IMG/VR virus record: IMGVR_UViG_3300045996_002337
Span: 186,001-250,000 of that record
Strand: one strand, 5' to 3'
Length of the DNA: 64,000 nucleotides
The number at the start of each line of letters is the position of its first letter. Positions within the stretch are counted from its first letter, which is position 1. Shown piece after piece: positions 1 through 64,000 of the stretch. The notes under the pieces are model-generated. The model did not search any database and was not told where the DNA came from. It saw only the letters and a list, made by a program, of their open reading frames with translations. The position numbers and the translations under genes are program-made.

Positions 1-95
1 TTTGAACCATGCCTTGATTCTTGCAAAGAACTTACGAATTGCTTCCATCATCTTCTCCTTTATGCCAGGACAACTGGCTTGCACTATTTATGCCT

Positions 96-782
96 TCACT
101 TTGGAAGGCGTCGATTTTCAGGTAGTACGTCACGGAAATAAATTTCAGTGCTGATGTTCAAAGTTTCACCTTTGATCGAATCTAACTCCTGCGGGGTTGG
201 AACACGGTTCAAGGAAACGGTAATGTACCCCGAGAACTGTCCGTAGTACGGTGGCAGACTTGTTCTACAGACATACGGAAACCTGTTTCCTAGCCCAGGA
301 AACAACGATGCATTACCACCCTCGTTATACGCCGAGCAGGCAAACTCGCCATTGATGACCCCGACAATGCTCTCGTTGTTCTTCTCGTCAGACGTAAAGA
401 GAGGAATGCCACCGTAGCGTCCATTGAACAGCGTCTCTAGCTGGCGCTGCACTGATGCATCATCAGAGTACCATTGAATCGGCAAGCGCCGGTTGTTTCG
501 AATGTCCGCGTTCAGAACCGTGATTGCAATCACCGCATCATCGACATCAACCAAATGTTTGATTCGCGCCTTAGATGTATCTGACATGGTGAATGTCGTT
601 ACTTGAGGCGTGTCACCTTCTGGCCCATTGACAATGTAATTGACAATCACCGTGCGGTTTTCAAAGATGGTGTAGCCGATCAGTGCCACTAGAGCGGCAA
701 AGGTCCAAATCGCCACGTTCTTCAACGAGATGACGCGAATTACCTTTGCCGCAAGTGAGAACAGCCGGTCTTGAATGGCCAT
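96..782 (-). CDS. T4/T5 holin-T-like membrane protein with GAF-like periplasmic domain (paralog 1)
   Basis: One N-terminal TM segment, then about 170 aa with INGEFAC...VCRTSLPPYYGQFSGYITVSL, alignable by eye to T4 T (HLNGRHY...SCPYFNLDNIYAGTITM). TAAATA motif at 813-818. Confidence 0.6.
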   Translation of the reverse strand: MAIQDRLFSLAAKVIRVISLKNVAIWTFAALVALIGYTIFENRTVIVNYIVNGPEGDTPQVTTFTMSDTSKARIKHLVDVDDAVIAITVLNADIRNNRRLPIQWYSDDASVQRQLETLFNGRYGGIPLFTSDEKNNESIVGVINGEFACSAYNEGGNASLFPGLGNRFPYVCRTSLPPYYGQFSGYITVSLNRVPTPQELDSIKGETLNISTEIYFRDVLPENRRLPK

Positions 783-812
783 TGCGTTTTCCCTAGATTT
801 TTTCTGTCAACC

Positions 813-818
813 TATTTA
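813..818 (-). promoter_or_regulatory. T4-late-like promoter motif TAAATA (representative; about 20 intergenic copies)
   Basis: Also at 2443, 5124, 5620, 6937, 7994, 8453, 9744, 15045, 15075(+), 20038(+), 26679, 37923, 39539(+), 44250, 45831, 51472, 53594, 54928, 59292, oriented with the downstream gene. Confidence 0.6.
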
Positions 819-854
819 GGACAATGACCTCCAACCGTGACACTTACATTGGTG

Positions 855-1643
855 TCATTGGGGCTTTTTTGTGACGTCGTTTAGATAAATTTCTACCGCC
901 AAACGTGAGACTTCTAGTCGAATCGTGTCCAATTCTTGCTTTGTTAGCTGCTGACTCATCCCCACCGAAACGAAGCCGACAAACTGCCCCACGAATGGAG
1001 GGATCGCTAAGCGACAAATCGTGGGCAGTTTGCCGGCCAAGTCAGGTGCAAAACGAAAATAGATGGTGTCCTTGTAGTTGTCACACTTGAATTCATTTCC
1101 CAGGATAGCAACCATTTGAGCCGTGTTTTTTGCGTCATAATCAAACACCGCACGAGGCAAAGAAAGGGCAGATGTTATCTCTGGCGTGATAGCGACTGAG
1201 GCGTCATCGATGTAGTAGTAACGTACGACCCTGCGATTTTTCTTAAGGTCAACCTCAGAGACGCTTACGAAGGAAACGTTTGTTGATTTTGCTAAATTTT
1301 GGAGTGCTGTTTTGCTCGCCTCAGATAATTCCCAGGATGTGACGACTGGCTCGGCGGCGATGGGTGGTTGCACGAGCTTCTCGACGATGGTGAGCCGATT
1401 CTCATATAGCGAGAATAAAATCAACCCAATAATGGTGAGAAGACCGATGAGCGCAACCCGCTTGAACGTAAGCGTATCAATCAGGTCCTCAATGAAGGTT
1501 AAAACCTTTTCCTTGTCTACTTTTGGCGCGGCTGGGGCAGGAGTGGCCTCTGGTTCTGGCGAAGGTTTTGGGGCGGGAAGTTGATCTCCTTCCATTTCGG
1601 GTGCCCGAACTTCTTGATCGCTGAGAGATTTTTTGCTAGGCAT
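855..1643 (-). CDS. holin-T-like membrane protein (paralog 2); true start possibly Met at ~1595
   Basis: TM segment, LGNEFKC...ICRLAIPPFVGQFVGFVSVGM. Clear paralog of 96..782. 5' end overlaps the TAXI gene. Confidence 0.6.
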   Translation of the reverse strand: MPSKKSLSDQEVRAPEMEGDQLPAPKPSPEPEATPAPAAPKVDKEKVLTFIEDLIDTLTFKRVALIGLLTIIGLILFSLYENRLTIVEKLVQPPIAAEPVVTSWELSEASKTALQNLAKSTNVSFVSVSEVDLKKNRRVVRYYYIDDASVAITPEITSALSLPRAVFDYDAKNTAQMVAILGNEFKCDNYKDTIYFRFAPDLAGKLPTICRLAIPPFVGQFVGFVSVGMSQQLTKQELDTIRLEVSRLAVEIYLNDVTKKPQ

Positions 1644-2410
1644 GAATTGAACTCCTTGATAGCATTATCAGGTACATCGGCAGCTGCGATGAGAATAGAT
1701 TGGGTTGCCTTTGTTTCTACGGGATAATCCTGCCAAAGATACGTAAGAGCGGGGATGCGTGCTGGTTGATATACTTTTTCAAATTCTGTCTCCGTTATGG
1801 GAATCATTAGGATGCGTTCGGCCATGCTTTGCCCTAGTTCTTGAAATAGCCGTACAGGGGAACCGCCGACAATTAACATCGCGTCAACTTCACCCGTTAG
1901 AACCAGAAGAATGCTTTCTTCTGGAAGGCGGTCAACTTGAAGCCACTTGATGTTTAGCGCATTTCTGATGGTGTTGGCGGTAAACCACATTCCAGACCCA
2001 GGCAGCCCGCTTGCGACGCGCTTGCCATTGAGGTCCTTTAACGTCTTGATGCCGGATTTTTTATTGGCGATGATGGTAATTTCTTCACTGTAGAACGGCA
2101 TGACCATTTTGTAAACGGTCTTCGCCTTTGGTTCTGATCCGAGGATTGCATCGAGCGCGTCCTTTTGAACGAGCGCCAACCGATGGCCATTTTTAATTAC
2201 GGGAGGAGCAATCAGTGCGTTAATGTTAGCCAGCGAGCCTTGCGTTGGCTCTACGTTGATCTGAAACTGTGGACAGGCCTTTTGAATGTCTTCTGCAATG
2301 AGCGCATACGTGCCCTTTTGAAACCCGGTGTAGACGGTGTACAGCGGTTTACCTTGCCCGAACGTGAATGCGGGCAAGAGCAGCGTGACAACAAGCAAAA
2401 GACGTCTCAT
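1517..2410 (-). CDS. TAXI-family TRAP transporter periplasmic solute-binding protein
   Basis: Signal peptide; TGFQKGTY, TQGSLANI, LKDLNGKRVASGLPGSG, GEVDAMLIVGG, GHPKWKEI motifs. Confidence 0.8.
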   Translation of the reverse strand: MRRLLLVVTLLLPAFTFGQGKPLYTVYTGFQKGTYALIAEDIQKACPQFQINVEPTQGSLANINALIAPPVIKNGHRLALVQKDALDAILGSEPKAKTVYKMVMPFYSEEITIIANKKSGIKTLKDLNGKRVASGLPGSGMWFTANTIRNALNIKWLQVDRLPEESILLVLTGEVDAMLIVGGSPVRLFQELGQSMAERILMIPITETEFEKVYQPARIPALTYLWQDYPVETKATQSILIAAADVPDNAIKEFNSCLAKNLSAIKKFGHPKWKEINFPPQNLRQNQRPLLPQPRQK

Positions 2411-2454
2411 ATGTTTATTCCTCCATGACCCTAGGTCAGACTTATTTATGGAGC

Positions 2455-2485
2455 AAACCCCACAAAGGGCCCGAAGGCCCTAGTG
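2455..2485. terminator. intrinsic terminator-like hairpin
   Basis: gggcc-cgaa-ggccc hairpin at the 3' end of 2501..2749. Confidence 0.5.
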
Positions 2486-2500
2486 CTGGGTGTCGATGAC

Positions 2501-2749
2501 TTAGAAGAGCCAACCCATCGGGAAGCCGGGGTGCTGGCTGCGTGCAGCGTACGTTTCGTTCAGACTTTTGGCAATGTCTTGCATCGCGGTGATGCCTTCA
2601 GCTTCCGTGCCAGAGTGAATTGCGCCGCCCGGGAGGGCCGCCTTGTAGTCATGGTACATCGAGACCAGCCCATCCTGGGTGGCTGCACGAATCTTGATCT
2701 TTTCGACTTCCGTGAGGCGGTTCAGGAGGGCTTGTGCTGCTGCGTTCAT
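2501..2749 (-). CDS. hypothetical protein
   Basis: 82-aa ORF with SD-like AAGGA upstream. Confidence 0.55.
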   Translation of the reverse strand: MNAAAQALLNRLTEVEKIKIRAATQDGLVSMYHDYKAALPGGAIHSGTEAEGITAMQDIAKSLNETYAARSQHPGFPMGWLF

Positions 2750-2812
2750 GAGAGTCCTTTTGTTGATGATGTGTTATTGTACACCATCAAGGCTCTCATG
2801 TACACCGCTAAA

Positions 2813-3934
2813 TCACCTTCTTACGACGGCGCTAATGGCATAGTGCACCTTTTCAGCTGCAGCATCCCATGTAGAGCGCTTCACGATTTCATTTGACAGC
2901 GCTAGTCGGTGCGCCTGCTCAACCTCAGACTCCTTCAGCAGGTGCTCAATGTGCTTGATGAATTCTTCATGGCTGTAGCCAATTTCAACAACACTGCCAT
3001 AAAGTTCAACAACGTCATGCACCGCGGTTGACACGATGGGCTTCTCTGCGGCCATGTACTCAAGGGTCTTCGTTGGTGAAATGAACTTCGTGCTGTCATT
3101 AAGGGCGAAAGGCAGCATGCAGACGTCCCACCCTTGAACGATCATTGGTAGAATGGCGTAATCTTTTTGGCCCAGCCAATGAATGTTTTCACGTTGCGGC
3201 AGAATTGCAGGATCGATCTTAACAACCGGACCAACCATTACAACATGCCAACGTGGATTGGCATCGGCAATTTTTGCCACAAGCTCAACATCAAGTCGTT
3301 CGTCGATAACGCCGAAGAAGCCAATCCGTGGGTGTGGAATTTTTGTTTCTTCTTCAAACAGTGTCTCAGCTTCAATTTCACGAGCTCGAGATGGTGAATA
3401 GTGCTTAGAATCAACGCATGATGGAAGACAAATGGTGTCTGGACGAATTTTTGATTTTGCTGCCCACAATGATGGACCGCCGGCGATGACCACATCCGCG
3501 GTTTGAAGTAGATCGGCCTCACGTTCCTTTAGCTCCTTGGGCGCGTTGTGGAACATCGTCAGTTCGTCCATTACGTCGAACACGACAAAATCTGGCGAGA
3601 ATAGATTATGAAGCGGGTAGGCCTGTGGGGTGTAGAACCAAATACCATAGGAGTCATCACCGCAGCCATTTGAAAAGAACCATTCGCGCAGCAATGGGCC
3701 AAATGAAATCATGTGCTGATTGGTGAAACCCCACCCTTCCTCATTTGTGTGTGGCACTACAACGGTGATGTTAGCTGCCACCTTTGCAGTGTAGAGGTGA
3801 GGTGCGCCAGTCGTAAACATCGGCTCCTCAACGAAGACGATGTTATAGTGCTCAGCCAGCCTCGATAGAAGGTGCTGTGGACGTTGAAAAACGAAGTTCC
3901 AGCGTAGGTGGGAGAATACTAGGAGGGTTTTCAT
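2813..3934 (-). CDS. GT-B glycosyltransferase (family 4-like)
   Basis: FSHLRWNFVFQRPQHLLSRLA N-terminus, IGFFGVIDERLD, PTKTLEYMAAEKPIVST. Confidence 0.9.
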   Translation of the reverse strand: MKTLLVFSHLRWNFVFQRPQHLLSRLAEHYNIVFVEEPMFTTGAPHLYTAKVAANITVVVPHTNEEGWGFTNQHMISFGPLLREWFFSNGCGDDSYGIWFYTPQAYPLHNLFSPDFVVFDVMDELTMFHNAPKELKEREADLLQTADVVIAGGPSLWAAKSKIRPDTICLPSCVDSKHYSPSRAREIEAETLFEEETKIPHPRIGFFGVIDERLDVELVAKIADANPRWHVVMVGPVVKIDPAILPQRENIHWLGQKDYAILPMIVQGWDVCMLPFALNDSTKFISPTKTLEYMAAEKPIVSTAVHDVVELYGSVVEIGYSHEEFIKHIEHLLKESEVEQAHRLALSNEIVKRSTWDAAAEKVHYAISAVVRR

Positions 3935-5096
3935 TACGAGTCTTTCTTTTGAAATGATGTTGCCAACGACGTAGGGTTTTTAGAGACCCAAAATGATGGG
4001 TGCGGGTGTCGTTAATAATCCCGCACCGAATAATAAAACTTGGATCATGCCAACATGGCCTATCCAAGATGGGATAAATGCAAAGACCCTGCAAATTTAC
4101 ACCGTGCTTAAGGGCAACGTTTACTTCGCGCAAAACATATTCTAGCCACTGAGCGCGGTCGTCACCAAAGTGCCCCGTTTCAGATACAATGATTGGCCGT
4201 TGATATCTATCTGATACTTCTGACAGCAACGCCGAGAATGGGAGGCGGCGGGCGTCTGGTGGGTTCCAACTCAAGTGCTTGTCGGTCTGCACCTCCATTT
4301 GTCCGTTGTAATAGTAGTTGACGCCGATGAGATCTAGGGCATCTGGGTGACCGCCTAGATGGGGTTCCATAGAGCCCTTCAACAGTTCCCAAGTCTGCCA
4401 TTGGTAGCCACGTACCTCCTGTGCTAGTTCAGCTAGATCTGGGCGATCCTCTGGCGCGACAACATGTAGAAGCGGCTCGACGTGCAGGAATCGAGCGTCA
4501 GGACTAACGTCCCTCACCGCGTCCATGGCCTTCAACACTGCACGTACGAGCCGACATTTTGTTCTGTAGCCTTCATGCGCGGCTTCACTTTTGGCTCCCT
4601 CAGGGCGCCCTCGATATGGCCACATGAAATCTGTTTGTGAAGTAGCCCAGGCCAAGAAGCTTATCTCATTGATGAGATTGAAGACGGGTGGCCGTGTGTG
4701 ATATGGCTTTAGTGCTTTGGCGGCTTCAACCGCGTACTTCACAAAATGATCAATGAAAGAATCATCGAGCAGGCTCACGCCCGCAGGAGTGCCATAGTGC
4801 ATGAACGTCCAAATAATTTGGATGCCTTGCTCTTTTGCTTCCTTGGCGAATGAAATGGCGCGGCTGAAATCAATTGGCGCGTCAATGCTCGGCTGCGAAA
4901 TGCGCCAACCGATGCTTTCACGAATTGTGTAGATACCGAGTTTGTTGAGCTTTTGATAATCTTGGCGATAGTGGTCCAGGTGGCCGCTACCTTGAACCAT
5001 GTCAAGCTTATTTTCTTGTGCATTGACGTGATCTGCACCTTCAAAGCCACCCATCCAGAATGACTTGTACAGACCCGCTGTGGGTGTTTCGTTCAT
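3852..5096 (-). CDS. glycoside hydrolase, GH1-like (beta-glucosidase-like)
   Basis: SFWMGGFEGADH, INEIS (acid/base Glu), IGVNYY, IVSETG (nucleophile Glu). Confidence 0.8.
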   Translation of the reverse strand: MNETPTAGLYKSFWMGGFEGADHVNAQENKLDMVQGSGHLDHYRQDYQKLNKLGIYTIRESIGWRISQPSIDAPIDFSRAISFAKEAKEQGIQIIWTFMHYGTPAGVSLLDDSFIDHFVKYAVEAAKALKPYHTRPPVFNLINEISFLAWATSQTDFMWPYRGRPEGAKSEAAHEGYRTKCRLVRAVLKAMDAVRDVSPDARFLHVEPLLHVVAPEDRPDLAELAQEVRGYQWQTWELLKGSMEPHLGGHPDALDLIGVNYYYNGQMEVQTDKHLSWNPPDARRLPFSALLSEVSDRYQRPIIVSETGHFGDDRAQWLEYVLREVNVALKHGVNLQGLCIYPILDRPCWHDPSFIIRCGIINDTRTHHFGSLKTLRRWQHHFKRKTRNENPPSILPPTLELRFSTSTAPSIEAG

Positions 5097-5141
5097 CGTT
5101 TGTCATCAGTAGTTCATCGGATATATTTACACCCTGAAAGC

Positions 5142-5170
5142 AAACAAGGGTGCCCTGGGCACCCTTGTAT
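5142..5170. terminator. intrinsic terminator-like hairpin
   Basis: caagggtgcc-ctg-ggcacccttg inverted repeat. Confidence 0.6.
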
Positions 5171-5188
5171 TGAGTAGATTTTACCTAC

Positions 5189-5596
5189 TTACTTACGTTC
5201 ACCGGGCAGGTCGCTCTTGAAGCGCGCAATGAAAAGCATCTTGCTACGTGAGTCATACTGCATGAACCCTGTGCGGATTCTAATTGGGCTACCATCCATT
5301 GGAACACCCAGAATATCAAGCATGAAGGCAACGATCGGGTCTTCATTGCGAATACCGAACACCTTGTCCTTTAGATTAAATGACTTGTCAGAAGGCGATA
5401 GCATCACAGTGTGAATGCGGGACATGCTCAGCTGCTTCGTCGGATCCTTGATTGACTTTCCGTCTTTTGAACCAAAGAGAGAAAATTTCTCATAGAGGTC
5501 TTCAATAGACTCAAGAAGTGATTCGTACTGTTCGTTCGTGACTTCTTCTGTAATTGGTGCTGGAACGTAAGTTGACAGTTCTTTAAGGATGGACAT
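5189..5596 (-). CDS. hypothetical protein
   Basis: 135-aa ORF; TATAAATA at 5620-5627 upstream. Confidence 0.6.
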   Translation of the reverse strand: MSILKELSTYVPAPITEEVTNEQYESLLESIEDLYEKFSLFGSKDGKSIKDPTKQLSMSRIHTVMLSPSDKSFNLKDKVFGIRNEDPIVAFMLDILGVPMDGSPIRIRTGFMQYDSRSKMLFIARFKSDLPGERK

Positions 5597-5674
5597 GGTG
5601 ACCTTTCAAATGTATCGCGTATTTATAAGTTCCGGATACAAAAATGCCCAGCTTAGCTGGGCATTAAGTTCAAC

Positions 5675-5932
5675 TTACTTTGTCTCGACTGTTGTCGAGG
5701 ACTCGGTCGTTGAAGAAGCTGGTGCGTCTGGCGATGAAGCTGCAGATGCTGGATCAGCTGGGACTGTTGGTTCAACGGGTGTTGGAGTCGTGATCACTGG
5801 AGCTGGGACCGTTGTAGGGTTCTCAGTAGTGGTCGTCGATTCCGTTTCCGTTGTCGTCGTAGTCTTCTTCTCGCAGGCTGCGAGACCGAGAGTGGCAGCC
5901 GTAATGGCTACAATAGCGATTGCTGTTTTCAT
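5675..5932 (-). CDS. small Thr/Pro-rich lipoprotein
   Basis: Signal peptide with LAAC lipobox. Confidence 0.75.
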   Translation of the reverse strand: MKTAIAIVAITAATLGLAACEKKTTTTTETESTTTTENPTTVPAPVITTPTPVEPTVPADPASAASSPDAPASSTTESSTTVETK

Positions 5933-6020
5933 GGGGGTTTCCTCCTATCAGCGTGTAAAGGGGGTGGAGGGCGCGGTTAAAACTGCGTCACGCCCACCTC
6001 TAGCATCGAACGAAGGGGTT

Positions 6021-6425
6021 TTACTCGCGAACCCACTTACCTTGCTTCTTGACAACGGTCGTTGTTTCAACCTTGTCACCAGCAGTTACGGTAACTTCCT
6101 TCTTGTCTGCGCCAACTTCCTTGACTTCAGACGTCATTTGAACGCCCTTAGCCGAGGTCCACGACTGAGTCGTGTTGGTTTCGACAGATTTGACAACCAT
6201 CGAGTGATCGTGCTTGTCCATGTGCTTACCAACTGCACCGCCGACAAGAGCACCACCGAGGGTACCAATTACGCCACCAGCGATTGCGCCAGTACCGGAA
6301 CCAATTGCGGCTCCAGCTACGCCGCCGACCATCGCGCCGACGAGCATACCAGTTTGCTGGTGCGTTGCGCAACCAGTTGCGAGTGCGGCTGCTGCGAGAA
6401 CAGCTCCAAGTTTCATTGTCATCAT
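6021..6425 (-). CDS. glycine-zipper outer-membrane lipoprotein (17 kDa surface-antigen-like)
   Basis: ATGC lipobox; GAMVGGVAGAAIG...GALVGGAVG glycine zipper. Confidence 0.8.
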   Translation of the reverse strand: MMTMKLGAVLAAAALATGCATHQQTGMLVGAMVGGVAGAAIGSGTGAIAGGVIGTLGGALVGGAVGKHMDKHDHSMVVKSVETNTTQSWTSAKGVQMTSEVKEVGADKKEVTVTAGDKVETTTVVKKQGKWVRE

Positions 6426-6572
6426 AATAATTCTCCTTCAAGAATATGTGTACACTTCCCCAAAGGGGACGAACAGCCTATTTAATAGGTCTTGATATCG
6501 CTATGAGGTGTTTCAGGCAAAGGCTTTGTAAAACTTACACTCCCGTGTAAGGGACGTACCAGCCTATGAGGA

Positions 6573-6905
6573 TCATTTTGAAATCCAGATTCCGTTTTCT
6601 TGCCGACAAGCGGTGCCTGTTAACGTTCTTCCACCATAGATGGCGCGGAAGTCACGACAATCAAGTTCGCCCTTTTTGAAAGTGCGAGTAGGTGAAACGG
6701 TAAATCGCTTACCGCTTCGTGGATTAACCCAAGACACGGGTTGATTTTCAGAGCCACCTTCAAGGACCTCATTGGCACGAGCATGGTCTGAAGCGTCCAT
6801 CAACGAACCAAAAGAGCCGGAGAGATAACTTGCGGGAATTGTCTGTGGTTGGGTGGCACAGCCCACAAGTGTAATTGCAAGTGCGAGTGCGAGAACCTTC
6901 ATCAA
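6573..6905 (-). CDS. RT0821/Lpp0805-like surface lipoprotein
   Basis: LVGC lipobox; W-x-NP-x-SG...CRDF...GTACRQ-x-x-G-x-W. Confidence 0.7.
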   Translation of the reverse strand: MMKVLALALAITLVGCATQPQTIPASYLSGSFGSLMDASDHARANEVLEGGSENQPVSWVNPRSGKRFTVSPTRTFKKGELDCRDFRAIYGGRTLTGTACRQENGIWISK

Positions 6906-6988
6906 AGACTTCCTCCTTCTAGGTGTCTGAAGTGTTTATTTATAGGAAAAATCTAGAAGCATGGGCGCTAACCCATGCTCTTTGAAGG

Positions 6989-7144
6989 TTACAATCGGAT
7001 TGCACCACTACCGAAAATGAGCCAGAGAACAAGAATCAGCACGATCACACCAACTGGGCCATAACCCCAGTTAGAAGAGTAGCCCCAAGTAGGGAGAGCG
7101 CCAACAAGAAGAAGTACCAGAAGTACGAGTAGAATTGTAGACAT
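6989..7144 (-). CDS. DUF3309-like small membrane protein (51 aa, not in ORF track)
   Basis: MSTILLVLLVLLLVGALPTWGYSSNWGYGPVGVIVLILVLWLIFGSGAIRL; SD AAGGA upstream. Confidence 0.8.
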   Translation of the reverse strand: MSTILLVLLVLLLVGALPTWGYSSNWGYGPVGVIVLILVLWLIFGSGAIRL

Positions 7145-7156
7145 TTCAATTTCCTT

Positions 7157-7969
7157 TCAACGTAATGCGTTAACCTGCTGGAGCAGGCTTTCGTGTTTCG
7201 ACCCTGGTGGTAGCACTCCAAGCAGGTGCATCAAGGTCTGTGCATTATGAGGGGCGTGAGCCCTTCCATCATTATTGAAGAAAATGTAGACTTCTTTGCC
7301 GGCTTCTGCAAGTCGACGAATCATGGCTGCATCGTTCTTCAAGTCTTGGTCTGTGTAGTTACCCCAGTATTTACCGGAGGTTTTTGGCCCGTGTCTGCGA
7401 ATGTAGACAAAATCCGCGGTGTCAGTTGGATCTGTTTCAGTGAAACGGTCTGATGCCACAAGCACTGCGTTGTGACGCTTGAGCTCGTCATACGTCTCCC
7501 GAACAAGCCAAGAGGTGTTGCGCACTTCCAGCGCAAGCTTCAAGCCGCTGGAGTTCAGAAATTCAGCAAGCGGGCCAACTCGATCAAGGAGCTTGCTGCT
7601 CGAGCGCTCTGCGAGCTGCACTAGAACTGGACCTCGTTTGTTGACATCAATCTTGTGAATGCCTTCGACGAAGTACTTCATCAGCTCAATGCCGTCTCTT
7701 GTGTCCCCGTCTGAATGCAGCTTGAGCTGACGCGAATGTGTGAATGACTTTGGCGACTTCAGGACAAGCTTGCTATTTGCATGCATCTTAGCACCCCAAC
7801 GCTCAACTGAATCGGGCTTTGGGATGTTGTAGAAGGACGCGTTAATTTCCAACGTGTTGAAGTGGTCAGCGTAGTACTGGAGCAGATCACCTGTTTTCGG
7901 TGGATAAAATGCTCCATTCTGCCAATGGTGGTACGAGTACCCACTACAACCAATATAAACGTTCTTCAT
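7157..7969 (-). CDS. DUF72 domain protein
   Basis: IGCSGYSYHHW, EINASFY, K-x-PK-x-x-TH, ALEVR-x-x-SW, YIRRHG, YIFFNND...AP-x-NA. Confidence 0.9.
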   Translation of the reverse strand: MKNVYIGCSGYSYHHWQNGAFYPPKTGDLLQYYADHFNTLEINASFYNIPKPDSVERWGAKMHANSKLVLKSPKSFTHSRQLKLHSDGDTRDGIELMKYFVEGIHKIDVNKRGPVLVQLAERSSSKLLDRVGPLAEFLNSSGLKLALEVRNTSWLVRETYDELKRHNAVLVASDRFTETDPTDTADFVYIRRHGPKTSGKYWGNYTDQDLKNDAAMIRRLAEAGKEVYIFFNNDGRAHAPHNAQTLMHLLGVLPPGSKHESLLQQVNALR

Positions 7970-8001
7970 CTGTGCTTCCGAGTCATCGTGGAGTATTTAG
8001 G

Positions 8002-8421
8002 TCACTCTTTATTAGTGAGCGCCTTTTCAACAGCCCTATCTTTTGGAATGACGGCGACACGCGGAAGACGGAGAATGAACGGCCAAATTGCAATTGCAGT
8101 TGCCACGGAGGCAATCGCGGTTGCGGCCTTCACCCAGCCCTGTAGCCAGTAAAGTGGGTACCAGATAACAGCGATATCGACGAGGTGAGTCGTGCCGCAC
8201 AAGAAAATGAAGGCGCAGAAGAGCATGAACACCCAACTTGCAATGATGTCCTTGCGCTTGTCGAGGAGAACAAGCAACGCAACGGGGATGGAATAGTAAG
8301 CAAGGGCGATCAACAGGTCCGAGAGGACCATCAGCAGAACTAGATCGCCGTTCCATTGGAAACAATAGCCATGCGGAAGAAGGCCGTTTCTAGCGACCCA
8401 GTTGACTAGGTTATCACCCAT
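8002..8421 (-). CDS. stand-alone ethylene-receptor-like (ETR1-type) 3-TM sensor domain
   Basis: PHGYC...SDLLIALAYYSIP...FCAFIFLCGTTHL...VKAATAIASVATA; retains the D, Y and C-x3-H residues of ETR1-type domains; no kinase domain. Confidence 0.75.
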   Translation of the reverse strand: MGDNLVNWVARNGLLPHGYCFQWNGDLVLLMVLSDLLIALAYYSIPVALLVLLDKRKDIIASWVFMLFCAFIFLCGTTHLVDIAVIWYPLYWLQGWVKAATAIASVATAIAIWPFILRLPRVAVIPKDRAVEKALTNKE

Positions 8422-8451
8422 GTTATTCTCTCATCGTGTGTGTTGAAAGGT

Positions 8452-9126
8452 TTATTTATGGGGCCAGAGAAGATCAAAGTTTCCCGCCATCACCCTATCA
8501 CAGGCCGCGGATCGCCCAGTTCGATGATCCTTTACAAGATTATCTTGAAAGCGGTACGTTCGAATTTTATCGCCACGTTCGCCACTTCCAACCTGTGCCT
8601 TGCGATCAGCTGCCAGCTCCAGGAGCTGACCATTTCGGGCAACGGAATTCAGGCGCACCATTATTTCTGTTTTGGCTTCGTTCAGAGAATTTTCACGTGA
8701 GCGGCACTGCGCTGTCACAATTTCACTTGATGGAATGTGCGTGATGCGACACGAATTTTGGTGCTTGTTTCTATGCTGGCCTCCAGCACCCGTGCCAGAG
8801 TACCATTCTATCTTGAAGTCACGCTCATTGAAGGTGACTCGTTTGATCTCTCCTGGATGGATGATTGCCACCGTGACGGTCGAGGAGTGTACCCGTCCCC
8901 GTCTCTCGGTTGGCGGTATGCGCTGAATCCGGTGTCCGCCTGGCTCGTTGTTGAGCTCTGACAGATCCTCGCCGGTTACCTCAATGCTGAGTTCGCGAGA
9001 ATCAATCAGGCGGGTAGTTCAGCCGACGCGTTGCGCGTGGGCGATGTAGGCTTTAGCCAGGTCCTTCACGAACAGCTTGCTGTCCTCTCCGCCTTCGGCG
9101 GCTCGAATCTCAATAATGCGTTTCAT
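8452..9126 (-). CDS. RF1-like class-I peptide chain release factor (224 aa) containing an in-frame TGA at codon 36 (9019-9021)
   Basis: SD GGAG and ATG at 9126: MKRIIEIRAAEGGEDSKLFVKDLAKAYIAHAQRVG-TGA-TTRL...GGHRIQRIPPTERRGRVHSSTVTV...GAGGQHRNK...RSRENS...IRTYRF. PxT and GGQ motifs are intact and in one frame. Confidence 0.85.
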
Positions 9127-9138
9127 AACTTCTCCAAA

Positions 9139-9213
9139 TGGCGCCCCTGGCAGGAATCGAACCCACATTCACGCTTTAGAAGAGCGGTGTATTTTCCATT
9201 ATACGACAGGGGC
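9139..9213 (-). tRNA. tRNA-Arg(TCT)
   Basis: Cloverleaf, loop CT-TCT-AA, encoded CCA. Confidence 0.9.
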
Positions 9214-9219
9214 AGAGGT

Positions 9220-9738
9220 TTATTTTAACTCGTTTTTCTTCTCTATCTCAACTATTTGTTCAAGAACTGCGGTTGGGTTTGTTTCATCTGAAAGTCCCTG
9301 TGCTTCCGTGCGGTGTTCTTGTCTAACATCTAACCGCTCAGCTATCTTGTCAAGCAGCCGGAGGATAGCTGTGCTCTCGCGTTCAGCCAGCAGGTTAATT
9401 TGCAGGTCGAGTTTGTGTCGCTTGTCTGCTTCTTCAGCTAGACGATTCTGACTCAACAAAAGGAAACCAGAAAGGAGAATGGCCTCGAGCGAGACGAGTG
9501 TCGTGAGCAGGGTAAATGGGAACGGATCAAACTGCCATACAGTCAAATTAAGGGTTGTCCAGCCAATGAAGATGGCTAGATGAACGGCGATGAAGCTGAC
9601 GGTGCCAGCCCATTGTGCCACAGTATGTGCCACTTTTTCCGGGATGGATTGTTTCTTGAGCTGATCTTGCTCGTGCACAAAGATCGCCTCGATGTTCTCG
9701 TGGGTGATCTGCACTGGGTCATTAGGTGCTTCATTCAT
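9220..9738 (-). CDS. DUF1003 family membrane protein
   Basis: FDPFPFTLLTTLVSLEAILLSGFLLLSQNR...DLQINLLAE-x-E motif. Confidence 0.9.
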   Translation of the reverse strand: MNEAPNDPVQITHENIEAIFVHEQDQLKKQSIPEKVAHTVAQWAGTVSFIAVHLAIFIGWTTLNLTVWQFDPFPFTLLTTLVSLEAILLSGFLLLSQNRLAEEADKRHKLDLQINLLAERESTAILRLLDKIAERLDVRQEHRTEAQGLSDETNPTAVLEQIVEIEKKNELK

Positions 9739-9752
9739 GCACCTATTTATGT

Positions 9753-9879
9753 TGGTGGTGGCGGAAGGAATCGAACCTCCCCTGGCCGTTTATGAGTCGG
9801 ATAACCAATTACGGACGGTTGAGCTAACAACGAAAGGTGCAATCGATGTTTACCGTGCTGTCCACTACACTACGCCACC
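9753..9879 (-). ncRNA. tRNA/Y-RNA hybrid: tRNA acceptor, D and T arms with CCA, and a ~50-nt Ro60-helix-like domain in place of the anticodon arm
   Basis: GGTGGCG/CGCCACC-A-CCA, D arm, T loop TTCGATT; insert contains TCG-TTG[TTAGCT]CAA-C-CG and GGTTATCC/GATTGC, shared with the Y-like family. Confidence 0.6.
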
Positions 9880-9884
9880 ATGTT

Positions 9885-9956
9885 TGGAACCGCGGATGGG
9901 ATTCGAACCCACACATCAATCCTTCGGAGGGATCGTGCCGTTCCACCGGCCGCGGT
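9885..9956 (-). tRNA. tRNA-Arg(CCG)
   Basis: Cloverleaf with weak D arm, CT-CCG-AA, CCA. Confidence 0.8.
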
Positions 9957-9957
9957 A

Positions 9958-10033
9958 TGGTGCTCTCGTCCAGGCTCGAACTGGATCCTCCGGATTACGA
10001 AACCGGCATACCACCATGTAATACTTCGAGAGC
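9958..10033 (-). tRNA. tRNA-Thr(CGT)
   Basis: TT-CGT-AA loop, CCA. Confidence 0.8.
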
Positions 10034-10099
10034 ATAGCCTAGATTCGATGTGAGCAGTTTCTACTCAAGTCATCAGTCTCTAGGCGGGACTTTAATTGA

Positions 10100-10181
10100 T
10101 CTGAACAAAGCCTTGCGGCGGCGCGGTCGAGGGCGAGTTCAAGTAAAAGTTGATAACCCTGCGGGTGCGATCCGGTTCAGA
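10100..10181 (-). ncRNA. Y-RNA-like small RNA (no tRNA module)
   Basis: TCTGAA-C-CG...GGTTATC...pyrimidine-rich loop...GCC-GCAA-GGC-TTTG-TTCAGA; homologous to 13170..13248. Confidence 0.6.
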
Positions 10182-10193
10182 AATTTTGTGTGT

Positions 10194-10418
10194 TCAAACA
10201 GCTTCGAGACCCTTTGCGTTGACCTCGAGCTGTTTTCGGATGTACCGCATGAAGAGCATGGCCTTGTCTTCCGCAAGGAAGACACCATCACCACAGTCTT
10301 CGACAGGCACGACGAAGTCAAAGCCGTCGTCAGTCCGGTAGTGAAGCTCGTTCTTGCGATACATCATGAAGCGGACCCGTTTTCCAGGTCCGACAAGTTC
10401 TTTCAGAGTGCTCATCAC
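10194..10418 (-). CDS. hypothetical protein
   Basis: 74-aa ORF coupled to 10415..10771. Confidence 0.65.
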   Translation of the reverse strand: MMSTLKELVGPGKRVRFMMYRKNELHYRTDDGFDFVVPVEDCGDGVFLAEDKAMLFMRYIRKQLEVNAKGLEAV

Positions 10419-10771
10419 ACCGTGTCTCCAATAAGATGGGGCGCGAGGTCTGGTCGATCAGGGTACTTCGCATCGATGGCATCGATCGCAAGGTGGGGCG
10501 ACGTGCCTCGATCCAGTTCGTGGATCTTGGAGAAGCCATTTTCCTTCGTGATTAGTGACTCGTGAGGCGAGATGCCGCCACGATACTTGCCATCACCCTT
10601 CTTGTGCATGAGGTTGCCAGTTGCTGGGTCGATCGAGCCCCACTTTGGCGTGTGCTCGGTCTCGATCGGCTCGACGTAGTACGTCTTGCCGGTGCGATAG
10701 GAGTAGACGATGAACCTGCCCGTGTCGTCGGTGCGACGCAGAAACGCGGAATGTACTTCACGGCTGATCAT
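10415..10771 (-). CDS. hypothetical protein
   Basis: 118-aa ORF with good SD. Confidence 0.7.
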   Translation of the reverse strand: MISREVHSAFLRRTDDTGRFIVYSYRTGKTYYVEPIETEHTPKWGSIDPATGNLMHKKGDGKYRGGISPHESLITKENGFSKIHELDRGTSPHLAIDAIDAKYPDRPDLAPHLIGDTV

Positions 10772-10810
10772 CTTCTTTCTCCTTAAGGGTTATGAGCACT
10801 ATTGCTCGGG

Positions 10811-11146
10811 TTAATTTTTCTCGAATTTGGCTTTGAGCCGCTGATACTGAGCAAGTTCGGCTTCTTTCTTTTCCTTGCGTTGTTGCTTCTTGCGCTCCTT
10901 TGCAAGGAGCTCGATGCGTTCCATCAGTTCAGTATGAGCAGCCTCGGACGCAATGCGATCAGCTTCTTGCGCATCGGTTTCAAGCCGTTGATAGACCAAA
11001 TAGATTTCGTTATCGTAGTAGCCGTGCCCCCTCTGGATGACAGCCGACTCAATTTCTTCTGGAGACAAGTTCGCGAGCAAGTCGCTCAAGCGATGCTGAT
11101 TAGTGATTTCAAAGAGTTGAAAGGTTTCGGTAATCTTTTGCTTCAT
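10811..11146 (-). CDS. hypothetical protein (coiled-coil C-terminus)
   Basis: 111-aa ORF, SD GAGG. Confidence 0.65.
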   Translation of the reverse strand: MKQKITETFQLFEITNQHRLSDLLANLSPEEIESAVIQRGHGYYDNEIYLVYQRLETDAQEADRIASEAAHTELMERIELLAKERKKQQRKEKKEAELAQYQRLKAKFEKN

Positions 11147-11164
11147 AAAAACCTCTGTTTATTG

Positions 11165-11238
11165 TGGTGCTCAATGAAGGAATTGAACCTTCTCTTCATC
11201 CTTACCAAAGATGCGTACTGCCATTATACGAAGAGAGC
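11165..11238 (-). tRNA. tRNA-Thr(GGT)
   Basis: TT-GGT-AA; two acceptor mismatches; CCA. Confidence 0.8.
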
Positions 11239-11244
11239 ATGGAT

Positions 11245-11319
11245 TGGTGGTGATGGTGGGAATCGGACCCACGACACAGAGCTTATGAGACTCCTGCTTA
11301 ACCATTCAGCTTCATCACC
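11245..11319 (-). tRNA. tRNA-Met/Ile2(CAT)
   Basis: CT-CAT-AA; CCA. Confidence 0.8.
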
Positions 11320-11324
11320 ATGTT

Positions 11325-11397
11325 TGGCAAGCCTCCATGGATTTTAACCACGACCTCCGTTCGCGACACGGCGCACTGACAATTGTGCTAAAGACTT
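11325..11397 (-). tRNA. degenerate tRNA, anticodon CGC (Ala?)
   Basis: Cloverleaf with GT-CGC-GA loop, atypical T loop TTAAAAT, lacks the usual Ala acceptor sequence; CCA. Confidence 0.5.
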
Positions 11398-11403
11398 ATT
11401 GTT

Positions 11404-11479
11404 TGGCAACCCCGGTCAGACTCGAACTGACGCCCTTCGCGCTCAGAACGCGACGCTCTACCAACTAAGCTACGAGGCA
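11404..11479 (-). tRNA. tRNA-Gln(CTG)
   Basis: TT-CTG-AG, weak 1:72 pair, G73, CCA. Confidence 0.85.
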
Positions 11480-11488
11480 ACTGATTTT

Positions 11489-11562
11489 TGGCGATCCGTA
11501 GGGGAATCGAACCCCTTTCTTACGCTAGACAGGCGTAGATAATACCAATATATGAACGGACC
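11489..11562 (-). tRNA. tRNA-Asp(GTC)
   Basis: CT-GTC-TA, G73, CCA. Confidence 0.85.
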
Positions 11563-11567
11563 ATGTT

Positions 11568-11642
11568 TGGTGCCTGAGAAAGGAATCGAACCTTAGGTCT
11601 ACCGCTTATCAAGCGGGTGCTCTACCATTGAGCTACTCAGGC
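11568..11642 (-). tRNA. tRNA-Ile(GAT)
   Basis: TT-GAT-AA, CCA. Confidence 0.9.
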
Positions 11643-12012
11643 GTTTTTTGTTTCCTTTGCCACCTTTGGATGAGGCGGCACGGTGCATTTCCTTCCATCG
11701 CTCTTCACCGTATTTCGCGACGTTTTTCGCATATTGCGACGACCATGTTCCCGCTGCTTTTTGATCAAACAGATTGTCACTGGGCGTTCCCCAATACAGA
11801 TGTTTAGGGTTTGAACACGCGTGAACATTACACGCGTGGCACAGAAGGATCTTCATGCCTGCAGGAATTGTCGTTTTAAGCGTGTGAGCTAAAAGACCTC
11901 GATAATGACGGCTGTCCGCTCCTCCAATGAGAATACAGGGCTCAGTCAAATCTAAATGCGCAATACGTTCTGCCCGAGAGCGCTGTATATAGGCTTCAAT
12001 GTCTTCAAACAT
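11599..12012 (-). mobile_element. free-standing HNH (His-Me finger) homing-endonuclease-like gene inside the tRNA array
   Basis: LLCHACNVHACSNPKHLYWGTPSDN motif; own TATAAT promoter near 12019; stop codon lies inside tRNA-Ile. Confidence 0.7.
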
Positions 12013-12032
12013 GATGCATTATAACACAAATT

Positions 12033-12107
12033 TGGTACTCCTGACGGGTTTCGATCCCGCTTCTCAACCTTGAAAGGGTCGTGTCCTAGCCACTAGACGA
12101 CAGGAGT
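12033..12107 (-). tRNA. tRNA-Glu(TTC)
   Basis: CT-TTC-AA, CCA. Confidence 0.85.
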
Positions 12108-12109
12108 AT

Positions 12110-12183
12110 TGGTACCTGCAGAAGGAATCGAACCTTCTTCTCAACGATGTCAACGTCGCGCTCTACCATTGAGCTATGCGGGT
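12110..12183 (-). tRNA. tRNA-Val(GAC)
   Basis: TT-GAC-AT, CCA. Confidence 0.9.
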
Positions 12184-12189
12184 GATGTT

Positions 12190-12264
12190 TGGCGCCGACG
12201 ACGGGACTCGAACCCGCCTAAACCTCATAGACAGTGAGGTGTTCTCCCTGAGAACTACGTCGGC
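12190..12264 (-). tRNA. tRNA-Asp(GTC)
   Basis: CT-GTC-TA, G73, CCA. Confidence 0.85.
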
Positions 12265-12270
12265 AATGTT

Positions 12271-12346
12271 TGGCAAGGGAGGTGGGACTCGAACCCACAA
12301 CAGGCGCATTCAAAGTGCGGTGCTCTACCAATTGAGCTACTCCCCA
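12271..12346 (-). tRNA. tRNA-Gln(TTG)
   Basis: CT-TTG-AA, CCA. Confidence 0.9.
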
Positions 12347-12366
12347 ACAGAAATTTATGTCTTAAG

Positions 12367-12448
12367 CTCCACGATCTGGGCTCGAACCAGACTTGATCTT
12401 TCGATCGCGGATTAACAGTCCGCTGCCACACCCGGCGGCTCTCGTGGA
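12367..12448 (-). tRNA. tRNA-Asn(GTT)-like with long variable arm, no encoded CCA, flanks extend the acceptor stem
   Basis: GCGGA-CTGTTAA-TCCGC; GATC-GAAA-GATC variable arm; CTTAAGCTCCACGA/TCGTGGAGCTTAAG 14-bp stem. Confidence 0.65.
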
Positions 12449-12476
12449 GCTTAAGACACTTACATAATGTTCTTTG

Positions 12477-12548
12477 CTCCAGAGGCAGGGATCGAACCTA
12501 CGACGGACGCATTAACAGTGCGCTGCTCTACCGCTGAGCTACACTGGA
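12477..12548 (-). tRNA. tRNA-Asn(GTT), no encoded CCA
   Basis: Canonical cloverleaf; leader TGTTCTTTGC pairs with trailer GCAAAGAACA. Confidence 0.85.
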
Positions 12549-12577
12549 GCAAAGAACACGTTTCAAAAATACTTAGG

Positions 12578-12651
12578 AGTGACCAGAGGGACTTGAACCC
12601 TCATTATCTGCATTCACAGTGCAGCGCGTCTACCAATTCCGCCATGGCCAC
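12578..12651 (-). tRNA. tRNA-His(GTG), no encoded CCA
   Basis: CT-GTG-AA; leader ACTTAGG pairs with trailer CCTAAGT; C at -1 and T73 are atypical. Confidence 0.75.
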
Positions 12652-12668
12652 GCCTAAGTATTCTTACT

Positions 12669-12744
12669 TGGTACGTCTGAGAGGATTCGAACCTCCAACC
12701 TGAGCCTTCGTAGGACCCTGCTCTTCCAGTTGAGCTACAGACGT
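12669..12744 (-). tRNA. tRNA-Arg(ACG)
   Basis: CT-ACG-AA, CCA. Confidence 0.9.
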
Positions 12745-12750
12745 ATTGTT

Positions 12751-12826
12751 TGGTAGGGGCACAGGGATTCGAACCCTGACTTGACGGATTAAAAGTCCGC
12801 TGTGATAACCATTTCACCATACCCCC
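12751..12826 (-). tRNA. tRNA-Lys(TTT)
   Basis: CT-TTT-AA, CCA. Confidence 0.85.
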
Positions 12827-12841
12827 GTTAGGAGGTACGTT

Positions 12842-12887
12842 TGGCAGACGCGCTAGGCGTCGAAGACATTTGTCGCATTGCGCGTCC
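12842..12887 (-). ncRNA. 46-nt mini-tRNA-like element
   Basis: GGACGCG...CGCGTCT-G-CCA acceptor stem enclosing a small GACA-AA-TGTC hairpin. Confidence 0.4.
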
Positions 12888-12900
12888 TTTCTTTGTTGAT

Positions 12901-12972
12901 TGGCATCCCGTCAGAGAGTCGAACTCTGTCCATGCGTTTTGGAGACGACAGGCCCTAGCCGTAGGCCGAGAT
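12901..12972 (-). tRNA. degenerate tRNA-Trp(CCA)
   Basis: CT-CCA-AA loop, intact T arm and CCA, irregular D arm and anticodon stem. Confidence 0.6.
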
Positions 12973-12984
12973 ATTAACTTGATT

Positions 12985-13078
12985 TGGCTCCCTCGGACGG
13001 ACTCGAACCGCCATATTACGCCTTACGGCCTTTACGTCTGATTAACAGTCAGGTCTCTTACCATTAGAGTACAAGGGA
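12985..13078 (-). tRNA. tRNA-Asn(GTT) with 24-nt variable region
   Basis: CT-GTT-AA; variable arm GCC-GTAA-GGC; G73; CCA. Confidence 0.8.
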
Positions 13079-13086
13079 ATAGAACT

Positions 13087-13161
13087 TGGTGCGCCTCCCC
13101 AGAATCGAACTGGGCTCTCTCCGGTTAAGAGCCGGGACTTCGCCAGCAAAGTTTGAGACGC
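13087..13161 (-). tRNA. tRNA-Lys(CTT)
   Basis: CT-CTT-AA, CCA. Confidence 0.8.
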
Positions 13162-13169
13162 GAAGAAAG

Positions 13170-13248
13170 TCTGAACAAAAGCCTTGCGGCGTGCGGTCTC
13201 AAGGAGGTTCAATAAAAGTGATAACCTTGAAGTTGCGAGCGGTTCAGA
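13170..13248 (-). ncRNA. Y-RNA-like small RNA (no tRNA module)
   Basis: TCTGAA-C-CG...GGTTATC-ACTTTTA...GCC-GCAA-GGC-TTTTG-TTCAGA; homolog of 10100..10181. Confidence 0.6.
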
Positions 13249-13253
13249 TTGTT

Positions 13254-13328
13254 TGGCGCTCCGTAGGGGTTACGATCCCCTCTAGCCAGGTTGAAAGCCT
13301 GGTGACCTCACCAGATGTCTAACGGAGC
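13254..13328 (-). tRNA. tRNA-Glu(TTC)
   Basis: CT-TTC-AA, CCA. Confidence 0.85.
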
Positions 13329-13334
13329 ATTGTT

Positions 13335-13410
13335 TGGTGGGCCCTCACGGAATCGAACCGTGTCCTTCGGAGCTTCAATCCGACGTACGCACCAGCTATA
13401 CCAAAGACCC
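13335..13410 (-). tRNA. tRNA-Phe(GAA)
   Basis: TT-GAA-GC, CCA. Confidence 0.85.
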
Positions 13411-13418
13411 ATAAATTT

Positions 13419-13494
13419 TGGCTGGCCACCGCGGTCTCGAACCGCGAACCCCTGGTTTTGGAGACCAGTGCTCTGCCAATTGAGCTAGTGACCA
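13419..13494 (-). tRNA. tRNA-Trp(CCA)
   Basis: CT-CCA-AA, G73, CCA. Confidence 0.9.
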
Positions 13495-13498
13495 ATAT

Positions 13499-13735
13499 CT
13501 ATTTCTTCAACGCTCTAGAAGTCGAGGTCGCCTTGAGAGCTTAGTCCAACCGCCGTACGAACGTTGAAGAAATAGTCCATTGCCACCGAGGTGGTACGAG
13601 AATCCTCTTCCGAGAATCCTCCAATGGACTAAAACATATCCATCCCTTTTCGCGCTCGGCAGTCTGAAGAGTACTCGACTGATTCATGGCGGTCCATCTT
13701 GTTTATATCCCGCGAGATGTAGCAACGCGGTAAAA
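13499..13735 (-). ncRNA. structured non-coding leader (several long hairpins)
   Basis: 13-bp IR tatttcttcaacg/cgttgaagaaata, 10-bp IR tagtccattg/caatggacta, direct repeat cgagaatcct x2. Confidence 0.4.
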
Positions 13736-13744
13736 ATTGTCTCT

Positions 13745-13790
13745 AAAAAACAACCCAGGGTCCAATCTTTCGAGAGGACCCTGGTTCTTG
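13745..13790 (-). terminator. intrinsic terminator (attenuator) upstream of tRNA array 1
   Basis: AACCAGGGTCC-loop-GGACCCTGGGTTG followed by TTTTTT on the minus strand. Confidence 0.85.
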
Positions 13791-13808
13791 TGAGTGTGGA
13801 AGAAGCGC

Positions 13809-13946
13809 TTAGCTTACTTTCCTCCCTAGAACCAGGGACGTATCGGTGATAATCTCATCATTTCGCTTATTCTCGAAACGCACAGAGACGTCTTGGCTTT
13901 GTTGCCAATGCATTTCTGTTTGTTTAAAGAAGGTTACGAAGTTCAC
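13809..13946 (-). CDS. putative 45-aa leader peptide (attenuator)
   Basis: SD AGGA then GTG; MNFVTFFKQTEMHWQQSQDVSVRFENKRNDEIITDTSLVLGRKVS*; its 3' part GTCCCTGGTTCT is complementary to the terminator 5' arm. Confidence 0.55.
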   Translation of the reverse strand: MNFVTFFKQTEMHWQQSQDVSVRFENKRNDEIITDTSLVLGRKVS

Positions 13947-14061
13947 GATAAGTTCCTAGTAAGGTTGTTCTGTTGCGACGCTTGCACGTCTTGTTAAATC
14001 TATATATGCGATTTCTCAGAAGTTCAGCGATTGCCTTCATCCTGTGAAGATCAGTTTGTTT

Positions 14062-14198
14062 AACCGATGAAGCAATTATAACATGTCTTCACCGTTTGTA
14101 CACTATCTTTTTCAACCTGTTGTTTGAAGCAGCTTCGTTATGTTGCTGCTTGTTCTCAACCGATGAAGCAATTTTAACACACATGGAGCCGATGTACA
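14062..14198 (-). promoter_or_regulatory. two tandem sigma70-like promoters with a duplicated downstream sequence
   Basis: TGTACA-N16-TATAAT (14102-14075) and TGTACA-N16-TAAAAT (14198-14171), each followed by TGCTTCATCGGTT. Confidence 0.7.
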
Positions 14199-14217
14199 CA
14201 CAAAGAGTGTAACTCTT

Positions 14218-15039
14218 TCAGGTCGGTTTTGGCAACTTGATCTTCTTCAGCCCAAGAATGAAATCGTTGGCGATGAGGTCATTGTCGTCTACGATCGGGT
14301 CAAGAATCACTATTTGACCGTCGCGCAGTGCAAGGTTGCGGTCTGCCACATCATAGCGGTCGTATTTACCCATCACCTTAGCCAGTTTCACAGAGATTGC
14401 CATCAATTCAAGCACATCGGGATTCAGCTTCTCAATGTACTTTGACAAATCTGCACCTTCAATGTCTGAGTCCTCAGCATGGTAGTGAAGCATTTCGATA
14501 AGCGCGGCGCGCGGGTTGTTACCCATGCCTCCCCATTCAAACACCGTTTCGATCGACGTGTAGTTCTCAATGTCGTTGAACTCCATGCCAATCTCTTCAA
14601 GCACCTTCCGGTCCTTGAAGAGCCACAGTACGCTGTCGCCTTTGAATGGTTGAAGAAGCTCCATCTTCACGTACTTCAGACCGCGGAGGATTTCGGCATC
14701 AGCTTCAAGATTATCCGGATCTTCTTTCGCGGACTTCAAATTTAGAAGACGCGGGAGATGCTTGATTTTTGATTTGAACTTTGGCAGCCATCGCGATGGG
14801 TTCTCCATGCAGAACTCAACGAACTTTTCGTAGGCACTGTCACGATGCCAGAACTTGTACACCTTTTCGCCATCAGTTAGGGCGAGGGCATTCGCACCCC
14901 TTCCCAATGGGCGCAGCTTGGTAACCCCAGCATCGATAGCTTGCTGAAGGCGCTGTAAGACAGCAGCAACATGGCTCTCTTCGTCATTTTGCGAAGGCGC
15001 CGTGATGGATTTAATGCCGGTGAGTTCAAGTAGATTCAT
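14218..15039 (-). CDS. Ser/Thr protein kinase-like protein (T7 gp0.7-like fold)
   Basis: LGRGANA G-loop, VYKF lysine, YDVADRN catalytic loop, ILDP. ORF track start 15093; likely start 15039. Confidence 0.7.
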   Translation of the reverse strand: MNLLELTGIKSITAPSQNDEESHVAAVLQRLQQAIDAGVTKLRPLGRGANALALTDGEKVYKFWHRDSAYEKFVEFCMENPSRWLPKFKSKIKHLPRLLNLKSAKEDPDNLEADAEILRGLKYVKMELLQPFKGDSVLWLFKDRKVLEEIGMEFNDIENYTSIETVFEWGGMGNNPRAALIEMLHYHAEDSDIEGADLSKYIEKLNPDVLELMAISVKLAKVMGKYDRYDVADRNLALRDGQIVILDPIVDDNDLIANDFILGLKKIKLPKPT

Positions 15040-15099
15040 GCAGCTATTTACGTGGGGTGGGGTTGCAAACTCACTAAATAGACAAGTTGCCAAGGAGCA

Positions 15100-15804
15100 G
15101 TGACGATGAGAGACTTTCTTGAACAGAACAACACGCTAGTTGTCGGTTTAGCCGTTGGCGGAACCGTGCTTGCGATCATCCTCGGCATTCTTCTGTATGG
15201 AGCTAGGGAACTTCAAGTCGAAACGCTGAAGAGAATTGATCAACCGGCTGTTGGCGCTGTGGAGCTACCAGGGCCTAAGAATCAAATCAGCGACCGTTCG
15301 AAGAAACAGGTGGATACATTGCTAGATGAAACACCCCACATCGTCGGCGGCTGGGTCACGAAGCTCCAGTATGGAAAGACGGAAAACCCCATCATTCACT
15401 TCTGGACAGAGAGTGACACCGTCAAGGACCTGATCATTGAGTTCGGAGAAATTCAGGAGAGTGGACGCGGATCGAGCTCCGCCGAGCTAAACGCGGCGAG
15501 CGAGCAGTCGCTAAGGAATTCTGAAGAAGCCAAAAGCGGTCTCATTAAGTGTGGGCCGTTGAGCGCCACAAACCTTCTTCAAATTGCACCGTCAATCGTC
15601 AACGTTGCAAAGGGAGTCTGCCGAGCAACTATCCCACCATTTGATGAAAACGTTAACCTAGGCGTGGTGGTGCTGATTGACGTTGATCCAAATGACAACA
15701 ATGCGGACATCCAAGCGATTCGCCGCACGCTGCTTCAACTTCAGATTGACGTGTTCAACCGCGATTACCAAGGTCGTGAGACCTGGGCGCGTGCGATAGA
15801 GTGA
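15100..15804 (+). CDS. holin-T-like membrane protein (paralog 3, divergent)
   Basis: TM segment, KSGLIKC...VCRATIPPFDENVNLGVVVLI...LQIDVF; TAAATA at 15075-15080. Confidence 0.55.
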   Translation: MTMRDFLEQNNTLVVGLAVGGTVLAIILGILLYGARELQVETLKRIDQPAVGAVELPGPKNQISDRSKKQVDTLLDETPHIVGGWVTKLQYGKTENPIIHFWTESDTVKDLIIEFGEIQESGRGSSSAELNAASEQSLRNSEEAKSGLIKCGPLSATNLLQIAPSIVNVAKGVCRATIPPFDENVNLGVVVLIDVDPNDNNADIQAIRRTLLQLQIDVFNRDYQGRETWARAIE

Positions 15805-16188
15805 TTACATTCCAGCGCTGATGGCTTCGCGCTGGGCGTTCTTCAGCTCATGATCTATTGCACGTTCTTCACATTCGCTTTTTAGTTTAACGATGTCACG
15901 ATTTGTGATCGGGCGGCGGAGTGAAGTCTTCCAGCCAGTCAGCGTGTTTTTGACGCACGTGTCTGCTTTCATTTCTGCCACGATCGTTTCTGCTGTTGCA
16001 ACTGTATCAAGATACCTTTGCCAAACAACTGCGCCAATAAGGGGACCTAGAAGGACCGTAGTCAGTGTGATACCGAAAATTGATTCTTTGAACCATGTAT
16101 AGAACTTTACAGGCGCTGCCAGGATAGGCGCGATCAACCATCCAGCACGTGCGGCGCGCCGCGCCCAAAGACGACGAGTTGCGGTCAT
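15805..16188 (-). CDS. hypothetical membrane protein (paralog of 16185..16586)
   Basis: ATRRLWARRA, TM segment, D-x-CVK...ITN-x-D...C. Confidence 0.65.
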   Translation of the reverse strand: MTATRRLWARRAARAGWLIAPILAAPVKFYTWFKESIFGITLTTVLLGPLIGAVVWQRYLDTVATAETIVAEMKADTCVKNTLTGWKTSLRRPITNRDIVKLKSECEERAIDHELKNAQREAISAGM

Positions 16189-16586
16189 TTCAAAATCTCC
16201 ATTTGTTTCTCACGCTCACGTAGACCATCACAAGCTTTGATGGCCCAGTCGACATCCCAGTTAGTAATGGCTTTAAGGGTGGCGCCTTGAACCAACAGCT
16301 TTTTCACACACGGGTCTTTTGCGGCTTTCGCAATACTTTCGTTGGTTGCGGCTCGGGTCTCATGGAAAATGACGAAGTAGAGAAGCGCTGTAATAAGCGG
16401 TGGAAGCCAGATTCCCATCCATGCAATCATGAATTTGCGGATGGCTTCGACAAGAGAGCCAAGACCCCATACGAGTCGATGCGCTCGTCGGGCCCACAGG
16501 CGACGGGTTGCTGTACTTTTCACCGTGAGAATCCTTCTTCTAGAGCCATGACCAGCTTTGGAATGTCGGCGGCATAGAAGCCGCAC
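16185..16586 (-). CDS. hypothetical membrane protein (paralog of 15805..16188)
   Basis: Same ATRRLWARRA and Cys motifs. Confidence 0.6.
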   Translation of the reverse strand: MRLLCRRHSKAGHGSRRRILTVKSTATRRLWARRAHRLVWGLGSLVEAIRKFMIAWMGIWLPPLITALLYFVIFHETRAATNESIAKAAKDPCVKKLLVQGATLKAITNWDVDWAIKACDGLREREKQMEILK

Positions 16587-17317
16587 GAGTTCAACGTATT
16601 GATTTCTACAACCTTCATTCCATCTGGCGTGTCACAGACGTCGATCACAAATGCGGCGTGAGGCTGCCATTCAGCAATTCTATCACGCGCGTAGTCGAAG
16701 AAACACTGGTCAACCTCCGAAGAGTAGATGACCTGGTCGCCGCGCTTGTAGAGCGAAGCCGTGATGATGTCACCGTGTACGACCCAGAAACGGTATTCGG
16801 AGTAGATCACCTTCGGTTTGGTGACTTGAACGAGGGTGTTCTTCGTCAAGGAGTTGCCGTAGTCCTCTTCAAGGACGCAGACCTTTCGCTTCCAGGTGTA
16901 GAATTCTTCCTTCTCGAAAACCTTACCGGCGAATACCTTGCTGTCCTCAATTGGTCGAATGAAGGCGAGATGCTCCTCACCACGTTCAAAGAACGGAAAC
17001 ACCGCGTCCTCGAAACGGCTGACCTTCGAGTCGAAGTTAAGCATATGCTCGCCCCACTTCTCGCGCTGCATTTCAAAGTTGCACGGCTCGAGGTCGAACA
17101 CGCCAGGTGTCCAAATCTTGCGCTTCGCATAGTGCCGGAGGGAGTACGACCCCATGCAGATCACGTTCTTGTGGTCAAGCTCGGGCTCTGGCATGAGGTC
17201 ACCAACGAATGGAACGACCTTGTGAATGGAGTAGGGCAAGCCAAGCCGCTCGAGGGTGTCGAGTAGGGTCTGGTAGGCGGCCTCATTGAAGAGGTTGTTC
17301 TGTAGAATCCAATGCAT
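16520..17317 (-). CDS. ATP-grasp protein, R2K/DUF4343-like
   Basis: FIRP...SKVFAG, SEYRFWVVHG, AFVIDV...VVEINTLNSCGFY. Confidence 0.8.
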   Translation of the reverse strand: MHWILQNNLFNEAAYQTLLDTLERLGLPYSIHKVVPFVGDLMPEPELDHKNVICMGSYSLRHYAKRKIWTPGVFDLEPCNFEMQREKWGEHMLNFDSKVSRFEDAVFPFFERGEEHLAFIRPIEDSKVFAGKVFEKEEFYTWKRKVCVLEEDYGNSLTKNTLVQVTKPKVIYSEYRFWVVHGDIITASLYKRGDQVIYSSEVDQCFFDYARDRIAEWQPHAAFVIDVCDTPDGMKVVEINTLNSCGFYAADIPKLVMALEEGFSR

Positions 17318-17318
17318 G

Positions 17319-17666
17319 TCAGTGCAGCGGCGGGCTGTCGTCGAGGTAGATGTTGTCGTCATCTTCAGCTGTCACTTCTATCAGGTGCAAGATGATCGTC
17401 TGAAGAACTTCAGCATCCAGTTCGTGGATGATTGGGGCCTCTTCTCCGTCACCACCTATTTCGTAGCGCATGAGGTCGCGTGACCCACCCTCAATCGGAT
17501 CCGCGATCACGATGTGCGAAAAGTTCATCAGCTGATAGGAGCTGTCAGGACCAACGGTGAACATGGGCGCGAGGTCCCCAAATTCACCGTCATCGTCGAC
17601 GGTAACTTGTGCGAAGCACTTTTCGCCTTCAACGTCAGGCACACGAAAAATGGCAAGCTTTGACAT
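17319..17666 (-). CDS. hypothetical acidic protein
   Basis: ORF; start MSKLAIF at 17666. Confidence 0.55.
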   Translation of the reverse strand: MSKLAIFRVPDVEGEKCFAQVTVDDDGEFGDLAPMFTVGPDSSYQLMNFSHIVIADPIEGGSRDLMRYEIGGDGEEAPIIHELDAEVLQTIILHLIEVTAEDDDNIYLDDSPPLH

Positions 17667-17950
17667 CACATCACCTCGAAAGCAAAGTTGAGCAGTTCTT
17701 GGGCACCCCATAGATCGAAGGGCACAGGGTCAGGGGTTTCACCGCAGCAGAACTCTTCGAGCTCGGCAGGTGAGAGCTTCGAGAGGGCAATGTCCACCGC
17801 CTTGATGTCAGCTTCAGCATAACGCTCCTCGACGAGATGCATCACGTGGTTAACAACCGATTCCTCGGTCACCCCACGGTAAATGACGCCACTGTCGTAG
17901 GCAATCTCAATGACGGCCTTGATGAGCGATGGGTACTTGTGTGGGATCAT
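17666..17950 (-). CDS. hypothetical protein
   Basis: 94-aa ORF coupled to both neighbours. Confidence 0.6.
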   Translation of the reverse strand: MIPHKYPSLIKAVIEIAYDSGVIYRGVTEESVVNHVMHLVEERYAEADIKAVDIALSKLSPAELEEFCCGETPDPVPFDLWGAQELLNFAFEVM

Positions 17951-19014
17951 TTTGCAAGCTCGTTTGGAATGAAGGCGCGGCCGGCCCGCCAGTGTTTTTG
18001 CGTTTGAACATGATTGGCGCGAACGAACTTTGCCACGCTCTTGCGAAAATCGCCGTAGCTAAACTCACCAGCAATCCGAACCACGTAACCTTCGTCCTTT
18101 TCAAAGTCTAGACTCTTCTCAATGTCACGAACAGTTTTCTCATCCCACATGCCATCATAAAGAACTGGGACAGGTGTTAGGCCGAGCAGCTCACACCAGA
18201 CGATGGTGTCATCCCACCTCAAGCAGCGGTTCTTTGCATCCCAAATGCTAAAGCACATGAAGTATGAAGGCAGGGCGGTGTAGTGAATCGAGTGCTCGGC
18301 CCAGAGGTTCTCGCCGCAAACACGCCAGCCTTCAGGAAGATTGAAGCAGACGTTCTCGATCAGGAACTTCTTGACCCAGGCCCGGTCTTCGCCACCACGG
18401 CTGTCAATCGAACGTGCGTGAATGTGACCATCGCTGTACGCGGTGGTGTTCTCACCGTCCATCTTCTTGGTGATGACTACACGGCGACCTTCAAACTGCG
18501 AGCAGTCCTTCAGGGCTTTGTCGTCGTCTTGTTTTCCAGGAGACCAGGGGAGGTGGAACGTCCGCTCGTACTTGACGTACGAGGTAAACAGATCCAACGC
18601 TCCACCCGCGGCCAGAACTTTCTGTACGGACTCGTCAAAGAAGAGCTCGCCCTTGGCGCGGCGACCGTCAGCAAGTACTGGGTTTCCCCATTTGTCGTAC
18701 TGATGGTCAGGGTAGAAGTGCGGAGGAACCACGATCTTCGTGATGCCTGCTGCTTGACGCACGTCCTCGACCGAGTAGAACGTTTTCTCGCAGAGAAGAT
18801 GATGCAGCTCGCACACGGTCGCGCCGTTCTCGAGATAGTAGCCACCATCTGGCCACAGCCGCCGCTCGAGAATGTGATGCGCGTCGAGCTTGCCCTCAGG
18901 GGTTTGCGCTGCAGTGATTCCGCAGAAAACGCACTTGTGACCATCTCGAAGGAACACACCTTCGCGGAAGTTGTCTCGAGTAAGTAGTTTGGGCTCTGCC
19001 ATGTTATTCTCCAT
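17947..19014 (-). CDS. HNH-domain / RNA ligase fusion protein
   Basis: N-terminal CVFC...DAHHI...NGATVC-x-x-HH; C-terminal ligase motifs KMDGEN, CGEN, EGYVVR, K-F-V-R. Confidence 0.85.
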   Translation of the reverse strand: MENNMAEPKLLTRDNFREGVFLRDGHKCVFCGITAAQTPEGKLDAHHILERRLWPDGGYYLENGATVCELHHLLCEKTFYSVEDVRQAAGITKIVVPPHFYPDHQYDKWGNPVLADGRRAKGELFFDESVQKVLAAGGALDLFTSYVKYERTFHLPWSPGKQDDDKALKDCSQFEGRRVVITKKMDGENTTAYSDGHIHARSIDSRGGEDRAWVKKFLIENVCFNLPEGWRVCGENLWAEHSIHYTALPSYFMCFSIWDAKNRCLRWDDTIVWCELLGLTPVPVLYDGMWDEKTVRDIEKSLDFEKDEGYVVRIAGEFSYGDFRKSVAKFVRANHVQTQKHWRAGRAFIPNELAK

Positions 19015-19032
19015 TTACAGAGGATTATAACG

Positions 19033-19260
19033 TCAATAGAGGCTCTTGTACATAGTTGCCAGCATCTGTTTGGCAACTTTGCGACCTTCTTCCGTAATGA
19101 ACGCATGGTTAAAGTGATGATTGGAACAATGGCGGGCGGCCAGTCCGTTTCGCTCAAGCTCAATGATGTGGCCAGCGTGGGCGTCGACAGACATCGGCGT
19201 TTGCCCTTCATCCAAGGCAAGCAGGACAATAGCTGCCCCATGACATGAGAGTGAAGACAT
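19033..19260 (-). CDS. hypothetical protein
   Basis: 75-aa ORF. Confidence 0.5.
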   Translation of the reverse strand: MSSLSCHGAAIVLLALDEGQTPMSVDAHAGHIIELERNGLAARHCSNHHFNHAFITEEGRKVAKQMLATMYKSLY

Positions 19261-19568
19261 CAGAGTGGCACCCCGATGAGATGACAGCTTTCAACGCCAA
19301 ACTTGACAGCCTTGTCAAGGCCGTCCTTATCATCAGCGGCTTTCATCCTCGTCATCATGTCAAGGTAGTGATGCGCGAGATCGACCGCGTTGTGGACGTT
19401 TTTCGCTTTCAGCAGCGCGCGTTCAACGGCTGGGGCATTTGCCGAGATTGCATGAATGGCGGAGCAGGCAGCGGACCGCAGATCAAGTGGATCTGGCTTG
19501 ATGGCCGGAGGCAATGAAGCAGCGGCGGCCGTGTTGGTCGCCACAATCAACGCAAAGAGCAAACTCAT
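19260..19568 (-). CDS. hypothetical exported protein
   Basis: Signal peptide; early promoter TATAAT near 19594. Confidence 0.6.
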   Translation of the reverse strand: MSLLFALIVATNTAAAASLPPAIKPDPLDLRSAACSAIHAISANAPAVERALLKAKNVHNAVDLAHHYLDMMTRMKAADDKDGLDKAVKFGVESCHLIGVPL

Positions 19569-19609
19569 GGAATCACCTCTGTTAAGATGATTCCATTATA
19601 ACACAGGAT

Positions 19610-19966
19610 TTAGTCTTCCATGCGCTCAAGCAGTGCATCTTCTTCGCCTTGTCCTGATTCAATGTAGGCGTTCGAACCGTATGCCGGTCGGGCCCATTCC
19701 CAGTTTGCGAAACCGACGGGGAGCTTGCCCTTCTTGAAACGTTCGGTGAGGCGGGCCGCGAACTCTTCGGCGAAGGGCAGAACTTCGTGCTCATAGCCAA
19801 TTGCGAGTCGAAGGCGCAGGCGATTGCCGTTCTCGTCTTCGGCGCAGACGTAAGCTGCAGATCGAATGATTTCACCGCGAGGATTGTCGTAGTCAGCCAT
19901 TTCGGAATTGTGACCTACGACAACCAGGTCCGTGCTACCGAAGAACGTGAGGTTGGATGTTTGCAT
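19610..19966 (-). CDS. hypothetical protein
   Basis: 118-aa ORF directly behind a TATAAT promoter. Confidence 0.65.
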   Translation of the reverse strand: MQTSNLTFFGSTDLVVVGHNSEMADYDNPRGEIIRSAAYVCAEDENGNRLRLRLAIGYEHEVLPFAEEFAARLTERFKKGKLPVGFANWEWARPAYGSNAYIESGQGEEDALLERMED

Positions 19967-20072
19967 GAATGCATTATAACATCCAACCTGATTTATGTAG
20001 AACTGTTACACAAAATGTTCAACCTTGGCCGTATCCATAAATAGAGGTTTGAGGATGATGAGGAGAACGAAC

Positions 20073-20831
20073 ATGGCAAAACTTTTCGCCGTGCTTTTGC
20101 TCACGCTGCTGACTGGTTGTTTTAATCACGTTGATGAGTCAAAGATTCCACTGACTGAGGATGAGCTGGCATACATTGCTGGGCACCCTACGGTCACCTT
20201 CGCGGCCGAGGATAATCGACCTCCATACATTTTTGTGGAGGGCGATCAAGTGAAGGGGCTTTCGACCGAGTACATTGAGCTGATCGCAAAGAAGACGGGT
20301 CTTAAATTCCAGCCTGTTAAAACGGGCAGCTACATCGAAAGCATGGACGCATTAGAAATGGAAAAGGTAGATGTGATGACCTCCATCAGGCCAACTCCGG
20401 AAAATACTCGGTTTATGGGCTTCACCCCGCCAATTGCATATCAGGGCGGTGTTTACGTTTTTCGGGTAAACACTCTTCCTCGTTCTCCGCTTACAACTGG
20501 ACTTCACAAAGGGTGTCCAGCCCGAGGCTACCTCGTGTCTAGATTTCCGGACATGCAGCTCGTTGACACAGTTGATGATGAAGAAGCGATTTCCCTTCTT
20601 CATAAAGGGCTGCTAGACGGAGTGGTCACTGATGCTGGAACAGCACGATACCTAACAAACAAAAGTGACGTTCAAGTGCGGTGGGCTTCCATTAACTTCG
20701 ACTTCCCGTTTTCATTTGCATACAACAGCAATGCTGTCACGCTTGGCAGCATTCTAACAAAAGCTATCTCCTCAATCACCCCCGAGGATAAGCACACCAT
20801 CAATTCACGTTGGTTAGTAGGAACAAAATAA
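20073..20831 (+). CDS. family-3 (amino-acid/PAAT-type) periplasmic substrate-binding lipoprotein
   Basis: LLTGC lipobox; LTEDELAYI...AEDNRPPYIF...G-x-x-x-EYIELIAKKTGLKF; stop overlaps the next ATG (TAATG); TAAATA at 20038-20043. Confidence 0.85.
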   Translation: MAKLFAVLLLTLLTGCFNHVDESKIPLTEDELAYIAGHPTVTFAAEDNRPPYIFVEGDQVKGLSTEYIELIAKKTGLKFQPVKTGSYIESMDALEMEKVDVMTSIRPTPENTRFMGFTPPIAYQGGVYVFRVNTLPRSPLTTGLHKGCPARGYLVSRFPDMQLVDTVDDEEAISLLHKGLLDGVVTDAGTARYLTNKSDVQVRWASINFDFPFSFAYNSNAVTLGSILTKAISSITPEDKHTINSRWLVGTK

Positions 20832-21493
20832 TGGTCATGAAGGTAACTCCCACCACTACCGCCCGTGAAGAGCGCACGTGGAAAACTCTAGCAATTGCCG
20901 CGTGTGGCGTTGCAGCCCTAACTGCGGGGCTCGTCGTGTACAAGGGGTGGGACGTGAAGGAACGAGTTGACAATCTGCCACCTGTTATCTCAAACACAAA
21001 ATTTCAAATTTCTGATCGTTCAAAAGACGCGCTGGTTGAATACATGCGTGAAGAGCCGCTCATTGTCGGCGTTGCAGCTGTTGAAGTTGATCTTGCAAAG
21101 AACACGCGCCGCACTGTTTTCTTTCAGGCAAGCTTGTCAGCTCTTCAGCGGGTGTGGGATGATTATCTAACACGCAGAGCCCCACCACCTGCAGTCTTTT
21201 CAGCTTCTTCACCTGCCCAGCAAAATGAGCGCATGGCGCACGTGATCAATGGCAACTTTGACTGTCGCCCATTTAGAGACACTGTCGGCTTCAAATACTA
21301 TCCAGAGGCAGAGAACTTTGCACCCTGGATCTGCTCAATTTCCGTTCCGCCTGGATTTACCGGCGGGGATTTTAGCGGCTTCATTACGTTTTACTTAACG
21401 CGAGAACCAGAAGACGCTGAAATGAAGAAGATGACAAAGAACGCAATTGAGCTGTCAGCTTTGATTCACCGTCGCGATATCCAGAAGAAATAA
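20831..21493 (+). CDS. holin-T-like membrane protein (paralog 4)
   Basis: TM segment, VINGNFDC...ICSISVPPGFTGGDFSGFITFYL. Confidence 0.6.
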   Translation: MVMKVTPTTTAREERTWKTLAIAACGVAALTAGLVVYKGWDVKERVDNLPPVISNTKFQISDRSKDALVEYMREEPLIVGVAAVEVDLAKNTRRTVFFQASLSALQRVWDDYLTRRAPPPAVFSASSPAQQNERMAHVINGNFDCRPFRDTVGFKYYPEAENFAPWICSISVPPGFTGGDFSGFITFYLTREPEDAEMKKMTKNAIELSALIHRRDIQKK

Positions 21494-21507
21494 GGATTGT
21501 TCACATA

Positions 21508-22149
21508 ATGCAAAACAGACCAGACCGCCTACAGTTTTGGAAACTGATCACCATCGTCTTTACGCTCATTAGCATTGTGGCCTTGGGCATCTTTGGATTT
21601 CAGCAACGTCAACCGATCGCTCTTCAAATTGTCGGGAAGCGAGTCAATTTAGATAGTGGACGAATGCCGGCACCAAGTGACGCGTCTATCAGCGAGCTGC
21701 AGGATTTTACCGAAGCCGGGGGAAACATCATGGGCATCAACGTCATTCGAGTGGATTTTAGAATGAACACCCGCAATACGACGTTCCGTCATTTTAAGGA
21801 ACCTGCAGTAACTGCTGCTTGGGAAAAATTTCTTGAGACGCAGCAGGTGGCACCGCTGTTTGGCTCTAACGAACAGACAAACCAACGTCTGATTAACCTG
21901 ATCAATGGTCAATTTCTGTGCGTTAATACCACGAACACCGTGGCGGCGCAATTGATTCCTGAAGTTGCATCACACAGTCAAACTACGTGTATGGCACCGA
22001 TCCCGCCTGGCTACGGCGACTTCGTCGGCTTCATCAATGTGTTCCTTCGCAAGGCACCCTCAGTGCAGGAGATCACTGAGCTTGAAGAATCAACTAGAAA
22101 ATTGGCGATTGACATCTACGAACGAGACGTCGTAAAAACTAAAAAATGA
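21508..22149 (+). CDS. holin-T-like membrane protein (paralog 5)
   Basis: TM segment, LINGQFLC...TCMAPIPPGYGDFVGFINVFL. Confidence 0.6.
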   Translation: MQNRPDRLQFWKLITIVFTLISIVALGIFGFQQRQPIALQIVGKRVNLDSGRMPAPSDASISELQDFTEAGGNIMGINVIRVDFRMNTRNTTFRHFKEPAVTAAWEKFLETQQVAPLFGSNEQTNQRLINLINGQFLCVNTTNTVAAQLIPEVASHSQTTCMAPIPPGYGDFVGFINVFLRKAPSVQEITELEESTRKLAIDIYERDVVKTKK

Positions 22150-22180
22150 AGAAAGGGTCCGTAAGGACCCTTTCTTTTTT
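22150..22180. terminator. bidirectional intrinsic terminator
   Basis: aagaaagggtcc-gtaa-ggaccctttctttttt between convergent genes. Confidence 0.85.
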
Positions 22181-23082
22181 CAGCGGTACTTGAACAGCTC
22201 GCGTCGGGATCGGGCTGCCGAGTCTTCCTTGAACTCTGCAGTACCAACGAGGCCAAAGCGCTTGAGCAGCTTGCGGCCAGCGATGCGCTTTTTGAAGTAG
22301 TAACGCCCGCTTGGGCATGGGCTTTGTCGGTAGCCGTAGCCAGGAACAGCAGGAGCCGGAACAGCAGCGTCTTGGTAGACGTATTCCTTGTCACCTTGCT
22401 TCTTCTTCTCGTCGGTGGTCAGAGCGTCCCAGGTGGCGCTGTTGATTCGCCGCCAGGGGCGAACGTAACGTACGGTTGGAGGGGTGCGATCTACGATCGC
22501 AAAAACCCACCAGACGCCATCTTGGAAGTAGAGGTGGTGATCCTTATCGACGACACGGAACACAGCATCCTGGCGCGTCTTAAGCTCCTCAGCCTCCTTC
22601 ACCTTGTAGGAAGGGTCGTTGTCCTTCTCAGTCGTGCAGAGAATTTTGGTGGTGGGGTGCACGTAGAAGTTGCGACGCCAGCTCTTTGCAACTGGGGTCC
22701 AGCCATCGTAGGCGTTGAAGGTGCACACGACACCATCGATCAGCTTGGTCTTGGTTTCGACGAAATCGAGCAGCAGGTGCTGGTGAACGTGGTCCTTGAT
22801 CTGACTGCGACGGTCGAAGAGCTCGGAAACTTCGCTGTAGACGACGTCCCAGTTCTTGCCGACTTGCTTTCGGACCCAGCGTTCGAGCGGGTTCAGCAGG
22901 TCGCCAAAGCGCTTGCGGTCCTGCTTCTTTTGGTTGCGGCGCTGAGCCATGATGGACTCTTTGCCGCCGCTGAACTCCTCGTCGAAGATCGAGTTGAGCT
23001 TGCAGCGACGAATTTGTCCGAACTTGTTGCGGCTGCCCCGACGCGGATCCTCGGTGAGGACGCGGTTGAAGTCTTTACGCAT
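22180..23082 (-). CDS. hypothetical basic protein
   Basis: 300-aa ORF with good SD. Confidence 0.75.
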   Translation of the reverse strand: MRKDFNRVLTEDPRRGSRNKFGQIRRCKLNSIFDEEFSGGKESIMAQRRNQKKQDRKRFGDLLNPLERWVRKQVGKNWDVVYSEVSELFDRRSQIKDHVHQHLLLDFVETKTKLIDGVVCTFNAYDGWTPVAKSWRRNFYVHPTTKILCTTEKDNDPSYKVKEAEELKTRQDAVFRVVDKDHHLYFQDGVWWVFAIVDRTPPTVRYVRPWRRINSATWDALTTDEKKKQGDKEYVYQDAAVPAPAVPGYGYRQSPCPSGRYYFKKRIAGRKLLKRFGLVGTAEFKEDSAARSRRELFKYR

Positions 23083-23186
23083 TTTTCTCCTTTCAGGTTA
23101 AAGTACACTAGTGCATACTAAAAACCTGAAAGGAAATGAGGTGGAAGAATTGGTGCATGTGAAGATTATACAATGTCGGAGGTCAA

Positions 23187-23576
23187 TTATTTACGGTATT
23201 TTGCGACCTCGGTTTCGCGGTAGCCGGGCGGATAAGTGGGGTACATGACGTCGACCTGTTGCCACTTGGGCACATCATTGAAGATGGACCAGTCGTTCGT
23301 AGCATTGAATCGGTCAAGGCGCTCTTGAATTTGCTGTCGTGAGAGGCTGGTCGAGAAGTCGTAGGTTTTCATGGTCACGTTTTTGCAGGCATGCTCAATT
23401 GCTGCGGTGACACGAAGATTTGCAGCATTCAGACCATCGCAGGTGGCTTGAGCTACCTCTTCCTCGGTGAGGTCGAACTGGAGGCCACCGACATGTTGGC
23501 CGTCGGGGCCCACGATGAAGATGCTCCATTCATTGCAGTATTTGCCGCAGTCAAAATCGCGTCGGAGAGTGTACAT
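23187..23576 (-). CDS. hypothetical protein
   Basis: 129-aa ORF. Confidence 0.6.
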   Translation of the reverse strand: MYTLRRDFDCGKYCNEWSIFIVGPDGQHVGGLQFDLTEEEVAQATCDGLNAANLRVTAAIEHACKNVTMKTYDFSTSLSRQQIQERLDRFNATNDWSIFNDVPKWQQVDVMYPTYPPGYRETEVAKYRK

Positions 23577-24151
23577 CAGTTGTGTCCAATCAATTCATCA
23601 AGAAAGCCAAGATCTTCACCAAAGAACTGAATCATTTTATCACGTTCTGCGAAGGATGTAAACCTCAACGCGTAATGCCAGTCATCGTTGCCGAGGAAGA
23701 AGGCGATCGCAGGTTTTTGCCAGTTCAGTTCTGCAACTGCTTTAACAGCTTCGTCTTGGTTGTCAACGTGAATGCCCGGGAGTTCGCTGTCAAAGAGCGC
23801 TTGCGTCATTTCATCGTTGAAGAACACCGGCAACACAAAAGCAGGGTGACCATCAACGTGCGCTTCATGCGCAATTGCGGTGAAGCAATTGTAGACAGGC
23901 TTGTCCCACGTTTGATAGATTGGTGGTGCTGTGTACGGCGTGACAACGATAAACCCTGCCAGTCGGAACTCCTTCCGCCAGCTCTTGTAATAGTCAGACG
24001 TTTGAACTCGAGCTGGGTTGATCAGCAGATTTTTCACGGCGAAGCCATCCAATTGAAAGAAGGTACATGGACTCGTTCGAGAAGATGAAGTCGACTGGAT
24101 CCATACGGTGTTTGTAGAGGTCGGGGCGAAAGAGAATGCCACGACCGCCAA
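23576..24151 (-). CDS. hypothetical protein (true start probably ~24037)
   Basis: ORF coupled to the downstream gene. Confidence 0.5.
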   Translation of the reverse strand: MAVVAFSFAPTSTNTVWIQSTSSSRTSPCTFFQLDGFAVKNLLINPARVQTSDYYKSWRKEFRLAGFIVVTPYTAPPIYQTWDKPVYNCFTAIAHEAHVDGHPAFVLPVFFNDEMTQALFDSELPGIHVDNQDEAVKAVAELNWQKPAIAFFLGNDDWHYALRFTSFAERDKMIQFFGEDLGFLDELIGHN

Positions 24152-24392
24152 GGAAGATCTTCGCTGGGCCCTTCACGTGCATCTTGCCTGTGCCGATGCA
24201 GGGGCTCTTCAGCGCGATGTTCAGACGGTGGTGCTCGTAACCTGGCGCGGCGGGGTCGGTGTGCTCAGGGATTCCACAACCAACGGGAATCTTGATGAGG
24301 TAGACGTCGAACTTCAGGAGCTTCGAAGCTGCGAGCAGCATCTTGCTGTAGCCGCTTAGCTGACGACCAGTGTCCCAACGAAGCCATTTCAT
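23994..24392 (-). CDS. cupin / 2OG-Fe(II) oxygenase-like protein
   Basis: H-x-D (HTDP)...HRLN...LFRPDLYKH-x-M double-stranded beta-helix pattern. Confidence 0.55.
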   Translation of the reverse strand: MKWLRWDTGRQLSGYSKMLLAASKLLKFDVYLIKIPVGCGIPEHTDPAAPGYEHHRLNIALKSPCIGTGKMHVKGPAKIFLGGRGILFRPDLYKHRMDPVDFIFSNESMYLLSIGWLRREKSADQPSSSSNV

Positions 24393-24504
24393 TACCATTT
24401 CCCGCAGCACTTGCACGCCGAAGTGTAATAGGGAGTGCCGAATTGATTTAACCGTCTAAATGGAACGTATTCATTGCGGCCAAGCAACTTACAAATGAAA
24501 TGTT

Positions 24505-24831
24505 TCATGCGGTGTTCAGGGTTGCACCCTGCTCCTTAGTGATTTCGCGTTCACGAGTGTGGGCTTCTGCCTTTCCGCGAACTGTCTCGACTACTTCTAC
24601 CTTGAAGGAGGTGGGACCGTGGCTGCGAATTGCTTCGCACAGCTTCCAGTCCTTTCCTTGAGTTAGGGCCCGGGTTACGTGGCGTTGCCACCGGCCTTCG
24701 ACAGCCTTCTTTGGCGTCATGCCGGAGCATACAGTCATTCCAACGTAGAACTCTCCGGTCTTCGTGTTGAGGATCCGATAGATGGCGTGCATCCGATCAG
24801 ATCGCTTTTTACGTTTCGGCTTGATGTCCAT
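24505..24831 (-). CDS. small GIY-YIG nuclease-domain protein
   Basis: AIYRI...FYVGMT...RWQRH...E-x-E. Confidence 0.75.
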   Translation of the reverse strand: MDIKPKRKKRSDRMHAIYRILNTKTGEFYVGMTVCSGMTPKKAVEGRWQRHVTRALTQGKDWKLCEAIRSHGPTSFKVEVVETVRGKAEAHTREREITKEQGATLNTA

Positions 24832-24893
24832 GAGTCATTATAACACGACTCATGGAGGTTGAACATACTTGATTTCGCTGTTTTACTTCACGC

Positions 24894-25400
24894 TTATCGT
24901 AATCTTCCAGGTTTAACTAATGTCCCAGTGACATGCACTATGAACATACCATCTTCCTTCGTGTGTGGACCGTTTTTGAGACCGCTCATTGCCATGCCAC
25001 TCTTCGGCCCGCTAACCGTAATCTCTAGGTCCGACAGTGCAAATCCCATTGCCCCACCTTTTGCTTTTATTTTAGCAATAGCCTTTTCAAGCGCTGATTT
25101 GGAATCTGGGTGACGGAGGCCGAGCGCTATAGTCAGATCAACCTTTGGGATATTTTTTTCCCAATTGTTTGCAAGGCGACCCGCATCTTTTGGGAACCAT
25201 TGATCTTCACGAATTTTTTCTGGTAAGGACTGCACAATTGAATTATTGAGAGCAAGCCATACTTCCTTAAAGTTTCGTTCCGAAATCTTGACGGGTCTTG
25301 TTGTTCTGCCGGGCGACGAATCAGTTTTATCTCTACTTCCAAGCAAATGATTACGATCATTTGCGTTTCGTTTATTCTCAAACAGGTCACTGACTTTCAT
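24894..25400 (-). CDS. hypothetical protein (possible virion-internal)
   Basis: N-terminus MKVSDLFEN. Confidence 0.6.
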   Translation of the reverse strand: MKVSDLFENKRNANDRNHLLGSRDKTDSSPGRTTRPVKISERNFKEVWLALNNSIVQSLPEKIREDQWFPKDAGRLANNWEKNIPKVDLTIALGLRHPDSKSALEKAIAKIKAKGGAMGFALSDLEITVSGPKSGMAMSGLKNGPHTKEDGMFIVHVTGTLVKPGRLR

Positions 25401-25402
25401 AT

Positions 25403-26305
25403 CTATTCCTTCGTCTGTTTTGCACTAATGTCAGCTGCATCTTGTGCGGCAGTTTTTGCAATTGCGGCGTCCCTAGCAGTTTTTCTGGCGGCTGCAGTTT
25501 CGTCATCCATTGCGCGGCCTGCAGCCGCGATTGTTTTTGCCTTACCGGCAAATTCATCTGATGCATATGCAAAGAGCATGTTAAGCGCTTGAGCCGCATC
25601 AGGGACTCGAGCTGGATCTGTCTGCTTAATCTTTAGTGACAGCATTGACTTGAAATCAAGATCGTCAATCTTGAAATCGTCATTGACCTTCATAAGTCGC
25701 TTGAAGAAAACCGATTCAGCGCGAACGAATTTTGTCAACGCAGAAGGTACCTCCCCCGTTCTACGAATCTTGTTCGCGGCACTTTCGTACTTGCCAATCT
25801 GTTCTTTTGTAACCTTGCCTGCAGCAACCAGTGACTTGTTAAACCCCTCACGAAGTTTTTCAAGACGTGTTGAAATATCACGGTACGCCTTGAAGGCGGC
25901 GAGCGCGGCTTCGCGCGTCTTGTACTTATCGAGCATGTCCTCTGCACCACCTCCACCACCTTGGTAAGGGAAGCGCTCAAAGAAATTGGCCACGAAGGTT
26001 TCAATGTCATCATGCAGTTCAGCGATAGCTTCAGCCGACTTTACCTTGTGGTCGGCAGCGGCAGCTTTGGCCGCTTTTTCAGCCTCGGTCTCAGCCTTCT
26101 TCTTAATGTCGTCCTCAGCCTTAACTGCAGCTTTAGCCTTACGTTCGGCCTCGTCTTGTGCTTGCTTTGCCTTCTGTTCGGCCTCTTTTCGCTTCGATTT
26201 TGCGTCTTTATAACCATCCGCGGCGTCTTTTGCGAGCTTGCGGACGCCAGACGTAATGCCTTCCTCGGCCTCGAGGATTAGCAGTTCAGCCAGGGTCTTG
26301 AACAT
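25403..26305 (-). CDS. hypothetical Ala/Lys-rich coiled-coil protein (possible virion-internal)
   Basis: N-terminus MFKTLAELLILEAEE. Confidence 0.65.
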   Translation of the reverse strand: MFKTLAELLILEAEEGITSGVRKLAKDAADGYKDAKSKRKEAEQKAKQAQDEAERKAKAAVKAEDDIKKKAETEAEKAAKAAAADHKVKSAEAIAELHDDIETFVANFFERFPYQGGGGGAEDMLDKYKTREAALAAFKAYRDISTRLEKLREGFNKSLVAAGKVTKEQIGKYESAANKIRRTGEVPSALTKFVRAESVFFKRLMKVNDDFKIDDLDFKSMLSLKIKQTDPARVPDAAQALNMLFAYASDEFAGKAKTIAAAGRAMDDETAAARKTARDAAIAKTAAQDAADISAKQTKE

Positions 26306-26655
26306 TATTCGTCGTCTTTCTCAATAGGCTGGCGTCGGTCAACCTGTGTTTCACCCATGTTCAACCTGTCAAACTCGCGGTCGATGTCCTTCAGGTTGTC
26401 CTCAAGATCAGTGATCGCCTTGATTGCGTCGCGAGCAGAACCTTCTGTCATGGTGTCCGAGTTACGATCTGTTGCGCGCATGTACTCAATCCACTTTGGG
26501 TGCTTCATGACCTTCTTCATTTTTGTAACCTGAGCGAAGAGGTCGTAGAACTCATCAGTGAATTCACCCGAATCGCTGTACTGCTTTGCCTCAGAGAAGA
26601 AGCCATTGCCTGCTTCATTTAGCGTTGTGAGATTTTTAAGGTGTTTGAGGTCCAT
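26305..26655 (-). CDS. hypothetical protein (possible virion-internal)
   Basis: MDLKHLKNLTTLNEA; TAAATA at 26679-26684. Confidence 0.65.
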   Translation of the reverse strand: MDLKHLKNLTTLNEAGNGFFSEAKQYSDSGEFTDEFYDLFAQVTKMKKVMKHPKWIEYMRATDRNSDTMTEGSARDAIKAITDLEDNLKDIDREFDRLNMGETQVDRRQPIEKDDE

Positions 26656-26787
26656 TTTGGCTCCAGTTCATGTGCCTGTATTTATTGTCCCGGGCAACAA
26701 AAAGGACTCTACAAGAGAGTCCTTATGCTATCTAGCACTAATAAAAGCGCGCGCTATTTGTCAACTAATGCTATAATTGTTGCGCGC

Positions 26788-27618
26788 TCAGTAGACAGGG
26801 TCTGGTGTTCTTACTTCCTCAAATCGGGCGAGAACTTCTTTGTAGGCCTCTTCGTTAGGAATGGGCCAGCGGAAGTTGTAGATCTGTGACAAAGATGGTC
26901 GCTCGAGTGGGATGTTCCAGTTAAGTCCACGGCTCGGCATGAAGTGGTATGCCTCCATCAGCAGTGCGTACGCATCGGCCCACCCAACTACAGCAAGTCC
27001 GAATTCCCAGTTTAGTGGGTGCTGAATGTCCCCAAGGCTCATGATGCCACGTGGTCCATACCCGAGATTGAACGCCTTGTAGATCAGGGCGTCCATCATG
27101 AGCTCGTATTTTTTGTAGATGTCGTAGATGCCCGGAAGCCGCTTGACCGGCGTTGGTAGGTCAACGAGGTAGGCTTCAGCAAAGTCGTGCATCAGCCCGT
27201 GGAATGCGTACATGCGTACATGGCCCATTCTAGATGCATCACGTTGCCTATCTTGAATGCTCGCCCACTTCCCGAATTCAGTCTCATCGGACAAATTGGC
27301 GGTTTTGTCCATCTTACCTTGAATGTACTTCTCGAACACCTCGTACAGATGGGTTCCTGGAGTGAGTGCCTCTTCGACATACTTCGAGACCAAAACGGTG
27401 TGCTGGGCAACTGTATATGGAATCTTGCACATTGTGTGGCCCGCGTACCGCGACTGGCGGCTGAGAGCCCACGCGATATCATGAATTTGAATGTCTTCAA
27501 CCTTTGGATCAAGCAGGTCAATAAAAATGCCGCTAACCGTTTCGGTCATGGTTGGTGTTGTGAGTCCTGTCATTTGAGCGCTCCGTTGTAGCGCTTGCGA
27601 CAGTTCGGTGAAGCGCAA
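26788..27618 (-). CDS. HD-domain phosphohydrolase (YfbR/YfdR-like deoxynucleotidase)
   Basis: HDIAWALS-x-x-x-RYAGH, YTVAQH, LMHDFAEAYLVDLPTPVK. Confidence 0.85.
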   Translation of the reverse strand: MRFTELSQALQRSAQMTGLTTPTMTETVSGIFIDLLDPKVEDIQIHDIAWALSRQSRYAGHTMCKIPYTVAQHTVLVSKYVEEALTPGTHLYEVFEKYIQGKMDKTANLSDETEFGKWASIQDRQRDASRMGHVRMYAFHGLMHDFAEAYLVDLPTPVKRLPGIYDIYKKYELMMDALIYKAFNLGYGPRGIMSLGDIQHPLNWEFGLAVVGWADAYALLMEAYHFMPSRGLNWNIPLERPSLSQIYNFRWPIPNEEAYKEVLARFEEVRTPDPVY

Positions 27619-28157
27619 TAGAAGTCAGTGATCGGGTAGCGAGTCACGGCCTTTGGAATGATTGGATCGGCGGGATCGTATTCAATCTCAACAACGTTGG
27701 CATCCTTGTAGCGACCATCAAGCACGTTCTTCGTGACTCTGTGGCCGATCAGCCTCGTGATGTGGCTACGAAGATCGCCGGCCCGGTTCCAAACCTTGCC
27801 AAATTTTGGGCGCGGTTGCCCGAAGGACACCAAAGTTTTGTCAGCTAGCTCGATCTTGTAGACCGCGTTTGGCTTGGATTTCGGTGAAGCGGGCTCGAAA
27901 TCTAGGAACTGGTAGTAGAACAGCACCTCAGCTTTGGAATCCTTTAGCCCTTTTTCAAGCTCGCGAATGATGATTACTTTCGTAAGATCACTGTGGGCCT
28001 TTGCAGAGTAGCCTGTGCCATAATTGGCGCGTTTCATGTGGCGCTTAACGTCTTTCGCGTTGCGGAAAAACTTAGGCATCATGTTCAGCGAGCCCTTAAG
28101 TCCAAGGTACCGCACACCACCGGGCAAATCAACTTGAACAACGTAGGCAGTGGTCAT
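27570..28157 (-). CDS. hypothetical protein
   Basis: ORF; start MTTAY. Confidence 0.6.
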   Translation of the reverse strand: MTTAYVVQVDLPGGVRYLGLKGSLNMMPKFFRNAKDVKRHMKRANYGTGYSAKAHSDLTKVIIIRELEKGLKDSKAEVLFYYQFLDFEPASPKSKPNAVYKIELADKTLVSFGQPRPKFGKVWNRAGDLRSHITRLIGHRVTKNVLDGRYKDANVVEIEYDPADPIIPKAVTRYPITDFYCASPNCRKRYNGALK

Positions 28158-28158
28158 C

Positions 28159-28710
28159 TTAATCCTCTTTCTTGATTGCAATAAGGCGAACGTCGCGGGT
28201 CAACCGCGGCTGCCATTCCTTTTCATAGATCTGTAGGGGGCTCCAGAGCTCTTTAGCATCCTCATCATAAATGACAGGACCGTAGCTGTTCAAGTCCTTG
28301 AAGTCATGGGCCCAAATGGTGAACTCATCAGAGACGACCATTCTCTTCCACAACTCACGGCCAGTCCTTGACTGTTGATAGCCAGATGCGAGGGTGATAT
28401 TTTCTTGATTGATGATCGTTCGATACAGTAGCTTGCCCCACCCCAGCCCACGAAACGCTTCAAACAAGAATGACTGTGCAACCTCGAGGGCCTCCCACCC
28501 CTTGCGCTGGCCGAGCAGCATCCAGCCCATTATCTCGTACACGCCATTCACTTCGTGAGCGAGCACGTACAGCAGCTTTGTGTTCCACGTCATCTTGTAG
28601 ATCGGAACACCTTCCAACTTCTCAAATCGTTGCTTCTTGAAACACCTAATCGAGTGTTTTAGAAAAGGCTCCCAGTACGGCTTTGAAAGCGGTGTATCTA
28701 CCATATACAT
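28159..28710 (-). CDS. GNAT-like acetyltransferase
   Basis: FRGLGWGKLLY acetyl-CoA-binding motif A. Confidence 0.55.
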   Translation of the reverse strand: MYMVDTPLSKPYWEPFLKHSIRCFKKQRFEKLEGVPIYKMTWNTKLLYVLAHEVNGVYEIMGWMLLGQRKGWEALEVAQSFLFEAFRGLGWGKLLYRTIINQENITLASGYQQSRTGRELWKRMVVSDEFTIWAHDFKDLNSYGPVIYDEDAKELWSPLQIYEKEWQPRLTRDVRLIAIKKED

Positions 28711-28716
28711 GTGATG

Positions 28717-28923
28717 TCACCACTTCCCTGCCGGGCACGAGGCCTGCAGTATCTTTGCCTTGAGGTCCATGAAGCACCCGCACAGGTCACATTGGCGAGC
28801 CAGCTTCTTGAATGACGGGCACTCCTCACAGACCTTGAGCCGTTCATTCTTCAGCTCATCCTCTGAAAGAAGGAGCTTACCTGCAAGTAGGTCCCTCGCA
28901 ATGTCCTTTAACGTGTATGTCAT
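28717..28923 (-). CDS. small Cys-rich (Zn/Fe-S binding) protein
   Basis: RLKVCEEC...CDLCGCFM...SCPAGKW. Confidence 0.7.
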   Translation of the reverse strand: MTYTLKDIARDLLAGKLLLSEDELKNERLKVCEECPSFKKLARQCDLCGCFMDLKAKILQASCPAGKW

Positions 28924-29177
28924 TTTCTAAGTAAGGTTGAGGACAACGAACCGGGTTGCGCGTAGGGGCAGTACGCCTCCCACAGCGCGGATGCCAGCTC
29001 AGGTCGTTGACTGTACAGCGCTCCGACAAGGGTGTGGGCCTGCTTCAGGGCGGCAGTTCCCTTCTCCAGGCGGACGTCATCTGTTGCGTCAATGTCAAAG
29101 TTCCAGTCCATCTTCTTCAGCGCTTCTTCAACACGAACCTCAAGGGACGGCTCGTGAATCAAGTCTTTCAGTTTCAT
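28920..29177 (-). CDS. hypothetical protein
   Basis: MKLKDLIHE N-terminus. Confidence 0.6.
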   Translation of the reverse strand: MKLKDLIHEPSLEVRVEEALKKMDWNFDIDATDDVRLEKGTAALKQAHTLVGALYSQRPELASALWEAYCPYAQPGSLSSTLLRK

Positions 29178-29189
29178 GTCATCCTTTGG

Positions 29190-29630
29190 TTACACACGTC
29201 GCTTGTTACCGCGCAATTGATTTGCGAGTTCTTCCTCTGTCACGAAAACGTCGCCGCCTTTGTTATAGGCCGGCGCGGTGTTGAACTTTCGCTCCCTTGC
29301 AATGCGTTCCCGCTCTGCCAACTCGGGGTCCTCCTTGTACAGAATTTCTGGGCGGATGACCTTCTTTCCTGCCACGCCACCAAATGAATTCAGGCTTTCA
29401 CCTAACTTCGTTTCAAGGCGTTGCTTCGTTGGCAGGGTCCCTTCCACCACTGGCGTAACCTTTTTACCAGGAACGACCTTGGCCCCCTGATATTTCTTTC
29501 CAGGAGAACTGAAGAGCTTCATGCTGTTGATGCTCTTCAGCCACTCTGCTTCTTGCGCTGCAGCATCGCGCCAACCCGGCTTCTTTTTCGGGTTCTTGCA
29601 CTTGCTTCCAGCGTAAATCATCTTTCCCAT
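29190..29630 (-). CDS. hypothetical basic protein
   Basis: ORF with C-terminal APAYNKGG; early promoter near 29663. Confidence 0.65.
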   Translation of the reverse strand: MGKMIYAGSKCKNPKKKPGWRDAAAQEAEWLKSINSMKLFSSPGKKYQGAKVVPGKKVTPVVEGTLPTKQRLETKLGESLNSFGGVAGKKVIRPEILYKEDPELAERERIARERKFNTAPAYNKGGDVFVTEEELANQLRGNKRRV

Positions 29631-29792
29631 ACTACAACGGCTCCAACTAACGTATGCTATCATTATAACACACGTCAATGGAGCCGTACAATTGAAGGGC
29701 TTACTGATCTTTGTTTCGAATGACCCAATCAATCAAAAGCAGGAGAACGAAAGCGACTAAAATTGCGATGATCCAGTCGGTAATGAAGTCAG

Positions 29793-30050
29793 TCATTTCA
29801 TGATCCTCTTGATTTCACTGGTGGCGATGTAGTCGGTGGCAATTTCGCGAACTTCATCGAGCGCCTCAATCAGGGAGGCCCTTGCATGTGCAAGCCGTTT
29901 AGGAATGACAGCCATCATGCCTCCCTCGGTTTTTGCGGCCTCAGCCTCAAGACTACGTTGATACGCAATTGCCTTTTCACGTTGGCCAGGCTCCAGGCTC
30001 CCGATGTAGTCCCACAGGGCCTTCGTCGCTTCCTCGACTGTCTGCGTCAT
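29793..30050 (-). CDS. hypothetical protein
   Basis: Start MTQTVEE with SD GGAG. Confidence 0.55.
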   Translation of the reverse strand: MTQTVEEATKALWDYIGSLEPGQREKAIAYQRSLEAEAAKTEGGMMAVIPKRLAHARASLIEALDEVREIATDYIATSEIKRIMK

Positions 30051-30246
30051 GATTACTCCTTCTGTTCCAAAGTTCAGCCGCCCGCTTCTTACCTTTCGCG
30101 AACGAGCCACCCACAGGTCCGCTAGCTCCACACCGGCAGCCAACGTACCACTTCTCAAAAGAAGGACCGATCTGGGGTTCAGACTGAGTCTCACGAAAGC
30201 CAGGACGGCCCCCGCAAAATGGACAGTCCACGAGATGTGCGCTCAT
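29977..30246 (-). CDS. Lar-like Zn-ribbon (restriction-alleviation family) protein
   Basis: CPFCGG...VGCRCGASGP...AAELWNRR. Confidence 0.65.
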   Translation of the reverse strand: MSAHLVDCPFCGGRPGFRETQSEPQIGPSFEKWYVGCRCGASGPVGGSFAKGKKRAAELWNRRSNHDADSRGSDEGPVGLHREPGAWPT

Positions 30247-30620
30247 CGCGTCGCTCCCACATCTCGCGTTTGAAGAAATCGTTCCACCTTAAGTTCTCTA
30301 AGAGTTATTCTTAACCTATTATACCCTCTTTCGTGGCAAACGGTCAAAAATAATTCCTCAATCTCTTTTGGCTTTTGATCGCGCCTCTCATAGACCTCCT
30401 GTAGGATGCCTTCAACTGGGAAGGTAATGTGCCTATCAGCAGCTCGCTGTTGTAGGGTCTCTGGAGGCACCCCAATGTCACGTACAGCAGCAATGGTGCC
30501 TGCATACGATGCAACTTTTTGACAGTCAGAAAGTGGAGGGGAAGGTGGGAGGCTAGAACAGCCTCCCAGGGCGAGGAGAAGAGTGGTTACTTGATAACCA
30601 GCGTAGCGGTTGAGCAGCAA
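30243..30620 (-). CDS. putative lipoprotein
   Basis: LGGC lipobox. Confidence 0.5.
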   Translation of the reverse strand: MLLNRYAGYQVTTLLLALGGCSSLPPSPPLSDCQKVASYAGTIAAVRDIGVPPETLQQRAADRHITFPVEGILQEVYERRDQKPKEIEELFLTVCHERGYNRLRITLRELKVERFLQTRDVGATR

Positions 30621-30940
30621 TCTACCAACTCCTGGTAAACCTTCGGGTCTACGTTGACGCAGCCCTTAGTAATTCGCCGTTGCTTTGGATCTTTAGCCTT
30701 GAGGCGTTGATCGCGCTTTTCCCATGGGCGTAGAAGCCAAACACGGTGAATGGCGTAAACTTCCTTCGAATCCTCTTTGAATTGAAGGATGTCTCCGCCA
30801 TAACCTGGGCTTTCAACAAGCCGTTGCTGAAGCTGAAACTCCCCTTTCGGGGTGTCTCCACCAATCAGCACTGGATGGCACTGCTCAACACCGTTGCTAA
30901 AGAAACAAATCGTAGCGAGGGCAATTGAGATAGTAACCAT
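30587..30940 (-). CDS. small L,D-transpeptidase-like (YkuD-fold) protein
   Basis: AIH...TKGCVNV catalytic His/Cys pattern; signal peptide. Confidence 0.65.
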   Translation of the reverse strand: MVTISIALATICFFSNGVEQCHPVLIGGDTPKGEFQLQQRLVESPGYGGDILQFKEDSKEVYAIHRVWLLRPWEKRDQRLKAKDPKQRRITKGCVNVDPKVYQELVDCCSTATLVIK

Positions 30941-31368
30941 TATTCGCGCGGCTTCTTGATCGGAACTTCCTTGAGGATGATCCGTTCAGGTCCTGGAACT
31001 GGCACTTCAACGATCGTTGGTGCCTGAGGCTCGATGATCTTCGGCGTGAAGAAGAGGTATTCGCCTCGACCCATCTTCGGGGTCCAGTGATAGCCTTCAC
31101 ACTTCACAACGCTACCATGACGATGGCATGGAACTTCAACGACACGCGGCCAAATGGTAGCTGCAGTTGGGTGGTGCGCCATGTACTGTGGTGCATGGAA
31201 GATGTCGTTCTCAAGAACAGGCAAAGCATGTTCAAAGCCTGACTTTCCAGGGGTACCAGAGCCAAGGGTTTCACGTTCGATGCCAACAACTGGCCCATTC
31301 ATTACTTGGGCTTGGGCAGTTGCCGCCGTAGCGGCAAGGGCCATGATTGCAATGAGTTGCTTGATCAT
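30940..31368 (-). CDS. hypothetical exported protein
   Basis: Signal peptide ending AQA. Confidence 0.7.
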   Translation of the reverse strand: MIKQLIAIMALAATAATAQAQVMNGPVVGIERETLGSGTPGKSGFEHALPVLENDIFHAPQYMAHHPTAATIWPRVVEVPCHRHGSVVKCEGYHWTPKMGRGEYLFFTPKIIEPQAPTIVEVPVPGPERIILKEVPIKKPRE

Positions 31369-31380
31369 GGTCGTGTCCCC

Positions 31381-32055
31381 TTATTCAGCGATCGATGGCA
31401 GACCCATGCGCTTACGAACGATCGGATCTGTTGGCTCTTGGCGAGCAACAGCTGCTGCCGAACCAGTGGTCGAAGCTGCACGTTCACGGCGAGCCGTGGT
31501 TTGCGGGCATTCGAAGCCGGTGATCTCGAGAGCTTCGCGGTTGCGGGAGTCAGTGCACATCAGGGCCATTGCGGCCGCCTTCATGCCCATGTTCCACAGT
31601 TCGCGCGAATTCTTCAGCATGACGCAGTTGTCGTCCGTGTAGGTCTTGCCGAGACCGATGCCGAAGCCAGGGCCGTTGACAGAACCGGAAGCAGAACCCA
31701 TGCAGGTGTCGTTCGAAGACACGAGCGGAGCACCGTTCACTGAAGGGGTGTTCTTGATCTTTTGCGAACCGAACGACTGATGAACAGTGCTGTTCGTACC
31801 GCCGCTGATGACTTGACGGTTGGTCGTGTCAGTCGGGACTTCCGAGGCTTCGATCGTGAAGTTGTTTGAGCCAGTAACGCCAGCGTTTGCATTCGAAGAT
31901 GCTTGCTGTTGTTGCTGGGACGAGCCGTTACCATTGCTACCAAGAGCCGGCATGGCGGCTCCGGTGTTATTGACGGTGGTATCACCAATGGTAGTTTGAG
32001 CGTTTGCTCCAACGGCCAAAATGGCGATAACGGCCATAATTGCGAATTTCTTCAT
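31381..32055 (-). CDS. hypothetical exported protein (Ser/Asn/Gln-rich, 4 Cys)
   Basis: Signal peptide; DTCMGSASG...DDNCVML...ALMC...FEC. Confidence 0.75.
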   Translation of the reverse strand: MKKFAIMAVIAILAVGANAQTTIGDTTVNNTGAAMPALGSNGNGSSQQQQQASSNANAGVTGSNNFTIEASEVPTDTTNRQVISGGTNSTVHQSFGSQKIKNTPSVNGAPLVSSNDTCMGSASGSVNGPGFGIGLGKTYTDDNCVMLKNSRELWNMGMKAAAMALMCTDSRNREALEITGFECPQTTARRERAASTTGSAAAVARQEPTDPIVRKRMGLPSIAE

Positions 32056-32119
32056 CTTTGTCCTTTGTGGTGGAAGGAGGAAGGGCCGAAGCCCTTCCGC
32101 TCATCTTTTCAGCAGTTGC

Positions 32120-32905
32120 TTAGTTGTGCGAAGTCGAGACGAACCCCGAGACGCTCGAGACAGCGTTACCGTTCGCAGAGCTATTCTGCAGAACGCCTCC
32201 AACGGCGGAACCGGTAGACGTCGAGGTGTTGAAGGTTGTGCCAGCTTGGACGTTCACGCTTGTTGCTGCGTTCTTGACGTCACCTTGCGAAACTTTCGTG
32301 CCGATGCCAAGGCCAGACAAGGCGCCCTTGATGGCAGTTGTAGTCGTCAGGTCAGCCGAAGCTTGGCTGTTGAAAGCGGACAGTTGGCCACCGATTTGCG
32401 TCGATGTACCATTACCGACCGAAACTGCGCCAGTGACAGTCAGGGCGTTCGAAGAACCGGCAACCGAACCTTGTGGGCCAGTACCAGTCGTGTGGAATTG
32501 GCCAGAGCCTTGCGCTTGGGCAAAGGCCTTACCACCAGCAGCGCCGAAAGCGGAAGCGCCACCAGTAGACGTCGTAGCAACATCAGTGCGGTTGTAAGTT
32601 TCGGTAACACCTGTCACGCCGACATTGCCAGAGCGCGTGTCAGTGAACGTGGTAACCTTGCTGCCACCAGAACCGGTGGAGCTGGAACCGAATTGGCTAC
32701 CAGCGGCACCGGTAGTGCCAACTTCGGTGCGAGCATATCCGACGTTGCCAACCGACGCGGTCGCAGAGCCGGCGCCGTTAGACGACACCGAAGCGGTAGA
32801 GCCTGAAACGACAATGTTCGACCCAGAGGCCGAAGCAGAAGAACCGTGGGCTTGTGCACCAGCGGAGAAAGCCATAATGGCCAGAGCGAGGAGGGAGAAC
32901 TTCAT
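32120..32905 (-). CDS. exported Gly/Ser/Thr/Ala-rich beta-repeat-like protein
   Basis: Signal peptide; low-complexity polar sequence. Confidence 0.7.
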   Translation of the reverse strand: MKFSLLALAIMAFSAGAQAHGSSASASGSNIVVSGSTASVSSNGAGSATASVGNVGYARTEVGTTGAAGSQFGSSSTGSGGSKVTTFTDTRSGNVGVTGVTETYNRTDVATTSTGGASAFGAAGGKAFAQAQGSGQFHTTGTGPQGSVAGSSNALTVTGAVSVGNGTSTQIGGQLSAFNSQASADLTTTTAIKGALSGLGIGTKVSQGDVKNAATSVNVQAGTTFNTSTSTGSAVGGVLQNSSANGNAVSSVSGFVSTSHN

Positions 32906-33103
32906 GAGGGATTTCCTTTGAGATTGCATGTCAAAGGTAACCACATCGGTTAGCTACGCCCAGGACGGGTTTGGCCTATCAACGTTGTTACCGCTTAGAT
33001 TCATCTTAACAATTTGTTTCAGATGAGAGGTTGATTATAACCACTTTTAATGATTACGGTCAAATCCTTTTATAGGTCAAATCATCTTTCTGACCCACGT
33101 TAT

Positions 33104-33319
33104 TTATTCGGAAGCGCCTGTTGCGAGCTGCCAGCCGAACCACATTGCAGAGATGGCTTCGTCGGCGTAATCGCCGTCTTCGCCCTTCGCAAGCAGCTCA
33201 GCTTTCGTCTTCATGTCGGGTGAAGGGCGAAGACCCATTGGGCCCTCTTCCACCACGATTGACTTAATGAAGTAAGCTTTGTAGACCTCTTCTTCAAAGG
33301 TCTCTTGGCTCAACGTCAC
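33104..33319 (-). CDS. hypothetical protein
   Basis: 71-aa ORF. Confidence 0.55.
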   Translation of the reverse strand: MTLSQETFEEEVYKAYFIKSIVVEEGPMGLRPSPDMKTKAELLAKGEDGDYADEAISAMWFGWQLATGASE

Positions 33320-33552
33320 TTCGAAGCTCCACCGGCTTCAGCGAGGATCTTCTTGGCCGCAGTCTTTTCAGACGACCCCGTGGCCTTCAGCTGTTCAGCA
33401 ATCCGCTTCTGAACTTCCGGGTTGTTCCGATACGTCCAACGCTTCCCGTGCTGGGGATTCGTCTTGCTAGGACCCTTCTCGCCGTTCTTGTGCATGGCGG
33501 AGATTTGGCGGGCCTTGGCCAGATTGCGGGCGTTCTTGCTTTGACGGGACAT
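33316..33552 (-). CDS. hypothetical basic protein
   Basis: 78-aa ORF with SD. Confidence 0.6.
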   Translation of the reverse strand: MSRQSKNARNLAKARQISAMHKNGEKGPSKTNPQHGKRWTYRNNPEVQKRIAEQLKATGSSEKTAAKKILAEAGGASK

Positions 33553-33617
33553 TTGTTTCCTTTTGTTAAACGATGAGTGATTATAGACTGAGTGTTACGT
33601 AATGAACACCAAATTAT

Positions 33618-34712
33618 TCAGGTCAGAGCACCAGCAATTGCTTCGCGGCGAGCCTGCTCAATTGCCTGACCGAGCTCCTTACCTGGAGGAATATCAGGAA
33701 AATCTGCAGCTTTAACTGGCTTTGTAACTGAGGCTGCCCTCCACAGATCAAAAGAGTTCACCTTAGGTGACTCACCAATCGATGGCATCAGTTCAACTGC
33801 TTGCACCAAATCATCGAAGGTAGAGCCTTCGCTCCATGCCTTCGCTGCTTTCAGTAAGTTGAAGACGTCATCAACGGTGCGTTCCATGGTTCGAACCCGA
33901 TTCACATTCTCAAACAGCGTTCGCGTGCGAGTGTCAGCGCTGACACGAACAGTGGTCGAAGACGGAACAGCTGCGAGCGCAGTGTGAAACATGACGCGTT
34001 CTGCTTCATCAACAAACACCGAGACTACTGACGCAGCGGCGATGACAGATTTCAGTCGAGCTGCATCAATGTGACCATACAGGCCTTCGAAGAACAAAAC
34101 GTTTTCATCGCAGTGCATGGCCTTCATGAGCCAGAAAAAGCGCCACGGTGTTTCTTCTTGGAAGACCTTGTGGAGCTCTGCCCAGAAGCGTTCAGCGGGC
34201 AGTTGATTCAGATCGCCGTTCTCGACCATGCGCTTCGCCAAATCCATCGTTTCGGTTGCAACACTGAAGTTGTCGTAGCGTGCAAAGAAGCGGGCTAGCC
34301 GCACCACCCGCAGTGGATCTTCACCGAAGGCAGCAGAGACGTGGCGCAGAACGCGCGCTTCCAGATCTTGCTGTCCACCCCAAGGATCGATGATTTTGCC
34401 GTCCTCATCCTCAGCCATCGCATTGATGGTCAGGTCTCGTCTCGACAGGTCGTCGGCCAGGGTCACACCGTCGGTTTCAACTGCGAAGCCGAGGTAGCCC
34501 TTGCCCGTCTTGCGCTCGGTTCTAGCAAGGGCGAACTCCTCACCACGTTCGTTCAGAAACACGGGGAAATCCGCACCCACCTGCTGAAAGCCCATGGCAA
34601 TCATTTGCTCGGGCGTGGAGCCGACAACGACGTAGTCAAAATCCTTCGGATCTCGCCCCATCAGCTTGTCACGAACTGCACCACCGACCGTGTAGACCTG
34701 ATATGTTTTCAT
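33618..34712 (-). CDS. cca: tRNA nucleotidyltransferase (class II CCA-adding enzyme)
   Basis: VGGAVRD...[45 protein letters not shown]. Confidence 0.92.
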
Positions 34713-34748
34713 AGATGCATTATACACTGCCCACTCTAGGTTGTAAAC

Positions 34749-35408
34749 TCATTTCTTCCAAATCATCTGAGTGGGGTAAGAGATTGAGGACTCCTCATCG
34801 CCTTCATCGTTCTTGACAATGGTTGTGAACGAGTGCCCCTTCGAATCGGCAACGACCTTAAATTCCTTGATTGCGCCGTGGCACAGCAAAAAGCCAGACC
34901 CGTATCGTGCGTTGATGTAGAGCACTTGGTCGCCGACAGACAACAACTTACCGTCGATGTCCCTCTGGTCTGGATCCTTGAGCAGTTCGTTTTTGGCCGC
35001 TTTCCTGTCGAACATTTCGTAGACTGTAGGCCCTGTGTAGTTCGGGAGAAAAATGACTGATGCATCCGGTAACGAAAGTTGGCAGCTGTTCTTACGTTTG
35101 TCCCATTTCGCGATGCCACCAAAAATGTACGGGTTTGTGATCATGTACTGCGTCTCGCCTTGCCAGCTGCGTGACTGCATTACGGCACGTCCGTACACAA
35201 CTTCTGGGTCCATTTGCACTTTTGCAATCGACCCCTTCCGATCACCAGCAATGAACTTCACATACAGCTTGCCGCCCAGAATCTTATCGAGGAGAGCATT
35301 TCTGGCCGCGCAGTACGATACTGCCAAAGGATCATCTTCAGTTTCGAAATACTGAGGTACTTGTGGGAGCTGAAACTCATCTGGAAATTCAAAATCGCTC
35401 ATAGTCAT
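34749..35408 (-). CDS. hypothetical protein
   Basis: 219-aa ORF. Confidence 0.65.
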   Translation of the reverse strand: MTMSDFEFPDEFQLPQVPQYFETEDDPLAVSYCAARNALLDKILGGKLYVKFIAGDRKGSIAKVQMDPEVVYGRAVMQSRSWQGETQYMITNPYIFGGIAKWDKRKNSCQLSLPDASVIFLPNYTGPTVYEMFDRKAAKNELLKDPDQRDIDGKLLSVGDQVLYINARYGSGFLLCHGAIKEFKVVADSKGHSFTTIVKNDEGDEESSISYPTQMIWKK

Positions 35409-35568
35409 ACATGCCCCTCAAAGGTTCGATGGCGACCGCACTTCGAGCATTCCATCTTCACAGACGTGTGTTCGTACCCACCGCGAAAGTTGTAATCGCG
35501 AAGAACGGCTGGATTGACCCAACGATGCTCGCAAAAGAAAAGCGCCTTGATTCTCTTGAAGATTGATT

Positions 35569-35835
35569 TCACGTTGTCTCTCCATTCATGATTCGCGCAA
35601 GAGAAACGAGCTCACGCGAGGTTACCAATTTTGCACCGGCCGCAAGCGCTAGCGTTTGTTGATCACTCGTGATGTCGAAGTGCGAAAGGGCTTCTTGCGA
35701 ATGCCAAAAATGCTTCTTCACACCGATTCGCTCTGCAAATTCGCGTACCTCTTCAATTGAATCTGCTACCATGTGGGCGTAGGACTTTCTCCCACCGGCA
35801 GATTTCTTGAAAACTGGCGAATCAACGTAGATCAT
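35569..35835 (-). CDS. DUF4031 family protein
   Basis: MIYVD...HMVADS-x-EE...FAERIG...HFDIT. Confidence 0.8.
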   Translation of the reverse strand: MIYVDSPVFKKSAGGRKSYAHMVADSIEEVREFAERIGVKKHFWHSQEALSHFDITSDQQTLALAAGAKLVTSRELVSLARIMNGETT

Positions 35836-36242
35836 TAAGACCACGCAAGTAGGCGGGGGATGTCGATATCCATCGTAACGCTGTGTGGGCCCTGCGCACT
35901 GATGGGCATGGGCCACACTAGGGTGTTCGGTTCGATGTGATGCGCGCTGAGATGTTTCTGAAGGCTGATTTCAAAGTTCTTGTCAGTTGCGATGTGGCCG
36001 AACGTATCAGCGTGGTACCCGTCCAGGGTAATTGCAACTGCAGCGAAAATGAGAATGGGGTCATCATTGTCATCACAAACAACGTCGACTTTTACCCGTG
36101 AAATTGTGAACCACTGGGCGATGTCATTTCGACCGTATTGGCCATTCCCATCCTCGCCAAAGGCGCAGACAGTCTTTCCAATCAGGGCGCGCTCAAGAAG
36201 GGTAGTGCAGTCCTCTTCCAGAAGTTGACGCATGTTTTTCAT
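35835..36242 (-). CDS. hypothetical protein
   Basis: 135-aa coupled ORF. Confidence 0.6.
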   Translation of the reverse strand: MKNMRQLLEEDCTTLLERALIGKTVCAFGEDGNGQYGRNDIAQWFTISRVKVDVVCDDNDDPILIFAAVAITLDGYHADTFGHIATDKNFEISLQKHLSAHHIEPNTLVWPMPISAQGPHSVTMDIDIPRLLAWS

Positions 36243-36442
36243 TCCAAATTTCCGTTATGCCAGACGGGGCGCTTGTTGTCCCCAGTCATGGCGTTCCATT
36301 GTTGATACCAGACATCGACCCACATCATTAAAATGCGGTCGTTTTCCAGCTGCGCTTTAGATTGGCATTCCTGGAGCATGGTCCAGAATGATGTGATTAC
36401 ATCACCTTGAATTTCGATTTCGATGCGATCTAGCTGCATCAT
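36239..36442 (-). CDS. hypothetical protein
   Basis: 67-aa coupled ORF. Confidence 0.55.
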   Translation of the reverse strand: MMQLDRIEIEIQGDVITSFWTMLQECQSKAQLENDRILMMWVDVWYQQWNAMTGDNKRPVWHNGNLE

Positions 36443-36636
36443 TCCCGAAAAATGACGATGTCAGATTTGCTCGCACCAAGGATTACAGAGCGCCGCTGAG
36501 TTCTGCCGACGCATTTCAGATCGACATACGGGTGGCGAACTGCAATGACCGCAAAGACCTTGTGCCCGATCTCGGAATAGACCGGATCACGCTTGATTGC
36601 CTCGGGATGAAGTTTGACGAGCGAGCCGGCGCGCAT
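36439..36636 (-). CDS. hypothetical protein
   Basis: 65-aa coupled ORF. Confidence 0.55.
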   Translation of the reverse strand: MRAGSLVKLHPEAIKRDPVYSEIGHKVFAVIAVRHPYVDLKCVGRTQRRSVILGASKSDIVIFRE

Positions 36637-36637
36637 C

Positions 36638-36820
36638 TTAATCCTCGAAAGAAAGACGACGAAGTTCCTGCTTTTCCTTTTGCCGAGAATGGTCCTTAGG
36701 ACTCTTCATGCGGCCACCAGGTCGACTCAGCAACACGTCGTTGAGATGCTTGTTACGAGGTTTGAGCGGTTCGATGATGATCGCGTCATCATCCTTGGTG
36801 TGTTGTTTGGTCTTGTACAT
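36638..36820 (-). CDS. hypothetical basic protein
   Basis: 60-aa ORF behind a TATAAT promoter. Confidence 0.55.
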   Translation of the reverse strand: MYKTKQHTKDDDAIIIEPLKPRNKHLNDVLLSRPGGRMKSPKDHSRQKEKQELRRLSFED

Positions 36821-36886
36821 TTTCCGTCATCAAGTAAGGTTGCCAAGAATCATTATACCATCAGCGAGCCCTTAAGTAAACCGTCG

Positions 36887-37489
36887 TTACTTCTTACGCT
36901 TTCTATCAACAATGCCAATGAACTTAGGGTGCGACATGATGAACTTAACGTTCTCATCGTCTTCCCCGAAGATCTCAATGGTGGCCTTTTCGATGTAGAC
37001 GCCCTTAAGAAAGCTGTTCAAGTTCTTCACCTCACCACCTGGGGCTTCGAAGCGCTTCATGTCTATCACTGGCCTGTCGAGCTTGTCACCATCTGAATCG
37101 TGCGTCTTCATGTACGTATCAGGTGTGGCCTGGACGACGAGAAATTCTTCACGTTCCCGCTTGTGATTGTTACCGCGCGGAAGACTGTAACCCCAGTTGA
37201 ATGGGATGAACTTGTACTTTTGGCGCAGCTTGTCTTGGTCGATCACGAAAACCACCCCACCCCAGCTGATTGCATATTCACGATCGCGGGTGAAGGAAAG
37301 CCCCTTCATCCAGTACGATCCTTGATACTCTGGATCGTCGTCCTTCCGCCGCTTGCCATCAGGCCACCAGCGCTGTGTTGTGGTCGCCAACATCTTGTTG
37401 TCACGCAGCGCCTGAGCTGCATATTCGAGCTTCATGCCATGGAATAGCGGGGCTCGTGCCTGCTCCTGAAGAAGGTCAATGATTTTCAT
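36887..37489 (-). CDS. hypothetical protein, possible ADP-ribosyltransferase fold
   Basis: LFHG...GLSFTRD...EREE order resembles the ART beta1/beta2/E-x-E pattern; MKIIDLLQEQ N-terminus. Confidence 0.45.
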   Translation of the reverse strand: MKIIDLLQEQARAPLFHGMKLEYAAQALRDNKMLATTTQRWWPDGKRRKDDDPEYQGSYWMKGLSFTRDREYAISWGGVVFVIDQDKLRQKYKFIPFNWGYSLPRGNNHKREREEFLVVQATPDTYMKTHDSDGDKLDRPVIDMKRFEAPGGEVKNLNSFLKGVYIEKATIEIFGEDDENVKFIMSHPKFIGIVDRKRKK

Positions 37490-37689
37490 GTTGCTAATGT
37501 CAGCAGCCACTGCGCTGATTCAATGACAAGTTCGGCCTTGACGATTTTGCATGTAGGGTGCTTTTTGCGGGCATGATTTAACATCCACGCCCTTTCATCT
37601 GGAAGCATCCCAAGCTCCTTGCCGCCAAACAAGTGATCCGCTATAACGTCCTCTTGTTCTGGAGAAACTGGAATGCTGAGCTGAATCAC
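37486..37689 (-). CDS. hypothetical protein
   Basis: 67-aa coupled ORF. Confidence 0.5.
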   Translation of the reverse strand: MIQLSIPVSPEQEDVIADHLFGGKELGMLPDERAWMLNHARKKHPTCKIVKAELVIESAQWLLTLAT

Positions 37690-37895
37690 TTCAGGCCCTT
37701 TGCTTTCCGCTTTTCTGTCATGCTATCAGCCATGCGCTTCAGGTCCTCTGCCGAATACTCGAGCGCGCGAATTTGGCTGTTGACAGGAAGGTCAATTTGC
37801 TGAACGAGCTTCTCAAGGCGCTCGACCGCGTCTTGGATCTTCATCATTTGCGCGTTGAACATGTCGTCGGCGTTTGCTTCTTGGATCAGTTTCAT
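37686..37895 (-). CDS. hypothetical coiled-coil protein
   Basis: 69-aa ORF; TAAATA at 37923-37928. Confidence 0.55.
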   Translation of the reverse strand: MKLIQEANADDMFNAQMMKIQDAVERLEKLVQQIDLPVNSQIRALEYSAEDLKRMADSMTEKRKAKGLK

Positions 37896-37905
37896 GGTGT
37901 GTCCG

Positions 37906-38841
37906 TTAGATAAGGTCAGCCTTATTTATTGTCAGCGGTTCCACAGTTCGGAATTCTTTTTCAGTCGCCTGATAGAAAGTCCAGCTGCCCAGTTCAATGC
38001 AGGTAAGGGCACACCAGCCCCGGACCTTTATGTTGCCGCTGTAGCTCTGCTCACCGAATGAACCGTACGCACATGTATCGATGTTCGTCTGTCCGACAAT
38101 CGTGACTGGCCGCTGCATGATGGTGTGACCACTGATGATGTGCGACAACTTGTCGTTGAAGACAGCAGTGCCGTTTCGCAGCTTCAATGTGCGAATGATC
38201 TTTTCGCGGTTGCTTAGGTCGGCACGATAAAAATCGTAGAACAGATGGCGGCCCCACAGAAAAGAATCACCATCCCCGTTCTGCTTGGTCGCCAAGGCGT
38301 GAACCTTCTGCCCATCCGACAGAATTTCATCGGTTATGACGTTGCCTGGCGGCAGTTCGGCGTGGATCACATGGAACTTCTTCCCATCCGGTCGATTGAT
38401 CGTGATCATGAAAGGAAGGTTCTCAACGAAGGTCAGCAGGTCAATCAGCTCCATGTCCTCGTCACTGATCAGTGGCATGTGCTCAACACGCCCAGCTTCC
38501 TTCGCTTCAAGAGCGCGAGAAACGTTCCACGCCTCAGCTCCCCACATGCCACCGTTCTGGAACCAAAATTGCCCCATGTAGCCACCGCGAAACGCTTCAA
38601 GCATCATCTGCTCGTGGTTAGAGAGGACTGCATGGAACCAGGGCTTGCGTAGCAGGGCAAGGCAGCCAAGTGAATCTGGTCCGCGATCGACGAGGTCACC
38701 AACTGAGAACATTCGGTCCTTTGTGGAATCAAATGCAAGGTTCTCAAGCAGGTTCTCGAAGCATGCAAGTGATCCATGCAGGTCACCGATTACGAAGTCC
38801 CTACCATCGTTGTTTGGTTCAAATGTTTTGAGAATTGGCAT
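37906..38841 (-). CDS. metallophosphoesterase (lambda-PP/PphA-like Ser/Thr phosphatase)
   Basis: GDLHG, VGDLVDRGPDS, LSNHE, IHAE, SGHT. Confidence 0.9.
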   Translation of the reverse strand: MPILKTFEPNNDGRDFVIGDLHGSLACFENLLENLAFDSTKDRMFSVGDLVDRGPDSLGCLALLRKPWFHAVLSNHEQMMLEAFRGGYMGQFWFQNGGMWGAEAWNVSRALEAKEAGRVEHMPLISDEDMELIDLLTFVENLPFMITINRPDGKKFHVIHAELPPGNVITDEILSDGQKVHALATKQNGDGDSFLWGRHLFYDFYRADLSNREKIIRTLKLRNGTAVFNDKLSHIISGHTIMQRPVTIVGQTNIDTCAYGSFGEQSYSGNIKVRGWCALTCIELGSWTFYQATEKEFRTVEPLTINKADLI

Positions 38842-38843
38842 GA

Positions 38844-39470
38844 TCAGATCTTAAAAACACCATGGAACGCGCGGCGCACAACACGGCTAGACATTTTTGT
38901 AATGGCATTCGCGATGCCGGTGAAAACATTGAGGAGCAGGTCGCCGATGATCAGACTGACGGCGTAAAATGGCCAGAAAAACGTCCAGCAAAACAGGTGG
39001 TCGCCCAGCGCATCACGGTTGACCTTAGGCACGATGTTGCCATGTTCTACCTCAACGTTGATGATTCGATCGACTCGGAAACCTCCTTCAAGTCTCATAA
39101 ACGCGACCGCCACTTCAGCTGGATGTTCACGCGTGCCCTGCCGGTTCTTATGGGTTTCCCATTTCACGGCCCAATGCTTCGCGGCCTTCCTGACCGCGAG
39201 ACCGAACTCAAGCAGCGAGTACACCAAGCCAATTGTGAGGTACGTGCCCGCCGCCGCCCAAAAGCTCTCTGATAGGAATAGAGACCATGAGAGACGGCCA
39301 CCATCTAAAACGTAAGAAATGCACAGCACCATCACGCCGATTACCAACGCCCACCACTTTGGTTCTGGTCGTCCACTGCGGTCAATCGCACATCCAACAA
39401 CCAGTGCGATAAAAAAGAGCCCAATGACGATTGCGAGCCACACATTCAGCACAAAGCCAAAAACTTCCAT
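38844..39470 (-). CDS. hypothetical multi-pass membrane protein
   Basis: 3-4 hydrophobic segments. Confidence 0.65.
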   Translation of the reverse strand: MEVFGFVLNVWLAIVIGLFFIALVVGCAIDRSGRPEPKWWALVIGVMVLCISYVLDGGRLSWSLFLSESFWAAAGTYLTIGLVYSLLEFGLAVRKAAKHWAVKWETHKNRQGTREHPAEVAVAFMRLEGGFRVDRIINVEVEHGNIVPKVNRDALGDHLFCWTFFWPFYAVSLIIGDLLLNVFTGIANAITKMSSRVVRRAFHGVFKI

Positions 39471-39555
39471 GCAATTCTCCTAAGATGAGTTAAGTCATTA
39501 TACCACGAAAAATGCACTGGGTTCCAGTTGTTTCAGAATAAATAGGCAGACCACC

Positions 39556-40626
39556 TTGGAGACCTACACGATGACTACCCGCTCACTCTTTATCCTAAAG
39601 CGCCGTGCCGATTATGGCACTGACCCATCCTATGAAAGCTCGTACCAAATTGCCACTGGCATGTACAACTCCGCAAAGTTCGTTGTTGACGAGCTTGAAG
39701 CGGCAGGCCGCGAAGCAAAGTTGGTGATCGTAATCGACGGCAATGACATCGACCGTGAGGTAACGGAGTACAAACCTACCCACGTGTTCATCGAAGGTTT
39801 GTGGGTAACACCGCTGAAGTTTCGACAGTTGAAGTCAATTGCTCGACACAAGGACGTTAAGTGGCACGTCCGCATTCACTCTGAAATTCCGTTTGTGGCA
39901 ACTGAAGGAACAGCGTTTGATTGGATTCCGCAGTACCTTGATGAGCGCGTCTATGTTGCCCCAAATGCTCCAAGGGCCCATGAGCAGGTCAAGTGGCTCG
40001 CCACAAACATGATTGGCGATGCTAACGCCACGACGTACGTGCCCTTGCTGCCAAACTGCTATCCTGTGGATGACTTCCAACCAATTGGGAACTTGAGCAC
40101 TCGTGACAAGGACACCCTTGACATCGCCTGCTTTGGCGCCCACCGTCCAATGAAGAACCACCTGCAGTCGGCATTTATCGCGCTACGCTACGCCGAATCG
40201 CAAGGAAAGAAGCTTCGATTCCACGTCAACAACCGTACTGACCAAGGTGGCGATAGCCCCGCGAAAAACGTGCGAAACCTTTTGTCTGTTGTCAACAACG
40301 CTGAGCTTGTTGAGCACAGCTGGGAAGATCGTGAGACGTTCCTTCAAAGCCTGTCTGAAATCGATCTGTTGCTGCAGGTATCAATGTCCGAGACGTTTAA
40401 CATCGTGGCTGCTGATGCAACTCTAGTGGGTCGCCCAATGTTGGTCTCTAAGGAAATCTCTTGGGCTTATCCTACCTACGGCGATCCTCAATCGGTCGAT
40501 GATTGCCTGAAGAAGCTTGAGCTGATCATGTCGAACAAGAAGTTCTTCATCAACAGCAATAGAGCCGGCCTCAACATTTACGCTGCGTCAGCGCGTCGTC
40601 GCTGGTTGAACTACTTGGGGGTATGA
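39556..40626 (+). CDS. GT-B glycosyltransferase-like protein
   Basis: FGAHRPMKN and SMSETFNIVAADATLVGRPMLVS resemble GT4 donor-binding motifs; TAAATA at 39539-39544. Confidence 0.65.
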   Translation: METYTMTTRSLFILKRRADYGTDPSYESSYQIATGMYNSAKFVVDELEAAGREAKLVIVIDGNDIDREVTEYKPTHVFIEGLWVTPLKFRQLKSIARHKDVKWHVRIHSEIPFVATEGTAFDWIPQYLDERVYVAPNAPRAHEQVKWLATNMIGDANATTYVPLLPNCYPVDDFQPIGNLSTRDKDTLDIACFGAHRPMKNHLQSAFIALRYAESQGKKLRFHVNNRTDQGGDSPAKNVRNLLSVVNNAELVEHSWEDRETFLQSLSEIDLLLQVSMSETFNIVAADATLVGRPMLVSKEISWAYPTYGDPQSVDDCLKKLELIMSNKKFFINSNRAGLNIYAASARRRWLNYLGV

Positions 40627-41222
40627 TGGGACTTATTGCTGATCGTGACGGAGTGGACGTTGTTATCACTCCAGCTGGAAATGAACACCCATTCAAGGAG
40701 ACATTGGATTTCAACTATGGGCGCCTTCAGCTTGCAAAGCTTGAGGACCGCTCGAAGGAATGGAAGATCAATGTCTATGATGGACGCACCCGCCTAGGTA
40801 AAGCCGAGTTCAAGGCCTACCAATTCATCGCTGATGGTGTCACAAGACGAACCATCAGTCTTTCATTTCTAGAACTTGATGAACGTCAACGTGGCATGAA
40901 GCGAAGCTATGAGCTCGTCAACTTCATTATCGACATGGTCACGAAGTCATGCGACCGTGATTGGGGTGAAGCCCACGGAAAGCCAGTTGTCTTCATCGAA
41001 CAAAAGTTCTTTGACAACGTGAAGAAAGAAGATCGCGGTCTCTTTTTCGGCATCTTCAAGAAGGTCATTGGCGCCATTGTTGGTGGCAAGGATGACAAGC
41101 CAAAAGTAACGCCAGACCACGATCTGGTGCTTTCACCAATAGGTGATGACGTGTCAATGCAGCTGATTGAAGGGCACGTCCTCAGGTCTGATGGGCTTAT
41201 TTCCCCGATTGGTCATCGCTGA
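40623..41222 (+). CDS. hypothetical protein
   Basis: 199-aa ORF coupled to the glycosyltransferase. Confidence 0.6.
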   Translation: MMGLIADRDGVDVVITPAGNEHPFKETLDFNYGRLQLAKLEDRSKEWKINVYDGRTRLGKAEFKAYQFIADGVTRRTISLSFLELDERQRGMKRSYELVNFIIDMVTKSCDRDWGEAHGKPVVFIEQKFFDNVKKEDRGLFFGIFKKVIGAIVGGKDDKPKVTPDHDLVLSPIGDDVSMQLIEGHVLRSDGLISPIGHR

Positions 41223-41385
41223 GATAGACAATAACTGACATCATGTAACCGGCTTTTGCGAGCTCGGTTACAATGTCACCGACTTCATCCTGACTGAAGT
41301 TGAAGGTTACACGATCAGCGCCATCAGCCCCCGCTTTTTCCAGAGCAGCATCCACAAGGTCCATTGTTGACTTGGTGTTTTTCAT
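41197..41385 (-). CDS. hypothetical protein
   Basis: 62-aa ORF. Confidence 0.5.
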   Translation of the reverse strand: MKNTKSTMDLVDAALEKAGADGADRVTFNFSQDEVGDIVTELAKAGYMMSVIVYLSDDQSGK

Positions 41386-41391
41386 GTTGAC

Positions 41392-41928
41392 TCACTTTCT
41401 ATGTTTCAGGATGACTTCATCGCTCAGCTTGTAGCAGAGCACCGCGAGCTGGTCGTAGTATTCCAACGTCATGTCGATGACCTGTTCGATCTGTTCGCGT
41501 GTTGCCATGATGCGAACAGGAATCATTCGCTCAATGAAGAGCTCACCACATGGTGACTTCCACTGCCCCTTTGCCGGCGACATGATCGTCAGCCCGCCAG
41601 AGATAGCACGAACCTTTTCGTCCCAGACTTTGTGATAGCGTGTGGAGTATGAGTTCCTCTTTTCCCAACGATGAATCTCGCCGGCGTAAGCTTCTTCGTC
41701 ATCCCACTCTTTGCGACGGGGCGTTTTCACACGCTTCTCAGTCGGAATCAAAATTTCCCACATGCACGCCTTCACTTCTTCCTCCATCGTTTCAAGCACC
41801 AGTGGTTGCCCATCATTATCTCGTTGAAGGTGCCGAAAAATGTAATCGCGGTGGCCAGTATCCATGAACTCACGGTTCACTGGAATCCGGCTAACCTCGC
41901 CCCATCTTTCAAAGAGATAGTACTTCAT
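41392..41928 (-). CDS. hypothetical protein
   Basis: 178-aa ORF. Confidence 0.65.
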   Translation of the reverse strand: MKYYLFERWGEVSRIPVNREFMDTGHRDYIFRHLQRDNDGQPLVLETMEEEVKACMWEILIPTEKRVKTPRRKEWDDEEAYAGEIHRWEKRNSYSTRYHKVWDEKVRAISGGLTIMSPAKGQWKSPCGELFIERMIPVRIMATREQIEQVIDMTLEYYDQLAVLCYKLSDEVILKHRK

Positions 41929-42389
41929 TTCTCATAATCGAAGTTGATCTTCACGCAGGTCTTTTCCTTAAACGACTGGTAAGCCATTTGGAAAAAGGTC
42001 GGTTCGCGATACTCAAACCTTCTGTTAAACTTACGTTCATTCCTTGCGTCTTCCCAGCGATAAAAAGCTTTTAGCAGCGTGTAAACAACAAACGTTATGA
42101 TCGCGGCGAGAGCAATTCCAAAAATCATGCCGAGCGCCATTCGAGCTTCTTCTTCGGGGGCCACAAACCCGTGCACTGAGATCGCGCCAATCCAACCGAT
42201 AAGATCAGCGACACCAACCATGACGAGCACGACTGAAACAGCCGCCACGCCGAAAATGATTTTCAGCAGCCCATACATGACGTACTTAAGATAGGAACAG
42301 AGATCCATGCAGCACCGCGCTCTAATAGATCCATAGCCCGTAGCAAGTCGGTAATGGAGGCTTCGCGTCTTGAGGGTGAATTCTTTCAT
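41925..42389 (-). CDS. hypothetical membrane protein
   Basis: Two TM segments. Confidence 0.6.
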   Translation of the reverse strand: MKEFTLKTRSLHYRLATGYGSIRARCCMDLCSYLKYVMYGLLKIIFGVAAVSVVLVMVGVADLIGWIGAISVHGFVAPEEEARMALGMIFGIALAAIITFVVYTLLKAFYRWEDARNERKFNRRFEYREPTFFQMAYQSFKEKTCVKINFDYEK

Positions 42390-42401
42390 GATTTTCCTAG
42401 G

Positions 42402-42617
42402 TTACGAAAGTGCGTAGTGAAGCATGTGGGCCGCCGTAAGAAGGCAGATCACGAGGCCGGTGACGAATGCGAACACGATAGAAAGTCCATTTCGAACTTT
42501 TTCGCTGAATCGGCGGAAGAGGTAGGTGTAAAGCAACCAGTCGATCGCGACCATGATTACGCCACCCGCAAGAACGCTTAGACCTAGAAGTGCAATCAGC
42601 CAATGTACGAATGTCAT
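42402..42617 (-). CDS. small membrane protein
   Basis: Likely start MTFVHW downstream of the tRNA; two TM segments. Confidence 0.5.
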   Translation of the reverse strand: MTFVHWLIALLGLSVLAGGVIMVAIDWLLYTYLFRRFSEKVRNGLSIVFAFVTGLVICLLTAAHMLHYALS

Positions 42618-42631
42618 CTCATTCCTTTTTG

Positions 42632-42706
42632 TGGTACCGCCGGCGGGAATCGAACCCACGTCTCAGGCTTAGGAGGCCCGCGCACTTTCCACTGTACTAC
42701 GGCGGT
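42632..42706 (-). tRNA. tRNA-Arg(CCT), isolated
   Basis: CT-CCT-AA, CCA. Confidence 0.9.
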
Positions 42707-42718
42707 GCAATACTTACG

Positions 42719-42961
42719 TCAAAGCCCTTCAGACGCGTTTCGGACCTTCAGCGCTTCGATTTCAAATTCAAGCACGAGCCGCTTGCAGGCGTGTGTATCG
42801 AAGCTCATCAACATGTAGGCTTCCACGAAAGCAAGGGATTTCTCATGCATTGGGATGTCCGACCGCATCTTGGTCTTTAGAGCGGCGAGCTTTGGCGCCC
42901 GCTCCGCGATCAGCACCATCGCCTGAGCATTGGCGAACTCATCATGATAGATGTTACACAT
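42719..42961 (-). CDS. hypothetical protein
   Basis: 80-aa ORF. Confidence 0.55.
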   Translation of the reverse strand: MCNIYHDEFANAQAMVLIAERAPKLAALKTKMRSDIPMHEKSLAFVEAYMLMSFDTHACKRLVLEFEIEALKVRNASEGL

Positions 42962-43214
42962 CCTTCTTTTCCTTCTTTGGCTTTCCGCCCTTTACAAAGA
43001 AGGACGTGAGCAGATCGTCGGTCATGCTCTTCATGTGGGCGTGCAACCCGTCGTGGGGACGGGTGCCAGCCATGTAGAACTCCTTCTTCTGACCGGTGGT
43101 CAGGAACGTGAGCGCAAGCACGACTCCGACGCGAGGAACGGCGTGTGCACCCCATTCGTAGGCGTCATCTACATCGCGGACCGTGTAGCTGAAAAGATCA
43201 GGAGAGAAGTTCAT
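42954..43214 (-). CDS. hypothetical protein
   Basis: 86-aa ORF directly behind an early promoter. Confidence 0.6.
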   Translation of the reverse strand: MNFSPDLFSYTVRDVDDAYEWGAHAVPRVGVVLALTFLTTGQKKEFYMAGTRPHDGLHAHMKSMTDDLLTSFFVKGGKPKKEKKDV

Positions 43215-43219
43215 GATGC

Positions 43220-43249
43220 ATTATAACCAACATCATGAACCTTGTACAC
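43220..43249 (-). promoter_or_regulatory. sigma70-like early promoter (representative copy)
   Basis: TGTACA(43248-43243)-N17-TATAAT(43225-43220); same spacing at 48246-48274 and 49924-49952. Confidence 0.75.
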
Positions 43250-43426
43250 TCACTCGCTACGTTTATGCGCTTCTAACTGCTCATCCGAAATACCAGCCAA
43301 ATCAACAATAGCTTCATTGGTGTCCGACTTTTTCTTACCGAAGATCCGATCCCACCCATCGCGGTACGACTCGGTTGAGGTCTTCGTGGCGATTGAATCA
43401 CCCGTGATGTCGTTGCGAGCGGTCAT
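43250..43426 (-). CDS. hypothetical 58-aa protein (not in ORF track)
   Basis: MTARNDITGDSIATKTSTESYRDGWDRIFGKKK... Confidence 0.55.
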   Translation of the reverse strand: MTARNDITGDSIATKTSTESYRDGWDRIFGKKKSDTNEAIVDLAGISDEQLEAHKRSE

Positions 43427-43641
43427 GGAAGATTCCTAAACAGCTCATAGGCGTCATCGCTGTTCTTCTTGATTTCTTTCTCAGTCCGCACCTTACTGCC
43501 GGTGCCGACGTTTGCCATGACCCACTTATCAGCAAGTTCAAGGAGGGCATCCACCTTCTTCTCGTTCATGCTGACGGTGCGGTGAAAATTGAGGCGATAG
43601 AGGAACTGTTCTACGAGTTCGAATTTTTCTTTCTGTGTCAT
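43423..43641 (-). CDS. hypothetical protein
   Basis: 72-aa coupled ORF. Confidence 0.55.
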   Translation of the reverse strand: MTQKEKFELVEQFLYRLNFHRTVSMNEKKVDALLELADKWVMANVGTGSKVRTEKEIKKNSDDAYELFRNLP

Positions 43642-43877
43642 GATAGGCTAGATTTGGTTACAGAAGTTGAACGAAGATGTGCTGCGTCATCGGGTACCTG
43701 CGGACGTGTCGTTGCAGGGCGCAAACATTCCTGTGCAAAGGTAGCCCGCTCGAACAGTCCAGTCACCTCATTGAAATAAACCACATGAACACCTGGGATA
43801 CCATCACTAACCACTGTTAGTATCGGGCTTGACGAGCGAAGCTGCACCAGTTCGCCCGGTTGAAATTGAACTTTCAT
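43638..43877 (-). CDS. YodC/DUF2158-like protein
   Basis: FQPGELVQLRSSSPILTV. Confidence 0.65.
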   Translation of the reverse strand: MKVQFQPGELVQLRSSSPILTVVSDGIPGVHVVYFNEVTGLFERATFAQECLRPATTRPQVPDDAAHLRSTSVTKSSLS

Positions 43878-44140
43878 AGGTCCTTAAGGATTGAGTTAAG
43901 CCATTCATGAGGAAAATTTGGGTCCTCATAGAGTTCATGTTTGAAAAGGATGCCGGCCCGGATATCCTCTTTCCACATGGTGACATGAACATTGAGGTAC
44001 TGCTTGCCCACCGCAAAGCCATTCTTCGGCGTCAGAGACGTGCCGTAGCTTTCATGGTTGTACAGGGAAAGCAGGGCCTCGTCAGAGAAGTCAAGCACGT
44101 GAACCCAGTCATTCGCAAAGACGCGATAGAGCTGGGACAT
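43874..44140 (-). CDS. hypothetical protein
   Basis: 88-aa coupled ORF. Confidence 0.55.
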   Translation of the reverse strand: MSQLYRVFANDWVHVLDFSDEALLSLYNHESYGTSLTPKNGFAVGKQYLNVHVTMWKEDIRAGILFKHELYEDPNFPHEWLNSILKDL

Positions 44141-44276
44141 TTTCTTGAACTTCTTAGAAACTCCGTTTACAGAGTGACGTGGAATACCATTCGTTTTGCG
44201 TTTAGCTGGGACATGCGAACCTCCTCATAAGTTGAATCATTCTAACTTCTATTTACGAAGTGGGCGGCAACATTTT

Positions 44277-44897
44277 TCAGGACGATGCGAGCCTTATCAC
44301 GCGCTCGTTAGTCGATGTTCTGAGTGTCTCAGGTAAGGCCTCAAGGTACTTTAGCGACTCATGAATGTTTCGAAGGCGGTGGGTCCTAAGCACTGAGTCG
44401 TCAAATTCCCACCAATTGAGCTTCTTTAGGCGCTCAATTGTTAAAGCATCAAATCTGAACCTTAGAAATCTTGCCGGCACGCCAGCGACTACAGCGTAAT
44501 CTGGAACGTCCTTCGTTACAATTGCACCAGCCCCAATCACCGCCCCATTGCCCACTGTAACACCAGTAAGAATGATAGCTTTATCACCGATCCACACGTC
44601 GTTCTTAATTCGAACGAGGACGCCTGGCTCAGCGGGTCGGTATGATGGAGGTGCATCAAGCTCAAACCAAGAACTCGTTGACAGCTGGGACATGTCATGA
44701 TGTCCCGTGCCCAAAGTTACGTCATAGCCAATTGAGCAGTAACGACCAATGTAAACCCCGCTGTGAATGCGCCCACCATTCATGTAGGTGTGGGAAAGAA
44801 TTCTTACTCCTGGGTCCACGTGCACGTCTCCCAGCCGAACCGGCGGTTCGTAGAAAAATGGTGCTCTTGGAAGCTTAAGTGCGGTTAGGCCTTGCAT
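44277..44897 (-). CDS. CatB/Vat-like hexapeptide-repeat O-acetyltransferase
   Basis: [10 protein letters not shown]-x-x-x-x-LST, IKNDVWIG...[32 protein letters not shown]. Confidence 0.85.
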
Positions 44898-45813
44898 TTG
44901 TCTTTAGCAGCTGCGCAATTTGAACAATGCGCTCTTGAAGCGCGGTGATTTTCAAGATGGCTTGGGTCAACTTCATCTGGGTGGCGATGATGTCGCCTTG
45001 AATTTTATGGGCAAAGTAGAGAAGGTCCGCCTGCTCAGTCGAAATGCTCATGCTACGTTCGTATGGATCGGGAATTTTTGGAAGTTGTGGGCGAGGTGGC
45101 TTCTGAACTTCATCGTAAATGATGTAGCCATTTTCATCATATGAAATGGTATACGCGCTGTCACCGTACCCCCACTTCGCGTCGTACTCCATCTGCGCTT
45201 CCCAAATCTTTTGCTCGAGCTGTTGGTCTGACGCAGCGAGCTGGGCTTCATCAATGGCTTTCTCTTCGCCGTATTGGTACCAGCGCCGAAGCATTTTTTG
45301 ACGCGAGGCAGAAACGTCAGTAAGATGGCGACGAAGAACTTGAAGACGTGCGAGCTGTGTCTCGGTCGCCGGCCCGTCCAGAATTTCTCCCGCTCTTGCG
45401 TGTTCAAACATTACCTCTAGTCTGAATGTTGACTCATACGCGTCAAACGCGGGGGTCACATCATGCCGGTCAAGGTTTGAGGCAGGACCCAATTTCGCAA
45501 AAAGGTGTGGATGCAAACGATGGCGGGTGTCAACTTCAACAAGGGCGTTGAAGAGCCTGCCATAAAGCTGATCCTGCAGACGGACGTAGTGGCTTAAACC
45601 CGTCTCAAACTTTTGAATTTGCAGCTCAAGCTGTTCGAGCTGAGTCGACAAGGCGGCCCGTTCATCAGCGCGCAGCTCAATGAATTTTGGTTGTGGCGCA
45701 TCTGGCTTTGGGCGCAGATTCTGATAGAAAAGAACGCCAACAAACACGCACGCCACCAATGAAATTGATGTGACGAGGGTATGAACATCGTTGTTAACTG
45801 TCAGCTTTGGCAT
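44875..45813 (-). CDS. hypothetical membrane-anchored coiled-coil protein
   Basis: N-terminal TM segment; TAAATA at 45831-45836. Confidence 0.65.
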
Positions 45814-45895
45814 AGAACCGTCCTCTCAAGTATTTAGGGCCGGTGCATGTCAAAAAGGGACCTAATCATAGGTCCCTTTCCAAGGATGGTAAGAT

Positions 45896-47413
45896 TTACT
45901 TCTTCATGATTTCAATCAGCACCAGCTCGTGCATTGCACGGGTAGAAGCGACGTAGCAGAGGTTGTTTTCCTGCACAACTTCCCATTCCTGCTTCGCAAA
46001 ACCAGACGGGCCGGTCTGAAGCCAGACCACCTTCTTCCACTCACGGCCCTTGCTCTTGTGAATCGAGGAGAGCAGAACCACCGGCTTGAGGTTGTCCTTG
46101 TCGTTGGTGCCGAAGATCGCATCGATCTCGGCGATCACCGCGGTCTGTGGGGGCTGGGTGATGGTGCCCTTTGCGATCACCCGATCGATGATGACTCGCA
46201 GACATTCAACCTTGTCGGCCACATCTTGAGCGCGCTTCGGTTGCTCCTTCTCGGTGAACTTCTTCACTTCACGCTCGAGGAAATCGTCGAGCTTGGTGAT
46301 CAGTGCGTCGATGGACTTGACCTTCCAGCGATTTGCAAGCTGCTTGAGACCGGCCCCGATTTCGCGGCCTTCAACACGGGCCGGAATACCTGCGGCGATC
46401 AGTTGGTAGACGTACTTGATGAGCGGTGCGTTGAAGCGGCAGAGGATGGCATCGCCGACCTTGACCTCGTTCTGCAGCTCGGCGATTTCAACCGTGCGAA
46501 CCACGCCTTCAGGTGCGGTCTCAGCTGCTTGAATGTGGTTTACCCATTGTTGTGAGTAGAGAACAACCGCCTTCGGGCAACGGAAGGTCGTGGTCAGCGG
46601 CATGCGGGTTGCATTGACTGCATCACCGATCTTGTCGAGAGCATCTGCATCAGCGCCAGTGAAACCGTAGATCGCTTGATGACGATCACCAACAGCAACG
46701 AGGCGAGAGGTGTCTTTCATCATCCGCAGGGCCATTTCGCGGCGGCTAGCATTCGTGTCTTGAGCCTCGTCGATCAGCACCCAATCGTACTTGTCGAAGG
46801 TGACATTGAAGAACAACGGGGCAAAAATCATGTCATCAAAGTCGATGACCTTGCGGCATGCATTGGCGGATTCCATGAAGAGGTCCTTCGCCAGCATGAT
46901 GATAGTGTCGGTGTTGTCAATGCCGCGGTATTCGTCGAAGCACTCCACGTTGAAGTGGGTGATCAGCTGCATCCAGACGCTGCGGTCGTTTTGGTCAGAG
47001 ATGACGCCGACAGCGGCTTGCTTGGCGTAGGATACCAGCTGAATAACCGGGCTTTCGAGAACACCGTAGTCCATCTGTCGGAACGTCATGTCGCGAAAAA
47101 TGGAGCGGCACTTGTCACCATCGACCTTACAGAACTTGTCTGCAACCCGACGCCATGCTCGCATCCCTGCGGCATGCATCGTGGAAACTTCCAGCCCGTT
47201 GCGCATTCCAGCGCGACCTGCAATTTCTTCCGCGATCTTCTTGTTGTATGCACCGAAGAAGATCTTCCCCGTCATGAGCTTGAGCGCCTCAATCAGGGTG
47301 GTGGTCTTGCCCGCACCAGCGACCGCCTCCAGAATGCAGGAACCCTTCCCGTTAATCACCCAGTCATAAAAACCGGCTTGTTGGAGGGATGGCTTGAGTT
47401 TCGGAGTCTTCAT
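45896..47413 (-). CDS. SF1 (UvrD/Rep-like) helicase
   Basis: AVAGAGKTT, LIDEAQD, VGD-x-x-QAIYGF, TFRCP, SIHKSKGREW, YVASTRA. Confidence 0.92.
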   Translation of the reverse strand: MKTPKLKPSLQQAGFYDWVINGKGSCILEAVAGAGKTTTLIEALKLMTGKIFFGAYNKKIAEEIAGRAGMRNGLEVSTMHAAGMRAWRRVADKFCKVDGDKCRSIFRDMTFRQMDYGVLESPVIQLVSYAKQAAVGVISDQNDRSVWMQLITHFNVECFDEYRGIDNTDTIIMLAKDLFMESANACRKVIDFDDMIFAPLFFNVTFDKYDWVLIDEAQDTNASRREMALRMMKDTSRLVAVGDRHQAIYGFTGADADALDKIGDAVNATRMPLTTTFRCPKAVVLYSQQWVNHIQAAETAPEGVVRTVEIAELQNEVKVGDAILCRFNAPLIKYVYQLIAAGIPARVEGREIGAGLKQLANRWKVKSIDALITKLDDFLEREVKKFTEKEQPKRAQDVADKVECLRVIIDRVIAKGTITQPPQTAVIAEIDAIFGTNDKDNLKPVVLLSSIHKSKGREWKKVVWLQTGPSGFAKQEWEVVQENNLCYVASTRAMHELVLIEIMKK

Positions 47414-47476
47414 TTGGTACCTGCGGCGGTTGGTCTAAGGTCATTATAACCAACCTGCCCGCAAAGTACACAACTT

Positions 47477-47839
47477 TTACTCAGTAAAGTACTGCGTCAC
47501 CATTACTTGACGCGGCACGACGATGTCGAAGGTTCGGTCCCACTCCGTCCCATCATAGGAGGTGTAGTGACCCGTCACTCGGAAGTACACGTCCGCTGTG
47601 GGCCCGTGATGATCGCTAATCAAGAACACCCGCACAACGCGTTCGCCTTCACCCTCGTCGCCACCCACACTATGGACAAGAGCGAGTGAGAAGCCATCCG
47701 CGTCCAGCTCGAGTCGTCTGTACGACGCGTTCTCGTAGTGATCACCGACCGCCCAAGGGGCAGTGCCGATGGACTCGAGAAATGCTTCAACGAAGGCCCG
47801 CGGATCTTCACTTCGCAGTTGGATTAGTTCGTCGCGCAT
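47477..47839 (-). CDS. hypothetical acidic protein (paralog of 47843..48220)
   Basis: GGDEGEGE...YFRVTGHYTSYDGTEWD...VPRQVMVTQY. Confidence 0.7.
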   Translation of the reverse strand: MRDELIQLRSEDPRAFVEAFLESIGTAPWAVGDHYENASYRRLELDADGFSLALVHSVGGDEGEGERVVRVFLISDHHGPTADVYFRVTGHYTSYDGTEWDRTFDIVVPRQVMVTQYFTE

Positions 47840-47842
47840 GGC

Positions 47843-48220
47843 TTACTTCGCGAAGTATTGAACAACCGTGACGTCGCGGGGCTCAACGACATAGAAGCCG
47901 TTGTCCCATTCGGTGCCGTAGTCAGACGAGTAGTAGCCGGTCGTTTCGACGTAGGCGAGGGCACCTTCAACACGACCGTCCTTGGCAACACGACCCTTTG
48001 CGGCAATCGCGAAGGTAACTTCTGCGTGCTCACCACCGCCCTCGCAGCCACCTTCAGAAGACACCTCGATGAGCTGAAGACCATCGAGCTCGAGGCCATC
48101 CATTTCGCCAACGTCACTCTGTTCCAAATCGTGGGCCGCGAGGACCGCGTCGAGCCACTTGAGCGGCTGCTCGACGGCGAGGGTTGCGAGTTCGGCGGTG
48201 GTAAAATCGGTTTGCGACAT
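47843..48220 (-). CDS. hypothetical acidic protein (paralog of 47477..47839)
   Basis: GGCEGGGE...YVETTGYYSSDYGTEWD...EPRDVTVVQY. Confidence 0.7.
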   Translation of the reverse strand: MSQTDFTTAELATLAVEQPLKWLDAVLAAHDLEQSDVGEMDGLELDGLQLIEVSSEGGCEGGGEHAEVTFAIAAKGRVAKDGRVEGALAYVETTGYYSSDYGTEWDNGFYVVEPRDVTVVQYFAK

Positions 48221-48285
48221 TTTGTTTCCTTCGTTGAAAAATTCAATTATACAACCTATGGTTAGGGCTGTACACAGTGTAAAAA

Positions 48286-48684
48286 TTACCAGTCGATCAC
48301 GATCTGGTATTCACCGGCCGGCAAGAGCCCCTTGTTGTGCAGATCATCGGCGACCATGTTGAGGCTCGGATAGAAATTGCGCTCCCAAAACCGTTCTAGA
48401 TCATAGTCATCACGCGGCCCATTTGGCGCGTTGCTCGGCTGCTTTGGATCACGAGCCAACCATGCCGCGAAGGAGACACCCATCTCTTCACCATTGACTT
48501 CCTCTGTGATTGTTTCATCTTCGTAATCGTCGACATAGGGATATGGAACGATGAGGTATTCGAGCCCACGGTCCTTGCAGCCGTCTTGCTGTTGGAGCGA
48601 ATATGGGCGACCGTACGTCTCAACAACCAAGTTATCCCAGTCTTGGAGGTCAATGCTTTGAATAGTTTGAATCTTCAGTTTCAT
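48286..48684 (-). CDS. hypothetical protein
   Basis: Start MKLKIQ. Confidence 0.65.
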   Translation of the reverse strand: MKLKIQTIQSIDLQDWDNLVVETYGRPYSLQQQDGCKDRGLEYLIVPYPYVDDYEDETITEEVNGEEMGVSFAAWLARDPKQPSNAPNGPRDDYDLERFWERNFYPSLNMVADDLHNKGLLPAGEYQIVIDW

Positions 48685-49463
48685 TTTGCTTCCAGTGCTT
48701 GAAGGGCGGCATCCATCTTTGTCATCCATTTGTCTTTTCGTTCGTGTAGCAGCTCGTTGCGGTTCAAGATGAGAAATTCGGCGAACCAGCCTTTAGTCAT
48801 CGACGTGCAAAGCTGAAAGTGGGCCCTGCTCATTGCAATTCGCTTCTCGCTCACCTTGTTGGCTTCCTTTAGGCGACTACGTTCGATCGCAACCGCCATC
48901 ATCTCCTCGAGAGCCGTCTCAAACTGCTGCTCAACCGGCAACTGTTCAAAGAGCTCTCGGCTGCACCATGCGGTGTTGTGATCAGCACGAAGCTCCTCAT
49001 GCATGGGGCGATCGTTGAAGGCGACGAGCAGGTGAAGGTACTCATGGTCGTATTCTCGCTTGACCGCGTCCTTGAAGAAGGTGTCCATGGTTTTCGCCAT
49101 GTTTACGCGCTTCTTCCCATGCACCTCCTCCCAAACTTCCTTCAGGATTCGGAGCAGGCGGTAGTTGATCTTGCAGCCCTTCCGCTTCAGGAAGGAGATG
49201 TCTGCCATCGTCTTTTCCCACTTCACGTTCCATTCGGCGTGCGAAAGCTTCAGTGTGAAGAGAAGATCGGGATCCAAAAACACGGGATCCTTGTTCGCAT
49301 CGATCAGTTCCTGTGCAGCACGGTGCCAGCTCACGTCAACCACGCAGACCTTGGAATCGTTTCCACTGATCTGCGCTGGTGTCAGGAGGTCGATATCACT
49401 CGGAACCCGGGCGTCCGGGAACCAGTGATACATCGCGACAGAACCGATGATGCGGTAGTTCAC
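48681..49463 (-). CDS. nucleotidyltransferase-fold protein
   Basis: IIGS...SDIDL (GS, DxD) motif. Confidence 0.6.
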   Translation of the reverse strand: MNYRIIGSVAMYHWFPDARVPSDIDLLTPAQISGNDSKVCVVDVSWHRAAQELIDANKDPVFLDPDLLFTLKLSHAEWNVKWEKTMADISFLKRKGCKINYRLLRILKEVWEEVHGKKRVNMAKTMDTFFKDAVKREYDHEYLHLLVAFNDRPMHEELRADHNTAWCSRELFEQLPVEQQFETALEEMMAVAIERSRLKEANKVSEKRIAMSRAHFQLCTSMTKGWFAEFLILNRNELLHERKDKWMTKMDAALQALEAK

Positions 49464-49681
49464 TTAGCGTTCCTCAATTTCAGCTCTTCATCTAGGATGG
49501 CTGCGATCTCGGCTTCGACGTCAATAATTCCGCTACATTCGAGATCATCAACGCAAGTCGCAGCAAGATGAAAGGTTGTTCCTTTGTAGGAGATCGGAAT
49601 CTGAACCGGCTTAAAAAAGTTAGGGTTTCTAAGCTCCGCTTCTCGTCCGCGCCGCCGCAGATCCTCCACATCAATCATCAT
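49460..49681 (-). CDS. hypothetical protein
   Basis: 73-aa coupled ORF. Confidence 0.5.
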   Translation of the reverse strand: MMIDVEDLRRRGREAELRNPNFFKPVQIPISYKGTTFHLAATCVDDLECSGIIDVEAEIAAILDEELKLRNAK

Positions 49682-49899
49682 GTTGCCTGACGTTCGCGAA
49701 TTTGCTTTTGCAGATCGGCCAGATCGAGGTACTCGGTTTCGTAACCGCTGTCGATGAAGTAACGCGTGTCGTAACCAGCTTCCTTCGCTTCCTCATTCAG
49801 CTGTCGAACGTACTTCTCTGCGAGATCACGGTTCGAAAGATTGGTGATGAAGATGGTCTTCATCTCGTCTTGAATCTGCTGAATGATGGCAACTGACAT
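49678..49899 (-). CDS. hypothetical protein
   Basis: 73-aa ORF behind an early promoter. Confidence 0.6.
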   Translation of the reverse strand: MSVAIIQQIQDEMKTIFITNLSNRDLAEKYVRQLNEEAKEAGYDTRYFIDSGYETEYLDLADLQKQIRERQAT

Positions 49900-49955
49900 G
49901 CTGGCTCCAATGTTGATAGGTTCATTATATCAAGCGGCTACCAACCTGTACAACG

Positions 49956-50363
49956 TTACTTGAGCACGATTACGCGGTTCGTGTAGATCAGCGCGCGAGG
50001 TGAGTTGTCGAGATACACATTCATGCCCTCGACCCGCGTCACCTCGCAGATCGAAAGGTAGGGCGAGCTACCAAAGGTCATCGCGCGAGCTACCTTCTGA
50101 CCAACCTGTAGCTCGGTACCTTGAAAGTCCTTGGGCACGGGAGCTGCCTTCTTTGGGACGGGTGGCATGGGAAGGACGGGTGGCTTAAGCCCCTTGGCCG
50201 CTTGCGCGGCGGAAAATTCTGCAGCTCGACGAGCTTGCTCTGCTTTGTTGAATCCATTCATTCGTTTCTCCTGTTGTTTGTACTCATAGATCGTCAAGCT
50301 AACACCATCACCGGTTGCTAGTTGACGATCTGCGACTTCTGTTGGGTCGTACGTGCGCCGCAT
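49956..50363 (-). CDS. hypothetical protein
   Basis: 135-aa ORF; start uncertain. Confidence 0.55.
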   Translation of the reverse strand: MRRTYDPTEVADRQLATGDGVSLTIYEYKQQEKRMNGFNKAEQARRAAEFSAAQAAKGLKPPVLPMPPVPKKAAPVPKDFQGTELQVGQKVARAMTFGSSPYLSICEVTRVEGMNVYLDNSPRALIYTNRVIVLK

Positions 50364-50366
50364 GAA

Positions 50367-51407
50367 TTAGCGCGCTGACGGACCTTCAAGAAACGCCTTG
50401 CCCACGTCCTTCCAGTACATGAGCTGAGTGCCCTTGTCAAGCTTGCGGTTGACTGAGGTAGATTGAATGAACACTTCAAAATTGCCCAATTCATCGGGGG
50501 CCAGTCGCACCGTGCCGATAGTTGGCAGCGCAAGCATCTGACGTGCAGCGTCACCTGCGTAGACTGCTCCGGTCTTCTTGTCACGGATCGCGATGCGTTT
50601 GTTGGCCTGCACCTTCGGTTCGGTCTTGACGAGCTGGTAGAAAGCACCACCACGGACCATCGCTTCACCGAGCTTGGACTCAACGAATGGACGGATAAGA
50701 GCTTGATCGTCGGCCGGCGTGACAGGGATGAATTGCACTGCAGCCGAGATGTCGGTGAGGGTCTTCTGCACGTCAGCAATCGAAACATCAGCGAGGTTCG
50801 CATAGAACTTCGTGGTCGACTTCATACCAGCAGAGCGATTCGTCATGAAGTCGGAGAATGCCTGCGTGTTGGCCTGAGCGGCAACTTGCATGCCTCGTTC
50901 GGTTTGATCCCACTCAAGAATGTTGCCAGGCTGAATGCCGTAACGGGTGAGCTCGCTCGAGTAGCCGCGCGGCACCCGGAAGACAAAGGTCCAACGATCA
51001 GTGCCTTGAAGTTCTCGAATGGCTTGAGTGAGACGAGGCGCCAAACCTGGATCGGTTGCTTGACCGTCAGTAGTTGCCATGACGAGGAATGAAACATCCG
51101 GGTCGTTGTAATCCGGAACGGCCTTGAGGATGCTGATCAGGTCGAGAATGGATTCGAACAGAGGGGTGCCGCCGCCGGTGCGGTAACCGTTTTCCGGGAT
51201 CGGTTGGAGAACAGAGATGTTGGAGTTGACGACTTCTCGTGTGACTGAACCGCCACAGCGGACGACAGAAACGATGGTGTCTTGGTTGTTTGCAACCGCA
51301 GCTTCTTTAACTGCTTGAATCGTGGAGTTGTAATCGCGAGCTGCTGCTCGAGCGATTGTTGACATGGAACCTGAGTGGTCGCGGGACATGCCGATGTAGT
51401 TTTTCAT
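50367..51407 (-). CDS. vWA-domain protein
   Basis: DHSGSM (DxSxS MIDAS), GGTPL, TDG. Confidence 0.8.
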   Translation of the reverse strand: MKNYIGMSRDHSGSMSTIARAAARDYNSTIQAVKEAAVANNQDTIVSVVRCGGSVTREVVNSNISVLQPIPENGYRTGGGTPLFESILDLISILKAVPDYNDPDVSFLVMATTDGQATDPGLAPRLTQAIRELQGTDRWTFVFRVPRGYSSELTRYGIQPGNILEWDQTERGMQVAAQANTQAFSDFMTNRSAGMKSTTKFYANLADVSIADVQKTLTDISAAVQFIPVTPADDQALIRPFVESKLGEAMVRGGAFYQLVKTEPKVQANKRIAIRDKKTGAVYAGDAARQMLALPTIGTVRLAPDELGNFEVFIQSTSVNRKLDKGTQLMYWKDVGKAFLEGPSAR

Positions 51408-51514
51408 TTCTTAAACCTTTCAAAGATGTAAACGCACAAAATTAAACTTCACTGCTCATTTGCAGTGAAGTTATTTATAGGACGAAAGGCCTCAGGTTGA
51501 TTTTAGCCTGTGCT

Positions 51515-51697
51515 TCATGCGCCATTGAGAAAGTTCTCGGGATGGTGGTACGTGTGAAGGTGGTTGCCATCTGCGTACAGCACAAGATAGCCACTGTCTT
51601 CGCCGATGCAATCACGCCAGTAGGCGATCGTACCGTCCTCAAGGGTAACAGCATTCCAGCAGCTGTCAAGAACAAACTGATCAAGGGCGTAGGCCAT
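51515..51697 (-). CDS. hypothetical protein
   Basis: 60-aa ORF behind an early promoter. Confidence 0.55.
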   Translation of the reverse strand: MAYALDQFVLDSCWNAVTLEDGTIAYWRDCIGEDSGYLVLYADGNHLHTYHHPENFLNGA

Positions 51698-51784
51698 GTG
51701 TTTCTCCGTTGTGATGTTGCATTATAGAACAACCTACAAAAGAAGTACACAGCAAAAAGGGCCCGAAGGCCCTTTTCTTAAACG

Positions 51785-51961
51785 TTACAACCGTGGTCCT
51801 CTTCGATTGATACCGCCCATAATGAGCGACACAATGAAGAGCACGATAAAGATCCAGAAGAGAATCTTTGCAATGCCTGCCGCCGCAGAGGCAACAAGGC
51901 CAAAGCCAAAGAGACCTGCGATCAGCGCAATGACAAAAAATACGGCGGCGTAGTAAAGCAT
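51785..51961 (-). CDS. DUF1328 (UPF0391/YtjA-like) small membrane protein (58 aa, not in ORF track)
   Basis: [47 protein letters not shown]; SD GGAG. Confidence 0.9.
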
Positions 51962-51974
51962 TTTGGCTCCTTAA

Positions 51975-52550
51975 TTACTGGTTGTCTTCAAGAACTTCAC
52001 GGAAGCTTTGGAAGAGAAGGCGTTCCCAACCGTCTGTGCGACCATCACCGTTCAGATCAAGGCTGTTCGAACGTGGTTGGCGGCGAACTACTTCGCGCTC
52101 GACTTGTTGATCCCAATCGAAGCAAAGAGCTTCAGTGCGTGATGGGTTCCAACGGGCATCAGAGCATGTGTAAGTTGTCGTTACGATCACACGGCGACCG
52201 TATTGATCACGCTCGACTGAACGATAGACGACTGGGTCAATTGATGGTCGGTTGGGACCACCGGCAACTGGGCCGGATTCAATGTAGCGACGGACAGTTA
52301 CGTCTTCGTCAAGGCAGCGAAGGTGGTTGTTGCGTGGGTTAACGCGTGTTTGACCGCACGAAGTTGTCGTTTCAACGCGAATGGTTCGACCATAACGATC
52401 ACGCTCGTACGTTGTCTCGGTTTTAGATTCAAAGCCGCGAGAGAACGTTACCGTGCCATCATCATTGTGATAGTGAATTCGGTTTGATTGGTGCGCTGAA
52501 GCGCCAAGTGCAGTAACTGCAAGAGCTGCAGCAAGTAGAAATTTCTTCAT
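51975..52550 (-). CDS. hypothetical exported protein with internal duplication
   Basis: Signal peptide; ERD-x-YGR-x-I-x-V-x-TT-x-x-C...C unit repeated twice. Confidence 0.7.
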   Translation of the reverse strand: MKKFLLAAALAVTALGASAHQSNRIHYHNDDGTVTFSRGFESKTETTYERDRYGRTIRVETTTSCGQTRVNPRNNHLRCLDEDVTVRRYIESGPVAGGPNRPSIDPVVYRSVERDQYGRRVIVTTTYTCSDARWNPSRTEALCFDWDQQVEREVVRRQPRSNSLDLNGDGRTDGWERLLFQSFREVLEDNQ

Positions 52551-52585
52551 CGAGTAATACCTTTCATCGTGAATCAACAGGAATG

Positions 52586-52843
52586 TTAGTCTTCTTTTCG
52601 AGCGCGGAGAAGTTCCTTTGCCTTTTCAACTTTTTCTTTTTGATCGGAGGGTAGGTTATCACCGCCACGATTTACGTAAAAGTTTAAAGAGGCCATCGCC
52701 TTTCGAAGATTACCACCATGTGATGACCATGCCCAATCAGCTATCTTTTTGGCAGAGCCATCGGCAAAGAGCCCCTCTGGAGGGTGCTTCTTCGTCTTGA
52801 CATCGCTCAATTGCTTCTCGCAAAGAAGTTCATTGACGAGCAT
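52586..52843 (-). CDS. DUF3175 family protein
   Basis: PPEGLF...SAKKIA...AMASLNFYVNRGG-x-NL. Confidence 0.8.
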   Translation of the reverse strand: MLVNELLCEKQLSDVKTKKHPPEGLFADGSAKKIADWAWSSHGGNLRKAMASLNFYVNRGGDNLPSDQKEKVEKAKELLRARKED

Positions 52844-52901
52844 TTCATCTCCTTATTCATTTGCCCCAGAGGGCAGGGAGGACCGAAGCCCTCCCTTGGT
52901 C

Positions 52902-53510
52902 TTACTTCGTACCCTTGAAAGCAGGCGACTGCTCTTCAAGTTTCTCTGCGCCGATGTCCTTGATCTTTTGTGCGTCTTCAACGGCGCCTGGCAGAACAGT
53001 GTTCATGTCCATTGCGCGTTGCTTAGCAACTGGATCGCGGGTTGGATCACCTGCAGCGAGGAGAGCTTCGCGCTCACGTTCGATACGGGCGGCACGGCGG
53101 AAGCTGTCTTCACCTTCGCGCTCTTCAAAAGCTTCTCCGAAAACACGCTGCTGTTCGAAGTAGTCCTTACCTTCGACTTCGGCAGTGATGCTCTTCAGAG
53201 TTTCTTGCTCTTGGTTAACTTCAGCCTTGCGATCAACTTGCTTGTCGCCTTCTTGGGCCTTCTTATCACCTTCAACCGACTTAGCGGCTTCACGTGAATC
53301 AGCTGGCTGCGTTTGCGCGGTACGAGCAGTTGGTGCTGGTGCTGGTGCTGGTGCTGCAGTTGGTGTAACTGGAACTGCAGTAGCATTTGCGGTTGTTTGG
53401 TTGCCGGTAGGCAGCTGAGCTGGTTGCTGAGCCGTTACCTTTGCGTTCGGTGCTGAAGTTTCGGCAGTTGCCTTTTGATCAGCTGGAACGTTTGGGTTGG
53501 TTGTTGCCAT
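52902..53510 (-). CDS. hypothetical low-complexity hydrophilic protein
   Basis: 202 aa, Ala/Thr/Glu-rich; SD AGGAG. Confidence 0.7.
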   Translation of the reverse strand: MATTNPNVPADQKATAETSAPNAKVTAQQPAQLPTGNQTTANATAVPVTPTAAPAPAPAPTARTAQTQPADSREAAKSVEGDKKAQEGDKQVDRKAEVNQEQETLKSITAEVEGKDYFEQQRVFGEAFEEREGEDSFRRAARIEREREALLAAGDPTRDPVAKQRAMDMNTVLPGAVEDAQKIKDIGAEKLEEQSPAFKGTK

Positions 53511-53648
53511 TTGTCATCTCCTAAAAAGGTTGGAATGTTCCTGGCTCGTTTGAGGGAACCAGCATTCAGGAAGAATCAACTTCATCCTGACTTTATTTAC
53601 AGCGCTGGTCCCAAATAGAGCCGGGATCGGTGTCACATTTTGAAAAAT

Positions 53649-54080
53649 TTACATTAGCTGCTGTTTGCGGGCCAGCATCTGTTGCCCAAGTTTTGCCGTT
53701 TCGAGCCCACGTTCTTGAAGCTGAGGAAACATTTCTGTTTCTTCTTCCTTGACGTGATGCTCAATTGCCAACTTTAATGCCTTGATTTCCATGTCAAGGC
53801 GCATGCCAGTCTTGAGCTTCTCAATGTCAGCGATAAGCTTCTTCGCCATTGAGTGCTCCTTGACAGCTTCCTCAATGAGGTCGTCATCGCCAAGAACATC
53901 ACGAGCAGCCGGGTAGAAGAGTTCTTCTTCAATGGTTGTGTGTGCCTTTAGCGACTTGCAGATGTTGAACGCGATCGCTGCTTTTTCGGCGGCGTCGTTG
54001 TCGTTGTCAAGCTTTTCGAACTGCGCGAAGAGGGCTTCTACTTCACGGTGATCTTTTTCAAGAAGTTGAATTGCGTCCAT
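53649..54080 (-). CDS. hemerythrin/HHE cation-binding domain protein
   Basis: DH...H-x-x-IEEELFYPA...EH...HHVKEEETEMFP. Confidence 0.9.
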   Translation of the reverse strand: MDAIQLLEKDHREVEALFAQFEKLDNDNDAAEKAAIAFNICKSLKAHTTIEEELFYPAARDVLGDDDLIEEAVKEHSMAKKLIADIEKLKTGMRLDMEIKALKLAIEHHVKEEETEMFPQLQERGLETAKLGQQMLARKQQLM

Positions 54081-54090
54081 AATTGCCTCC

Positions 54091-54444
54091 TTAGATGTCA
54101 GTTTTCTTGGCCCCGCTTTGGGCGCGGGTGCGTTGAGCAGTCTGCCGTTCAGCTTCAAGTGGATCATAGATCGTCGATTGATCAATCTTCTTATCCTCTT
54201 TGATGCCGACAGCAACAGCTGGAAGAGATTGTCCCTGATTTACGGACTGGAGCGTCGTATCACCAACACCTTTTTGACCATCGTCTGGAGTTGGCTGTGG
54301 CGGTAGACGATTGATATCACCTTCGCGCTCGAGGCGCTTTAGGCGTTCATCTTCTGTTTCAACTTCTAGCGGCTCAACTGCTTCAAGATCTGGATCTTTA
54401 GGGAGCGAGTCGAAGTCCTTGCCTTTTTGAATTGGCGTGTTCAT
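54091..54444 (-). CDS. hypothetical hydrophilic protein
   Basis: 117-aa ORF. Confidence 0.6.
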   Translation of the reverse strand: MNTPIQKGKDFDSLPKDPDLEAVEPLEVETEDERLKRLEREGDINRLPPQPTPDDGQKGVGDTTLQSVNQGQSLPAVAVGIKEDKKIDQSTIYDPLEAERQTAQRTRAQSGAKKTDI

Positions 54445-54502
54445 GTCATCATCCTTTCATTCTACATGAAAGGTGCGGTGCCTCGGCACCGCACTCTGCA
54501 TC

Positions 54503-54886
54503 TTATTCGCGAACTGGTTTTGGCTGTTCTTGTGGTGGCATTGGAGCCGGAACAGGTTTTGGAGTTTGATCAACCTTAGGCGGCACTACTGGCGCGGGAG
54601 CTGCAGTGACAGGTGGAACTACAACTTGAACTGGGCGTTCAATTTCGCAGTCGTAAAACTCCGTGATTTCGCCGCGGTCAATGCGCTTTGGATTTTGACC
54701 AAGCGTATGATTGCCAGCGTAAAACCAAGGAAGGATGCAACCGTTGTCAACGGTGCCCTTACCAGCGTGGTGGTTGCTATAGTATTCAAAGCCACCGTTT
54801 GGTGTGCGCTTTCCCACAGGCTCGTGAGCGAAAGCGGATCCAGCGGCCGCCGAAACGGCGATAGCCGTAAGAAGTACCTTCATCAT
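54503..54886 (-). CDS. hypothetical exported protein
   Basis: Signal peptide; Pro-rich tail ending KPVRE. Confidence 0.65.
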   Translation of the reverse strand: MMKVLLTAIAVSAAAGSAFAHEPVGKRTPNGGFEYYSNHHAGKGTVDNGCILPWFYAGNHTLGQNPKRIDRGEITEFYDCEIERPVQVVVPPVTAAPAPVVPPKVDQTPKPVPAPMPPQEQPKPVRE

Positions 54887-54940
54887 GTAATCCCCTTAGG
54901 AATCGCTACAACATCGTAGCGTAATCCTATTTATTGAGGA

Positions 54941-55129
54941 TCACCCGTTGACGATCTTTGTTACGACATCTTGATCATCAACAAAGACCTTTAGTCTGGA
55001 AGGTTTTACACTGGCGTCAGTGTAATAGCCAGGGCGGAGCACCACAACAGACCCATGAAAGTTGGCTCTGATCAGAGGCAGAACCACAATAAGGGGGCGG
55101 CCGATGTATTGAGTGAAGGCTGGAGTCAT
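54941..55129 (-). CDS. peptidase-inhibitor I78-like small protein
   Basis: LRPGYYT-D...RL-x-VFVD...VV-x-KI-x-x-G. Confidence 0.55.
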   Translation of the reverse strand: MTPAFTQYIGRPLIVVLPLIRANFHGSVVVLRPGYYTDASVKPSRLKVFVDDQDVVTKIVNG

Positions 55130-55166
55130 AAATCTCTCCTAAATTTGAAATGCCATTAAACATGTC

Positions 55167-55243
55167 TGGTGCCCAAGGTCGGACTCGAACCGACAGATTG
55201 CAGGTTTTGAATCTGCTGCCTATACCAATTCGGCTACTTGGGC
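55167..55243 (-). tRNA. tRNA-Leu(CAA) with short variable arm
   Basis: TT-CAA-AA, A73, CCA. Confidence 0.75.
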
Positions 55244-55390
55244 AGTATTTAATTGACACCTTTCGTTTCGTAGCCAAATTACGAGAACCTTCTCCAGTCA
55301 AGGGAGCGTTTGTCGTAAAATCAAACCACGGTCTCGAAGAAGCAAGGTGCGTTCCGAGGCGACTAACTCTCAGTAGCACGTGTCAAAACT

Positions 55391-55484
55391 TGGCGGTGAC
55401 GATGGGATTCGAACCCATGGAGCCCGATGAAGGACCCTCTTCCTTAGCAGGGAAGTGCAATAAACCTGGCTCTGCCACGTCACC
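55391..55484 (-). tRNA. tRNA-Ser(GCT)
   Basis: CT-GCT-AA, long variable arm, G73, CCA. Confidence 0.9.
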
Positions 55485-55696
55485 ATAAATTCTTGCGCGC
55501 TGGTATTCGTTGCAGAACGACTTGTAGCTTTCACCTACCAGCAAGATCCAGTTGCACACCGTCAGCCACTGGCAATCTCCACCTCCGCACTCTTAAGGGC
55601 CGCTGAGGTCTCCCTAGCCTTCTTAACGAATCAGACCAAAACGTTCCTTTAGAGTCAAGGACAACTACCACATAGACGCTGTGGCCTCGCGAATTC

Positions 55697-55783
55697 TGGA
55701 GGAGAATAACGGAATCGAACCGTCACCTGTAAACAAATGGGCTGGCTTTCGAAACCAGTTACGCGCCATGCGTCCTATTCTCC
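55697..55783 (-). tRNA. tRNA-Ser(CGA)
   Basis: TT-CGA-AA, long variable arm, CCA; 5' part overlaps the NADAR stop. Confidence 0.8.
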
Positions 55784-56211
55784 ATGACTAACTTCCAGAG
55801 ATCAGCTCGAATTTCCATCAGCATGATCCCCAGCCTGTTCTTTCCAACACCTCGGCAAACTCCCCAGTACGTGTCGTTCCAGTGGTTAGTTTCCTCGATG
55901 TAAGCATCTCCTGTTGCCAAGAGCTGCGTCATAAACGGTTCCTGTGAGAACTTCTGGATCAAGAGGTCTCTCATGACGTCCTCTTTGATCTGTTCCCAAT
56001 CTTCTCGAATCTGAATCACGCGACCAAACTTCTTTGCCTCTGCGCCAGAAGCCGCCCTTGCGATCTTCTTTCTAAGCTCAATGTCAAGCGTCTTTGCCGC
56101 CTGGTATGCGTGTTCAGTGGATGGAAACGCGACGCCTTCAAACTGGACCCATACGGACCAAAAGTTTGACAGGAACCTATGGTCTCCGCTAAATCCCTTG
56201 ATCTCGTCCAT
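55759..56211 (-). CDS. NADAR (YbiA/DUF1768) family protein
   Basis: FLSNF...STEHAYQAAK...KFSQ...LLATG...E-x-x-x-W-x-D-x-YWG...GKNRLG-x-x-LME-x-R. Confidence 0.92.
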   Translation of the reverse strand: MDEIKGFSGDHRFLSNFWSVWVQFEGVAFPSTEHAYQAAKTLDIELRKKIARAASGAEAKKFGRVIQIREDWEQIKEDVMRDLLIQKFSQEPFMTQLLATGDAYIEETNHWNDTYWGVCRGVGKNRLGIMLMEIRADLWKLVMENRTHGA

Positions 56212-56224
56212 CTTAGTTTCCTAT

Positions 56225-56332
56225 TGGCTCCCCAACCTGGGCTCGAACCAGGGACCTGCGGATTAACTAGAACACCCGATAAACCAGATGTTCGGTGTCA
56301 GTCCGACGCTCTACCAACTGAGCTATTGGGGA
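56225..56332 (-). tRNA. tRNA-Asn(GTT) interrupted by a 32-nt insertion in the anticodon loop
   Basis: Canonical Asn body; loop reads CTG[ACACCGAACATCTGGTTTATCGGGTGTTCTAG]TTAA; removing 32 nt restores CT-GTT-AA. Confidence 0.8.
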
Positions 56333-56338
56333 ATTGAT

Positions 56339-56665
56339 TTACCAGCTAACGGTAACGTTTGCGATAAAACCGTTGCGGCTGTTCACCGTTACTGTAAAGC
56401 CATCATTCTGCATGAGAACAACCGCGGCTTGCAGCTGATCGTCAATTTCTTGTTCGGTTAGGTGAAAGATCCCCAGCGCCCCGATTGAAACGTTGACGTT
56501 TAACGTCTTCGTAAACAGCCCAGCTTCAGCAGCATTTGAAACGGCGTTCTCGACGCTTCCATAGAAGCTGTTCATGACTTCAGCCTTCGTTGCGTCCTTA
56601 GCTTCAGGCGTGGTCAGAAGTGCAAGCTGTTCAACAGCGCGGGCATTAGCATCACTTGCTAGCAT
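56339..56665 (-). CDS. hypothetical protein
   Basis: 108-aa ORF, SD AAGGA. Confidence 0.65.
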   Translation of the reverse strand: MLASDANARAVEQLALLTTPEAKDATKAEVMNSFYGSVENAVSNAAEAGLFTKTLNVNVSIGALGIFHLTEQEIDDQLQAAVVLMQNDGFTVTVNSRNGFIANVTVSW

Positions 56666-56679
56666 AACATTTCCTTAAT

Positions 56680-56763
56680 TGGTGCGTACGGGGAGACTCG
56701 AACTCCCAATCCTTTCGGCGCTGGCTTCTAAGACCAGAGTGTATACCATTCCACCACGTACGC
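56680..56763 (-). tRNA. tRNA-Leu(TAG)
   Basis: CT-TAG-AA, variable arm, CCA. Confidence 0.9.
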
Positions 56764-56865
56764 ATTGTTTGGGTGACTAAAAGCCGGTGGGGTATCCGAG
56801 GTCAGGCTTCAACTCCATCCTCTTCCCATCCTCCGTTTACTTTCCTTACTTTCAGTCAGTTGTTT

Positions 56866-56939
56866 TGGTTCCTCTAGGTGGAATTGAACCACCGTCAGCC
56901 CCTTATAAGGAGGCCGCTCTACCATTGAGCTATAGAGGC
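56866..56939 (-). tRNA. tRNA-Ile(TAT)
   Basis: CT-TAT-AA; G1.A72 mismatch; CCA. Confidence 0.8.
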
Positions 56940-56940
56940 A

Positions 56941-57273
56941 TCAGATGGCAAAGCACTCAGCATGAGCTTTCACGTGAGTGAGAACATCACCACGGGCTGC
57001 AAAAACCTTTGTGCTATCATCAAACATCTTGGCATGAACGACCACTTTGCGGGTATTTCCAATGGTCACACCGCGAAACGTCTTGCCTGTAACCGTGATC
57101 TCGCACTCAATGCTGTCGTTGAAATTGTTCTTGATAACGCAGCGACCAGCCGACTTATTCCACAGACACCCTGGAGTAAGCTCAACGAGATCACGTTGTC
57201 GCTCTTGCCCATGTGAGGCAAGTGACATGAAAAGTGCAAATGCACCGATAAAATAAGCAGCAAGTTTCTTCAT
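56941..57273 (-). CDS. hypothetical exported protein
   Basis: Signal peptide, 4 Cys. Confidence 0.65.
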   Translation of the reverse strand: MKKLAAYFIGAFALFMSLASHGQERQRDLVELTPGCLWNKSAGRCVIKNNFNDSIECEITVTGKTFRGVTIGNTRKVVVHAKMFDDSTKVFAARGDVLTHVKAHAECFAI

Positions 57274-57481
57274 GTCAACATCTCCAACGTGGGGTTATTT
57301 GATTTCGTATTTGTCCGTTTTTCGGTATTAGGGTTCAGCGGTAACCCAGGGAATTCTTGATGGGCCAGGGTAAGCATCCATCATGTCCTACTTCGCCCGT
57401 TGCAGCTCCGGCTTTCGCGAGATACTGACGTGTCTAAGGACTTTGCGTCTGTCGGTGCACCGACAGGGTCGCCAAATTAAC

Positions 57482-57618
57482 AAAGCATAGAAACAACAAA
57501 AGGCGCTATCGGGAATTCCTGCCCCTGGACCACCTGCAGGATGCCACGAATCGAACGGGCTTGGGTTTATTTCCAATAATAGTAGATAACCGACAACAAA
57601 CGGTTGATTCTATGCTTT
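57482..57618 (-). ncRNA. Y-RNA-like RNA with degenerate T-loop module
   Basis: AAAGCATAGAA terminal stem; CAA-C-CG / TTG-TTG helix; GTTATC/GATAGC; TTCGATT hairpin. Confidence 0.55.
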
Positions 57619-57864
57619 GCCAACATTGGTGCGGGTGGAGGGACTTGAACCCTCAAAGCCGAAGCTGTCGGATTTTAAGTCCGATGTGGTTACCGATTTC
57701 ACCACACCCGCGCGTGTGATCCCCTCTGTTATCTCTAAAAGAGCGTCGAAACATTTTCCACAATTCATTGCACAGTTCGTTTTCATCATGATCTCTTCCG
57801 TCGTAAGAGGGAGAAGATCACGAATTGTCTGTTCAGAAACTCCAGCACAGATACAAACGATCAT
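57610..57864 (-). CDS. bfd: Bfd-like [2Fe-2S] ferredoxin whose frame runs through tRNA-Leu(TAA)
   Basis: MIVCIC...CGKC motif; own TATAAT promoter at ~57870. Confidence 0.75.
   Translation of the reverse strand: MIVCICAGVSEQTIRDLLPLTTEEIMMKTNCAMNCGKCFDALLEITEGITRAGVVKSVTTSDLKSDSFGFEGSSPSTRTNVGKA
57627..57711 (-). tRNA. tRNA-Leu(TAA)
   Basis: CT-TAA-AA, variable arm, CCA. Confidence 0.9.
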
Positions 57865-57903
57865 GAATCATTATAACACTAGTGGGAGCTAAGTGGAACC
57901 TAT

Positions 57904-58077
57904 TTACCGAAGAGCGATCATGCGCGAACGAAGACGTTCTTCATTGTCATACTCCGAGATCCAAAATTCAATCTCCTGTGGAGATTGCGGGTTCTTCGAA
58001 GCGACGAAACGTTCGAGCGCCGTCATTTGACGGGTGGAGAAAGCCTGCTTAAGCCAAGCGAAAATACGTGAGATCAT
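57904..58077 (-). CDS. small protein, DUF3563-like (57 aa, not in ORF track)
   Basis: MISRIFAWLKQAF...LERFVASKNPQSPQEIEFWISEYD. Confidence 0.5.
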   Translation of the reverse strand: MISRIFAWLKQAFSTRQMTALERFVASKNPQSPQEIEFWISEYDNEERLRSRMIALR

Positions 58078-58318
58078 GGTTCATGATCCTTTCTTTAAAA
58101 AGTTCCTTGTGGGAACGGTTTAGTGAAAGGCAGAACCGACATCCATCGACTACTCTGTTGAGTGATCCGCCATAGCCAACATTATTTACAGGTCTTGCTT
58201 CTTGTTAGGCTCTGTCCGCGCCTTTGCCACCGCGTAAGCGACAAAACGAACAGTAGCAACAAGCGCGATAAGACCCTTCAAAAACTTACTCATACGATCT
58301 TTCTTACAGTGGTGAAAA

Positions 58319-59266
58319 TTATCTCTCTACAATCACCAGCGTTCCCTTCTCAACGAGGTCAGCAACTTCAAGCGCGTCCCAGTTAGTGAGACGAATGCAG
58401 CCGTTAGAAGCGGTCTTTGAAATCTTTGAAGGTTCTGGTGTACCGTGAATTCCGTAATGCTTACGCGACAGCGCGATCCAGACTTCGCCAACTGGGTTGT
58501 TGGGGCCTGGACGAAGTGTTACCTTGGTGTTTGTCCCTGGGCTGACAAAGCGTTCAGGGTCGTAGTTGTAATACGGGTCCTTTGCGACTGCGACGACCTT
58601 CAGCTGACCAAACGGTGGAGGGCTCTTAGGAGAACCAAGCGTCGTTGGGTAGAAGCCGATAAGCTTCTCGCTGGCGTCATAAATGCGTACCGAACTTTCG
58701 GACTGGCTTACGACGATCTTCGCTACCTTCGTCGACAGGGTTTGCCCAACGCCCGGCACCTTGAGGACCGTGCCCTCAACAAGCTCAACGTCAGGATTCA
58801 ATTTCTTCAGCAGCTTCGGGCTGATCTGGAACTTCTCACCAAGCGCTTCTTCAAGCGACGTGTAGTGGAGATTGCCAGCCTTGCTCATACCCAGCATCGT
58901 ACGGGGGATTGAACGTTTGAGTGGCTGGTTCACATCTTCAGCCGTCAGTGTGTAGCTTACCATCAGGTCCGAACCGTTGTCACCCAGAGCGGTGAGGGTT
59001 GGCTGATCAATTTCTCCAGATGGCTCGAGACCTTTCTCTTGTTGGAAAGCTTTCAGCGAGCGCCGAACATTCGAACCCATCACGCCGTCAATTTCACCAA
59101 CTGAAAAGTGCCAACGATCGAGAAGGACTTGAACGCGTAGTGTCTGCGTGAACTCCTGTTCCTCGGTCATTTGTGGTGCTGAAGCAGGCTTAGCTGCTGG
59201 AGCAGGGGTCTGGGCCATCGCAGCAGAAACGCTGAGGGCCAAAAAGGTCATCAAGATCTTCTTCAT
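58319..59266 (-). CDS. L,D-transpeptidase (YkuD) with peptidoglycan-binding domain
   Basis: Signal peptide; QVLLD...GEIDG...ALKAFQ PG-binding domain; YGIHGT...ASNGCIRL. Confidence 0.92.
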   Translation of the reverse strand: MKKILMTFLALSVSAAMAQTPAPAAKPASAPQMTEEQEFTQTLRVQVLLDRWHFSVGEIDGVMGSNVRRSLKAFQQEKGLEPSGEIDQPTLTALGDNGSDLMVSYTLTAEDVNQPLKRSIPRTMLGMSKAGNLHYTSLEEALGEKFQISPKLLKKLNPDVELVEGTVLKVPGVGQTLSTKVAKIVVSQSESSVRIYDASEKLIGFYPTTLGSPKSPPPFGQLKVVAVAKDPYYNYDPERFVSPGTNTKVTLRPGPNNPVGEVWIALSRKHYGIHGTPEPSKISKTASNGCIRLTNWDALEVADLVEKGTLVIVER

Positions 59267-59311
59267 GTCATCTCCTTACGATCATCAGATCTATTTAGAA
59301 GATAACGAATT

Positions 59312-59433
59312 TGGAGCGCCGCCGAGGAATCGAACCTCTGATGCCAAGGTTGATCAGACCCAGCCTTATTTCCAACGTGAGTCACATCGATTGCTCGACA
59401 CTCACATGGTGCTACCATTACACCAAACAACGC
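59312..59433 (-). ncRNA. tRNA-like RNA without anticodon (GNRA-capped long arm)
   Basis: Acceptor plus T-CCA, D and T arms; GTGAGT-GTCGA-GCAA-TCGAT-GTG-ACTCAC replaces the anticodon arm; ~36-nt variable region. Confidence 0.6.
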
Positions 59434-59437
59434 ATAA

Positions 59438-59568
59438 AGCAACAAAGGAGCGATAACGAGTCTGCCTTTCGGCGAGGCGGCTGTCCTACCATTAGACTAC
59501 AGCTCATTGAGCCGGCGGGAATCGAACCCACGTTAACTGCTTGGGATAAACGTCATCTATCGGTTGCT
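59438..59568 (-). ncRNA. YrlA-like Y RNA (permuted tRNA module)
   Basis: GCAA-C-CGA...T arm (GTGGG TTCGATT CCCGC), acceptor closed by a loop (CGGCTC AAT GAGCTG), D arm (GTCT AATGGTA GGAC)...GCC-GAAA-GGC...TTG-TTGC. Confidence 0.75.
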
Positions 59569-59760
59569 AATCTTTTCACTCGGCCGGTGCGGTGGCTGAG
59601 GGCTTGGGCCACTTGTTAGGCTCCATTCCCCATGCTGCCCAGCGCTGCGCCCAAGTTGCCCAGTTCGTGGTGTTGTTGCCCGCGCACCGAATCGCACGTA
59701 GGGCCTCTTCCATCGAAGAAGGTTCTGTATTCAGGTCTTCGTTCATGCTGCGTTCCTTAT

Positions 59761-59847
59761 TGGTACGGGTGAGAGGATTCGAACCTCCATGGTCGCGATG
59801 ACCAACGCCTTCTGAAGACGCCGCGGCTCCCTTTTCGCCACACCCGC
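59761..59847 (-). tRNA. tRNA-Leu(CAG)
   Basis: TT-CAG-AA, variable arm, CCA. Confidence 0.8.
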
Positions 59848-60181
59848 AAATTTATGCGCCCACCTTCCGAGTACACGACTTCAAAGCATTCACCTTAGCA
59901 GCATAGTAGGATTGAGCTGACGTTCTCGAGTCCAACGAAATTAAGGCTTACTGTTCTCATGGGAAGTTGCCTCACGGACAGTTCATTCTACACGTTGACT
60001 AATTTGTAGTCAACTTGGAACACTGACAAACCAACCTGTTGACGGCGGGTGCCGGCTTTCAATTTATCGACACAGAAAAAGCGGGAACGGCTCTGTACTC
60101 CACAGCTCGAGGGAATTAGAGGGAACAGTGCGAAACTACTTCCCGAGGTCCTGCTTCCGCGGCCTCATATATCTAACTAAG

Positions 60182-60255
60182 TGGTTGCGGAGCCACGGAA
60201 TCGAACCGGCCCTTAGGGTTATGAGCCCCACGTGCTACCATCACACTCGCCCGCA
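60182..60255 (-). tRNA. initiator-like tRNA-fMet(CAT), irregular
   Basis: GGG/CCC anticodon stem, 1:72 mismatch, CT-CAT-AA, CCA. Confidence 0.7.
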
Positions 60256-60370
60256 ATTGATCGTGTCGTGGCAGGTTCTCGTAGGACACCTGCGTTTTGG
60301 TTGTCGACGTGTTTCCTCGACTTGGATTAGTCCAAGGAGTTCACTCACGTCTTTTGTCTACGACTTTGTT

Positions 60371-60460
60371 TGGAGGAGAAGGTGGGATTCGAACCCACGG
60401 GCCCCTTACGGAACCTCAACCTTTCCAAGGTTGTGCAATCGGCCGCTCTGCCACATCTCC
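60371..60460 (-). tRNA. tRNA-Ser(GGA)
   Basis: TT-GGA-AA, long variable arm, CCA. Confidence 0.9.
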
Positions 60461-60466
60461 ATTGTT

Positions 60467-60552
60467 TGGTGGGTCATCTAGGATTCGAACCTAGTGTGGC
60501 CGAAGCCGACGGGGTTACAGCCCGCTGCAGTCGCCAATGCTGCTCACAACCC
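60467..60552 (-). tRNA. tRNA-Tyr(GTA)
   Basis: CT-GTA-AC, variable arm, CCA. Confidence 0.9.
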
Positions 60553-60631
60553 AATGTTCTTGAACGACCTCAGACTTTTTATGTCGTTCGTTGCTGACAT
60601 TATCACCGCCACGTTCGCGGTAGTCAAATCT

Positions 60632-60749
60632 TGGTGGGGACTCGTGGGCTCGAACCACGGACCTACTAGATGTCTACTTTCTGCATGGACAATGGGCGCC
60701 GTTCCATGCAGTTTCGCTCTAATCGCTCTACCAACTGAGCTAAGTCCCC
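60632..60749 (-). ncRNA. tRNA-like RNA with a hairpin inserted in the anticodon loop
   Basis: Near-consensus acceptor, D and T arms plus CCA; loop holds a CTGCATGGA/TCCATGCAG hairpin; no clean 7-nt anticodon loop. Confidence 0.65.
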
Positions 60750-60842
60750 ATTTCACAGAACACACATCGAATCAACTTGTTCCCTTGGGCAGGAACACGC
60801 TGCAGGCGCTTGATTCTTTCCACTAATGTATGTGCTGTGAAA

Positions 60843-60919
60843 TGGAGCGGACAGTCGGATTCGAACCGACACTTCAAGTTTGGAAGACTCACGTGCTAAC
60901 CGTTGAACACTATGCCCGC
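60843..60919 (-). tRNA. tRNA-Gly(TCC)
   Basis: CT-TCC-AA, T73, CCA. Confidence 0.9.
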
Positions 60920-60954
60920 GCATAAACCAAGTGTTAAGGCACTTGGACACTATT

Positions 60955-61030
60955 TGGTGCCCCCACTACGATTCGAACGCAGGACCCCCGCATTACAAGT
61001 GCGGTGCTCTACCAACTGAGCTATAAGGGC
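60955..61030 (-). tRNA. tRNA-Thr(TGT)
   Basis: CT-TGT-AA, CCA. Confidence 0.92.
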
Positions 61031-61162
61031 AAAATTACAATGATTGAGTCCACCCTCAAACTCTCTTACTCTTGGATGGAAATGTCTTGTCTTCGCAAAG
61101 GCGACCCCGAAGAGTTATCCGAATCGCCACGGACTTCAGCCGCTAAGCCGCATCAATCAAAC

Positions 61163-61249
61163 TGGTGGGTACTGTAGGATTCGAACCTACTCACGCAATA
61201 GCGAACGGGGTTACAGCCCGCTTCAGCTCTCCAACTCTGACGAGTACCC
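61163..61249 (-). tRNA. tRNA-Tyr(GTA)
   Basis: CT-GTA-AC, variable arm, CCA. Confidence 0.88.
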
Positions 61250-61260
61250 ATAAAACTAAA

Positions 61261-61321
61261 GTCAACAAAAGATACGGCGAGGGGTTGCCTAATGAATGAT
61301 AACCCTCAACCTACGGTTGAC
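61261..61321 (-). ncRNA. minimal Y-RNA-like RNA (61 nt)
   Basis: GTCAA-C-CG...GAGGGTTATC...CCCCTC...TTTTG-TTGAC. Confidence 0.55.
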
Positions 61322-61326
61322 AAATT

Positions 61327-61401
61327 TGAGATTCGAAGAAGGAATCGAACCTTCGTTGCCCGACTTTAATGTGGGGTGCGTTACCACTACGCCATTCGAA
61401 T
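61327..61401 (-). pseudogene. pseudo-tRNA, anticodon unresolved (loop contains ATTAAA)
   Basis: Good acceptor, D and T arms; distorted anticodon arm; 3' end C-TCA. Confidence 0.5.
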
Positions 61402-61406
61402 GTTTG

Positions 61407-61479
61407 TGGAGGTAGGGAGGATCGAACTCCCGACATCTAGCTTGCAAAGCTAGCGCTCTCCCAGCTGAGCTATACCCCC
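61407..61479 (-). tRNA. tRNA-Ala(TGC), no encoded CCA
   Basis: G3.U70, TT-TGC-AA. Confidence 0.88.
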
Positions 61480-61613
61480 GAGATTTGGCGGGCAAGTAGC
61501 CTTCAATAGGGGCCCAATCCTATGAAGCGGTATCGGATCTACAAGACAGAAGACCTTCCATTCCGGTTTTTGATGTCTGACGCTTAGCGTAACCGGCGAA
61601 ACATTCAGCTGAT

Positions 61614-61688
61614 GTAAGACGGCAGGAGTCGAACCTGCAAAGTATCCCGTGGTCGGTGTGCCAATTCCCGTTTAACTACCACGTCTTA
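61614..61688 (-). ncRNA. tRNA-like RNA lacking an anticodon arm
   Basis: TAAGACG/CGTCTTA acceptor, GCAGG-TTCGACT-CCTGC T arm, GGAATTGGCA D-loop-like segment. Confidence 0.5.
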
Positions 61689-61694
61689 ACATTT

Positions 61695-61770
<76 letters not shown>

Positions 61771-61999
61771 ATAAATTCTTGGGAAGCTGTTAACTTACGC
61801 TAGACCGCTCCCCACGTCGTCGCAGCCGAATCAAAGCTTCGGAAGGCTTTAGGACCGGCATAGTTTCCACAGCCGGGCTCCACCACTCGGTGTCTAATGT
61901 CACCGAGACCATAGGGCAATTATCGGCCAGGGCCCCTCAACAGTGTTCCGACACCGTAAGATGTGGTACCGTCCATCGCTTTCACGACGCTGTTGTTCT

Positions 62000-62076
<77 letters not shown>

Positions 62077-62112
62077 AATGTTCTATTTAGCAATTATATT
62101 ACATGTGCTTTG

Positions 62113-62188
62113 TCTGGGCGACAGGATTCGAACCTGCGACCTCTCACTTCCAAGGCGAGCCGTCTGACCTGACTGACAATACGCCCAG
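62113..62188 (-). tRNA. tRNA-Pro(TGG), no encoded CCA
   Basis: CT-TGG-AA; leader TGTGTTTTGT pairs with trailer ACAAAGCACA. Confidence 0.8.
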
Positions 62189-62360
62189 ACAAAACACACA
62201 TAAACAAAAGATTGTTGAAGCTTCCTCTTGAGGCTCTGGGCCGGTTTTATCGGGATCCCAGCTGGGCCTTGTACCCAGTCAACAAAACTTTATTGAAATC
62301 GGCGGATCTAAACAGCCTCCTGGCGTCCTAAACCCCGGATAGGGGAACCGAAATATAACT

Positions 62361-62444
62361 TGGTGCGCTCGGGGAGACTCGAACTCCCACGCCTTTCGGC
62401 ATCAGTCCCTCAAACTGACGTGTCTACCGTTCCACCACGAGCGC
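62361..62444 (-). tRNA. tRNA-Leu(GAG)
   Basis: TT-GAG-GG, variable arm, CCA. Confidence 0.9.
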
Positions 62445-62520
62445 TTTTACCTCTGAATTTTCCTTTTGAGAAGGTGTGCGTTGACAGTTTGGACAGAGCA
62501 ACGCCCAGAAACACATGAGA

Positions 62521-62613
62521 TGTTGAACGACGGGATTCGAACCCGCACATTGCGCCGGTGATTAGCCGGTGCTAAGTATACCAATTCCTCACGTTATGCA
62601 AACACGTTCAACA
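62521..62613 (-). ncRNA. tRNA-like RNA, anticodon AAT, 9-bp acceptor, 12-nt insert before the D arm
   Basis: TGTTGAACG/CGTTCAACA; CT-AAT-CA loop; T arm intact; no CCA. Confidence 0.55.
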
Positions 62614-62663
62614 AAATCAACCATGCGCGGCTACCAATTACGCCACGAGTGCATTAAAACAAG

Positions 62664-62794
62664 AGCAACAAAGGGCGATAACGAAAAGCCTTTCGGCGAG
62701 CCGGCTGCCTTACCACTTGGCGACTATCAATTGCTCGATAGGTAGGATTCGAACCTACGTTTAGCTGGATAGATAATCATCATCAACGGTTGCT
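62664..62794 (-). ncRNA. YrlA-like Y RNA (permuted tRNA module)
   Basis: GCAA-C-CG...T arm (GTAGG TTCGAAT CCTAC), 7-bp acceptor capped by GCAA tetraloop, D arm (GCC AAGTGGTAA GGC)...GCC-GAAA-GGC...TTG-TTGC. Confidence 0.8.
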
Positions 62795-62801
62795 AATTCT
62801 G

Positions 62802-62875
62802 TGGTGCCCCGTGGGTGAATCGAACACCCGACACCGGGTTACAAAGCCAGTGTTATACCACTTAACTAACGGGGC
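62802..62875 (-). tRNA. tRNA-Thr(TGT)
   Basis: TT-TGT-AA, CCA. Confidence 0.88.
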
Positions 62876-62901
62876 AAAATTTGATATGCAAAAGTGTAAC
62901 C

Positions 62902-62978
62902 TGGAGTGCGAGGCCGGAATTGAACCGATGCGTCTCTTGTTTTGCAGACAAGCGGAAGGACCACTCTCCCACTCGCAC
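62902..62978 (-). tRNA. tRNA-Cys(GCA)
   Basis: CT-GCA-AA, T73, CCA. Confidence 0.88.
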
Positions 62979-63123
62979 ATAAAAATTGATGATCGTGAAG
63001 AGCTTTCCGAGGTGCGTCCCATGTCTATTAGGTCTAAGCATTCCCCTCGGCAATTCGTGGATTCCCCTTGCAACTTTTCGAGGGTTGCAAGCTCTTCTTG
63101 GCGCCGTCACTTACGATCAAACT

Positions 63124-63216
63124 TGGCGGAGACGGTGAGACTCGAACTCACACACCCATTTCTGAGCCTTCTGCTTTCAAGGCAGCTGCCGCTATGCCGA
63201 TTCGGCTAACGTCTCC
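63124..63216 (-). tRNA. tRNA-Ser(TGA)
   Basis: CT-TGA-AA, long variable arm, G73, CCA. Confidence 0.9.
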
Positions 63217-63221
63217 ATATT

Positions 63222-63297
63222 TGGTGGAGGCGACAGGGATCGAACCTGCGACCTGATGCTTGCAAAGCACCTGCTCTCCCAGCTGAGCTACACCCCC
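63222..63297 (-). tRNA. tRNA-Ala(TGC)
   Basis: G3.U70, TT-TGC-AA, CCA. Confidence 0.93.
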
Positions 63298-63307
63298 GTT
63301 ATTCATT

Positions 63308-63407
63308 GAACTCATTTGGATAGGACTCGAACCTACACGAGGACCTCGCGGTTTGCTCTGCTCCTACTACGGAGCCGCGTCTACCAATTCCGCCAGCTTC
63401 AGAGTTC
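63308..63407 (-). ncRNA. tRNA-like RNA with open acceptor and 6-nt anticodon loop
   Basis: Leu/Tyr-type D arm, GCTCC-GTAGTA-GGAGC, T arm; acceptor replaced by an internal loop closed by GAACTC/GAGTTC. Confidence 0.5.
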
Positions 63408-63460
63408 GCCGGGGTAATTAAGCCCGACAGCTGCTAGAAGGAGCGACCCTCTTCGCGACA

Positions 63461-63674
63461 TTTGTTTTGCTCTGAACTCCGGGTTTTCTCCGGCAAAGGT
63501 TCCAGCTTCGGCAGTAAAGATACTCTTTCCAACGTCAGGCCAGACAGCATTCAAGCTGAGGGGAATCGAACCCCCAATCGGATTTTTCTCACATAACGTG
63601 TCAGTTAGGTCCTAGTCCTGGACGACTGCTATTTCCCCTTCACGCTGATGTCTGCTAGTTCAGAGCAAAACAAA
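63461..63674 (-). ncRNA. ~210-nt structured RNA with a T-arm, closed by an 18-bp stem
   Basis: tttgttttgctctgaact/agttcagagcaaaacaaa perfect IR; GGGG-TTCGATT-CCCC T arm inside. Confidence 0.55.
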
Positions 63675-63781
63675 CATGTTGAACAGTTTCATCCGTAGGA
63701 TAACTGAAAACCTACCACCGCGGGTTGCATCCCGTTTCTCTTCGTGTATGGTGACACTAGCTGATGCTAATCAGCACGTAT

Positions 63782-63871
63782 TGGTGGATGCTGTCCGAAT
63801 CGAACGGACCTTAATGCTCAAAGCATTCATAAGCAAGTAACTTATGCCCACTCGTACCAACTACCACATCC
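63782..63871 (-). tRNA. degenerate Ser-like tRNA (anticodon ACT)
   Basis: CATAAG-TTACTTG-CTTATG arm, long variable hairpin, T arm, CCA; bulged acceptor. Confidence 0.45.
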
Positions 63872-63876
63872 AATAC

Positions 63877-63952
63877 TGGTGGACCTAGAGGGAATCGAAC
63901 CCTACCCACAGATCACTTGCAAGGCGATCCGGCAACCCCAATGCTTAAGCCC
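63877..63952 (-). tRNA. tRNA-Ala(TGC)
   Basis: G3.U70, CT-TGC-AA, 7-bp anticodon stem, CCA. Confidence 0.8.
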
Positions 63953-64000
63953 ATGTTGAATCAGGAATTCTTGTCAGCGTCCCGACTGAATAGGCAAGAA

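What the first reader, a model, noticed from the sequence alone, without database searches (positions are those of the whole stretch)
16520..19014. RNA-repair kit: HNH-RNA ligase fusion next to an R2K-type ATP-grasp, plus CCA enzyme, NADAR and a nucleotidyltransferase elsewhere
Seen: ligase motifs I, III, IV and V intact with an N-terminal Zn/HNH domain, and an ATP-grasp gene ~630 bp downstream. Known: T4 Rnl1/Pnk repair anticodon-nuclease cuts, and R2K ATP-grasps are linked to conflict and translation systems. Inference: a nuclease-ligase fusion is a natural candidate for excising and re-ligating the short anticodon insertions in this phage's tRNAs.
Basis: partly seen in the sequence, partly recalled or inferred. 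Interest (0 to 1): 0.6.

Follow-up and report, generated by a model that had tools for sequence, protein, structure and literature searches.

The report
HNH nuclease fused to RNA ligase
A jumbo phage gene joins an intact HNH nuclease to a small Rnl2-like RNA ligase; this fusion family is already described and untested at the bench, is most likely an RNA-repair enzyme, and shows no sign of being a dedicated splicer of the phage's odd tRNAs.

Summary
Window 17947-19014(-) encodes a 355-aa protein with a zinc-HNH nuclease domain (res 9-90), a conserved connector and an RNA-ligase nucleotidyltransferase domain (147-355). Window 16520-17362(-) encodes an R2K-clade ATP-grasp. The CCA enzyme and NADAR are also real.

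The fusion matches phrog_24030 over its whole length. It occurs in many jumbo phages, an archaeal virus and bacterial chromosomes, and Iyer et al. 2021 already noted it.

New here:
- All fusions form one clade nested among bacterial ligase-only orthologues that sit in RtcB-PrfH-ligase-kinase repair operons.
- The fusions have lost the kinase neighbour.
- Both active sites are invariant in 45 fusions.
- One huge phage encodes the same two domains as overlapping genes in reversed order.

So nuclease and ligase probably work together on RNA.

The ATP-grasp adjacency is not conserved: the orthologue lies 17-92 kb away, or is absent, in relatives. The tRNA-splicing idea is not supported. tRNA genes with anticodon-loop insertions are real. 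But 7 of 11 fusion-bearing genomes lack them, including two bacteria. GAP32, which lacks the fusion, has them. The nearest HNH folds are DNases. No RNA data exist.

The parts
17947..19014 (-). Gene for the 355-aa HNH-RNA ligase fusion protein, stop codon included
   Evidence: Whole-length match to phrog_24030, E 4e-135.
18745..18990 (-). Zinc-HNH (beta-beta-alpha-Me) nuclease domain, residues 9-90. C28-x2-C31, D44-A-H46-H47, N63, C68, H72.
   Evidence: PHROG HNH hits. VIA Z 6.3 TagI, 6.1 EcoKMcrA, 5.9 Cap5, 5.6 IscB. Residues invariant in 45 fusions.
18577..18744 (-). Conserved connector, residues 91-146 (YDKWGN, GELFxDESVQKVL). Absent from ligase-only homologues.
   Evidence: Alignments A1 and A2. 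Mean pairwise identity 61%. pLDDT about 90.
17950..18576 (-). Minimal ATP-dependent RNA ligase nucleotidyltransferase domain, residues 147-355. Motif I K184-x-D-G-x-N, III E235, IV E308-G, V K329. No Rnl2-type C-terminal domain.
   Evidence: PF09414 E 7e-27. VIA Z 15.1 to T4 Rnl2 residues 1-233, 14.4 to MthRnl and NgrRnl, 12.7 to Rnl1, about 11.5 to DNA ligases.
19024..19052 (-). Sigma-70-like promoter match (TGTACA-17-TATAAT), 10 nt upstream of the ligase start codon
   Evidence: The number of such sites in the region is no higher than in shuffles, so only its position is suggestive.
17666..17950 (-). 94-aa ORF whose start overlaps the ligase stop. No family match.
   Evidence: No homologue next to the ligase in related loci.
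17319..17711 (-). 130-aa ORF with no family match. Weak homologues follow the ligase in L005 and L017.
16520..17362 (-). R2K-clade ATP-grasp (predicted peptide or amino-acid ligase). A neighbour here only; not a conserved partner.
   Evidence: PF14243 65.6 bits, phrog_7313 E 2e-64. The orthologue lies 17-92 kb from the ligase, or is absent, in relatives.

Best explanation
The gene encodes a self-contained, two-active-site nucleic-acid enzyme of a known but biochemically untested family. It has an McrA/Cap5-like zinc-HNH nuclease, a conserved connector and a minimal Rnl2-like ATP-dependent RNA ligase. Shown: both catalytic centres are intact and invariant. The ligase domain descends from bacterial RNA-repair ligases that sit in RtcB-PrfH-ligase-kinase operons. 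All fusions form one clade that has lost the kinase neighbour and has no other conserved neighbour. The same HNH subfamily also occurs as a separate gene overlapping the stop of a ligase-only gene in another huge phage. Inferred: the ligase seals 3'-OH/5'-phosphate breaks in tRNA or other translation RNAs damaged in phage-host conflict. HNH nucleases leave exactly 3'-OH and 5'-phosphate ends. The HNH domain therefore probably supplies, on the same substrate, the metal-dependent cut or end-trimming that makes ends ligatable without a kinase. The downstream R2K ATP-grasp is an independent protein-modifying enzyme that happens to lie nearby in this lineage.
For: Domain identity. Invariance of C28, C31, H46, H47, N63, C68, H72 and K184, D186, E235, E308, K329 in 45 fusions from phages, bacteria and archaea, with the HNH (63% mean identity) conserved at least as well as the ligase (56%). 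Ligase-only orthologues (52-57% identical) lie in RtcB / RF-1(PrfH) / ligase / AAA_33 kinase operons, and the kinase abuts the ligase in about 33 loci. That operon type is a recognised RNA-repair and ribosome-rescue context (PMC6514570). All 40 fusions fall in one clade (SH-aLRT 95) nested in that grade. No fusion locus has an adjacent kinase or any shared neighbour. A second, independent linkage exists in LR745206, where the 214-aa ligase gene L230:1630-2274 is overlapped by 8 nt by a 106-aa HNH gene at 2267-2587. The genome encodes separate DNA-ligase and Rnl5-type ligase genes, so this enzyme is not the replicative ligase.
Against: No biochemical data exist for any family member. The nearest solved HNH folds are all DNA endonucleases; the tRNA-cutting retron HNH scores only Z 2.1. 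The swap of kinase for HNH is essentially one evolutionary event, so it has no statistical weight. Trimming ends would lose nucleotides, which is hard to reconcile with faithful repair of an anticodon loop. A predicted complex between the stand-alone HNH and the ligase-only protein of phage G006 gave no verdict. In G006 and LR756501 the two genes are far apart.
Confidence: 0.45

Rival explanations
1. Two independent weapons in one polypeptide (the view of Iyer et al. 2021). The HNH domain is a DNase aimed at host or superinfecting-phage DNA, and the ligase separately repairs cleaved RNA.
For: Stated in PMC7824862 section 3.4.9. The best structural matches of the N-domain are the DNA endonucleases TagI, EcoKMcrA, Cap5, IscB and ScoMcrA. 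There are weak NCBIfam hits to a PT-DNA restriction endonuclease and to the IscB HNH.
Against: The fusion is a lone gene among housekeeping genes in the Leptospira and Imbroritus chromosomes, with no immunity gene nearby. The HNH is more conserved than the ligase across phages, bacteria and archaea, unlike fast-evolving conflict DNases. The same HNH subfamily is found almost only fused to, or next to, this ligase.
Confidence: 0.25
2. The fusion is a single-polypeptide splicing enzyme: the HNH cuts out the short hairpin insertions in the anticodon loops of phage tRNAs (56225-56332, 60632-60749) and the ligase rejoins the halves.
For: The insertions are real, and exact removal of 32 nt restores a canonical CU-GUU-AA loop. 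HNH cleavage chemistry gives ends that an ATP-dependent ligase can join without healing enzymes. Insertion-bearing tRNAs occur in G000, G002, G004, SCTP-2 and G006; in G006 the stand-alone HNH lies 2.8 kb from them inside the tRNA cluster. An HNH that cuts tRNA exists in retron I-A (PMC12475279). Short tRNA introns in huge phages are still called 'enigmatic' (PMC6784885).
Against: Seven genomes with the fusion have no such tRNA: G001, G005, RsoM2USA, CcrBL9, ME3 (only 4 tRNAs), Leptospira and Imbroritus. GAP32 has two insertion-bearing tRNAs but no HNH or ligase of this family. With HNH plus ligase 5 of 12 genomes carry inserts; with neither gene 1 of 5 does, which is no association. The inserts differ in sequence, length (16-50 nt) and position (30/31 to 38/39), so one conserved nuclease would be unlikely to recognise them all. 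No RNA runs are available.
Confidence: 0.07
3. The HNH domain is a homing-type endonuclease that mobilises the ligase gene. It is a selfish fusion with no enzymatic cooperation between the domains.
For: The family has a patchy, horizontally transferred distribution across phages, bacteria and archaea, in unrelated contexts. HNH presence and absence differ between syntenic phage lineages: L009-L016 against L024-L040. The stand-alone relative in G006 sits in a tRNA cluster, a classic site for phage homing endonucleases (my own knowledge of T4 and T5).
Against: Sequence conservation is very high, and a fixed connector and a confident inter-domain geometry (pTM 0.82) are kept over deep divergence. 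No recognisable DNA-binding module is present. Homing endonucleases usually decay or diversify quickly.
Confidence: 0.1
4. The enzyme acts on DNA or RNA:DNA hybrids. The HNH nicks, and an Rnl2-like ligase reseals nicks that carry a 3' ribonucleotide, as in primer or ribonucleotide processing or in programmed genome nicks.
For: Rnl2-type ligases seal duplex nicks with a 3'-OH RNA strand (established biochemistry; nicked-duplex structure 2hvr at Z 14.8). The DNA-type HNH relatives include the phage T5 nicking enzyme SciA at low Z. In the L009 lineage the gene lies directly after a DNA ligase gene.
Against: The ancestors sit in RtcB-PrfH RNA-repair operons. The Rnl2 C-terminal domain needed for nick recognition is absent. 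The phage already has a DNA ligase.
Confidence: 0.08

Closest known systems
HNH-Rnl2-family fusions of jumbo phages (Burroughs & Aravind 2016, NAR 44:8525; Iyer et al. 2021, PMC7824862; phrog_24030)
   Same: Same architecture and same family. The match to phrog_24030 covers the whole length (E 4e-135). Identity is 50-62% to the proteins of Ralstonia RsoM2USA, Caulobacter CcrBL9/CcrSC, Salicola SCTP-2 and Acinetobacter ME3, and 29% to Halogranum HGTV-1.
   Different: Nothing structural; this is a new member. The literature only notes the fusion and guesses that the HNH is a DNase. The nesting within kinase-linked repair ligases, the solo bacterial copies and the reversed ligase->HNH gene pair are added here.
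T4 RNA ligase 2 (Rnl2) and kinetoplastid REL1
   Same: Best structural match of the ligase domain: 1s68 at Z 15.1, 176 residues, rmsd 3.0, aligned from the first Rnl2 residue; REL1 at Z 13.2. Motifs I, III, IV and V are present.
   Different: Only 16-17% identity. There is no C-terminal domain: the protein ends about 25 residues after motif V. Motif V reads K-x-V-R rather than K-x-K. An HNH domain and connector sit at the N-terminus. Rnl3 (MthRnl) and Rnl5 (NgrRnl) score within 1 Z unit, so the clade assignment is not exclusive.
T4 Rnl1 + Pnkp anticodon-break repair
   Same: A phage-encoded ATP-dependent RNA ligase, presumably countering tRNA damage.
   Different: Rnl1 is a poorer structural match (Z 12.7). 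No Pnkp is adjacent. T4 heals 2',3'-cyclic-P/5'-OH ends with a kinase-phosphatase, whereas here a nuclease domain takes the partner's place.
Bacterial RtcB-PrfH RNA-repair / ribosome-rescue operons extended by an ATP-dependent ligase and a P-loop kinase
   Same: The ligase domain is 52-57% identical to the ligase of these operons and branches from within them.
   Different: Those ligases are about 210 aa with no HNH and are followed directly by an AAA_33 kinase. The fusion has no RtcB, PrfH or kinase neighbour.
McrA/TagI-type and Cap5/IscB HNH nucleases
   Same: Same beta-beta-alpha-Me fold with a CxxC...C zinc site and the H-N-H catalytic residues.
   Different: Z is only 5.4-6.3 and identity 15-27%. 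Pfam HNH models do not reach significance (PF13391, E 0.14). Those enzymes cut DNA and carry other sensor or targeting domains.
R2K-clade ATP-grasp enzymes (RimK / CDC123 relatives; Burroughs et al. 2015, PMC4431377)
   Same: The neighbour gene matches PF14243 and PF18299 above their cut-offs. The family is known in caudate and jumbo phages and is predicted to add peptide tags to proteins.
   Different: No evidence ties it to the ligase; its position relative to the ligase varies from genome to genome.

Membership tests
ATP-dependent RNA ligase (covalent nucleotidyltransferase superfamily, PF09414) | Pfam RNA_ligase match above the gathering score | tested here: met
   95 bits against a cut-off of 27, E 7e-27.
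ATP-dependent RNA ligase (covalent nucleotidyltransferase superfamily, PF09414) | Motif I lysine (KxDGxN) and motifs III, IV and V | tested here: met
   K184, D186, E235, E308/G309 and K329 are invariant in 24 and in 45 homologues.
ATP-dependent RNA ligase (covalent nucleotidyltransferase superfamily, PF09414) | Nucleotidyltransferase fold closer to RNA ligases than to DNA ligases | tested here: met
   Z 15.1 Rnl2, 14.4 Rnl3 and Rnl5, 13.2 REL1, 12.7 Rnl1, against about 11.5 for DNA ligases.
ATP-dependent RNA ligase (covalent nucleotidyltransferase superfamily, PF09414) | ATP-dependent adenylylation and sealing of RNA 3'-OH/5'-P ends | not testable with these tools
   Needs biochemistry.
T4 Rnl2 family in the strict sense | C-terminal domain required for nick sensing | tested here: not met
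   The model aligns only to Rnl2 residues 1-233, and the protein ends at residue 355, about 25 residues after motif V.
Rnl5 (DraRnl/NgrRnl, TIGR02306) | N-terminal OB-like domain plus a TIGR02306 match | tested here: not met
   No NCBIfam TIGR02306 hit, and the N-terminus is an HNH. A different gene of this genome (C1:278746-280107) does meet it, with PF21189 OB and TIGR02306 at 153 bits.
T4 Rnl1 family | Closest sequence or fold relationship to Rnl1 | tested here: not met
   No Rnl1 family match in the Pfam or NCBIfam scans. Structural Z 12.7 is below Rnl2, Rnl3 and Rnl5.
HNH (beta-beta-alpha-Me) nuclease | Catalytic His, Asn and metal-binding His, plus zinc-binding cysteines | tested here: met
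   H46/H47, N63, H72, C28, C31 and C68 are 100% conserved in 45 fusions.
HNH (beta-beta-alpha-Me) nuclease | Profile match to HNH families | tested here: inconclusive
   PHROG HNH families score E 1.4e-6 to 1e-3. Pfam HNH_2 scores only E 0.14, and the NCBIfam hits are far below their cut-offs.
HNH (beta-beta-alpha-Me) nuclease | Fold similarity to solved HNH nucleases | tested here: met
   The top 19 VIA rows are all HNH nucleases, Z 6.3-3.2. The Z values are modest but the list is homogeneous.
HNH (beta-beta-alpha-Me) nuclease | Substrate (DNA or RNA) and end chemistry | not testable with these tools
   The nearest folds are DNases. An RNA-cutting HNH precedent exists (PMC12475279).
R2K-clade ATP-grasp | Pfam R2K match above the gathering score | tested here: met
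   PF14243 65.6 bits against 26.3; PF18299 52.9 bits against 26.2.
Conserved RNA-repair operon (ligase plus ATP-grasp as a 'kit') | Gene adjacency kept in relatives | tested here: not met
   No ATP-grasp lies within 10 kb of the fusion in 19 viral loci. The orthologue is 73, 92 and 17 kb away or absent in G001, G004, G005 and G002, and 50-237 kb away in RsoM2USA, XacN1 and LR756501.
tRNA splicing system (endonuclease + ligase serving intron-bearing tRNAs) | Co-occurrence of the enzyme with insertion-bearing tRNA genes | tested here: not met
   With HNH plus ligase, 5 of 12 genomes carry such tRNAs. With neither gene, 1 of 5 does (GAP32).
tRNA splicing system (endonuclease + ligase serving intron-bearing tRNAs) | Spliced tRNA products in RNA data | not testable with these tools
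   No RNA run holds this sequence.

The most novel reading that the evidence does not exclude
The HNH-ligase, fused or as a gene pair, is a protein-only RNA cut-and-rejoin enzyme. Its substrates would include the short hairpin insertions that interrupt anticodon loops of tRNA genes in many huge phages. That would explain the 'enigmatic' phage tRNA introns and would add a bacterial-virus RNA splicing pathway that needs neither a ribozyme nor the archaeal/eukaryal endonuclease.
Probability: 0.07. Interest if true: 0.85.

Novelty: new member of a known kind. Interest (0 to 1): 0.35.

Why it matters
No member of the HNH-RNA ligase family has been assayed, although it is spread across jumbo phages, an archaeal virus and bacterial chromosomes. 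If the two invariant active sites do work on one substrate, the enzyme would be a compact heal-and-seal or cut-and-seal RNA tool. It would be a kinase-free route for repairing RNA broken by metal-dependent defence nucleases. As found here, however, the gene is an ordinary member of a described family, and the proposed link to the phage's interrupted tRNAs is not borne out. The interrupted tRNA genes themselves are widespread in huge phages whether or not the fusion is present. They are the more open question.

Tried and rejected
- Sequence search of both proteins against PDB chains found nothing useful.
- Megablast of the locus against the phage collection gave no match.
- BLAST of the 56225 tRNA against five related phage records returned only generic D-arm matches and no orthologous insertion.
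- The sequencing-run search found two DNA metagenomes with small shares and no RNA run. Read laying was therefore not used, and no expression or splicing evidence could be obtained.
- Complex prediction of the stand-alone HNH (L209:2874-3215) with the ligase-only protein (L030:10004-10639) of phage G006 returned 'no answer', score 0.00. That is no evidence either way.
- Burroughs & Aravind 2016 (PMC5062991) is not held in the library. Its content is cited only through Iyer et al. 2021.
- The promoter/terminator scan is no better than shuffles.
- I considered and rejected filing the ligase under Rnl1, Rnl5 or strict Rnl2 (see Membership tests).
- I rejected a conserved ligase/ATP-grasp operon.
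- I considered that the MAG hits might all be misbinned phages. The complete Leptospira and Imbroritus chromosomes, with housekeeping neighbours, rule that out.
- The two large protein searches (search for homologous proteins, the search of protein representatives) were not needed and were not run. No alternative genetic code was used.
Full report
**Setting.** The window is bases 186001-250000 of a 349,660-bp jumbo-phage record from IMG/VR, estimated 97% complete. The genome carries 51 tRNA genes and a tmRNA gene; 47 of the tRNA genes lie in the window. Genes around the finding run on the minus strand and overlap at their ends.

ORF 17947-19014(-) gives a 355-aa protein.
- Pfam places RNA_ligase (PF09414) on residues 178-331, E 7e-27.
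- PHROGs matches the whole length to phrog_24030 'RNA ligase', E 4e-135. Residues 14-91 match several HNH endonuclease families, best E 1.4e-6.
- I aligned it with 23 relatives from IMG/VR, 15 of them fusions and 8 ligase-only (alignment A1). The HNH signature (CxxC, DAHH, N, C, H) is kept in every fusion, and ligase motifs I, III, IV and V are invariant.
- In a wider set of 45 fusions from phages, bacteria and archaea, C28, C31, H46, H47, N63, C68, H72, K184, D186, E235, E308 and K329 are all 100% conserved. Mean pairwise identity is 63% for the HNH, 61% for the connector and 56% for the ligase.
- ORF 16520-17362(-) is an R2K-clade ATP-grasp: PF14243 65.6 bits, phrog_7313 E 2e-64.
- The CCA-adding enzyme (33618-34727) and NADAR (55759-56211) are confirmed.

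**Structure.**
- An AlphaFold2 model built on A1 has mean pLDDT 89.5 and pTM 0.82.
- Residues 144-340 align best to the nucleotidyltransferase domain of T4 Rnl2 (Z 15.1, 176 residues, rmsd 3.0), starting at the first Rnl2 residue. Archaeal Rnl3 and Naegleria Rnl5 score 14.4, REL1 13.2, Rnl1 12.7 and DNA ligases about 11.5. The domain is therefore an RNA-type ligase, Rnl2-like as the literature files it. It lacks Rnl2's C-terminal domain.
- The N-terminal 150 residues were folded alone (pLDDT 91). They match only HNH nucleases: TagI 6.3, EcoKMcrA 6.1, Cap5 5.9, IscB 5.6, then VcaM4I, ScoMcrA, GVE2 HNH and Cas9 HNH domains. All of these cut DNA. The tRNA-cutting retron HNH scores Z 2.1 and the related Septu PtuB 2.9.

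**The family is already described.** tblastn finds the full-length fusion in several phages.

| Phage | Identity |
|---|---|
| Ralstonia phage RsoM2USA | 62% |
| Caulobacter phages CcrBL9, CcrSC and relatives | 56-59% |
| Salicola phage SCTP-2 | 55% |
| Acinetobacter phage ME3 | 50% |
| Two uncultured huge phages | 54% and 37% |
| Archaeal virus HGTV-1 | 29% |

- Ligase-only versions occur in XacN1, Atu_ph07 and others.
- Iyer et al. [quoted passage not shown] They suggest the HNH attacks host or superinfecting DNA (PMC7824862).
- The same paper lists R2K ATP-grasps in jumbo phages.

**What the relatives add.**
- A scan of one genome per prokaryotic species found the fusion in complete bacterial chromosomes (Leptospira sp. 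'Mane', Imbroritus primus), in Variovorax, and in many bacterial and archaeal MAGs.
- In the two complete chromosomes its neighbours are unrelated housekeeping genes: SPFH, MatE, an AraC-type sensor, TctC and a GNAT. No gene family recurs next to the fusion.
- Ligase-only orthologues that are 52-57% identical sit in a conserved operon in Pseudoalteromonas, Kangiella, Hahella, Enhygromyxa and others. The operon is RtcB, an RF-1-domain protein (PrfH type), the ligase, and an AAA_33 P-loop kinase. The kinase start abuts or overlaps the ligase stop in about 33 loci. RtcB-PrfH is a recognised RNA-repair and ribosome-rescue context (PMC6514570).
- A maximum-likelihood tree of the ligase domain (95 sequences) puts all 40 fusions in one clade (SH-aLRT 95), nested within the kinase-linked grade. 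Sixteen ligase-only sequences lie inside that clade, most of them viral, which implies later loss of the HNH.
- The HNH subfamily is found almost only with this ligase. In the 635-kb phage LR745206 a 214-aa ligase-only gene is overlapped by 8 nt by a 106-aa stand-alone HNH of the same subfamily, so the domain order is reversed. In phage G006 a 114-aa stand-alone copy lies in the tRNA cluster.
- These facts argue that nuclease and ligase are functional partners, and that the ligase's ancestral job was RNA repair.
- The kinase-for-HNH exchange suggests that the nuclease supplies 5'-phosphate and 3'-OH ends. It is one evolutionary event and remains an inference.

**The 'kit' is not an operon.**
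- No ATP-grasp lies within 10 kb of the fusion in 19 viral loci.
- The ATP-grasp orthologue is 73 kb (G001), 92 kb (G004) and 17 kb (G005) from the ligase, and is absent from G002. It is about 50 kb away in RsoM2USA and about 150 kb away in XacN1.
- The other repair-type genes are scattered across the genome:
  - an Rnl5-type ligase at C1:278.7 kb;
  - a DNA ligase at 283.7 kb;
  - RlaP at 287 kb;
  - two AAA_33 kinases at 331 and 342 kb.
- There is no RtcB.

**The splicing inference.**
- The tRNA-like genes are real. ARAGORN with introns allowed finds 56225-56332 (Asn GUU, 32-nt insert) and 60632-60749 (40-nt insert holding a 9-bp perfect hairpin). Rfam's tRNA model scores them 55 and 48.5 bits.
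- Alignment with the normal tRNA-Asn at 12476-12548 places the insert between U33 and G34, with a one-base ambiguity. Exact removal restores CU-GUU-AA.
- Reversed-sequence controls give 2 candidates in 1.8 Mb.
- The phyletic pattern does not follow the enzyme. Short inserts were scored by ARAGORN, or as full-model Rfam hits of 100 nt or more.

| Genome | This ligase family | This HNH subfamily | Insertion-bearing tRNA |
|---|---|---|---|
| G000 (this phage) | yes | fused | yes |
| G002 | yes | fused | yes |
| G004 | yes | fused | yes |
| SCTP-2 | yes | fused | yes (tRNA-Asn, 45 nt) |
| G006 | yes | separate gene | yes (two, with homologous 37- and 40-nt hairpins) |
| G001 (71% complete) | yes | fused | no |
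| G005 | yes | fused | no |
| RsoM2USA (40 tRNAs) | yes | fused | no |
| CcrBL9 (28 tRNAs) | yes | fused | no |
| ME3 (4 tRNAs) | yes | fused | no |
| Leptospira chromosome | yes | fused | no |
| Imbroritus chromosome | yes | fused | no |
| G010 (52% complete) | yes | none found | no |
| GAP32 | no | no | yes (two, 49- and 50-nt inserts with a common core) |
| Bambus, RHph_TM30, Tunturi_5, CcrPW | no | no | no |

- The inserts differ in sequence, length and position. The enzyme is therefore neither necessary nor sufficient for such genes.
- No RNA run holds the locus, so splicing itself could not be examined.
- Points that keep the idea alive at low probability:
  - HNH end chemistry suits an ATP-dependent ligase.
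  - A tRNA-cutting HNH exists (PMC12475279).
  - Lak-phage tRNA introns remain 'enigmatic' (PMC6784885).

**Verdict.** The gene is a genuine, intact HNH-RNA ligase fusion and a new member of a family already noted in the literature. It is most likely a stand-alone RNA-repair enzyme whose nuclease and ligase act together. The ATP-grasp is a chance neighbour. The tRNA-splicing role is unsupported.

Noticed in passing
window 56225-56332(-), 60632-60749(-); weaker candidates 9753-9879(-), 62522-62730(-): tRNA-like genes with perfect acceptor and T arms and an encoded CCA are interrupted in the anticodon loop by 32- and 40-nt hairpins. Both pass Rfam's tRNA gathering score. Similar genes occur in SCTP-2 (tRNA-Asn, 45 nt), G002, G004, G006 (two homologous hairpins) and GAP32 (two inserts sharing the core AATTTCACAGCAACCA). 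They are too short for group I introns, and I saw no bulge-helix-bulge motif.
   Followed up: partly
window 12366-12448(-), 12985-13078(-): Two tRNA-Asn(GUU) genes of 83 and 94 nt carry 10- and 21-nt expansions of the variable region, one of them a GAAA-capped hairpin. Class-I tRNAs with long variable arms are also common in relatives: 6 in G001, 6 in G005 and 11 in part of G006.
   Followed up: partly
window 59447-59563(-); G000:C1:~181.4-183.1 kb (outside the window): A Y-RNA-like (YrlA, RF02553) match covers the full model at 39 bits, below the gathering score of 69, E 3e-6. The genome also encodes a 571-aa TROVE/Ro60-like ORF next to a second NADAR gene. Together they may form a phage Ro-Y RNA module.
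   Followed up: partly
G000:C1:258611-258769 and 259276-259675 (outside the window): Two adjacent tRNAs carry a CUA anticodon (amber suppressor type), and a tmRNA gene has the tag ANEANYRMAA.
   Followed up: no
G000:C1:278746-280107, 283680-284981, 287141-288163 (outside the window): A second RNA ligase of the DraRnl/Rnl5 type (PHA02142 OB domain plus TIGR02306), an ATP-dependent DNA ligase and an RlaP nucleotidyltransferase lie within 10 kb of each other.
   Followed up: partly
L230:1630-2587 (phage LR745206.1, 465129-466086): A ligase-only gene and a stand-alone HNH gene of the same subfamily overlap by 8 nt, in the reverse order to the fusion.
   Followed up: yes
L226 (Tunturiibacter phage Tunturi_5), L044/L045/L047, L224/L232 (GAP32): The R2K ATP-grasp lies near RNA-repair or tRNA features in other phages. 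In Tunturi_5 it is next to an annotated 'tRNA splicing ligase'. In one IMG/VR lineage it is 2.4 kb from a ligase-only gene. In GAP32 it is about 500 bp from an insertion-bearing tRNA. These are too few cases to call a link.
   Followed up: partly
window 11248-11319(-), 60186-60254(-): Rfam tRNA hits that ARAGORN did not report, at 60.6 and 29.4 bits.
   Followed up: no
window 37906-38841(-), 45896-47413(-), 7157-7969(-): A calcineurin-like metallophosphoesterase (a possible RNA end-healing enzyme), a UvrD-type helicase and a DUF72 protein.
   Followed up: no
window 15100-15804(+), 20810-21493(+), 21508-22149(+): Three plus-strand ORFs set among minus-strand genes appear, from reading their translations, to share an N-terminal hydrophobic segment and a motif like 'ISDRSK...', which suggests a small paralogous family. 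They were not scanned against any family library.
   Followed up: no

Follow-up and report, generated by a model that had tools for sequence, protein, structure and literature searches.

Why would a jumbo phage place a ligand-binding protein of the bacterial sensor-kinase type directly in front of two membrane proteins shaped like the lysis-timing protein of phage T4? The question arises from a three-gene operon in the 64,000-nucleotide stretch (positions 186,001 to 250,000; here called the window) of the 349,660-bp virus record IMGVR_UViG_3300045996_002337. The initial annotation described a plus-strand island of three genes in a minus-strand region, in which a family-3 substrate-binding lipoprotein is translationally coupled to two holin-T-like genes, and proposed that a sensor domain had been recruited next to holin-like membrane proteins independently of a similar locus (locus 1) in the same window. 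The observation itself is confirmed, since every sequence feature named there is present (Table 1), although "holin-T-like" is an interpretation rather than an observation. The interpretation is supported only in part, as described below.

Table 1. Positions in the window of the operon, its neighbours and the related loci.
Feature	Position	Strand	Product	Remarks
Flanking gene	19610-19966	-		
Promoter-like motif	20036-20043	+		CATAAATA, with a T4 late-promoter-like TAAATA core; about 30 nt upstream of the gene 1 start
Gene 1, binding protein	20073-20831	+	252 aa	Stand-alone Venus-flytrap (SBP_bac_3) lipoprotein; an alternative ATG at 20055 gives the 258-aa product called by the source
Gene 2, first-position member of the pair	20831-21493	+	220 aa	One N-terminal membrane helix plus a GAF-like / holin-T-like outer domain; the ATG shares one base with the TAA stop of gene 1 (TAATG)
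Gene 3, second-position member of the pair	21508-22149	+	213 aa	Starts 14 nt after gene 2, with an AAGGA ribosome-binding site; membrane helix at about 7-42, GAF-like domain 58-212, invariant Cys138 and Cys161
Hairpin	22149-22176		12-bp stem, GC-rich	Starts at the last stop codon; shared by the operon and the convergent minus-strand gene
Flanking gene	22180-23082	-		Convergent gene
Locus 1 motif	2443-2450			CATAAATA, preceding the locus 1 binding protein
Locus 1 binding protein	1517-2410	-	297 aa	Secreted TAXI / NMT1_3-type protein
Locus 1 first-position paralogue	855-1643	-	262 aa	Pro/Ala/Glu-rich N-terminal extension; the start, which has an AAGGAG site, lies inside the 3' end of the TAXI gene
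Locus 1 second-position paralogue	96-782	-	228 aa	
Fifth paralogue	15100-15804	+	234 aa	Solitary and divergent; also a plus-strand gene among minus-strand genes

The operon has signals of its own. The CATAAATA motif occurs 5 times in the window against 0.71 expected, and 0 of 100 shuffles reach 5. Genome-wide there are 53 NATAAATA sites, 47 of which have a start codon opening an ORF of at least 50 aa within about 80 nt downstream. The motif precedes tail sheath, tail tube, head-tail adaptor, tail fibre and endolysin genes, so that expression of the operon is probably late. The TAAATA core lies 23-38 nt upstream of the first gene in all 11 related loci checked, and the motif is conserved upstream of all 6 orthologous cassettes. 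The hairpin had been called a bidirectional terminator. A terminator scan scores it only for the minus strand, and only four T follow the stem on the plus strand, so that bidirectional termination is plausible but only half satisfies the rule of the scan.

What kind of binding protein is gene 1? It matches PF00497 at 47.8 bits against a cut-off of 26.4 (E 1.5e-12), and all 27 relatives carry this family. Its N-terminus is a lipoprotein signal with a lipobox, L-T-G-C16, conforming to [LVI][ASTVI][GAS]C, and the Cys is conserved in at least 90% of the 27 relatives. The LTEDELAYI sequence, with which the protein had been said to begin, is residues 27-35; it follows the signal peptide and lipobox and opens the folded domain. 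The best sequence hits among solved structures are BvgS (1.2e-19), EvgS (1.4e-16) and the periplasmic domains of EAL/GGDEF proteins, whereas ABC transport binding proteins reach only about 1e-3. The nearest relatives by sequence and by structure are all sensor inputs, VFT2 of BvgS and EvgS being the closest, and transport proteins rank below them. The claim that the protein is of the sensor-input type is therefore supported. No match to the binding protein or to gene 3 was found by tblastn in GenBank phages, and a motif scan of 185,579 bacterial and archaeal species genomes found no relative of the binding protein. The bacterial scans yielded one pair-bearing contig in a MAG labelled Acinetobacter sp.; its GC is 47%, so it is probably a binned phage contig and only a weak lead to the host.

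Genes 2 and 3, which are 30% identical to each other, belong to an unnamed viral family with about 382 representatives at 50% identity. Gene 2 matches the family profile at 8e-62. A search with gene 3 alone found nothing in viral contigs. In the family the single hydrophobic segment is near residue 20, the median length is 223.5 aa and 86 of 110 members have exactly two Cys, compared with a median of 218 aa and two Cys in 31 of 32 members of the T family. The N-in / C-out orientation is inferred from the conserved Cys pair and a weak positive-inside bias. The structural model is confident (pLDDT 92.9), and the predicted outer domain has a GAF fold and the fold of the solved T domain (6pxe, 6px4, 6psk). 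The nearest ESM Atlas clusters are all viral and 200-240 aa long, and some carry PF11031 (Phage_holin_T) in 12% of members, at feature score 0.97 and TM 0.6. BFVD hits include annotated T / class III holins.

The resemblance to T does not hold for sequence. No Pfam family, including PF11031, hits gene 2 or gene 3; PF11031 is not matched by any of the 110 family members or, at E up to 1, anywhere in the genome, whereas T4 T itself scores 394.7 bits. A comparison by hhalign with T4 T alone showed no homology, and one with 32 true T holins gave a probability of 4.9%, with only the membrane helix aligned. No GAF family (PF01590, PF13185, PF13492) appears among the Pfam hits of the 110 members at E up to 0.1, and a search of the PDB with the family profile found nothing meaningful. 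The cysteines are also at non-equivalent positions. In gene 3 they lie on strands 137-140 and 159-165, which neighbour each other in a standard GAF sheet, while in T they are Cys175 and Cys207, the latter close to the C-terminus.

Is the association of the three genes more than chance? The family nearly always occurs as a tandem pair, on the same strand in 16 of 18 loci. First-position and second-position genes form separate clades, that of the first-position genes with support 100/99, and the position label changes 4 times on the tree against 13 in shuffles, with 0 of 500 as low, which fits an obligate heteromer. The solitary fifth paralogue groups with a solitary copy in a related locus, L015 (100/99). 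The sensor-plus-pair cassette is kept in 6 of 6 orthologous loci down to 44% identity, with gene junctions of -20 to +14 nt, so that the tight coupling is real and conserved. In locus 1 the pair belongs to a different clade and follows an unrelated binding protein, which matches TIGR02122 at 114.6 bits against a cut-off of 84.35 and PF16868 at 1.6e-25, and a TAXI protein lies directly upstream of this other pair lineage in 5 loci. Independent recruitment is thus supported. On the other hand, many relatives (related loci L011, L014, L016, L018, L019, L021, L024 and L025, and phages RaK2 and GAP32) have the pair without any binding protein, which is therefore an accessory and not a core part. 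When the outer domains of genes 2 and 3 were folded with the mature binding protein, the score was 0.00 and no interface was returned, which counts neither for nor against binding.

The analysis establishes the anatomy, namely a late-type operon encoding a lipid-anchored, free-standing flytrap domain of the kind that forms the periplasmic input of BvgS/EvgS sensor kinases and two diverged paralogues of a virus-specific family, each with one N-terminal membrane helix and an extracytoplasmic GAF-like domain braced by a conserved cysteine pair, the same build as the class III holin T. The mechanism, including hole formation, ligand binding and contact between the binding protein and the pair, is inferred from sequence and predicted structure alone. 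Our preferred, still tentative, reading is a ligand-modulated lysis-timing module of the holin/antiholin type. In this view, the two membrane proteins would form a heteromeric complex in the inner membrane, with their outer domains as the regulatory surface, as in T4, where the periplasmic antiholin RI binds the T domain and postpones hole formation. The binding protein would take the RI-like role; on binding or releasing a small periplasmic ligand it would engage the pair and shift the time of membrane permeabilisation, which in turn would set when the endolysin encoded elsewhere is released. Locus 1 would repeat the design with a TAXI-type protein as a second chemical input. The endolysin (phrog_315) shows no hydrophobic N-terminal segment on inspection and has no membrane protein among its immediate neighbours, and it therefore needs a hole-former encoded elsewhere, as in T4. 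However, the loci are not next to the endolysin, five copies per genome is unusual for a holin, late expression is also expected for many non-lysis genes, and a signal-anchored SLT-domain protein and a small 3-helix PQ-loop membrane protein near genome 96-98 kb could be an alternative lysis set. The lysis enzyme families PF00959 and PF00182 were not found in the genome, although the PF00182 control gave no signal anywhere. ICP1 TeaA/ArrA was considered as a model for the tandem pair and rejected, because TeaA is assigned to the unrelated GTA_holin_3TM family (PF11351).

Literature searches for a binding-protein antiholin or a GAF-type holin in jumbo phages found nothing relevant. If the family members are holins, a family of this size with the same build and fold, spread over many jumbo-phage contigs, would widen the T class greatly and would name candidate lysis genes in jumbo phages where none are known. 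Lysis inhibition is the classic case of a phage sensing its surroundings, and the known signal is superinfection; a sensor-kinase-type domain wired to such proteins, recruited twice from unrelated folds, would be a new way for a virus to read the chemistry of the host periplasm. In its boldest form, which we regard as unlikely though not excluded, the reading would have jumbo phages of this lineage time lysis by chemical sensing. Free-standing binding proteins captured from bacterial signalling and transport systems, a BvgS-VFT2-like lipoprotein and a TAXI protein, would act as ligand-dependent antiholin-like regulators of heterodimeric class III holins too diverged to recognise by sequence, one genome would carry at least two independent small-molecule inputs to the lysis clock, and the family, including the RaK2 and GAP32 pairs, would be the missing class IIIa holins of non-T4 phages. 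If lysis is not the function, the conserved module would still be an undescribed phage envelope system.

The strongest of the rivals, itself unlikely, is a periplasmic sensing or envelope-modifying complex unrelated to lysis, in which the outer domains and the binding protein sense a small molecule or bind a host envelope component and then act on host membrane proteins, for example through helix-helix contacts with sensor kinases or transporters, or block superinfection, without forming holes. The GAF fold is a generic small-molecule sensor fold, LuxR-type autoinducer-binding domains are among the hits, the binding protein is a BvgS-VFT2-like sensor module, and five paralogues per genome fit a diversified sensor or effector family better than a holin. 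The RaK2 and GAP32 pairs sit among nucleotide-metabolism genes. On the other hand, the pair proteins have almost no cytoplasmic part (about 10-20 residues in most) and no output domain, so that there is no evident way to pass a signal inward, and the 150 relatives listed are all 130-315 aa long, so that none could carry a kinase or cyclase output domain. The promoter class, that of virion and endolysin genes, is late for host take-over or exclusion.

A nutrient-scavenging role is less likely. Here the lipoprotein would feed a host polar-amino-acid ABC permease or the phage's own transporter, and the membrane proteins would be unrelated passengers or tethers. Phage-borne binding proteins that boost host uptake exist, for example cyanophage PstS, and Arg106 and the acidic motif around Asp182-Asp187 resemble, by inspection only, the amino-acid-binding pattern of family 3. 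The initial annotation held that its view would fail if the protein grouped with ABC transporter proteins and a permease existed elsewhere, and this condition is half fulfilled. The genome encodes an ABC ATPase, a permease and a membrane-anchored TAXI-like binding protein at 269-274 kb, but the permease (BPD_transp_1, with the ATPase at 270-274 kb) is the only one in the phage, is SsuC/SaoP-like, of the sulfonate/taurine type, and sits beside its own ATPase and binding protein. No permease or ATPase is present in this locus or in any of the 6 orthologous loci, and no DctM-type TRAP membrane unit for the TAXI proteins is present in the phage genome. This reading also does not explain why two different classes of binding protein each precede a pair of the same membrane family.

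It is about as unlikely that the binding protein and the pair are independent neighbours that merely share a promoter and a compact arrangement, as is common in phage genomes. The wide occurrence of the pair alone favours this, but the association arose at least twice with unrelated folds (SBP_bac_3 and TAXI), it is kept down to 44% identity with overlapping stop and start codons, and all three products are predicted to be extracytoplasmic. A spanin-like trans-envelope complex, in which an outer-membrane lipoprotein and inner-membrane type II proteins would bridge the periplasm and act at the last step of lysis, can be rejected, since, despite a formally similar topology (a lipoprotein without Asp at position +2 plus N-in / C-out membrane proteins) and a very weak PHROG hit to an Rz-like spanin (E 0.27), that hit covers only residues 2-23, which are the signal peptide and lipobox, o-spanins are small, unstructured and Pro-rich whereas this is a 236-residue folded flytrap domain, and i-spanin periplasmic domains are coiled coils, not GAF-like globules (PMC12894885).

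Among cultured jumbo phages, the tandem pairs RaK2_00146/00145 and GAP32_306/305 belong to the same superfamily and have the same opposite-strand island layout. Their first genes match the family profile at 2.4e-10 and 2.8e-7, and 214-aa proteins from both phages, equated with RaK2_00145 and GAP32_305 by length only, are BFVD fold hits at about 1e-8. They have no binding protein upstream and different cysteine counts, and are annotated only as hypothetical or membrane proteins. The binding protein, for which the RmcA periplasmic domain is also among the closest known systems, shares its opening motif with the BvgS / EvgS input domains, LTEDELAYIAGHP aligning with LTEHEKQWIKQHP of EvgS. It is, however, a separate phage-encoded lipoprotein whose ORF ends directly after the flytrap fold, not fused to a membrane helix, kinase or cyclase. 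Holin T of T4 likewise has one N-in / C-out helix near the N-terminus, a total length of about 215-225 aa and two cysteines in the outer domain, is encoded by a large myovirus-type phage away from the endolysin gene behind a TAAATA-type late motif, and has a separately encoded secreted protein next to it or acting on it in the periplasm. It differs in sequence and in being one gene rather than a conserved heterotypic pair in a genome with five copies, and its partner is the small RI protein, whereas the candidate partner here is a flytrap lipoprotein or a TAXI protein. By analogy, the concept is the same as in LuxP-LuxQ, TorT-TorS, ChvE-VirA and NspS-MbaA, in which a soluble or tethered periplasmic binding protein docks on the periplasmic domain of a membrane protein encoded beside it, although the membrane partners here have no cytoplasmic signalling domain and their outer domain is GAF-like rather than PAS/Cache-like or a helical bundle.

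The 349,660-bp IMG/VR virus record, of which bases 186001-250000 were analysed here, has been estimated by CheckV to be 97% complete, and its GC content is 51%. It has T4-like tail sheath, tail tube and tail fibre genes, and the 64-kb window alone holds 47 tRNA genes, indicating a jumbo myovirus-type phage. The tRNA genes lie in two dense arrays and cover nearly all amino acids, which is a very large set even for a jumbo phage.

Three plus-strand ORFs lie between minus-strand genes. The first two share one base (TAATG), while the third follows after 14 nt and has its own AAGGA site. The promoter motif CATAAATA occurs in 5 copies in the window against 0.71 expected. The genome has 53 NATAAATA sites, and at 47 of them a start codon opening an ORF of at least 50 aa follows within about 80 nt. 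Ten of the downstream genes were scanned against PHROGs, and they include tail sheath, two tail-tube proteins, a head-tail adaptor, tail fibres, a head-decoration-like protein and an endolysin. The TAAATA core is also found 23-38 nt upstream of the first gene in all 11 related cassettes examined. It resembles the late promoter of T4, TATAAATA, and most likely marks late genes. A 12-bp hairpin begins at the last stop codon and is scored as a terminator for the convergent minus-strand gene, whereas on the plus strand only four T follow the stem. The description of this locus in the initial annotation, a plus-strand three-gene island with its own TAAATA motif, a TAATG overlap and a terminator said to be bidirectional, is confirmed, with this reservation about the plus-strand side of the hairpin.

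Positions of the operon, its paralogues and the other loci considered in the text
Feature	Reference	Position	Strand
Promoter motif of the operon	window	20036-20043	
Gene 1, flytrap lipoprotein	window	20073-20831	+
Gene 2, first member of the pair	window	20831-21493	+
Gene 3, second member of the pair	window	21508-22149	+
12-bp hairpin	window	22149-22176	
Locus 1 (TAXI protein and pair)	window	96-2450	-
Paralogue in locus 1	window	96-782	-
First paralogue of locus 1	window	855-1643	-
Start of the first paralogue of locus 1 within the TAXI ORF	window	1517-1643	-
Glycosyltransferase-like ORF upstream of locus 1	window	2813-3934	-
tRNA genes	window	9139-13494, 42632-42706 and 55167-63952	-
Solitary fifth paralogue	window	15100-15804	+
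Two adjacent paralogous small proteins	window	15805-16188 and 16185-16586	-
R2K-clade ATP-grasp protein	window	16520-17362	-
RNA ligase	window	17947-19014	-
SLT-domain protein (genome about 96.3 kb)	L027	1432-2064	-
PQ-motif membrane protein (genome about 97.6 kb)	L027	2792-3079	-
ABC transport cluster (locus L029)	genome	269143-276699	
Endolysin (locus L043)	genome	323572-324165	-
Pair preceded by two paralogous secreted proteins (IMG/VR contig 3300045918_000554)	L018	1923-3421	

Gene 1 encodes a family-3 binding protein (PF00497, 47.8 bits). Its lipoprotein signal ends in L-T-G-C16, and the cysteine is kept in at least 90% of 27 relatives. The nearest solved relatives by sequence are BvgS (1.2e-19), EvgS (1.4e-16), the RmcA periplasmic domain, a histidine-kinase sensor domain and a GGDEF protein, while ABC transport proteins appear only near 1e-3, and NCBIfam ranks EvgS first. 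The opening motif LTEDELAYIAGHP aligns with the start of EvgS VFT2. The protein is a free-standing copy of a sensor-kinase input domain. Its 26 close relatives (44-67% identity) all come from metagenomes, several from contigs of 162-377 kb, and a motif scan of 185,579 species genomes found no bacterial relative.

Genes 2 and 3 are 30% identical to each other and to three more paralogues in the window. A profile search of 1.8 billion representatives found 382 members of this family, and the 150 listed are 130-315 aa long. No Pfam family hits any of 110 members, and PHROGs gives only phrog_31287, of unknown function. Two cysteines and a proline are invariant, and 86 of the 110 members have exactly two cysteines. 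The gene 3 model is confident (pLDDT 92.9), showing a long N-terminal helix at residues 7-42 that includes the membrane segment, followed by an alpha/beta domain with GAF strand order at 58-212. The invariant cysteines lie on strands 137-140 and 159-165, which neighbour each other in a standard GAF sheet; this fits a structural disulfide, from which an extracytoplasmic location is inferred. Directly downstream of the solitary fifth paralogue, on the other strand, lie two adjacent paralogous small proteins (127 and 133 aa), which share an ATRRLWARRA-like N-terminal motif followed by a hydrophobic segment and have no Pfam hit.

The pair is the conserved unit. In 16 of 18 loci from related viral contigs, family members occur as a same-strand tandem pair, and the same is seen in one contig binned with a bacterial MAG. 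The latter (NZ_JAZQPV010000081.1, from a MAG labelled Acinetobacter sp.) is the only hit for the pair family among 185,579 species genomes. It is a 36.6-kb contig with 47% GC that carries a pair without a TAXI gene, and it is probably a phage contig binned with the MAG, hence only a weak host lead. In a maximum-likelihood tree of 39 members, first-position and second-position genes form separate clades within each locus type, with supports of 100/99 and 81/81 for the locus 1 type, and 100/99 and 99/98 for the locus 2 type, to which the present operon belongs. The position label changes 4 times on the tree against 13 in shuffles, and 0 of 500 shuffles are as low. This pattern is what an old, obligate heteromer would leave, for instance a holin with its antiholin or a heterodimeric receptor. 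RaK2 (genes 146 and 145) and GAP32 (genes 306 and 305) have weaker-matching tandem pairs laid out the same way, all of them unannotated.

The binding proteins, on the other hand, are accessories recruited more than once. The flytrap lipoprotein precedes the locus 2 type pair in all six orthologous loci examined, with junctions of -20 to +14 nt. In locus 1, an unrelated secreted TAXI / NMT1_3 protein plays the same positional role. A TAXI gene is directly upstream of that pair lineage in five loci, lies about 4 kb away in three more, and is absent from eight. The first paralogue of locus 1 starts at an ATG with a perfect AAGGAG site that lies 127 nt inside the 3' end of the TAXI ORF, and TAXI homology ends about 21 codons before its stop. 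Two relatives, L011 and L014, lack the TAXI gene and have longer first-position ORFs (about 302-315 aa), suggesting that the TAXI gene was inserted or lost at this junction. In another relative, L018, the pair is preceded not by a binding protein but by two paralogous secreted proteins (227 and 241 aa) that share an AECTLYE motif, which may be a third kind of periplasmic partner. Two binding-protein folds, in front of two clades of the same membrane family and behind the same promoter motif, argue for a functional link. They also support the proposal of the initial annotation that the sensor domain was recruited independently of locus 1.

A 373-aa ORF upstream of locus 1, whose sequence looks like a glycosyltransferase by eye alone, has similar ORFs at the same place in the related loci L013 and L014. 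Just upstream of the present operon lie an R2K-clade ATP-grasp protein (PF14243, 8e-18) and an RNA ligase (PF09414, 7e-27), the latter with an HNH-like Cys/His motif at its N-terminus seen by eye only. An RNA-ligase gene lies upstream of the cassette in the related loci L005, L008/L009 and L048.

The genome has an endolysin (phrog_315, 1.7e-46) that shows no hydrophobic N-terminal segment on inspection. It is preceded by the same late motif CATAAATA and is embedded among nrd-like (ribonucleotide-reductase-like) genes with no membrane protein beside it, much as T4 gene e stands alone. As in T4, a hole-former must be encoded elsewhere. No PF11031 gene was found in the genome. Other lysis candidates cannot be excluded. 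A 210-aa SLT-domain protein with an N-terminal signal anchor, which could be a SAR-type lysin or a virion transglycosylase, lies close to a 95-aa three-helix membrane protein with a PQ motif, resembling a SemiSWEET or PQ-loop protein.

Collectively, the analysis establishes a conserved, probably late, three-gene envelope operon that encodes a sensor-type flytrap lipoprotein and a heterotypic pair of proteins with a single membrane helix and a GAF-like, T-like outer domain, as well as a parallel design with a TAXI protein in the same genome. That the three proteins interact, that the pair forms or controls membrane holes and that ligand binding shifts lysis timing are inferences, the single complex prediction having returned no verdict. 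The interpretation in the initial annotation, a sensor domain recruited next to holin-like membrane proteins, is therefore only partly supported. The lysis-timing reading is preferred, but tentatively. A non-lytic periplasmic sensing role is possible although unlikely.

Nutrient uptake is less likely still. The phage does encode an ABC ATPase, an SsuC/SaoP-like permease and a membrane-anchored TAXI-like binding protein (356 aa) at genome 269-274 kb, in a cluster that also holds an HflK-like band-7 protein and a 565-aa membrane protein with an OmpA-like peptidoglycan-binding end, with a NadR-like NMN adenylyltransferase/Nudix gene nearby. The presence of a permease elsewhere in the genome, which had been named beforehand as one part of a condition against the sensor reading, is therefore formally fulfilled. 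However, that permease class normally serves NMT1-type proteins and has its own binding protein next to it, whereas the flytrap protein groups with sensors, not transporters. A TAXI-type protein beside an ABC system rather than a TRAP system is unusual, and no TRAP membrane unit is present in the genome. Mere adjacency of the binding protein and the pair is the least likely of these readings, in view of the two unrelated folds found in the same position.

The resemblance of the pair to holin T of phage T4 lies in build and predicted fold rather than in sequence. Profile-profile comparison with 32 genuine T holins finds nothing beyond the membrane helix, at a probability of 4.9%, and the cysteines are not at equivalent positions. 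On the other hand, the nearest ESM Atlas clusters by shape and by language-model features are viral proteins of 200-240 aa, and some of these clusters have PF11031 hits in 12% of members. BFVD returns uncharacterised proteins of the jumbo phages GAP32, RaK2 and pT24 first, with annotated T or class III holins a little lower. Length, helix position and cysteine count mirror the T family. These proteins are therefore described here as having the build and predicted fold of a class IIIa holin, without being filed in PF11031.

Follow-up and report, generated by a model that had tools for sequence, protein, structure and literature searches.

Interrupted tRNA genes are of several described types. 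Group I introns, found in the anticodon loops of bacterial and phage tRNA genes (for example cyanobacterial tRNA-Leu UAA), are more than 200 nt long with a P3-P9 catalytic core, a U.G pair at the 5' splice site and a terminal G, while group II introns have a six-domain structure of hundreds of nucleotides that includes domain V. Short, non-self-splicing tRNA introns are regarded as a hallmark of archaea and eukaryotes, where the splice sites lie in two 3-nt bulges separated by a 4-bp helix (the bulge-helix-bulge, or BHB, motif) and are processed by the EndA/Sen endonuclease, with ligation by RtcB or by Trl1 together with Tpt1. Their only phage precedent is the conserved 'enigmatic' introns reported in the tRNA genes of Lak megaphages (PMC6784885), which are unexplained. 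Two further systems are relevant: the repair of anticodon-loop breaks by phage T4, in which PrrC cuts tRNA-Lys, Pnkp heals the ends and Rnl1 seals them, and the YrlA-type Y RNAs of bacteria and phages, which contain tRNA-like domains and are partners of Ro60 (PMC4201824).

Here we describe a tRNA-Asn gene of a giant phage that is split within its anticodon by a 32-nt hairpin. The same kind of insert, at the same position, recurs in tRNA-Asn and tRNA-Lys genes of otherwise unrelated phage contigs, and it is probably a new type of short tRNA intron, although the machinery for its removal is unknown. The DNA analyzed (the window) is a 64,000-nt stretch, bases 186001-250000 of a 349,660-bp IMG/VR phage record (IMGVR_UViG_3300045996_002337) estimated to be 97% complete. 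The genome has about 55 tRNA genes, nearly all on the - strand and interspersed with small ORFs. No cultured phage is close, and the best ligase match among cultured phages is less than 40% identical.

An interrupted tRNA-Asn gene

The interrupted gene and its surroundings are listed in the table below. It has a 7-bp acceptor stem, canonical D and T arms, a 5-bp anticodon stem with a single U.C mismatch at 27:43, a U1-A72 first pair, G73 and an encoded CCA, but there are 39 nt rather than 7 between the two strands of the anticodon stem. The Rfam tRNA model (RF00005) matches it over its full length (1-71) with 55.0 bits (E 2e-10 in 3 kb; gathering score 29) and a 34-nt local insertion in the loop. 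Default ARAGORN misses the locus, but with introns allowed it calls tRNA-Asn(GTT) with a 32-nt intron at 34/35, and when the 32 nt are deleted in silico the resulting 76-nt sequence is called tRNA-Asn(GTT) by default ARAGORN. The two halves match annotated tRNA-Asn at 95-98%, and one normal 76-nt tRNA-Asn aligns to both halves; the criteria of sequence for a tRNA-Asn are thus satisfied, although aminoacylation was not assayed.

Table. Features of the interrupted tRNA-Asn locus and of related loci within the 64,000-nt window.
Feature	Coordinates	Strand	Observations
Interrupted tRNA-Asn(GUU) gene	56225..56332	-	108 nt including the encoded CCA; ARAGORN intron call i(35,32)
5' exon	56299..56332	-	tRNA positions 1-34 (ends C32 U33 G34)
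Intervening sequence	56267..56298	-	32 nt: 5-nt linker ACACC, 9-bp hairpin with a 6-nt loop, 3-nt linker UAG
Insert hairpin (P2)	56270..56293	-	GAACAUCUG / CGGGUGUUC; 94% of cells paired among the six family members
Helix P1	56264..56300	-	U33 G34 a1 c2 paired with g32 U35 U36 A37; encloses the insert, sequesters the anticodon and contains both junctions
3' exon	56225..56266	-	tRNA positions 35-76 (U35 U36 A37 A38 ... G73 CCA); up to 97.7% identical (95.3% in most records) to regions annotated tRNA-Asn in GenBank records
NADAR-domain protein	55759..56211	-	150 aa; starts 13 nt downstream of the tRNA; Pfam NADAR 83 bits
ORF with no family assigned	56339..56665	-	108 aa; ends 7 nt upstream of the tRNA; no Pfam or PHROG match; no relative found in viral contigs
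Rnl2-type ATP-dependent RNA ligase	17947..19014	-	355 aa; candidate sealing enzyme; Pfam RNA_ligase 95 bits
R2K ATP-grasp protein	16520-17362		next to the Rnl2-type ligase
Uninterrupted tRNA-Asn(GUU)	12476..12548	-	73 nt; 68% identical to the spliced form

The minimum-energy fold keeps the cloverleaf and extends the anticodon arm, such that the stem is followed by a C32.A38 mismatch, the 4-bp helix P1, a 3x2 internal loop and the hairpin P2, in which GAACAUC/GGUGUUC is extended to 9 bp. The insert occurs only once in the 349,660-bp genome and is not a repeat element. It is present without any difference in a 242-nt contig of a public DNA run, which may however be the source sample, and in other joined contigs of those runs bacterial tRNA-Asn genes align to both halves and skip exactly the 32 bases. 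The insert is therefore not an assembly accident, and the observation made in the earlier note, namely a canonical tRNA body with a 32-nt hairpin insert at 33/34 or 34/35 whose precise removal restores CU-GUU-AA, is correct. The ambiguity in position is real for this sequence alone, because a G is repeated at both junctions. Promoter and terminator scans were uninformative, and we note that the same window contains two more interrupted tRNA-like genes; a pattern search for homologues of the second interrupted tRNA gave no hits.

The loop can alternatively be read, in this sequence alone, as a tRNA-Val(GAC) with a canonical 37/38 intron (CUGACA, 32 nt, A) spliced by an archaeal or eukaryal-type system, with GAC paired to GUU of the 'intron' as in classical anticodon-intron helices. 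This is very unlikely, as the same reading of the homologues described below gives GAU, GAC or UAC on Asn- or Lys-type bodies, the discriminator, first pair and 3' half are those of tRNA-Asn, and there is neither a BHB motif nor an endonuclease homologue.

Homologues in other phage contigs

Whether the same insert is found in relatives had been named in the earlier note as a check, with lack of conservation, together with detection of only the unspliced form, counting against its reading. An exact-pattern search for the gene in viral contigs gave no hits, but pattern scans that fixed only parts of the tRNA body identified five homologues in uncultivated phage contigs from independent metagenomes: L089 and L092 (both Asn) and L093 (a Lys-like body with A73) from IMG/VR, L128 (Asn) from a second IMG/VR scan, and L125 (Asn) from an 8.3-kb metagenome contig. 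L125 also keeps the gene order seen here, with a NADAR gene directly downstream. In L089 and L125 the bases at the 3' end of the insert are not G, and only the junction CUG|...|UUAA restores GUU, placing the insert between positions 34 and 35. A further contig, L095, supports this junction independently, although its insert is of a different class; it contains an intact tRNA-Lys(UUU) and a second copy of the same body with 21 extra bases exactly between U34 and U35.

All six members share one architecture: base 34, a 5-nt linker (A-Y-R-Y-N, the first base always A), a hairpin of 7-11 bp that is variable in sequence, a 3-nt linker, and U35, with inserts of 29-33 nt. The base at position 34 tracks the identity of the tRNA body, being a G in all five Asn-like bodies (U1-A72, G73) and a U in L093, the one Lys-like family member, as well as in the Lys-like bodies of L095 and L091, which carry other insert classes. 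The junction sequences are otherwise not conserved; the 5' junction is N|A, the last intron base is G, C, A, A, G and G across the family, and the 3' junction is G|U in only three of six members, with A|U or C|U in the others. The earlier note pointed out that 34/35 is where colicin-E5-type nucleases cut; the idea that such a cut is involved here thus has no sequence support.

Alignment of the six sequences shows that 96% of pair cells are standard pairs, as compared to 32-46% when the partners are slid by 1-3 columns. Fifteen pairs change on both sides, including seven of nine in the insert hairpin and six of seven in the acceptor stem, and none of 500 shuffles reaches the observed values. 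RNAalifold predicts the same consensus structure without being given it, and G.U pairs in the hairpin exist only on the tRNA-sense strand. The P1 pair between intron base 2 and the last intron base is C-G in three members, U-A in two, and broken in one. With six sequences these numbers are modest, but the contigs are otherwise nearly unrelated, with only seven protein families shared by three or more of the six, and the family therefore spans distant phages.

The family appears to be confined to phage contigs and to NUU anticodons, as far as these strict patterns can see; the patterns fixed parts of the body and, in some scans, loop bases 32-33 and 36-38. A pattern that left the anticodon free recovered only the Asn and Lys members already identified among phages, its other hits being giant-virus tRNA-Ile(UAU) genes with classical 37/38 introns, and a scan of one genome for each of 185,579 prokaryote species found only assembly-type tRNA duplications. 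Phages in GenBank have no insert-bearing homologue. A covariance model of the interrupted anticodon arm finds exactly one copy per record, which together with the single copy in this genome excludes a repeat or mobile element.

Coverage of asparagine by the interrupted gene

The best argument that the gene is functional comes from G001, the 108.7-kb record (61% complete) that contains L089. G001 has ordinary tRNA genes for 19 amino acids, and its only tRNA-Asn gene is the interrupted one, which argues that the insert is removed from the RNA. The record G005 and the L125 contig also show no other Asn gene in the sequence available, whereas the phage studied here and the record G004 do have others; this phage has three other tRNA-Asn genes, such that the interrupted one is dispensable in principle.

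That redundancy, and the failure of default tRNA finders to call the locus, would be compatible with a decaying pseudogene disrupted by a chance or mobile palindromic DNA insertion. We regard this as improbable, because the exons are flawless, the same architecture recurs in six otherwise unrelated contigs with compensatory changes and strand-specific G.U pairs, the insert is single-copy in every genome searched, and it interrupts the only Asn gene of G001.

Candidate processing enzymes

The insert is neither a group I nor a group II intron: it is 32 nt long, it has no Rfam intron or ribozyme match at E up to 1 (Intron_gpI included), and it has no conserved terminal G. Nor does it have a BHB motif, as both junctions lie inside P1 in the minimum-energy and consensus folds, and enumeration of the BHB central helix gives at most three of four pairs, and these only by melting the anticodon stem and the hairpin. 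The splicing endonuclease domain (PF01974) has no match at E up to 1 in six frames of the 97%-complete phage genome; the host is unknown, and bacteria are not known to have this enzyme. RtcB (PF01139), put forward in the earlier note as a possible ligase to assay, is absent from the phage and from nine related records, although host RtcB was not examined, and there is no RNase III domain in the phage. The ORFs flanking the interrupted genes in four phages have no shared family, and a 288-aa ORF next to the gene in G005 looks like a free-standing PD-(D/E)XK homing endonuclease with no counterpart elsewhere. No endonuclease candidate was therefore found, and the geometry of the junctions, which are 1 bp apart on opposite strands of P1, fits neither RNase III nor BHB enzymes and matches no known splicing nuclease.

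The absence of a protein endonuclease, the constant linker lengths (5 and 3 nt), the A at the first intron base and the A-Y-R-Y pattern of the 5' linker could be taken to suggest a very small self-excising ribozyme built from the 5' linker, the internal loop and P1. However, 32 nt with about five conserved bases is far below any known self-cleaving or self-splicing core, two cleavages plus a ligation would be required, and there is no omega-G at the 3' junction; this seems very unlikely.

The phage does encode a rich RNA-repair set. This includes a T4 Rnl1-type ligase with the Rnl1 C-terminal domain (91 bits; genome 123.2-124.4 kb), two Rnl2-type ligases, of which one is in the window and the other, a PHA02142-OB/Rnl ligase, lies beside an HNH nuclease with a calcineurin-type phosphoesterase, a DNA ligase and an RlaP nucleotidyltransferase nearby, two P-loop AAA_33 kinases, and a Tpt1/KptA RNA 2'-phosphotransferase (158 bits). 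NAMPT, a Thg1-like protein and a Ro60/TROVE protein are also present. Of the components of a heal-and-seal pathway, a 2H cyclic phosphodiesterase is represented only by a sub-threshold hit of 16.9 bits, with the calcineurin-type enzyme present instead, and since action on this RNA was not assayed the inventory does not settle whether such a pathway operates here. In G002, the record with an interrupted tRNA-Lys, a polynucleotide-kinase-like gene and a phosphoesterase gene lie directly downstream of the tRNA.

All five viral records with a family member have an ATP-dependent RNA ligase, including fragments of 19 and 38 kb, as compared to 25 of 50 control NADAR-containing phage records; the L125 contig was not tested. 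This enrichment is suggestive only, resting on five records and an unmatched control set, and Rnl1 alone is not clearly enriched (3 of 5 against 13 of 50). Three of the seven protein families shared by at least three of the six carriers are RNA ligases. Tpt1 was not found in the other, mostly fragmentary, records, and G007, a complete 72.8-kb phage, has a hairpin-interrupted tRNA-Val but no Rnl1, Rnl2 or RtcB, indicating either that phage ligases are not always required or that such genes are not always spliced.

The main rival to splicing is that the RNA is a tRNA mimic with an extended anticodon arm that is never spliced and acts as a decoy, as an inhibitor (for example of host anticodon nucleases that attack tRNA-Asn or tRNA-Lys) or as a Y-RNA-like partner of the phage Ro60. 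This reading gains some weight from the Ro60 gene and from the known tRNA-like Y RNAs of bacteria and phages. The Ro60 gene lies about 4 kb before the window, about 60 kb from the interrupted tRNA, and G004 also encodes Ro60; another tRNA-like gene in the window shares a 21-nt motif with the region upstream of the Ro60 gene, the anticodon is sequestered in P1, and no splicing endonuclease was found. However, Ro60 is absent from three of the five family-containing records (G001, which is 61% complete, G002 and G005), the insert lacks the motif found next to the Ro60 gene, and the region upstream of that gene does not fold better than shuffled sequences (z = 0.24). The Rfam YrlA and Y_RNA models do not match positions 55000-58000 of the window at E up to 1, the base at position 34 matches the body identity in all members, and without splicing G001 would lack a tRNA-Asn in an otherwise complete set of 20. 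We therefore consider this alternative doubtful, although it is the strongest of those examined.

A model for intron removal

We favor the interpretation, with a probability of roughly 0.55, that this is a functional tRNA-Asn(GUU) gene interrupted by a structured intervening sequence belonging to a previously undescribed family of short hairpin introns in tRNA-Asn and tRNA-Lys genes of uncultivated large phages. In this view the first two intron bases and the last pair with the anticodon region of the precursor to form P1, with the hairpin stacked above it, and the insert is most likely removed from the RNA by two endonucleolytic cuts at positions fixed relative to the anticodon stem, one after nucleotide 34 and one four nucleotides before the 3' strand of the stem. 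The endonuclease could be phage- or host-encoded, and the halves would be healed and sealed by the phage's own Rnl1/Rnl2 ligases, P-loop kinases and phosphoesterase, with Tpt1 removing a junction 2'-phosphate. Sealing within the anticodon loop is the reaction that T4 Rnl1 performs on broken tRNA-Lys, and the presence of Tpt1 suggests that at least some ligations in this phage leave a 2'-phosphate, as in fungal and plant tRNA splicing.

The sequence comparisons establish the gene, the insert, its position and its conserved, covarying structure, but removal at the RNA level is an inference from these, and both the identity of the enzymes and the reason for keeping the intron are speculation. Detection of the spliced form was another check that the earlier note proposed for its reading; searches of public runs found only DNA metagenomes with the phage at very low depth and no RNA run with the locus, and the reads that were aligned gave no information on transcripts. 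The interpretation offered in that note, protein-dependent splicing in a phage or activation by nuclease cutting and ligation, is thus partly supported, in that protein-mediated removal gains indirect support from the conserved family at one fixed position, the tRNA set of G001 and the repair enzymes of this phage, while the involvement of RtcB and of a colicin-E5-type cut does not, and its statement that bacterial and phage tRNA introns are self-splicing elements of hundreds of nucleotides overlooks the Lak introns.

Asn and Lys tRNAs are targets of anticodon nucleases, and one possible reason for retention of the intron is that a precursor with a hidden anticodon is immune to these host enzymes; a protected precursor or a timed activation is plausible, but untested. 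The restriction to Asn and Lys tRNAs links the family to the tRNA arms race between phages and defense systems, which has been reviewed (PMC10264068, PMC7824862). A more far-reaching possibility, which we consider rather unlikely, is that large phages of bacteria run a protein-catalyzed tRNA splicing pathway of their own, in which a ruler-type endonuclease cuts the hairpin intron out of tRNA-Asn and tRNA-Lys precursors and the Rnl1/kinase/phosphoesterase/Tpt1 set rejoins the halves, the intron keeping the precursor invisible to host anticodon nucleases until the phage matures it. If true, this would be the first non-ribozyme tRNA splicing in the bacterial world. The family may also provide a natural substrate for the multiple phage RNA ligases and for the long-unexplained bacterial and phage Tpt1/KptA, and its compact, alignable form, fixed junction and geometry, and clear covariation make the question of how and why phage tRNA genes are interrupted directly testable with a 108-nt substrate. 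We also note that because standard bacterial tRNA finders miss these genes, phage tRNA complements are under-counted.

Comparison with known systems

The nearest precedent is in the Lak megaphages, whose introns are likewise intervening sequences in the anticodon loop of phage tRNA genes, conserved between phage genomes, with an unknown removal mechanism. The Lak example that we examined is about 93 nt, is predicted just after the anticodon near 37/38, and contains a T-arm-like or tRNA-like element, whereas the inserts described here are shorter plain hairpins at 34/35 with fixed linkers, and are restricted to Asn and Lys genes; targeted full-text literature searches found no description of such a family. 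Longer T-arm-containing inserts identified in our scans, in L090 and L091, look more like the Lak type. What is new here is thus the size, position and defined geometry, while the existence of unexplained introns in phage tRNA genes was already known.

The archaeal and eukaryal protein-spliced introns are similarly short and ribozyme-free, lie in the anticodon loop and pair the anticodon with intron bases, and the phage has Tpt1 and an Rnl1-type ligase as in the fungal and plant heal-and-seal route. They differ in having a BHB motif, a 37/38 position and an EndA/Sen endonuclease, with RtcB in some cases, none of which was found here, and the setting of this gene is bacterial and viral; genuine archaeal introns (tRNA-Tyr and tRNA-Lys) and the giant-virus tRNA-Ile(UAU) introns recovered by the same scans look different. 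Group I introns also interrupt bacterial-type tRNA genes within the anticodon loop, but are far larger and have the catalytic core, 5' U.G pair and terminal G described above. With YrlA-type Y RNAs there is a shared tRNA-like form with a long helix in place of the anticodon arm, in a genome that encodes Ro60, but YrlA is permuted, with a closed acceptor and its ends in the Ro-binding stem, while this RNA has an open acceptor with CCA. Finally, as in the T4 pathway, the phage encodes an Rnl1-type ligase with the tRNA-specific C-terminal domain, a kinase and a phosphoesterase, and the joint to be made lies in the anticodon loop of a Lys- or Asn-type tRNA; T4, however, repairs a single host-inflicted cut at 33/34 in an uninterrupted tRNA-Lys, whereas here two cuts by an unknown nuclease and removal of 32 nt at 34/35 would be needed.

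Additional interrupted and tRNA-like genes

Examination of the surrounding sequence and of the related contigs reveals further atypical tRNA genes, whose positions are collected together with those of nearby genes in the table below. The first is a second interrupted tRNA gene in the same window, which the Rfam tRNA model scores at 48.5 bits, but which has 49 nt where the 7-nt anticodon loop should be, together with a 9-bp hairpin (fold z = -3.7). A pattern scan found no homologue of this gene, and no simple excision gives a standard loop; we note, however, that the 3′ end of the loop reads UAGACAU, which resembles a Val(GAC) loop except for the presence of an A at position 33.

Positions of the additional tRNA, tRNA-like and protein-coding features
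Location	Strand	Feature
Window 60632-60749	-	Second interrupted tRNA gene
Window 9753-9879	-	tRNA-like gene with an insert of about 50 nt
Genome 183200-183220	-	Other copy of the insert motif, about 250 nt upstream of the Ro60 ORF
L196:7254-8954		Ro60 ORF of the same phage
Window 12366-12448	-	tRNA-Asn(GUU) gene, 83 nt
Window 12985-13078	-	tRNA-Asn(GUU) gene, 94 nt
G004:19892		tRNA-Asn gene of relative G004, 88 nt
Genome 258611-258769 (outside the window; L135:611-769); window 8452-8871		Two adjacent tRNAs with anticodon CUA and a small RF-1-domain protein
L095:64-139 and L095:~3560-3657		Two copies of one tRNA-Lys(UUU) body
L090:21-144		tRNA (Asn) with insert at junction 35/36
L091:7555-7680 (=L094)		Lys-like tRNA with insert
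L030:15-108		tRNA-Val with UUCG hairpin insert
L138/L142, L139, L140/L141, L004:3302-3565		tRNA-like genes with replaced anticodon arm
L159:14700-15811 (G002:34700-35811)		Interrupted tRNA-Lys with kinase-like and phosphoesterase genes
Genome 140.5-141.0 kb, 178.0-178.8 kb, 181.3-183.0 kb, 261.1-262.5 kb, 277-288 kb (outside the window)		RNA-repair and NAD gene set
L165:10238-11104 and L165:6970-8811 (G005)		288-aa ORF and intein-bearing AAA protein

A further tRNA-like gene has canonical acceptor, D and T arms and CCA, and is seen by ARAGORN with the intron option but not by Rfam. Its insert precedes a CUCAUAA loop, and shares invariant motifs (TCG, ACCG, and TG-TTATCC) with tRNA-like genes in the sequences L004 (two copies) and L077. 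The only other copy of the ACCG...TTGGTTATCC motif in this genome lies just upstream of the phage's Ro60/TROVE gene. It may be a Ro60-binding (Y-RNA-like) module, although the region upstream of Ro60 does not fold better than shuffles.

The phage has four tRNA-Asn genes, three of which are atypical. In addition to the gene interrupted within its anticodon, two tRNA-Asn(GUU) genes have long, partly paired variable arms, which is unusual for a class I tRNA; a similar Asn gene is present in G004, a relative. The genome also contains two adjacent tRNAs with anticodon CUA (amber suppressors, labelled Pyl by ARAGORN), and the small RF-1-domain protein is ArfB-like. Stop-codon recoding or ribosome rescue is possible, and we note that G002, the record carrying the interrupted tRNA-Lys, also has a tRNA(CUA).

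Gene neighborhoods and RNA-repair functions

In G002, the interrupted tRNA-Lys is followed within 21 nt by genes encoding a 136-aa polynucleotide-kinase-like P-loop protein and a 190-aa phosphoesterase (phrog_547, 159 bits), which together look like a split Pnkp-like healing module. In the phage described here, a dense RNA-repair and NAD set lies outside the window, and comprises Tpt1/KptA beside a cpYpsA SLOG protein, a Thg1-like protein, Ro60/TROVE, NAMPT, a PHA02142-OB RNA ligase next to an HNH nuclease, a calcineurin-type phosphoesterase, and RlaP. Next to the interrupted tRNA-Asn of G005, another related record, is a 288-aa ORF with zinc-finger-like CxxC motifs and a weak PD-(D/E)XK/resolvase-like C-terminus, which is probably a free-standing homing endonuclease, and an AAA protein nearby carries an intein.

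Other insert classes and comparison with known introns

The phage contig L095 contains two copies of one tRNA-Lys(UUU) body, one of which is intact, whereas the other has a 21-nt hairpin insert exactly between U34 and U35. Because the linkers are 2 and 5 nt, this is a different insert class from the core family; L120 (Asn, junction 33/34) has the same 2/5 geometry. Yet another type of insert is present in L030, where a tRNA-Val carries a perfect 18-nt UUCG hairpin at 33/34 or 34/35, in a complete 72.8-kb phage that has no Rnl1, Rnl2 or RtcB. There are also tRNA-like genes (in L138/L142, L139, L140/L141, and L004) whose anticodon arm is replaced by an outer stem enclosing one or two hairpins; the nature of these genes is not resolved, and the inner loop often reads N-A-NNN-A-N, with an A at position 33.

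Some of these inserts, as well as other genes recovered in the same scans, can be compared with tRNA introns that have been described previously. The phage tRNAs L090 and L091 carry inserts of 49–50 nt containing a T-arm-like hairpin, and these are reminiscent of the Lak 'tRNA within a tRNA'. The scans also picked up classical introns, namely archaeal-type tRNA-Tyr(GUA) and tRNA-Lys genes with 37/38 introns in metagenome contigs (L096, L102, L104, L109, L113-L119, and L126), and tRNA-Ile(UAU) genes with 37/38 introns in giant-virus MAGs (L166-L195); these serve as contrasts, and do not share the 34/35 architecture.
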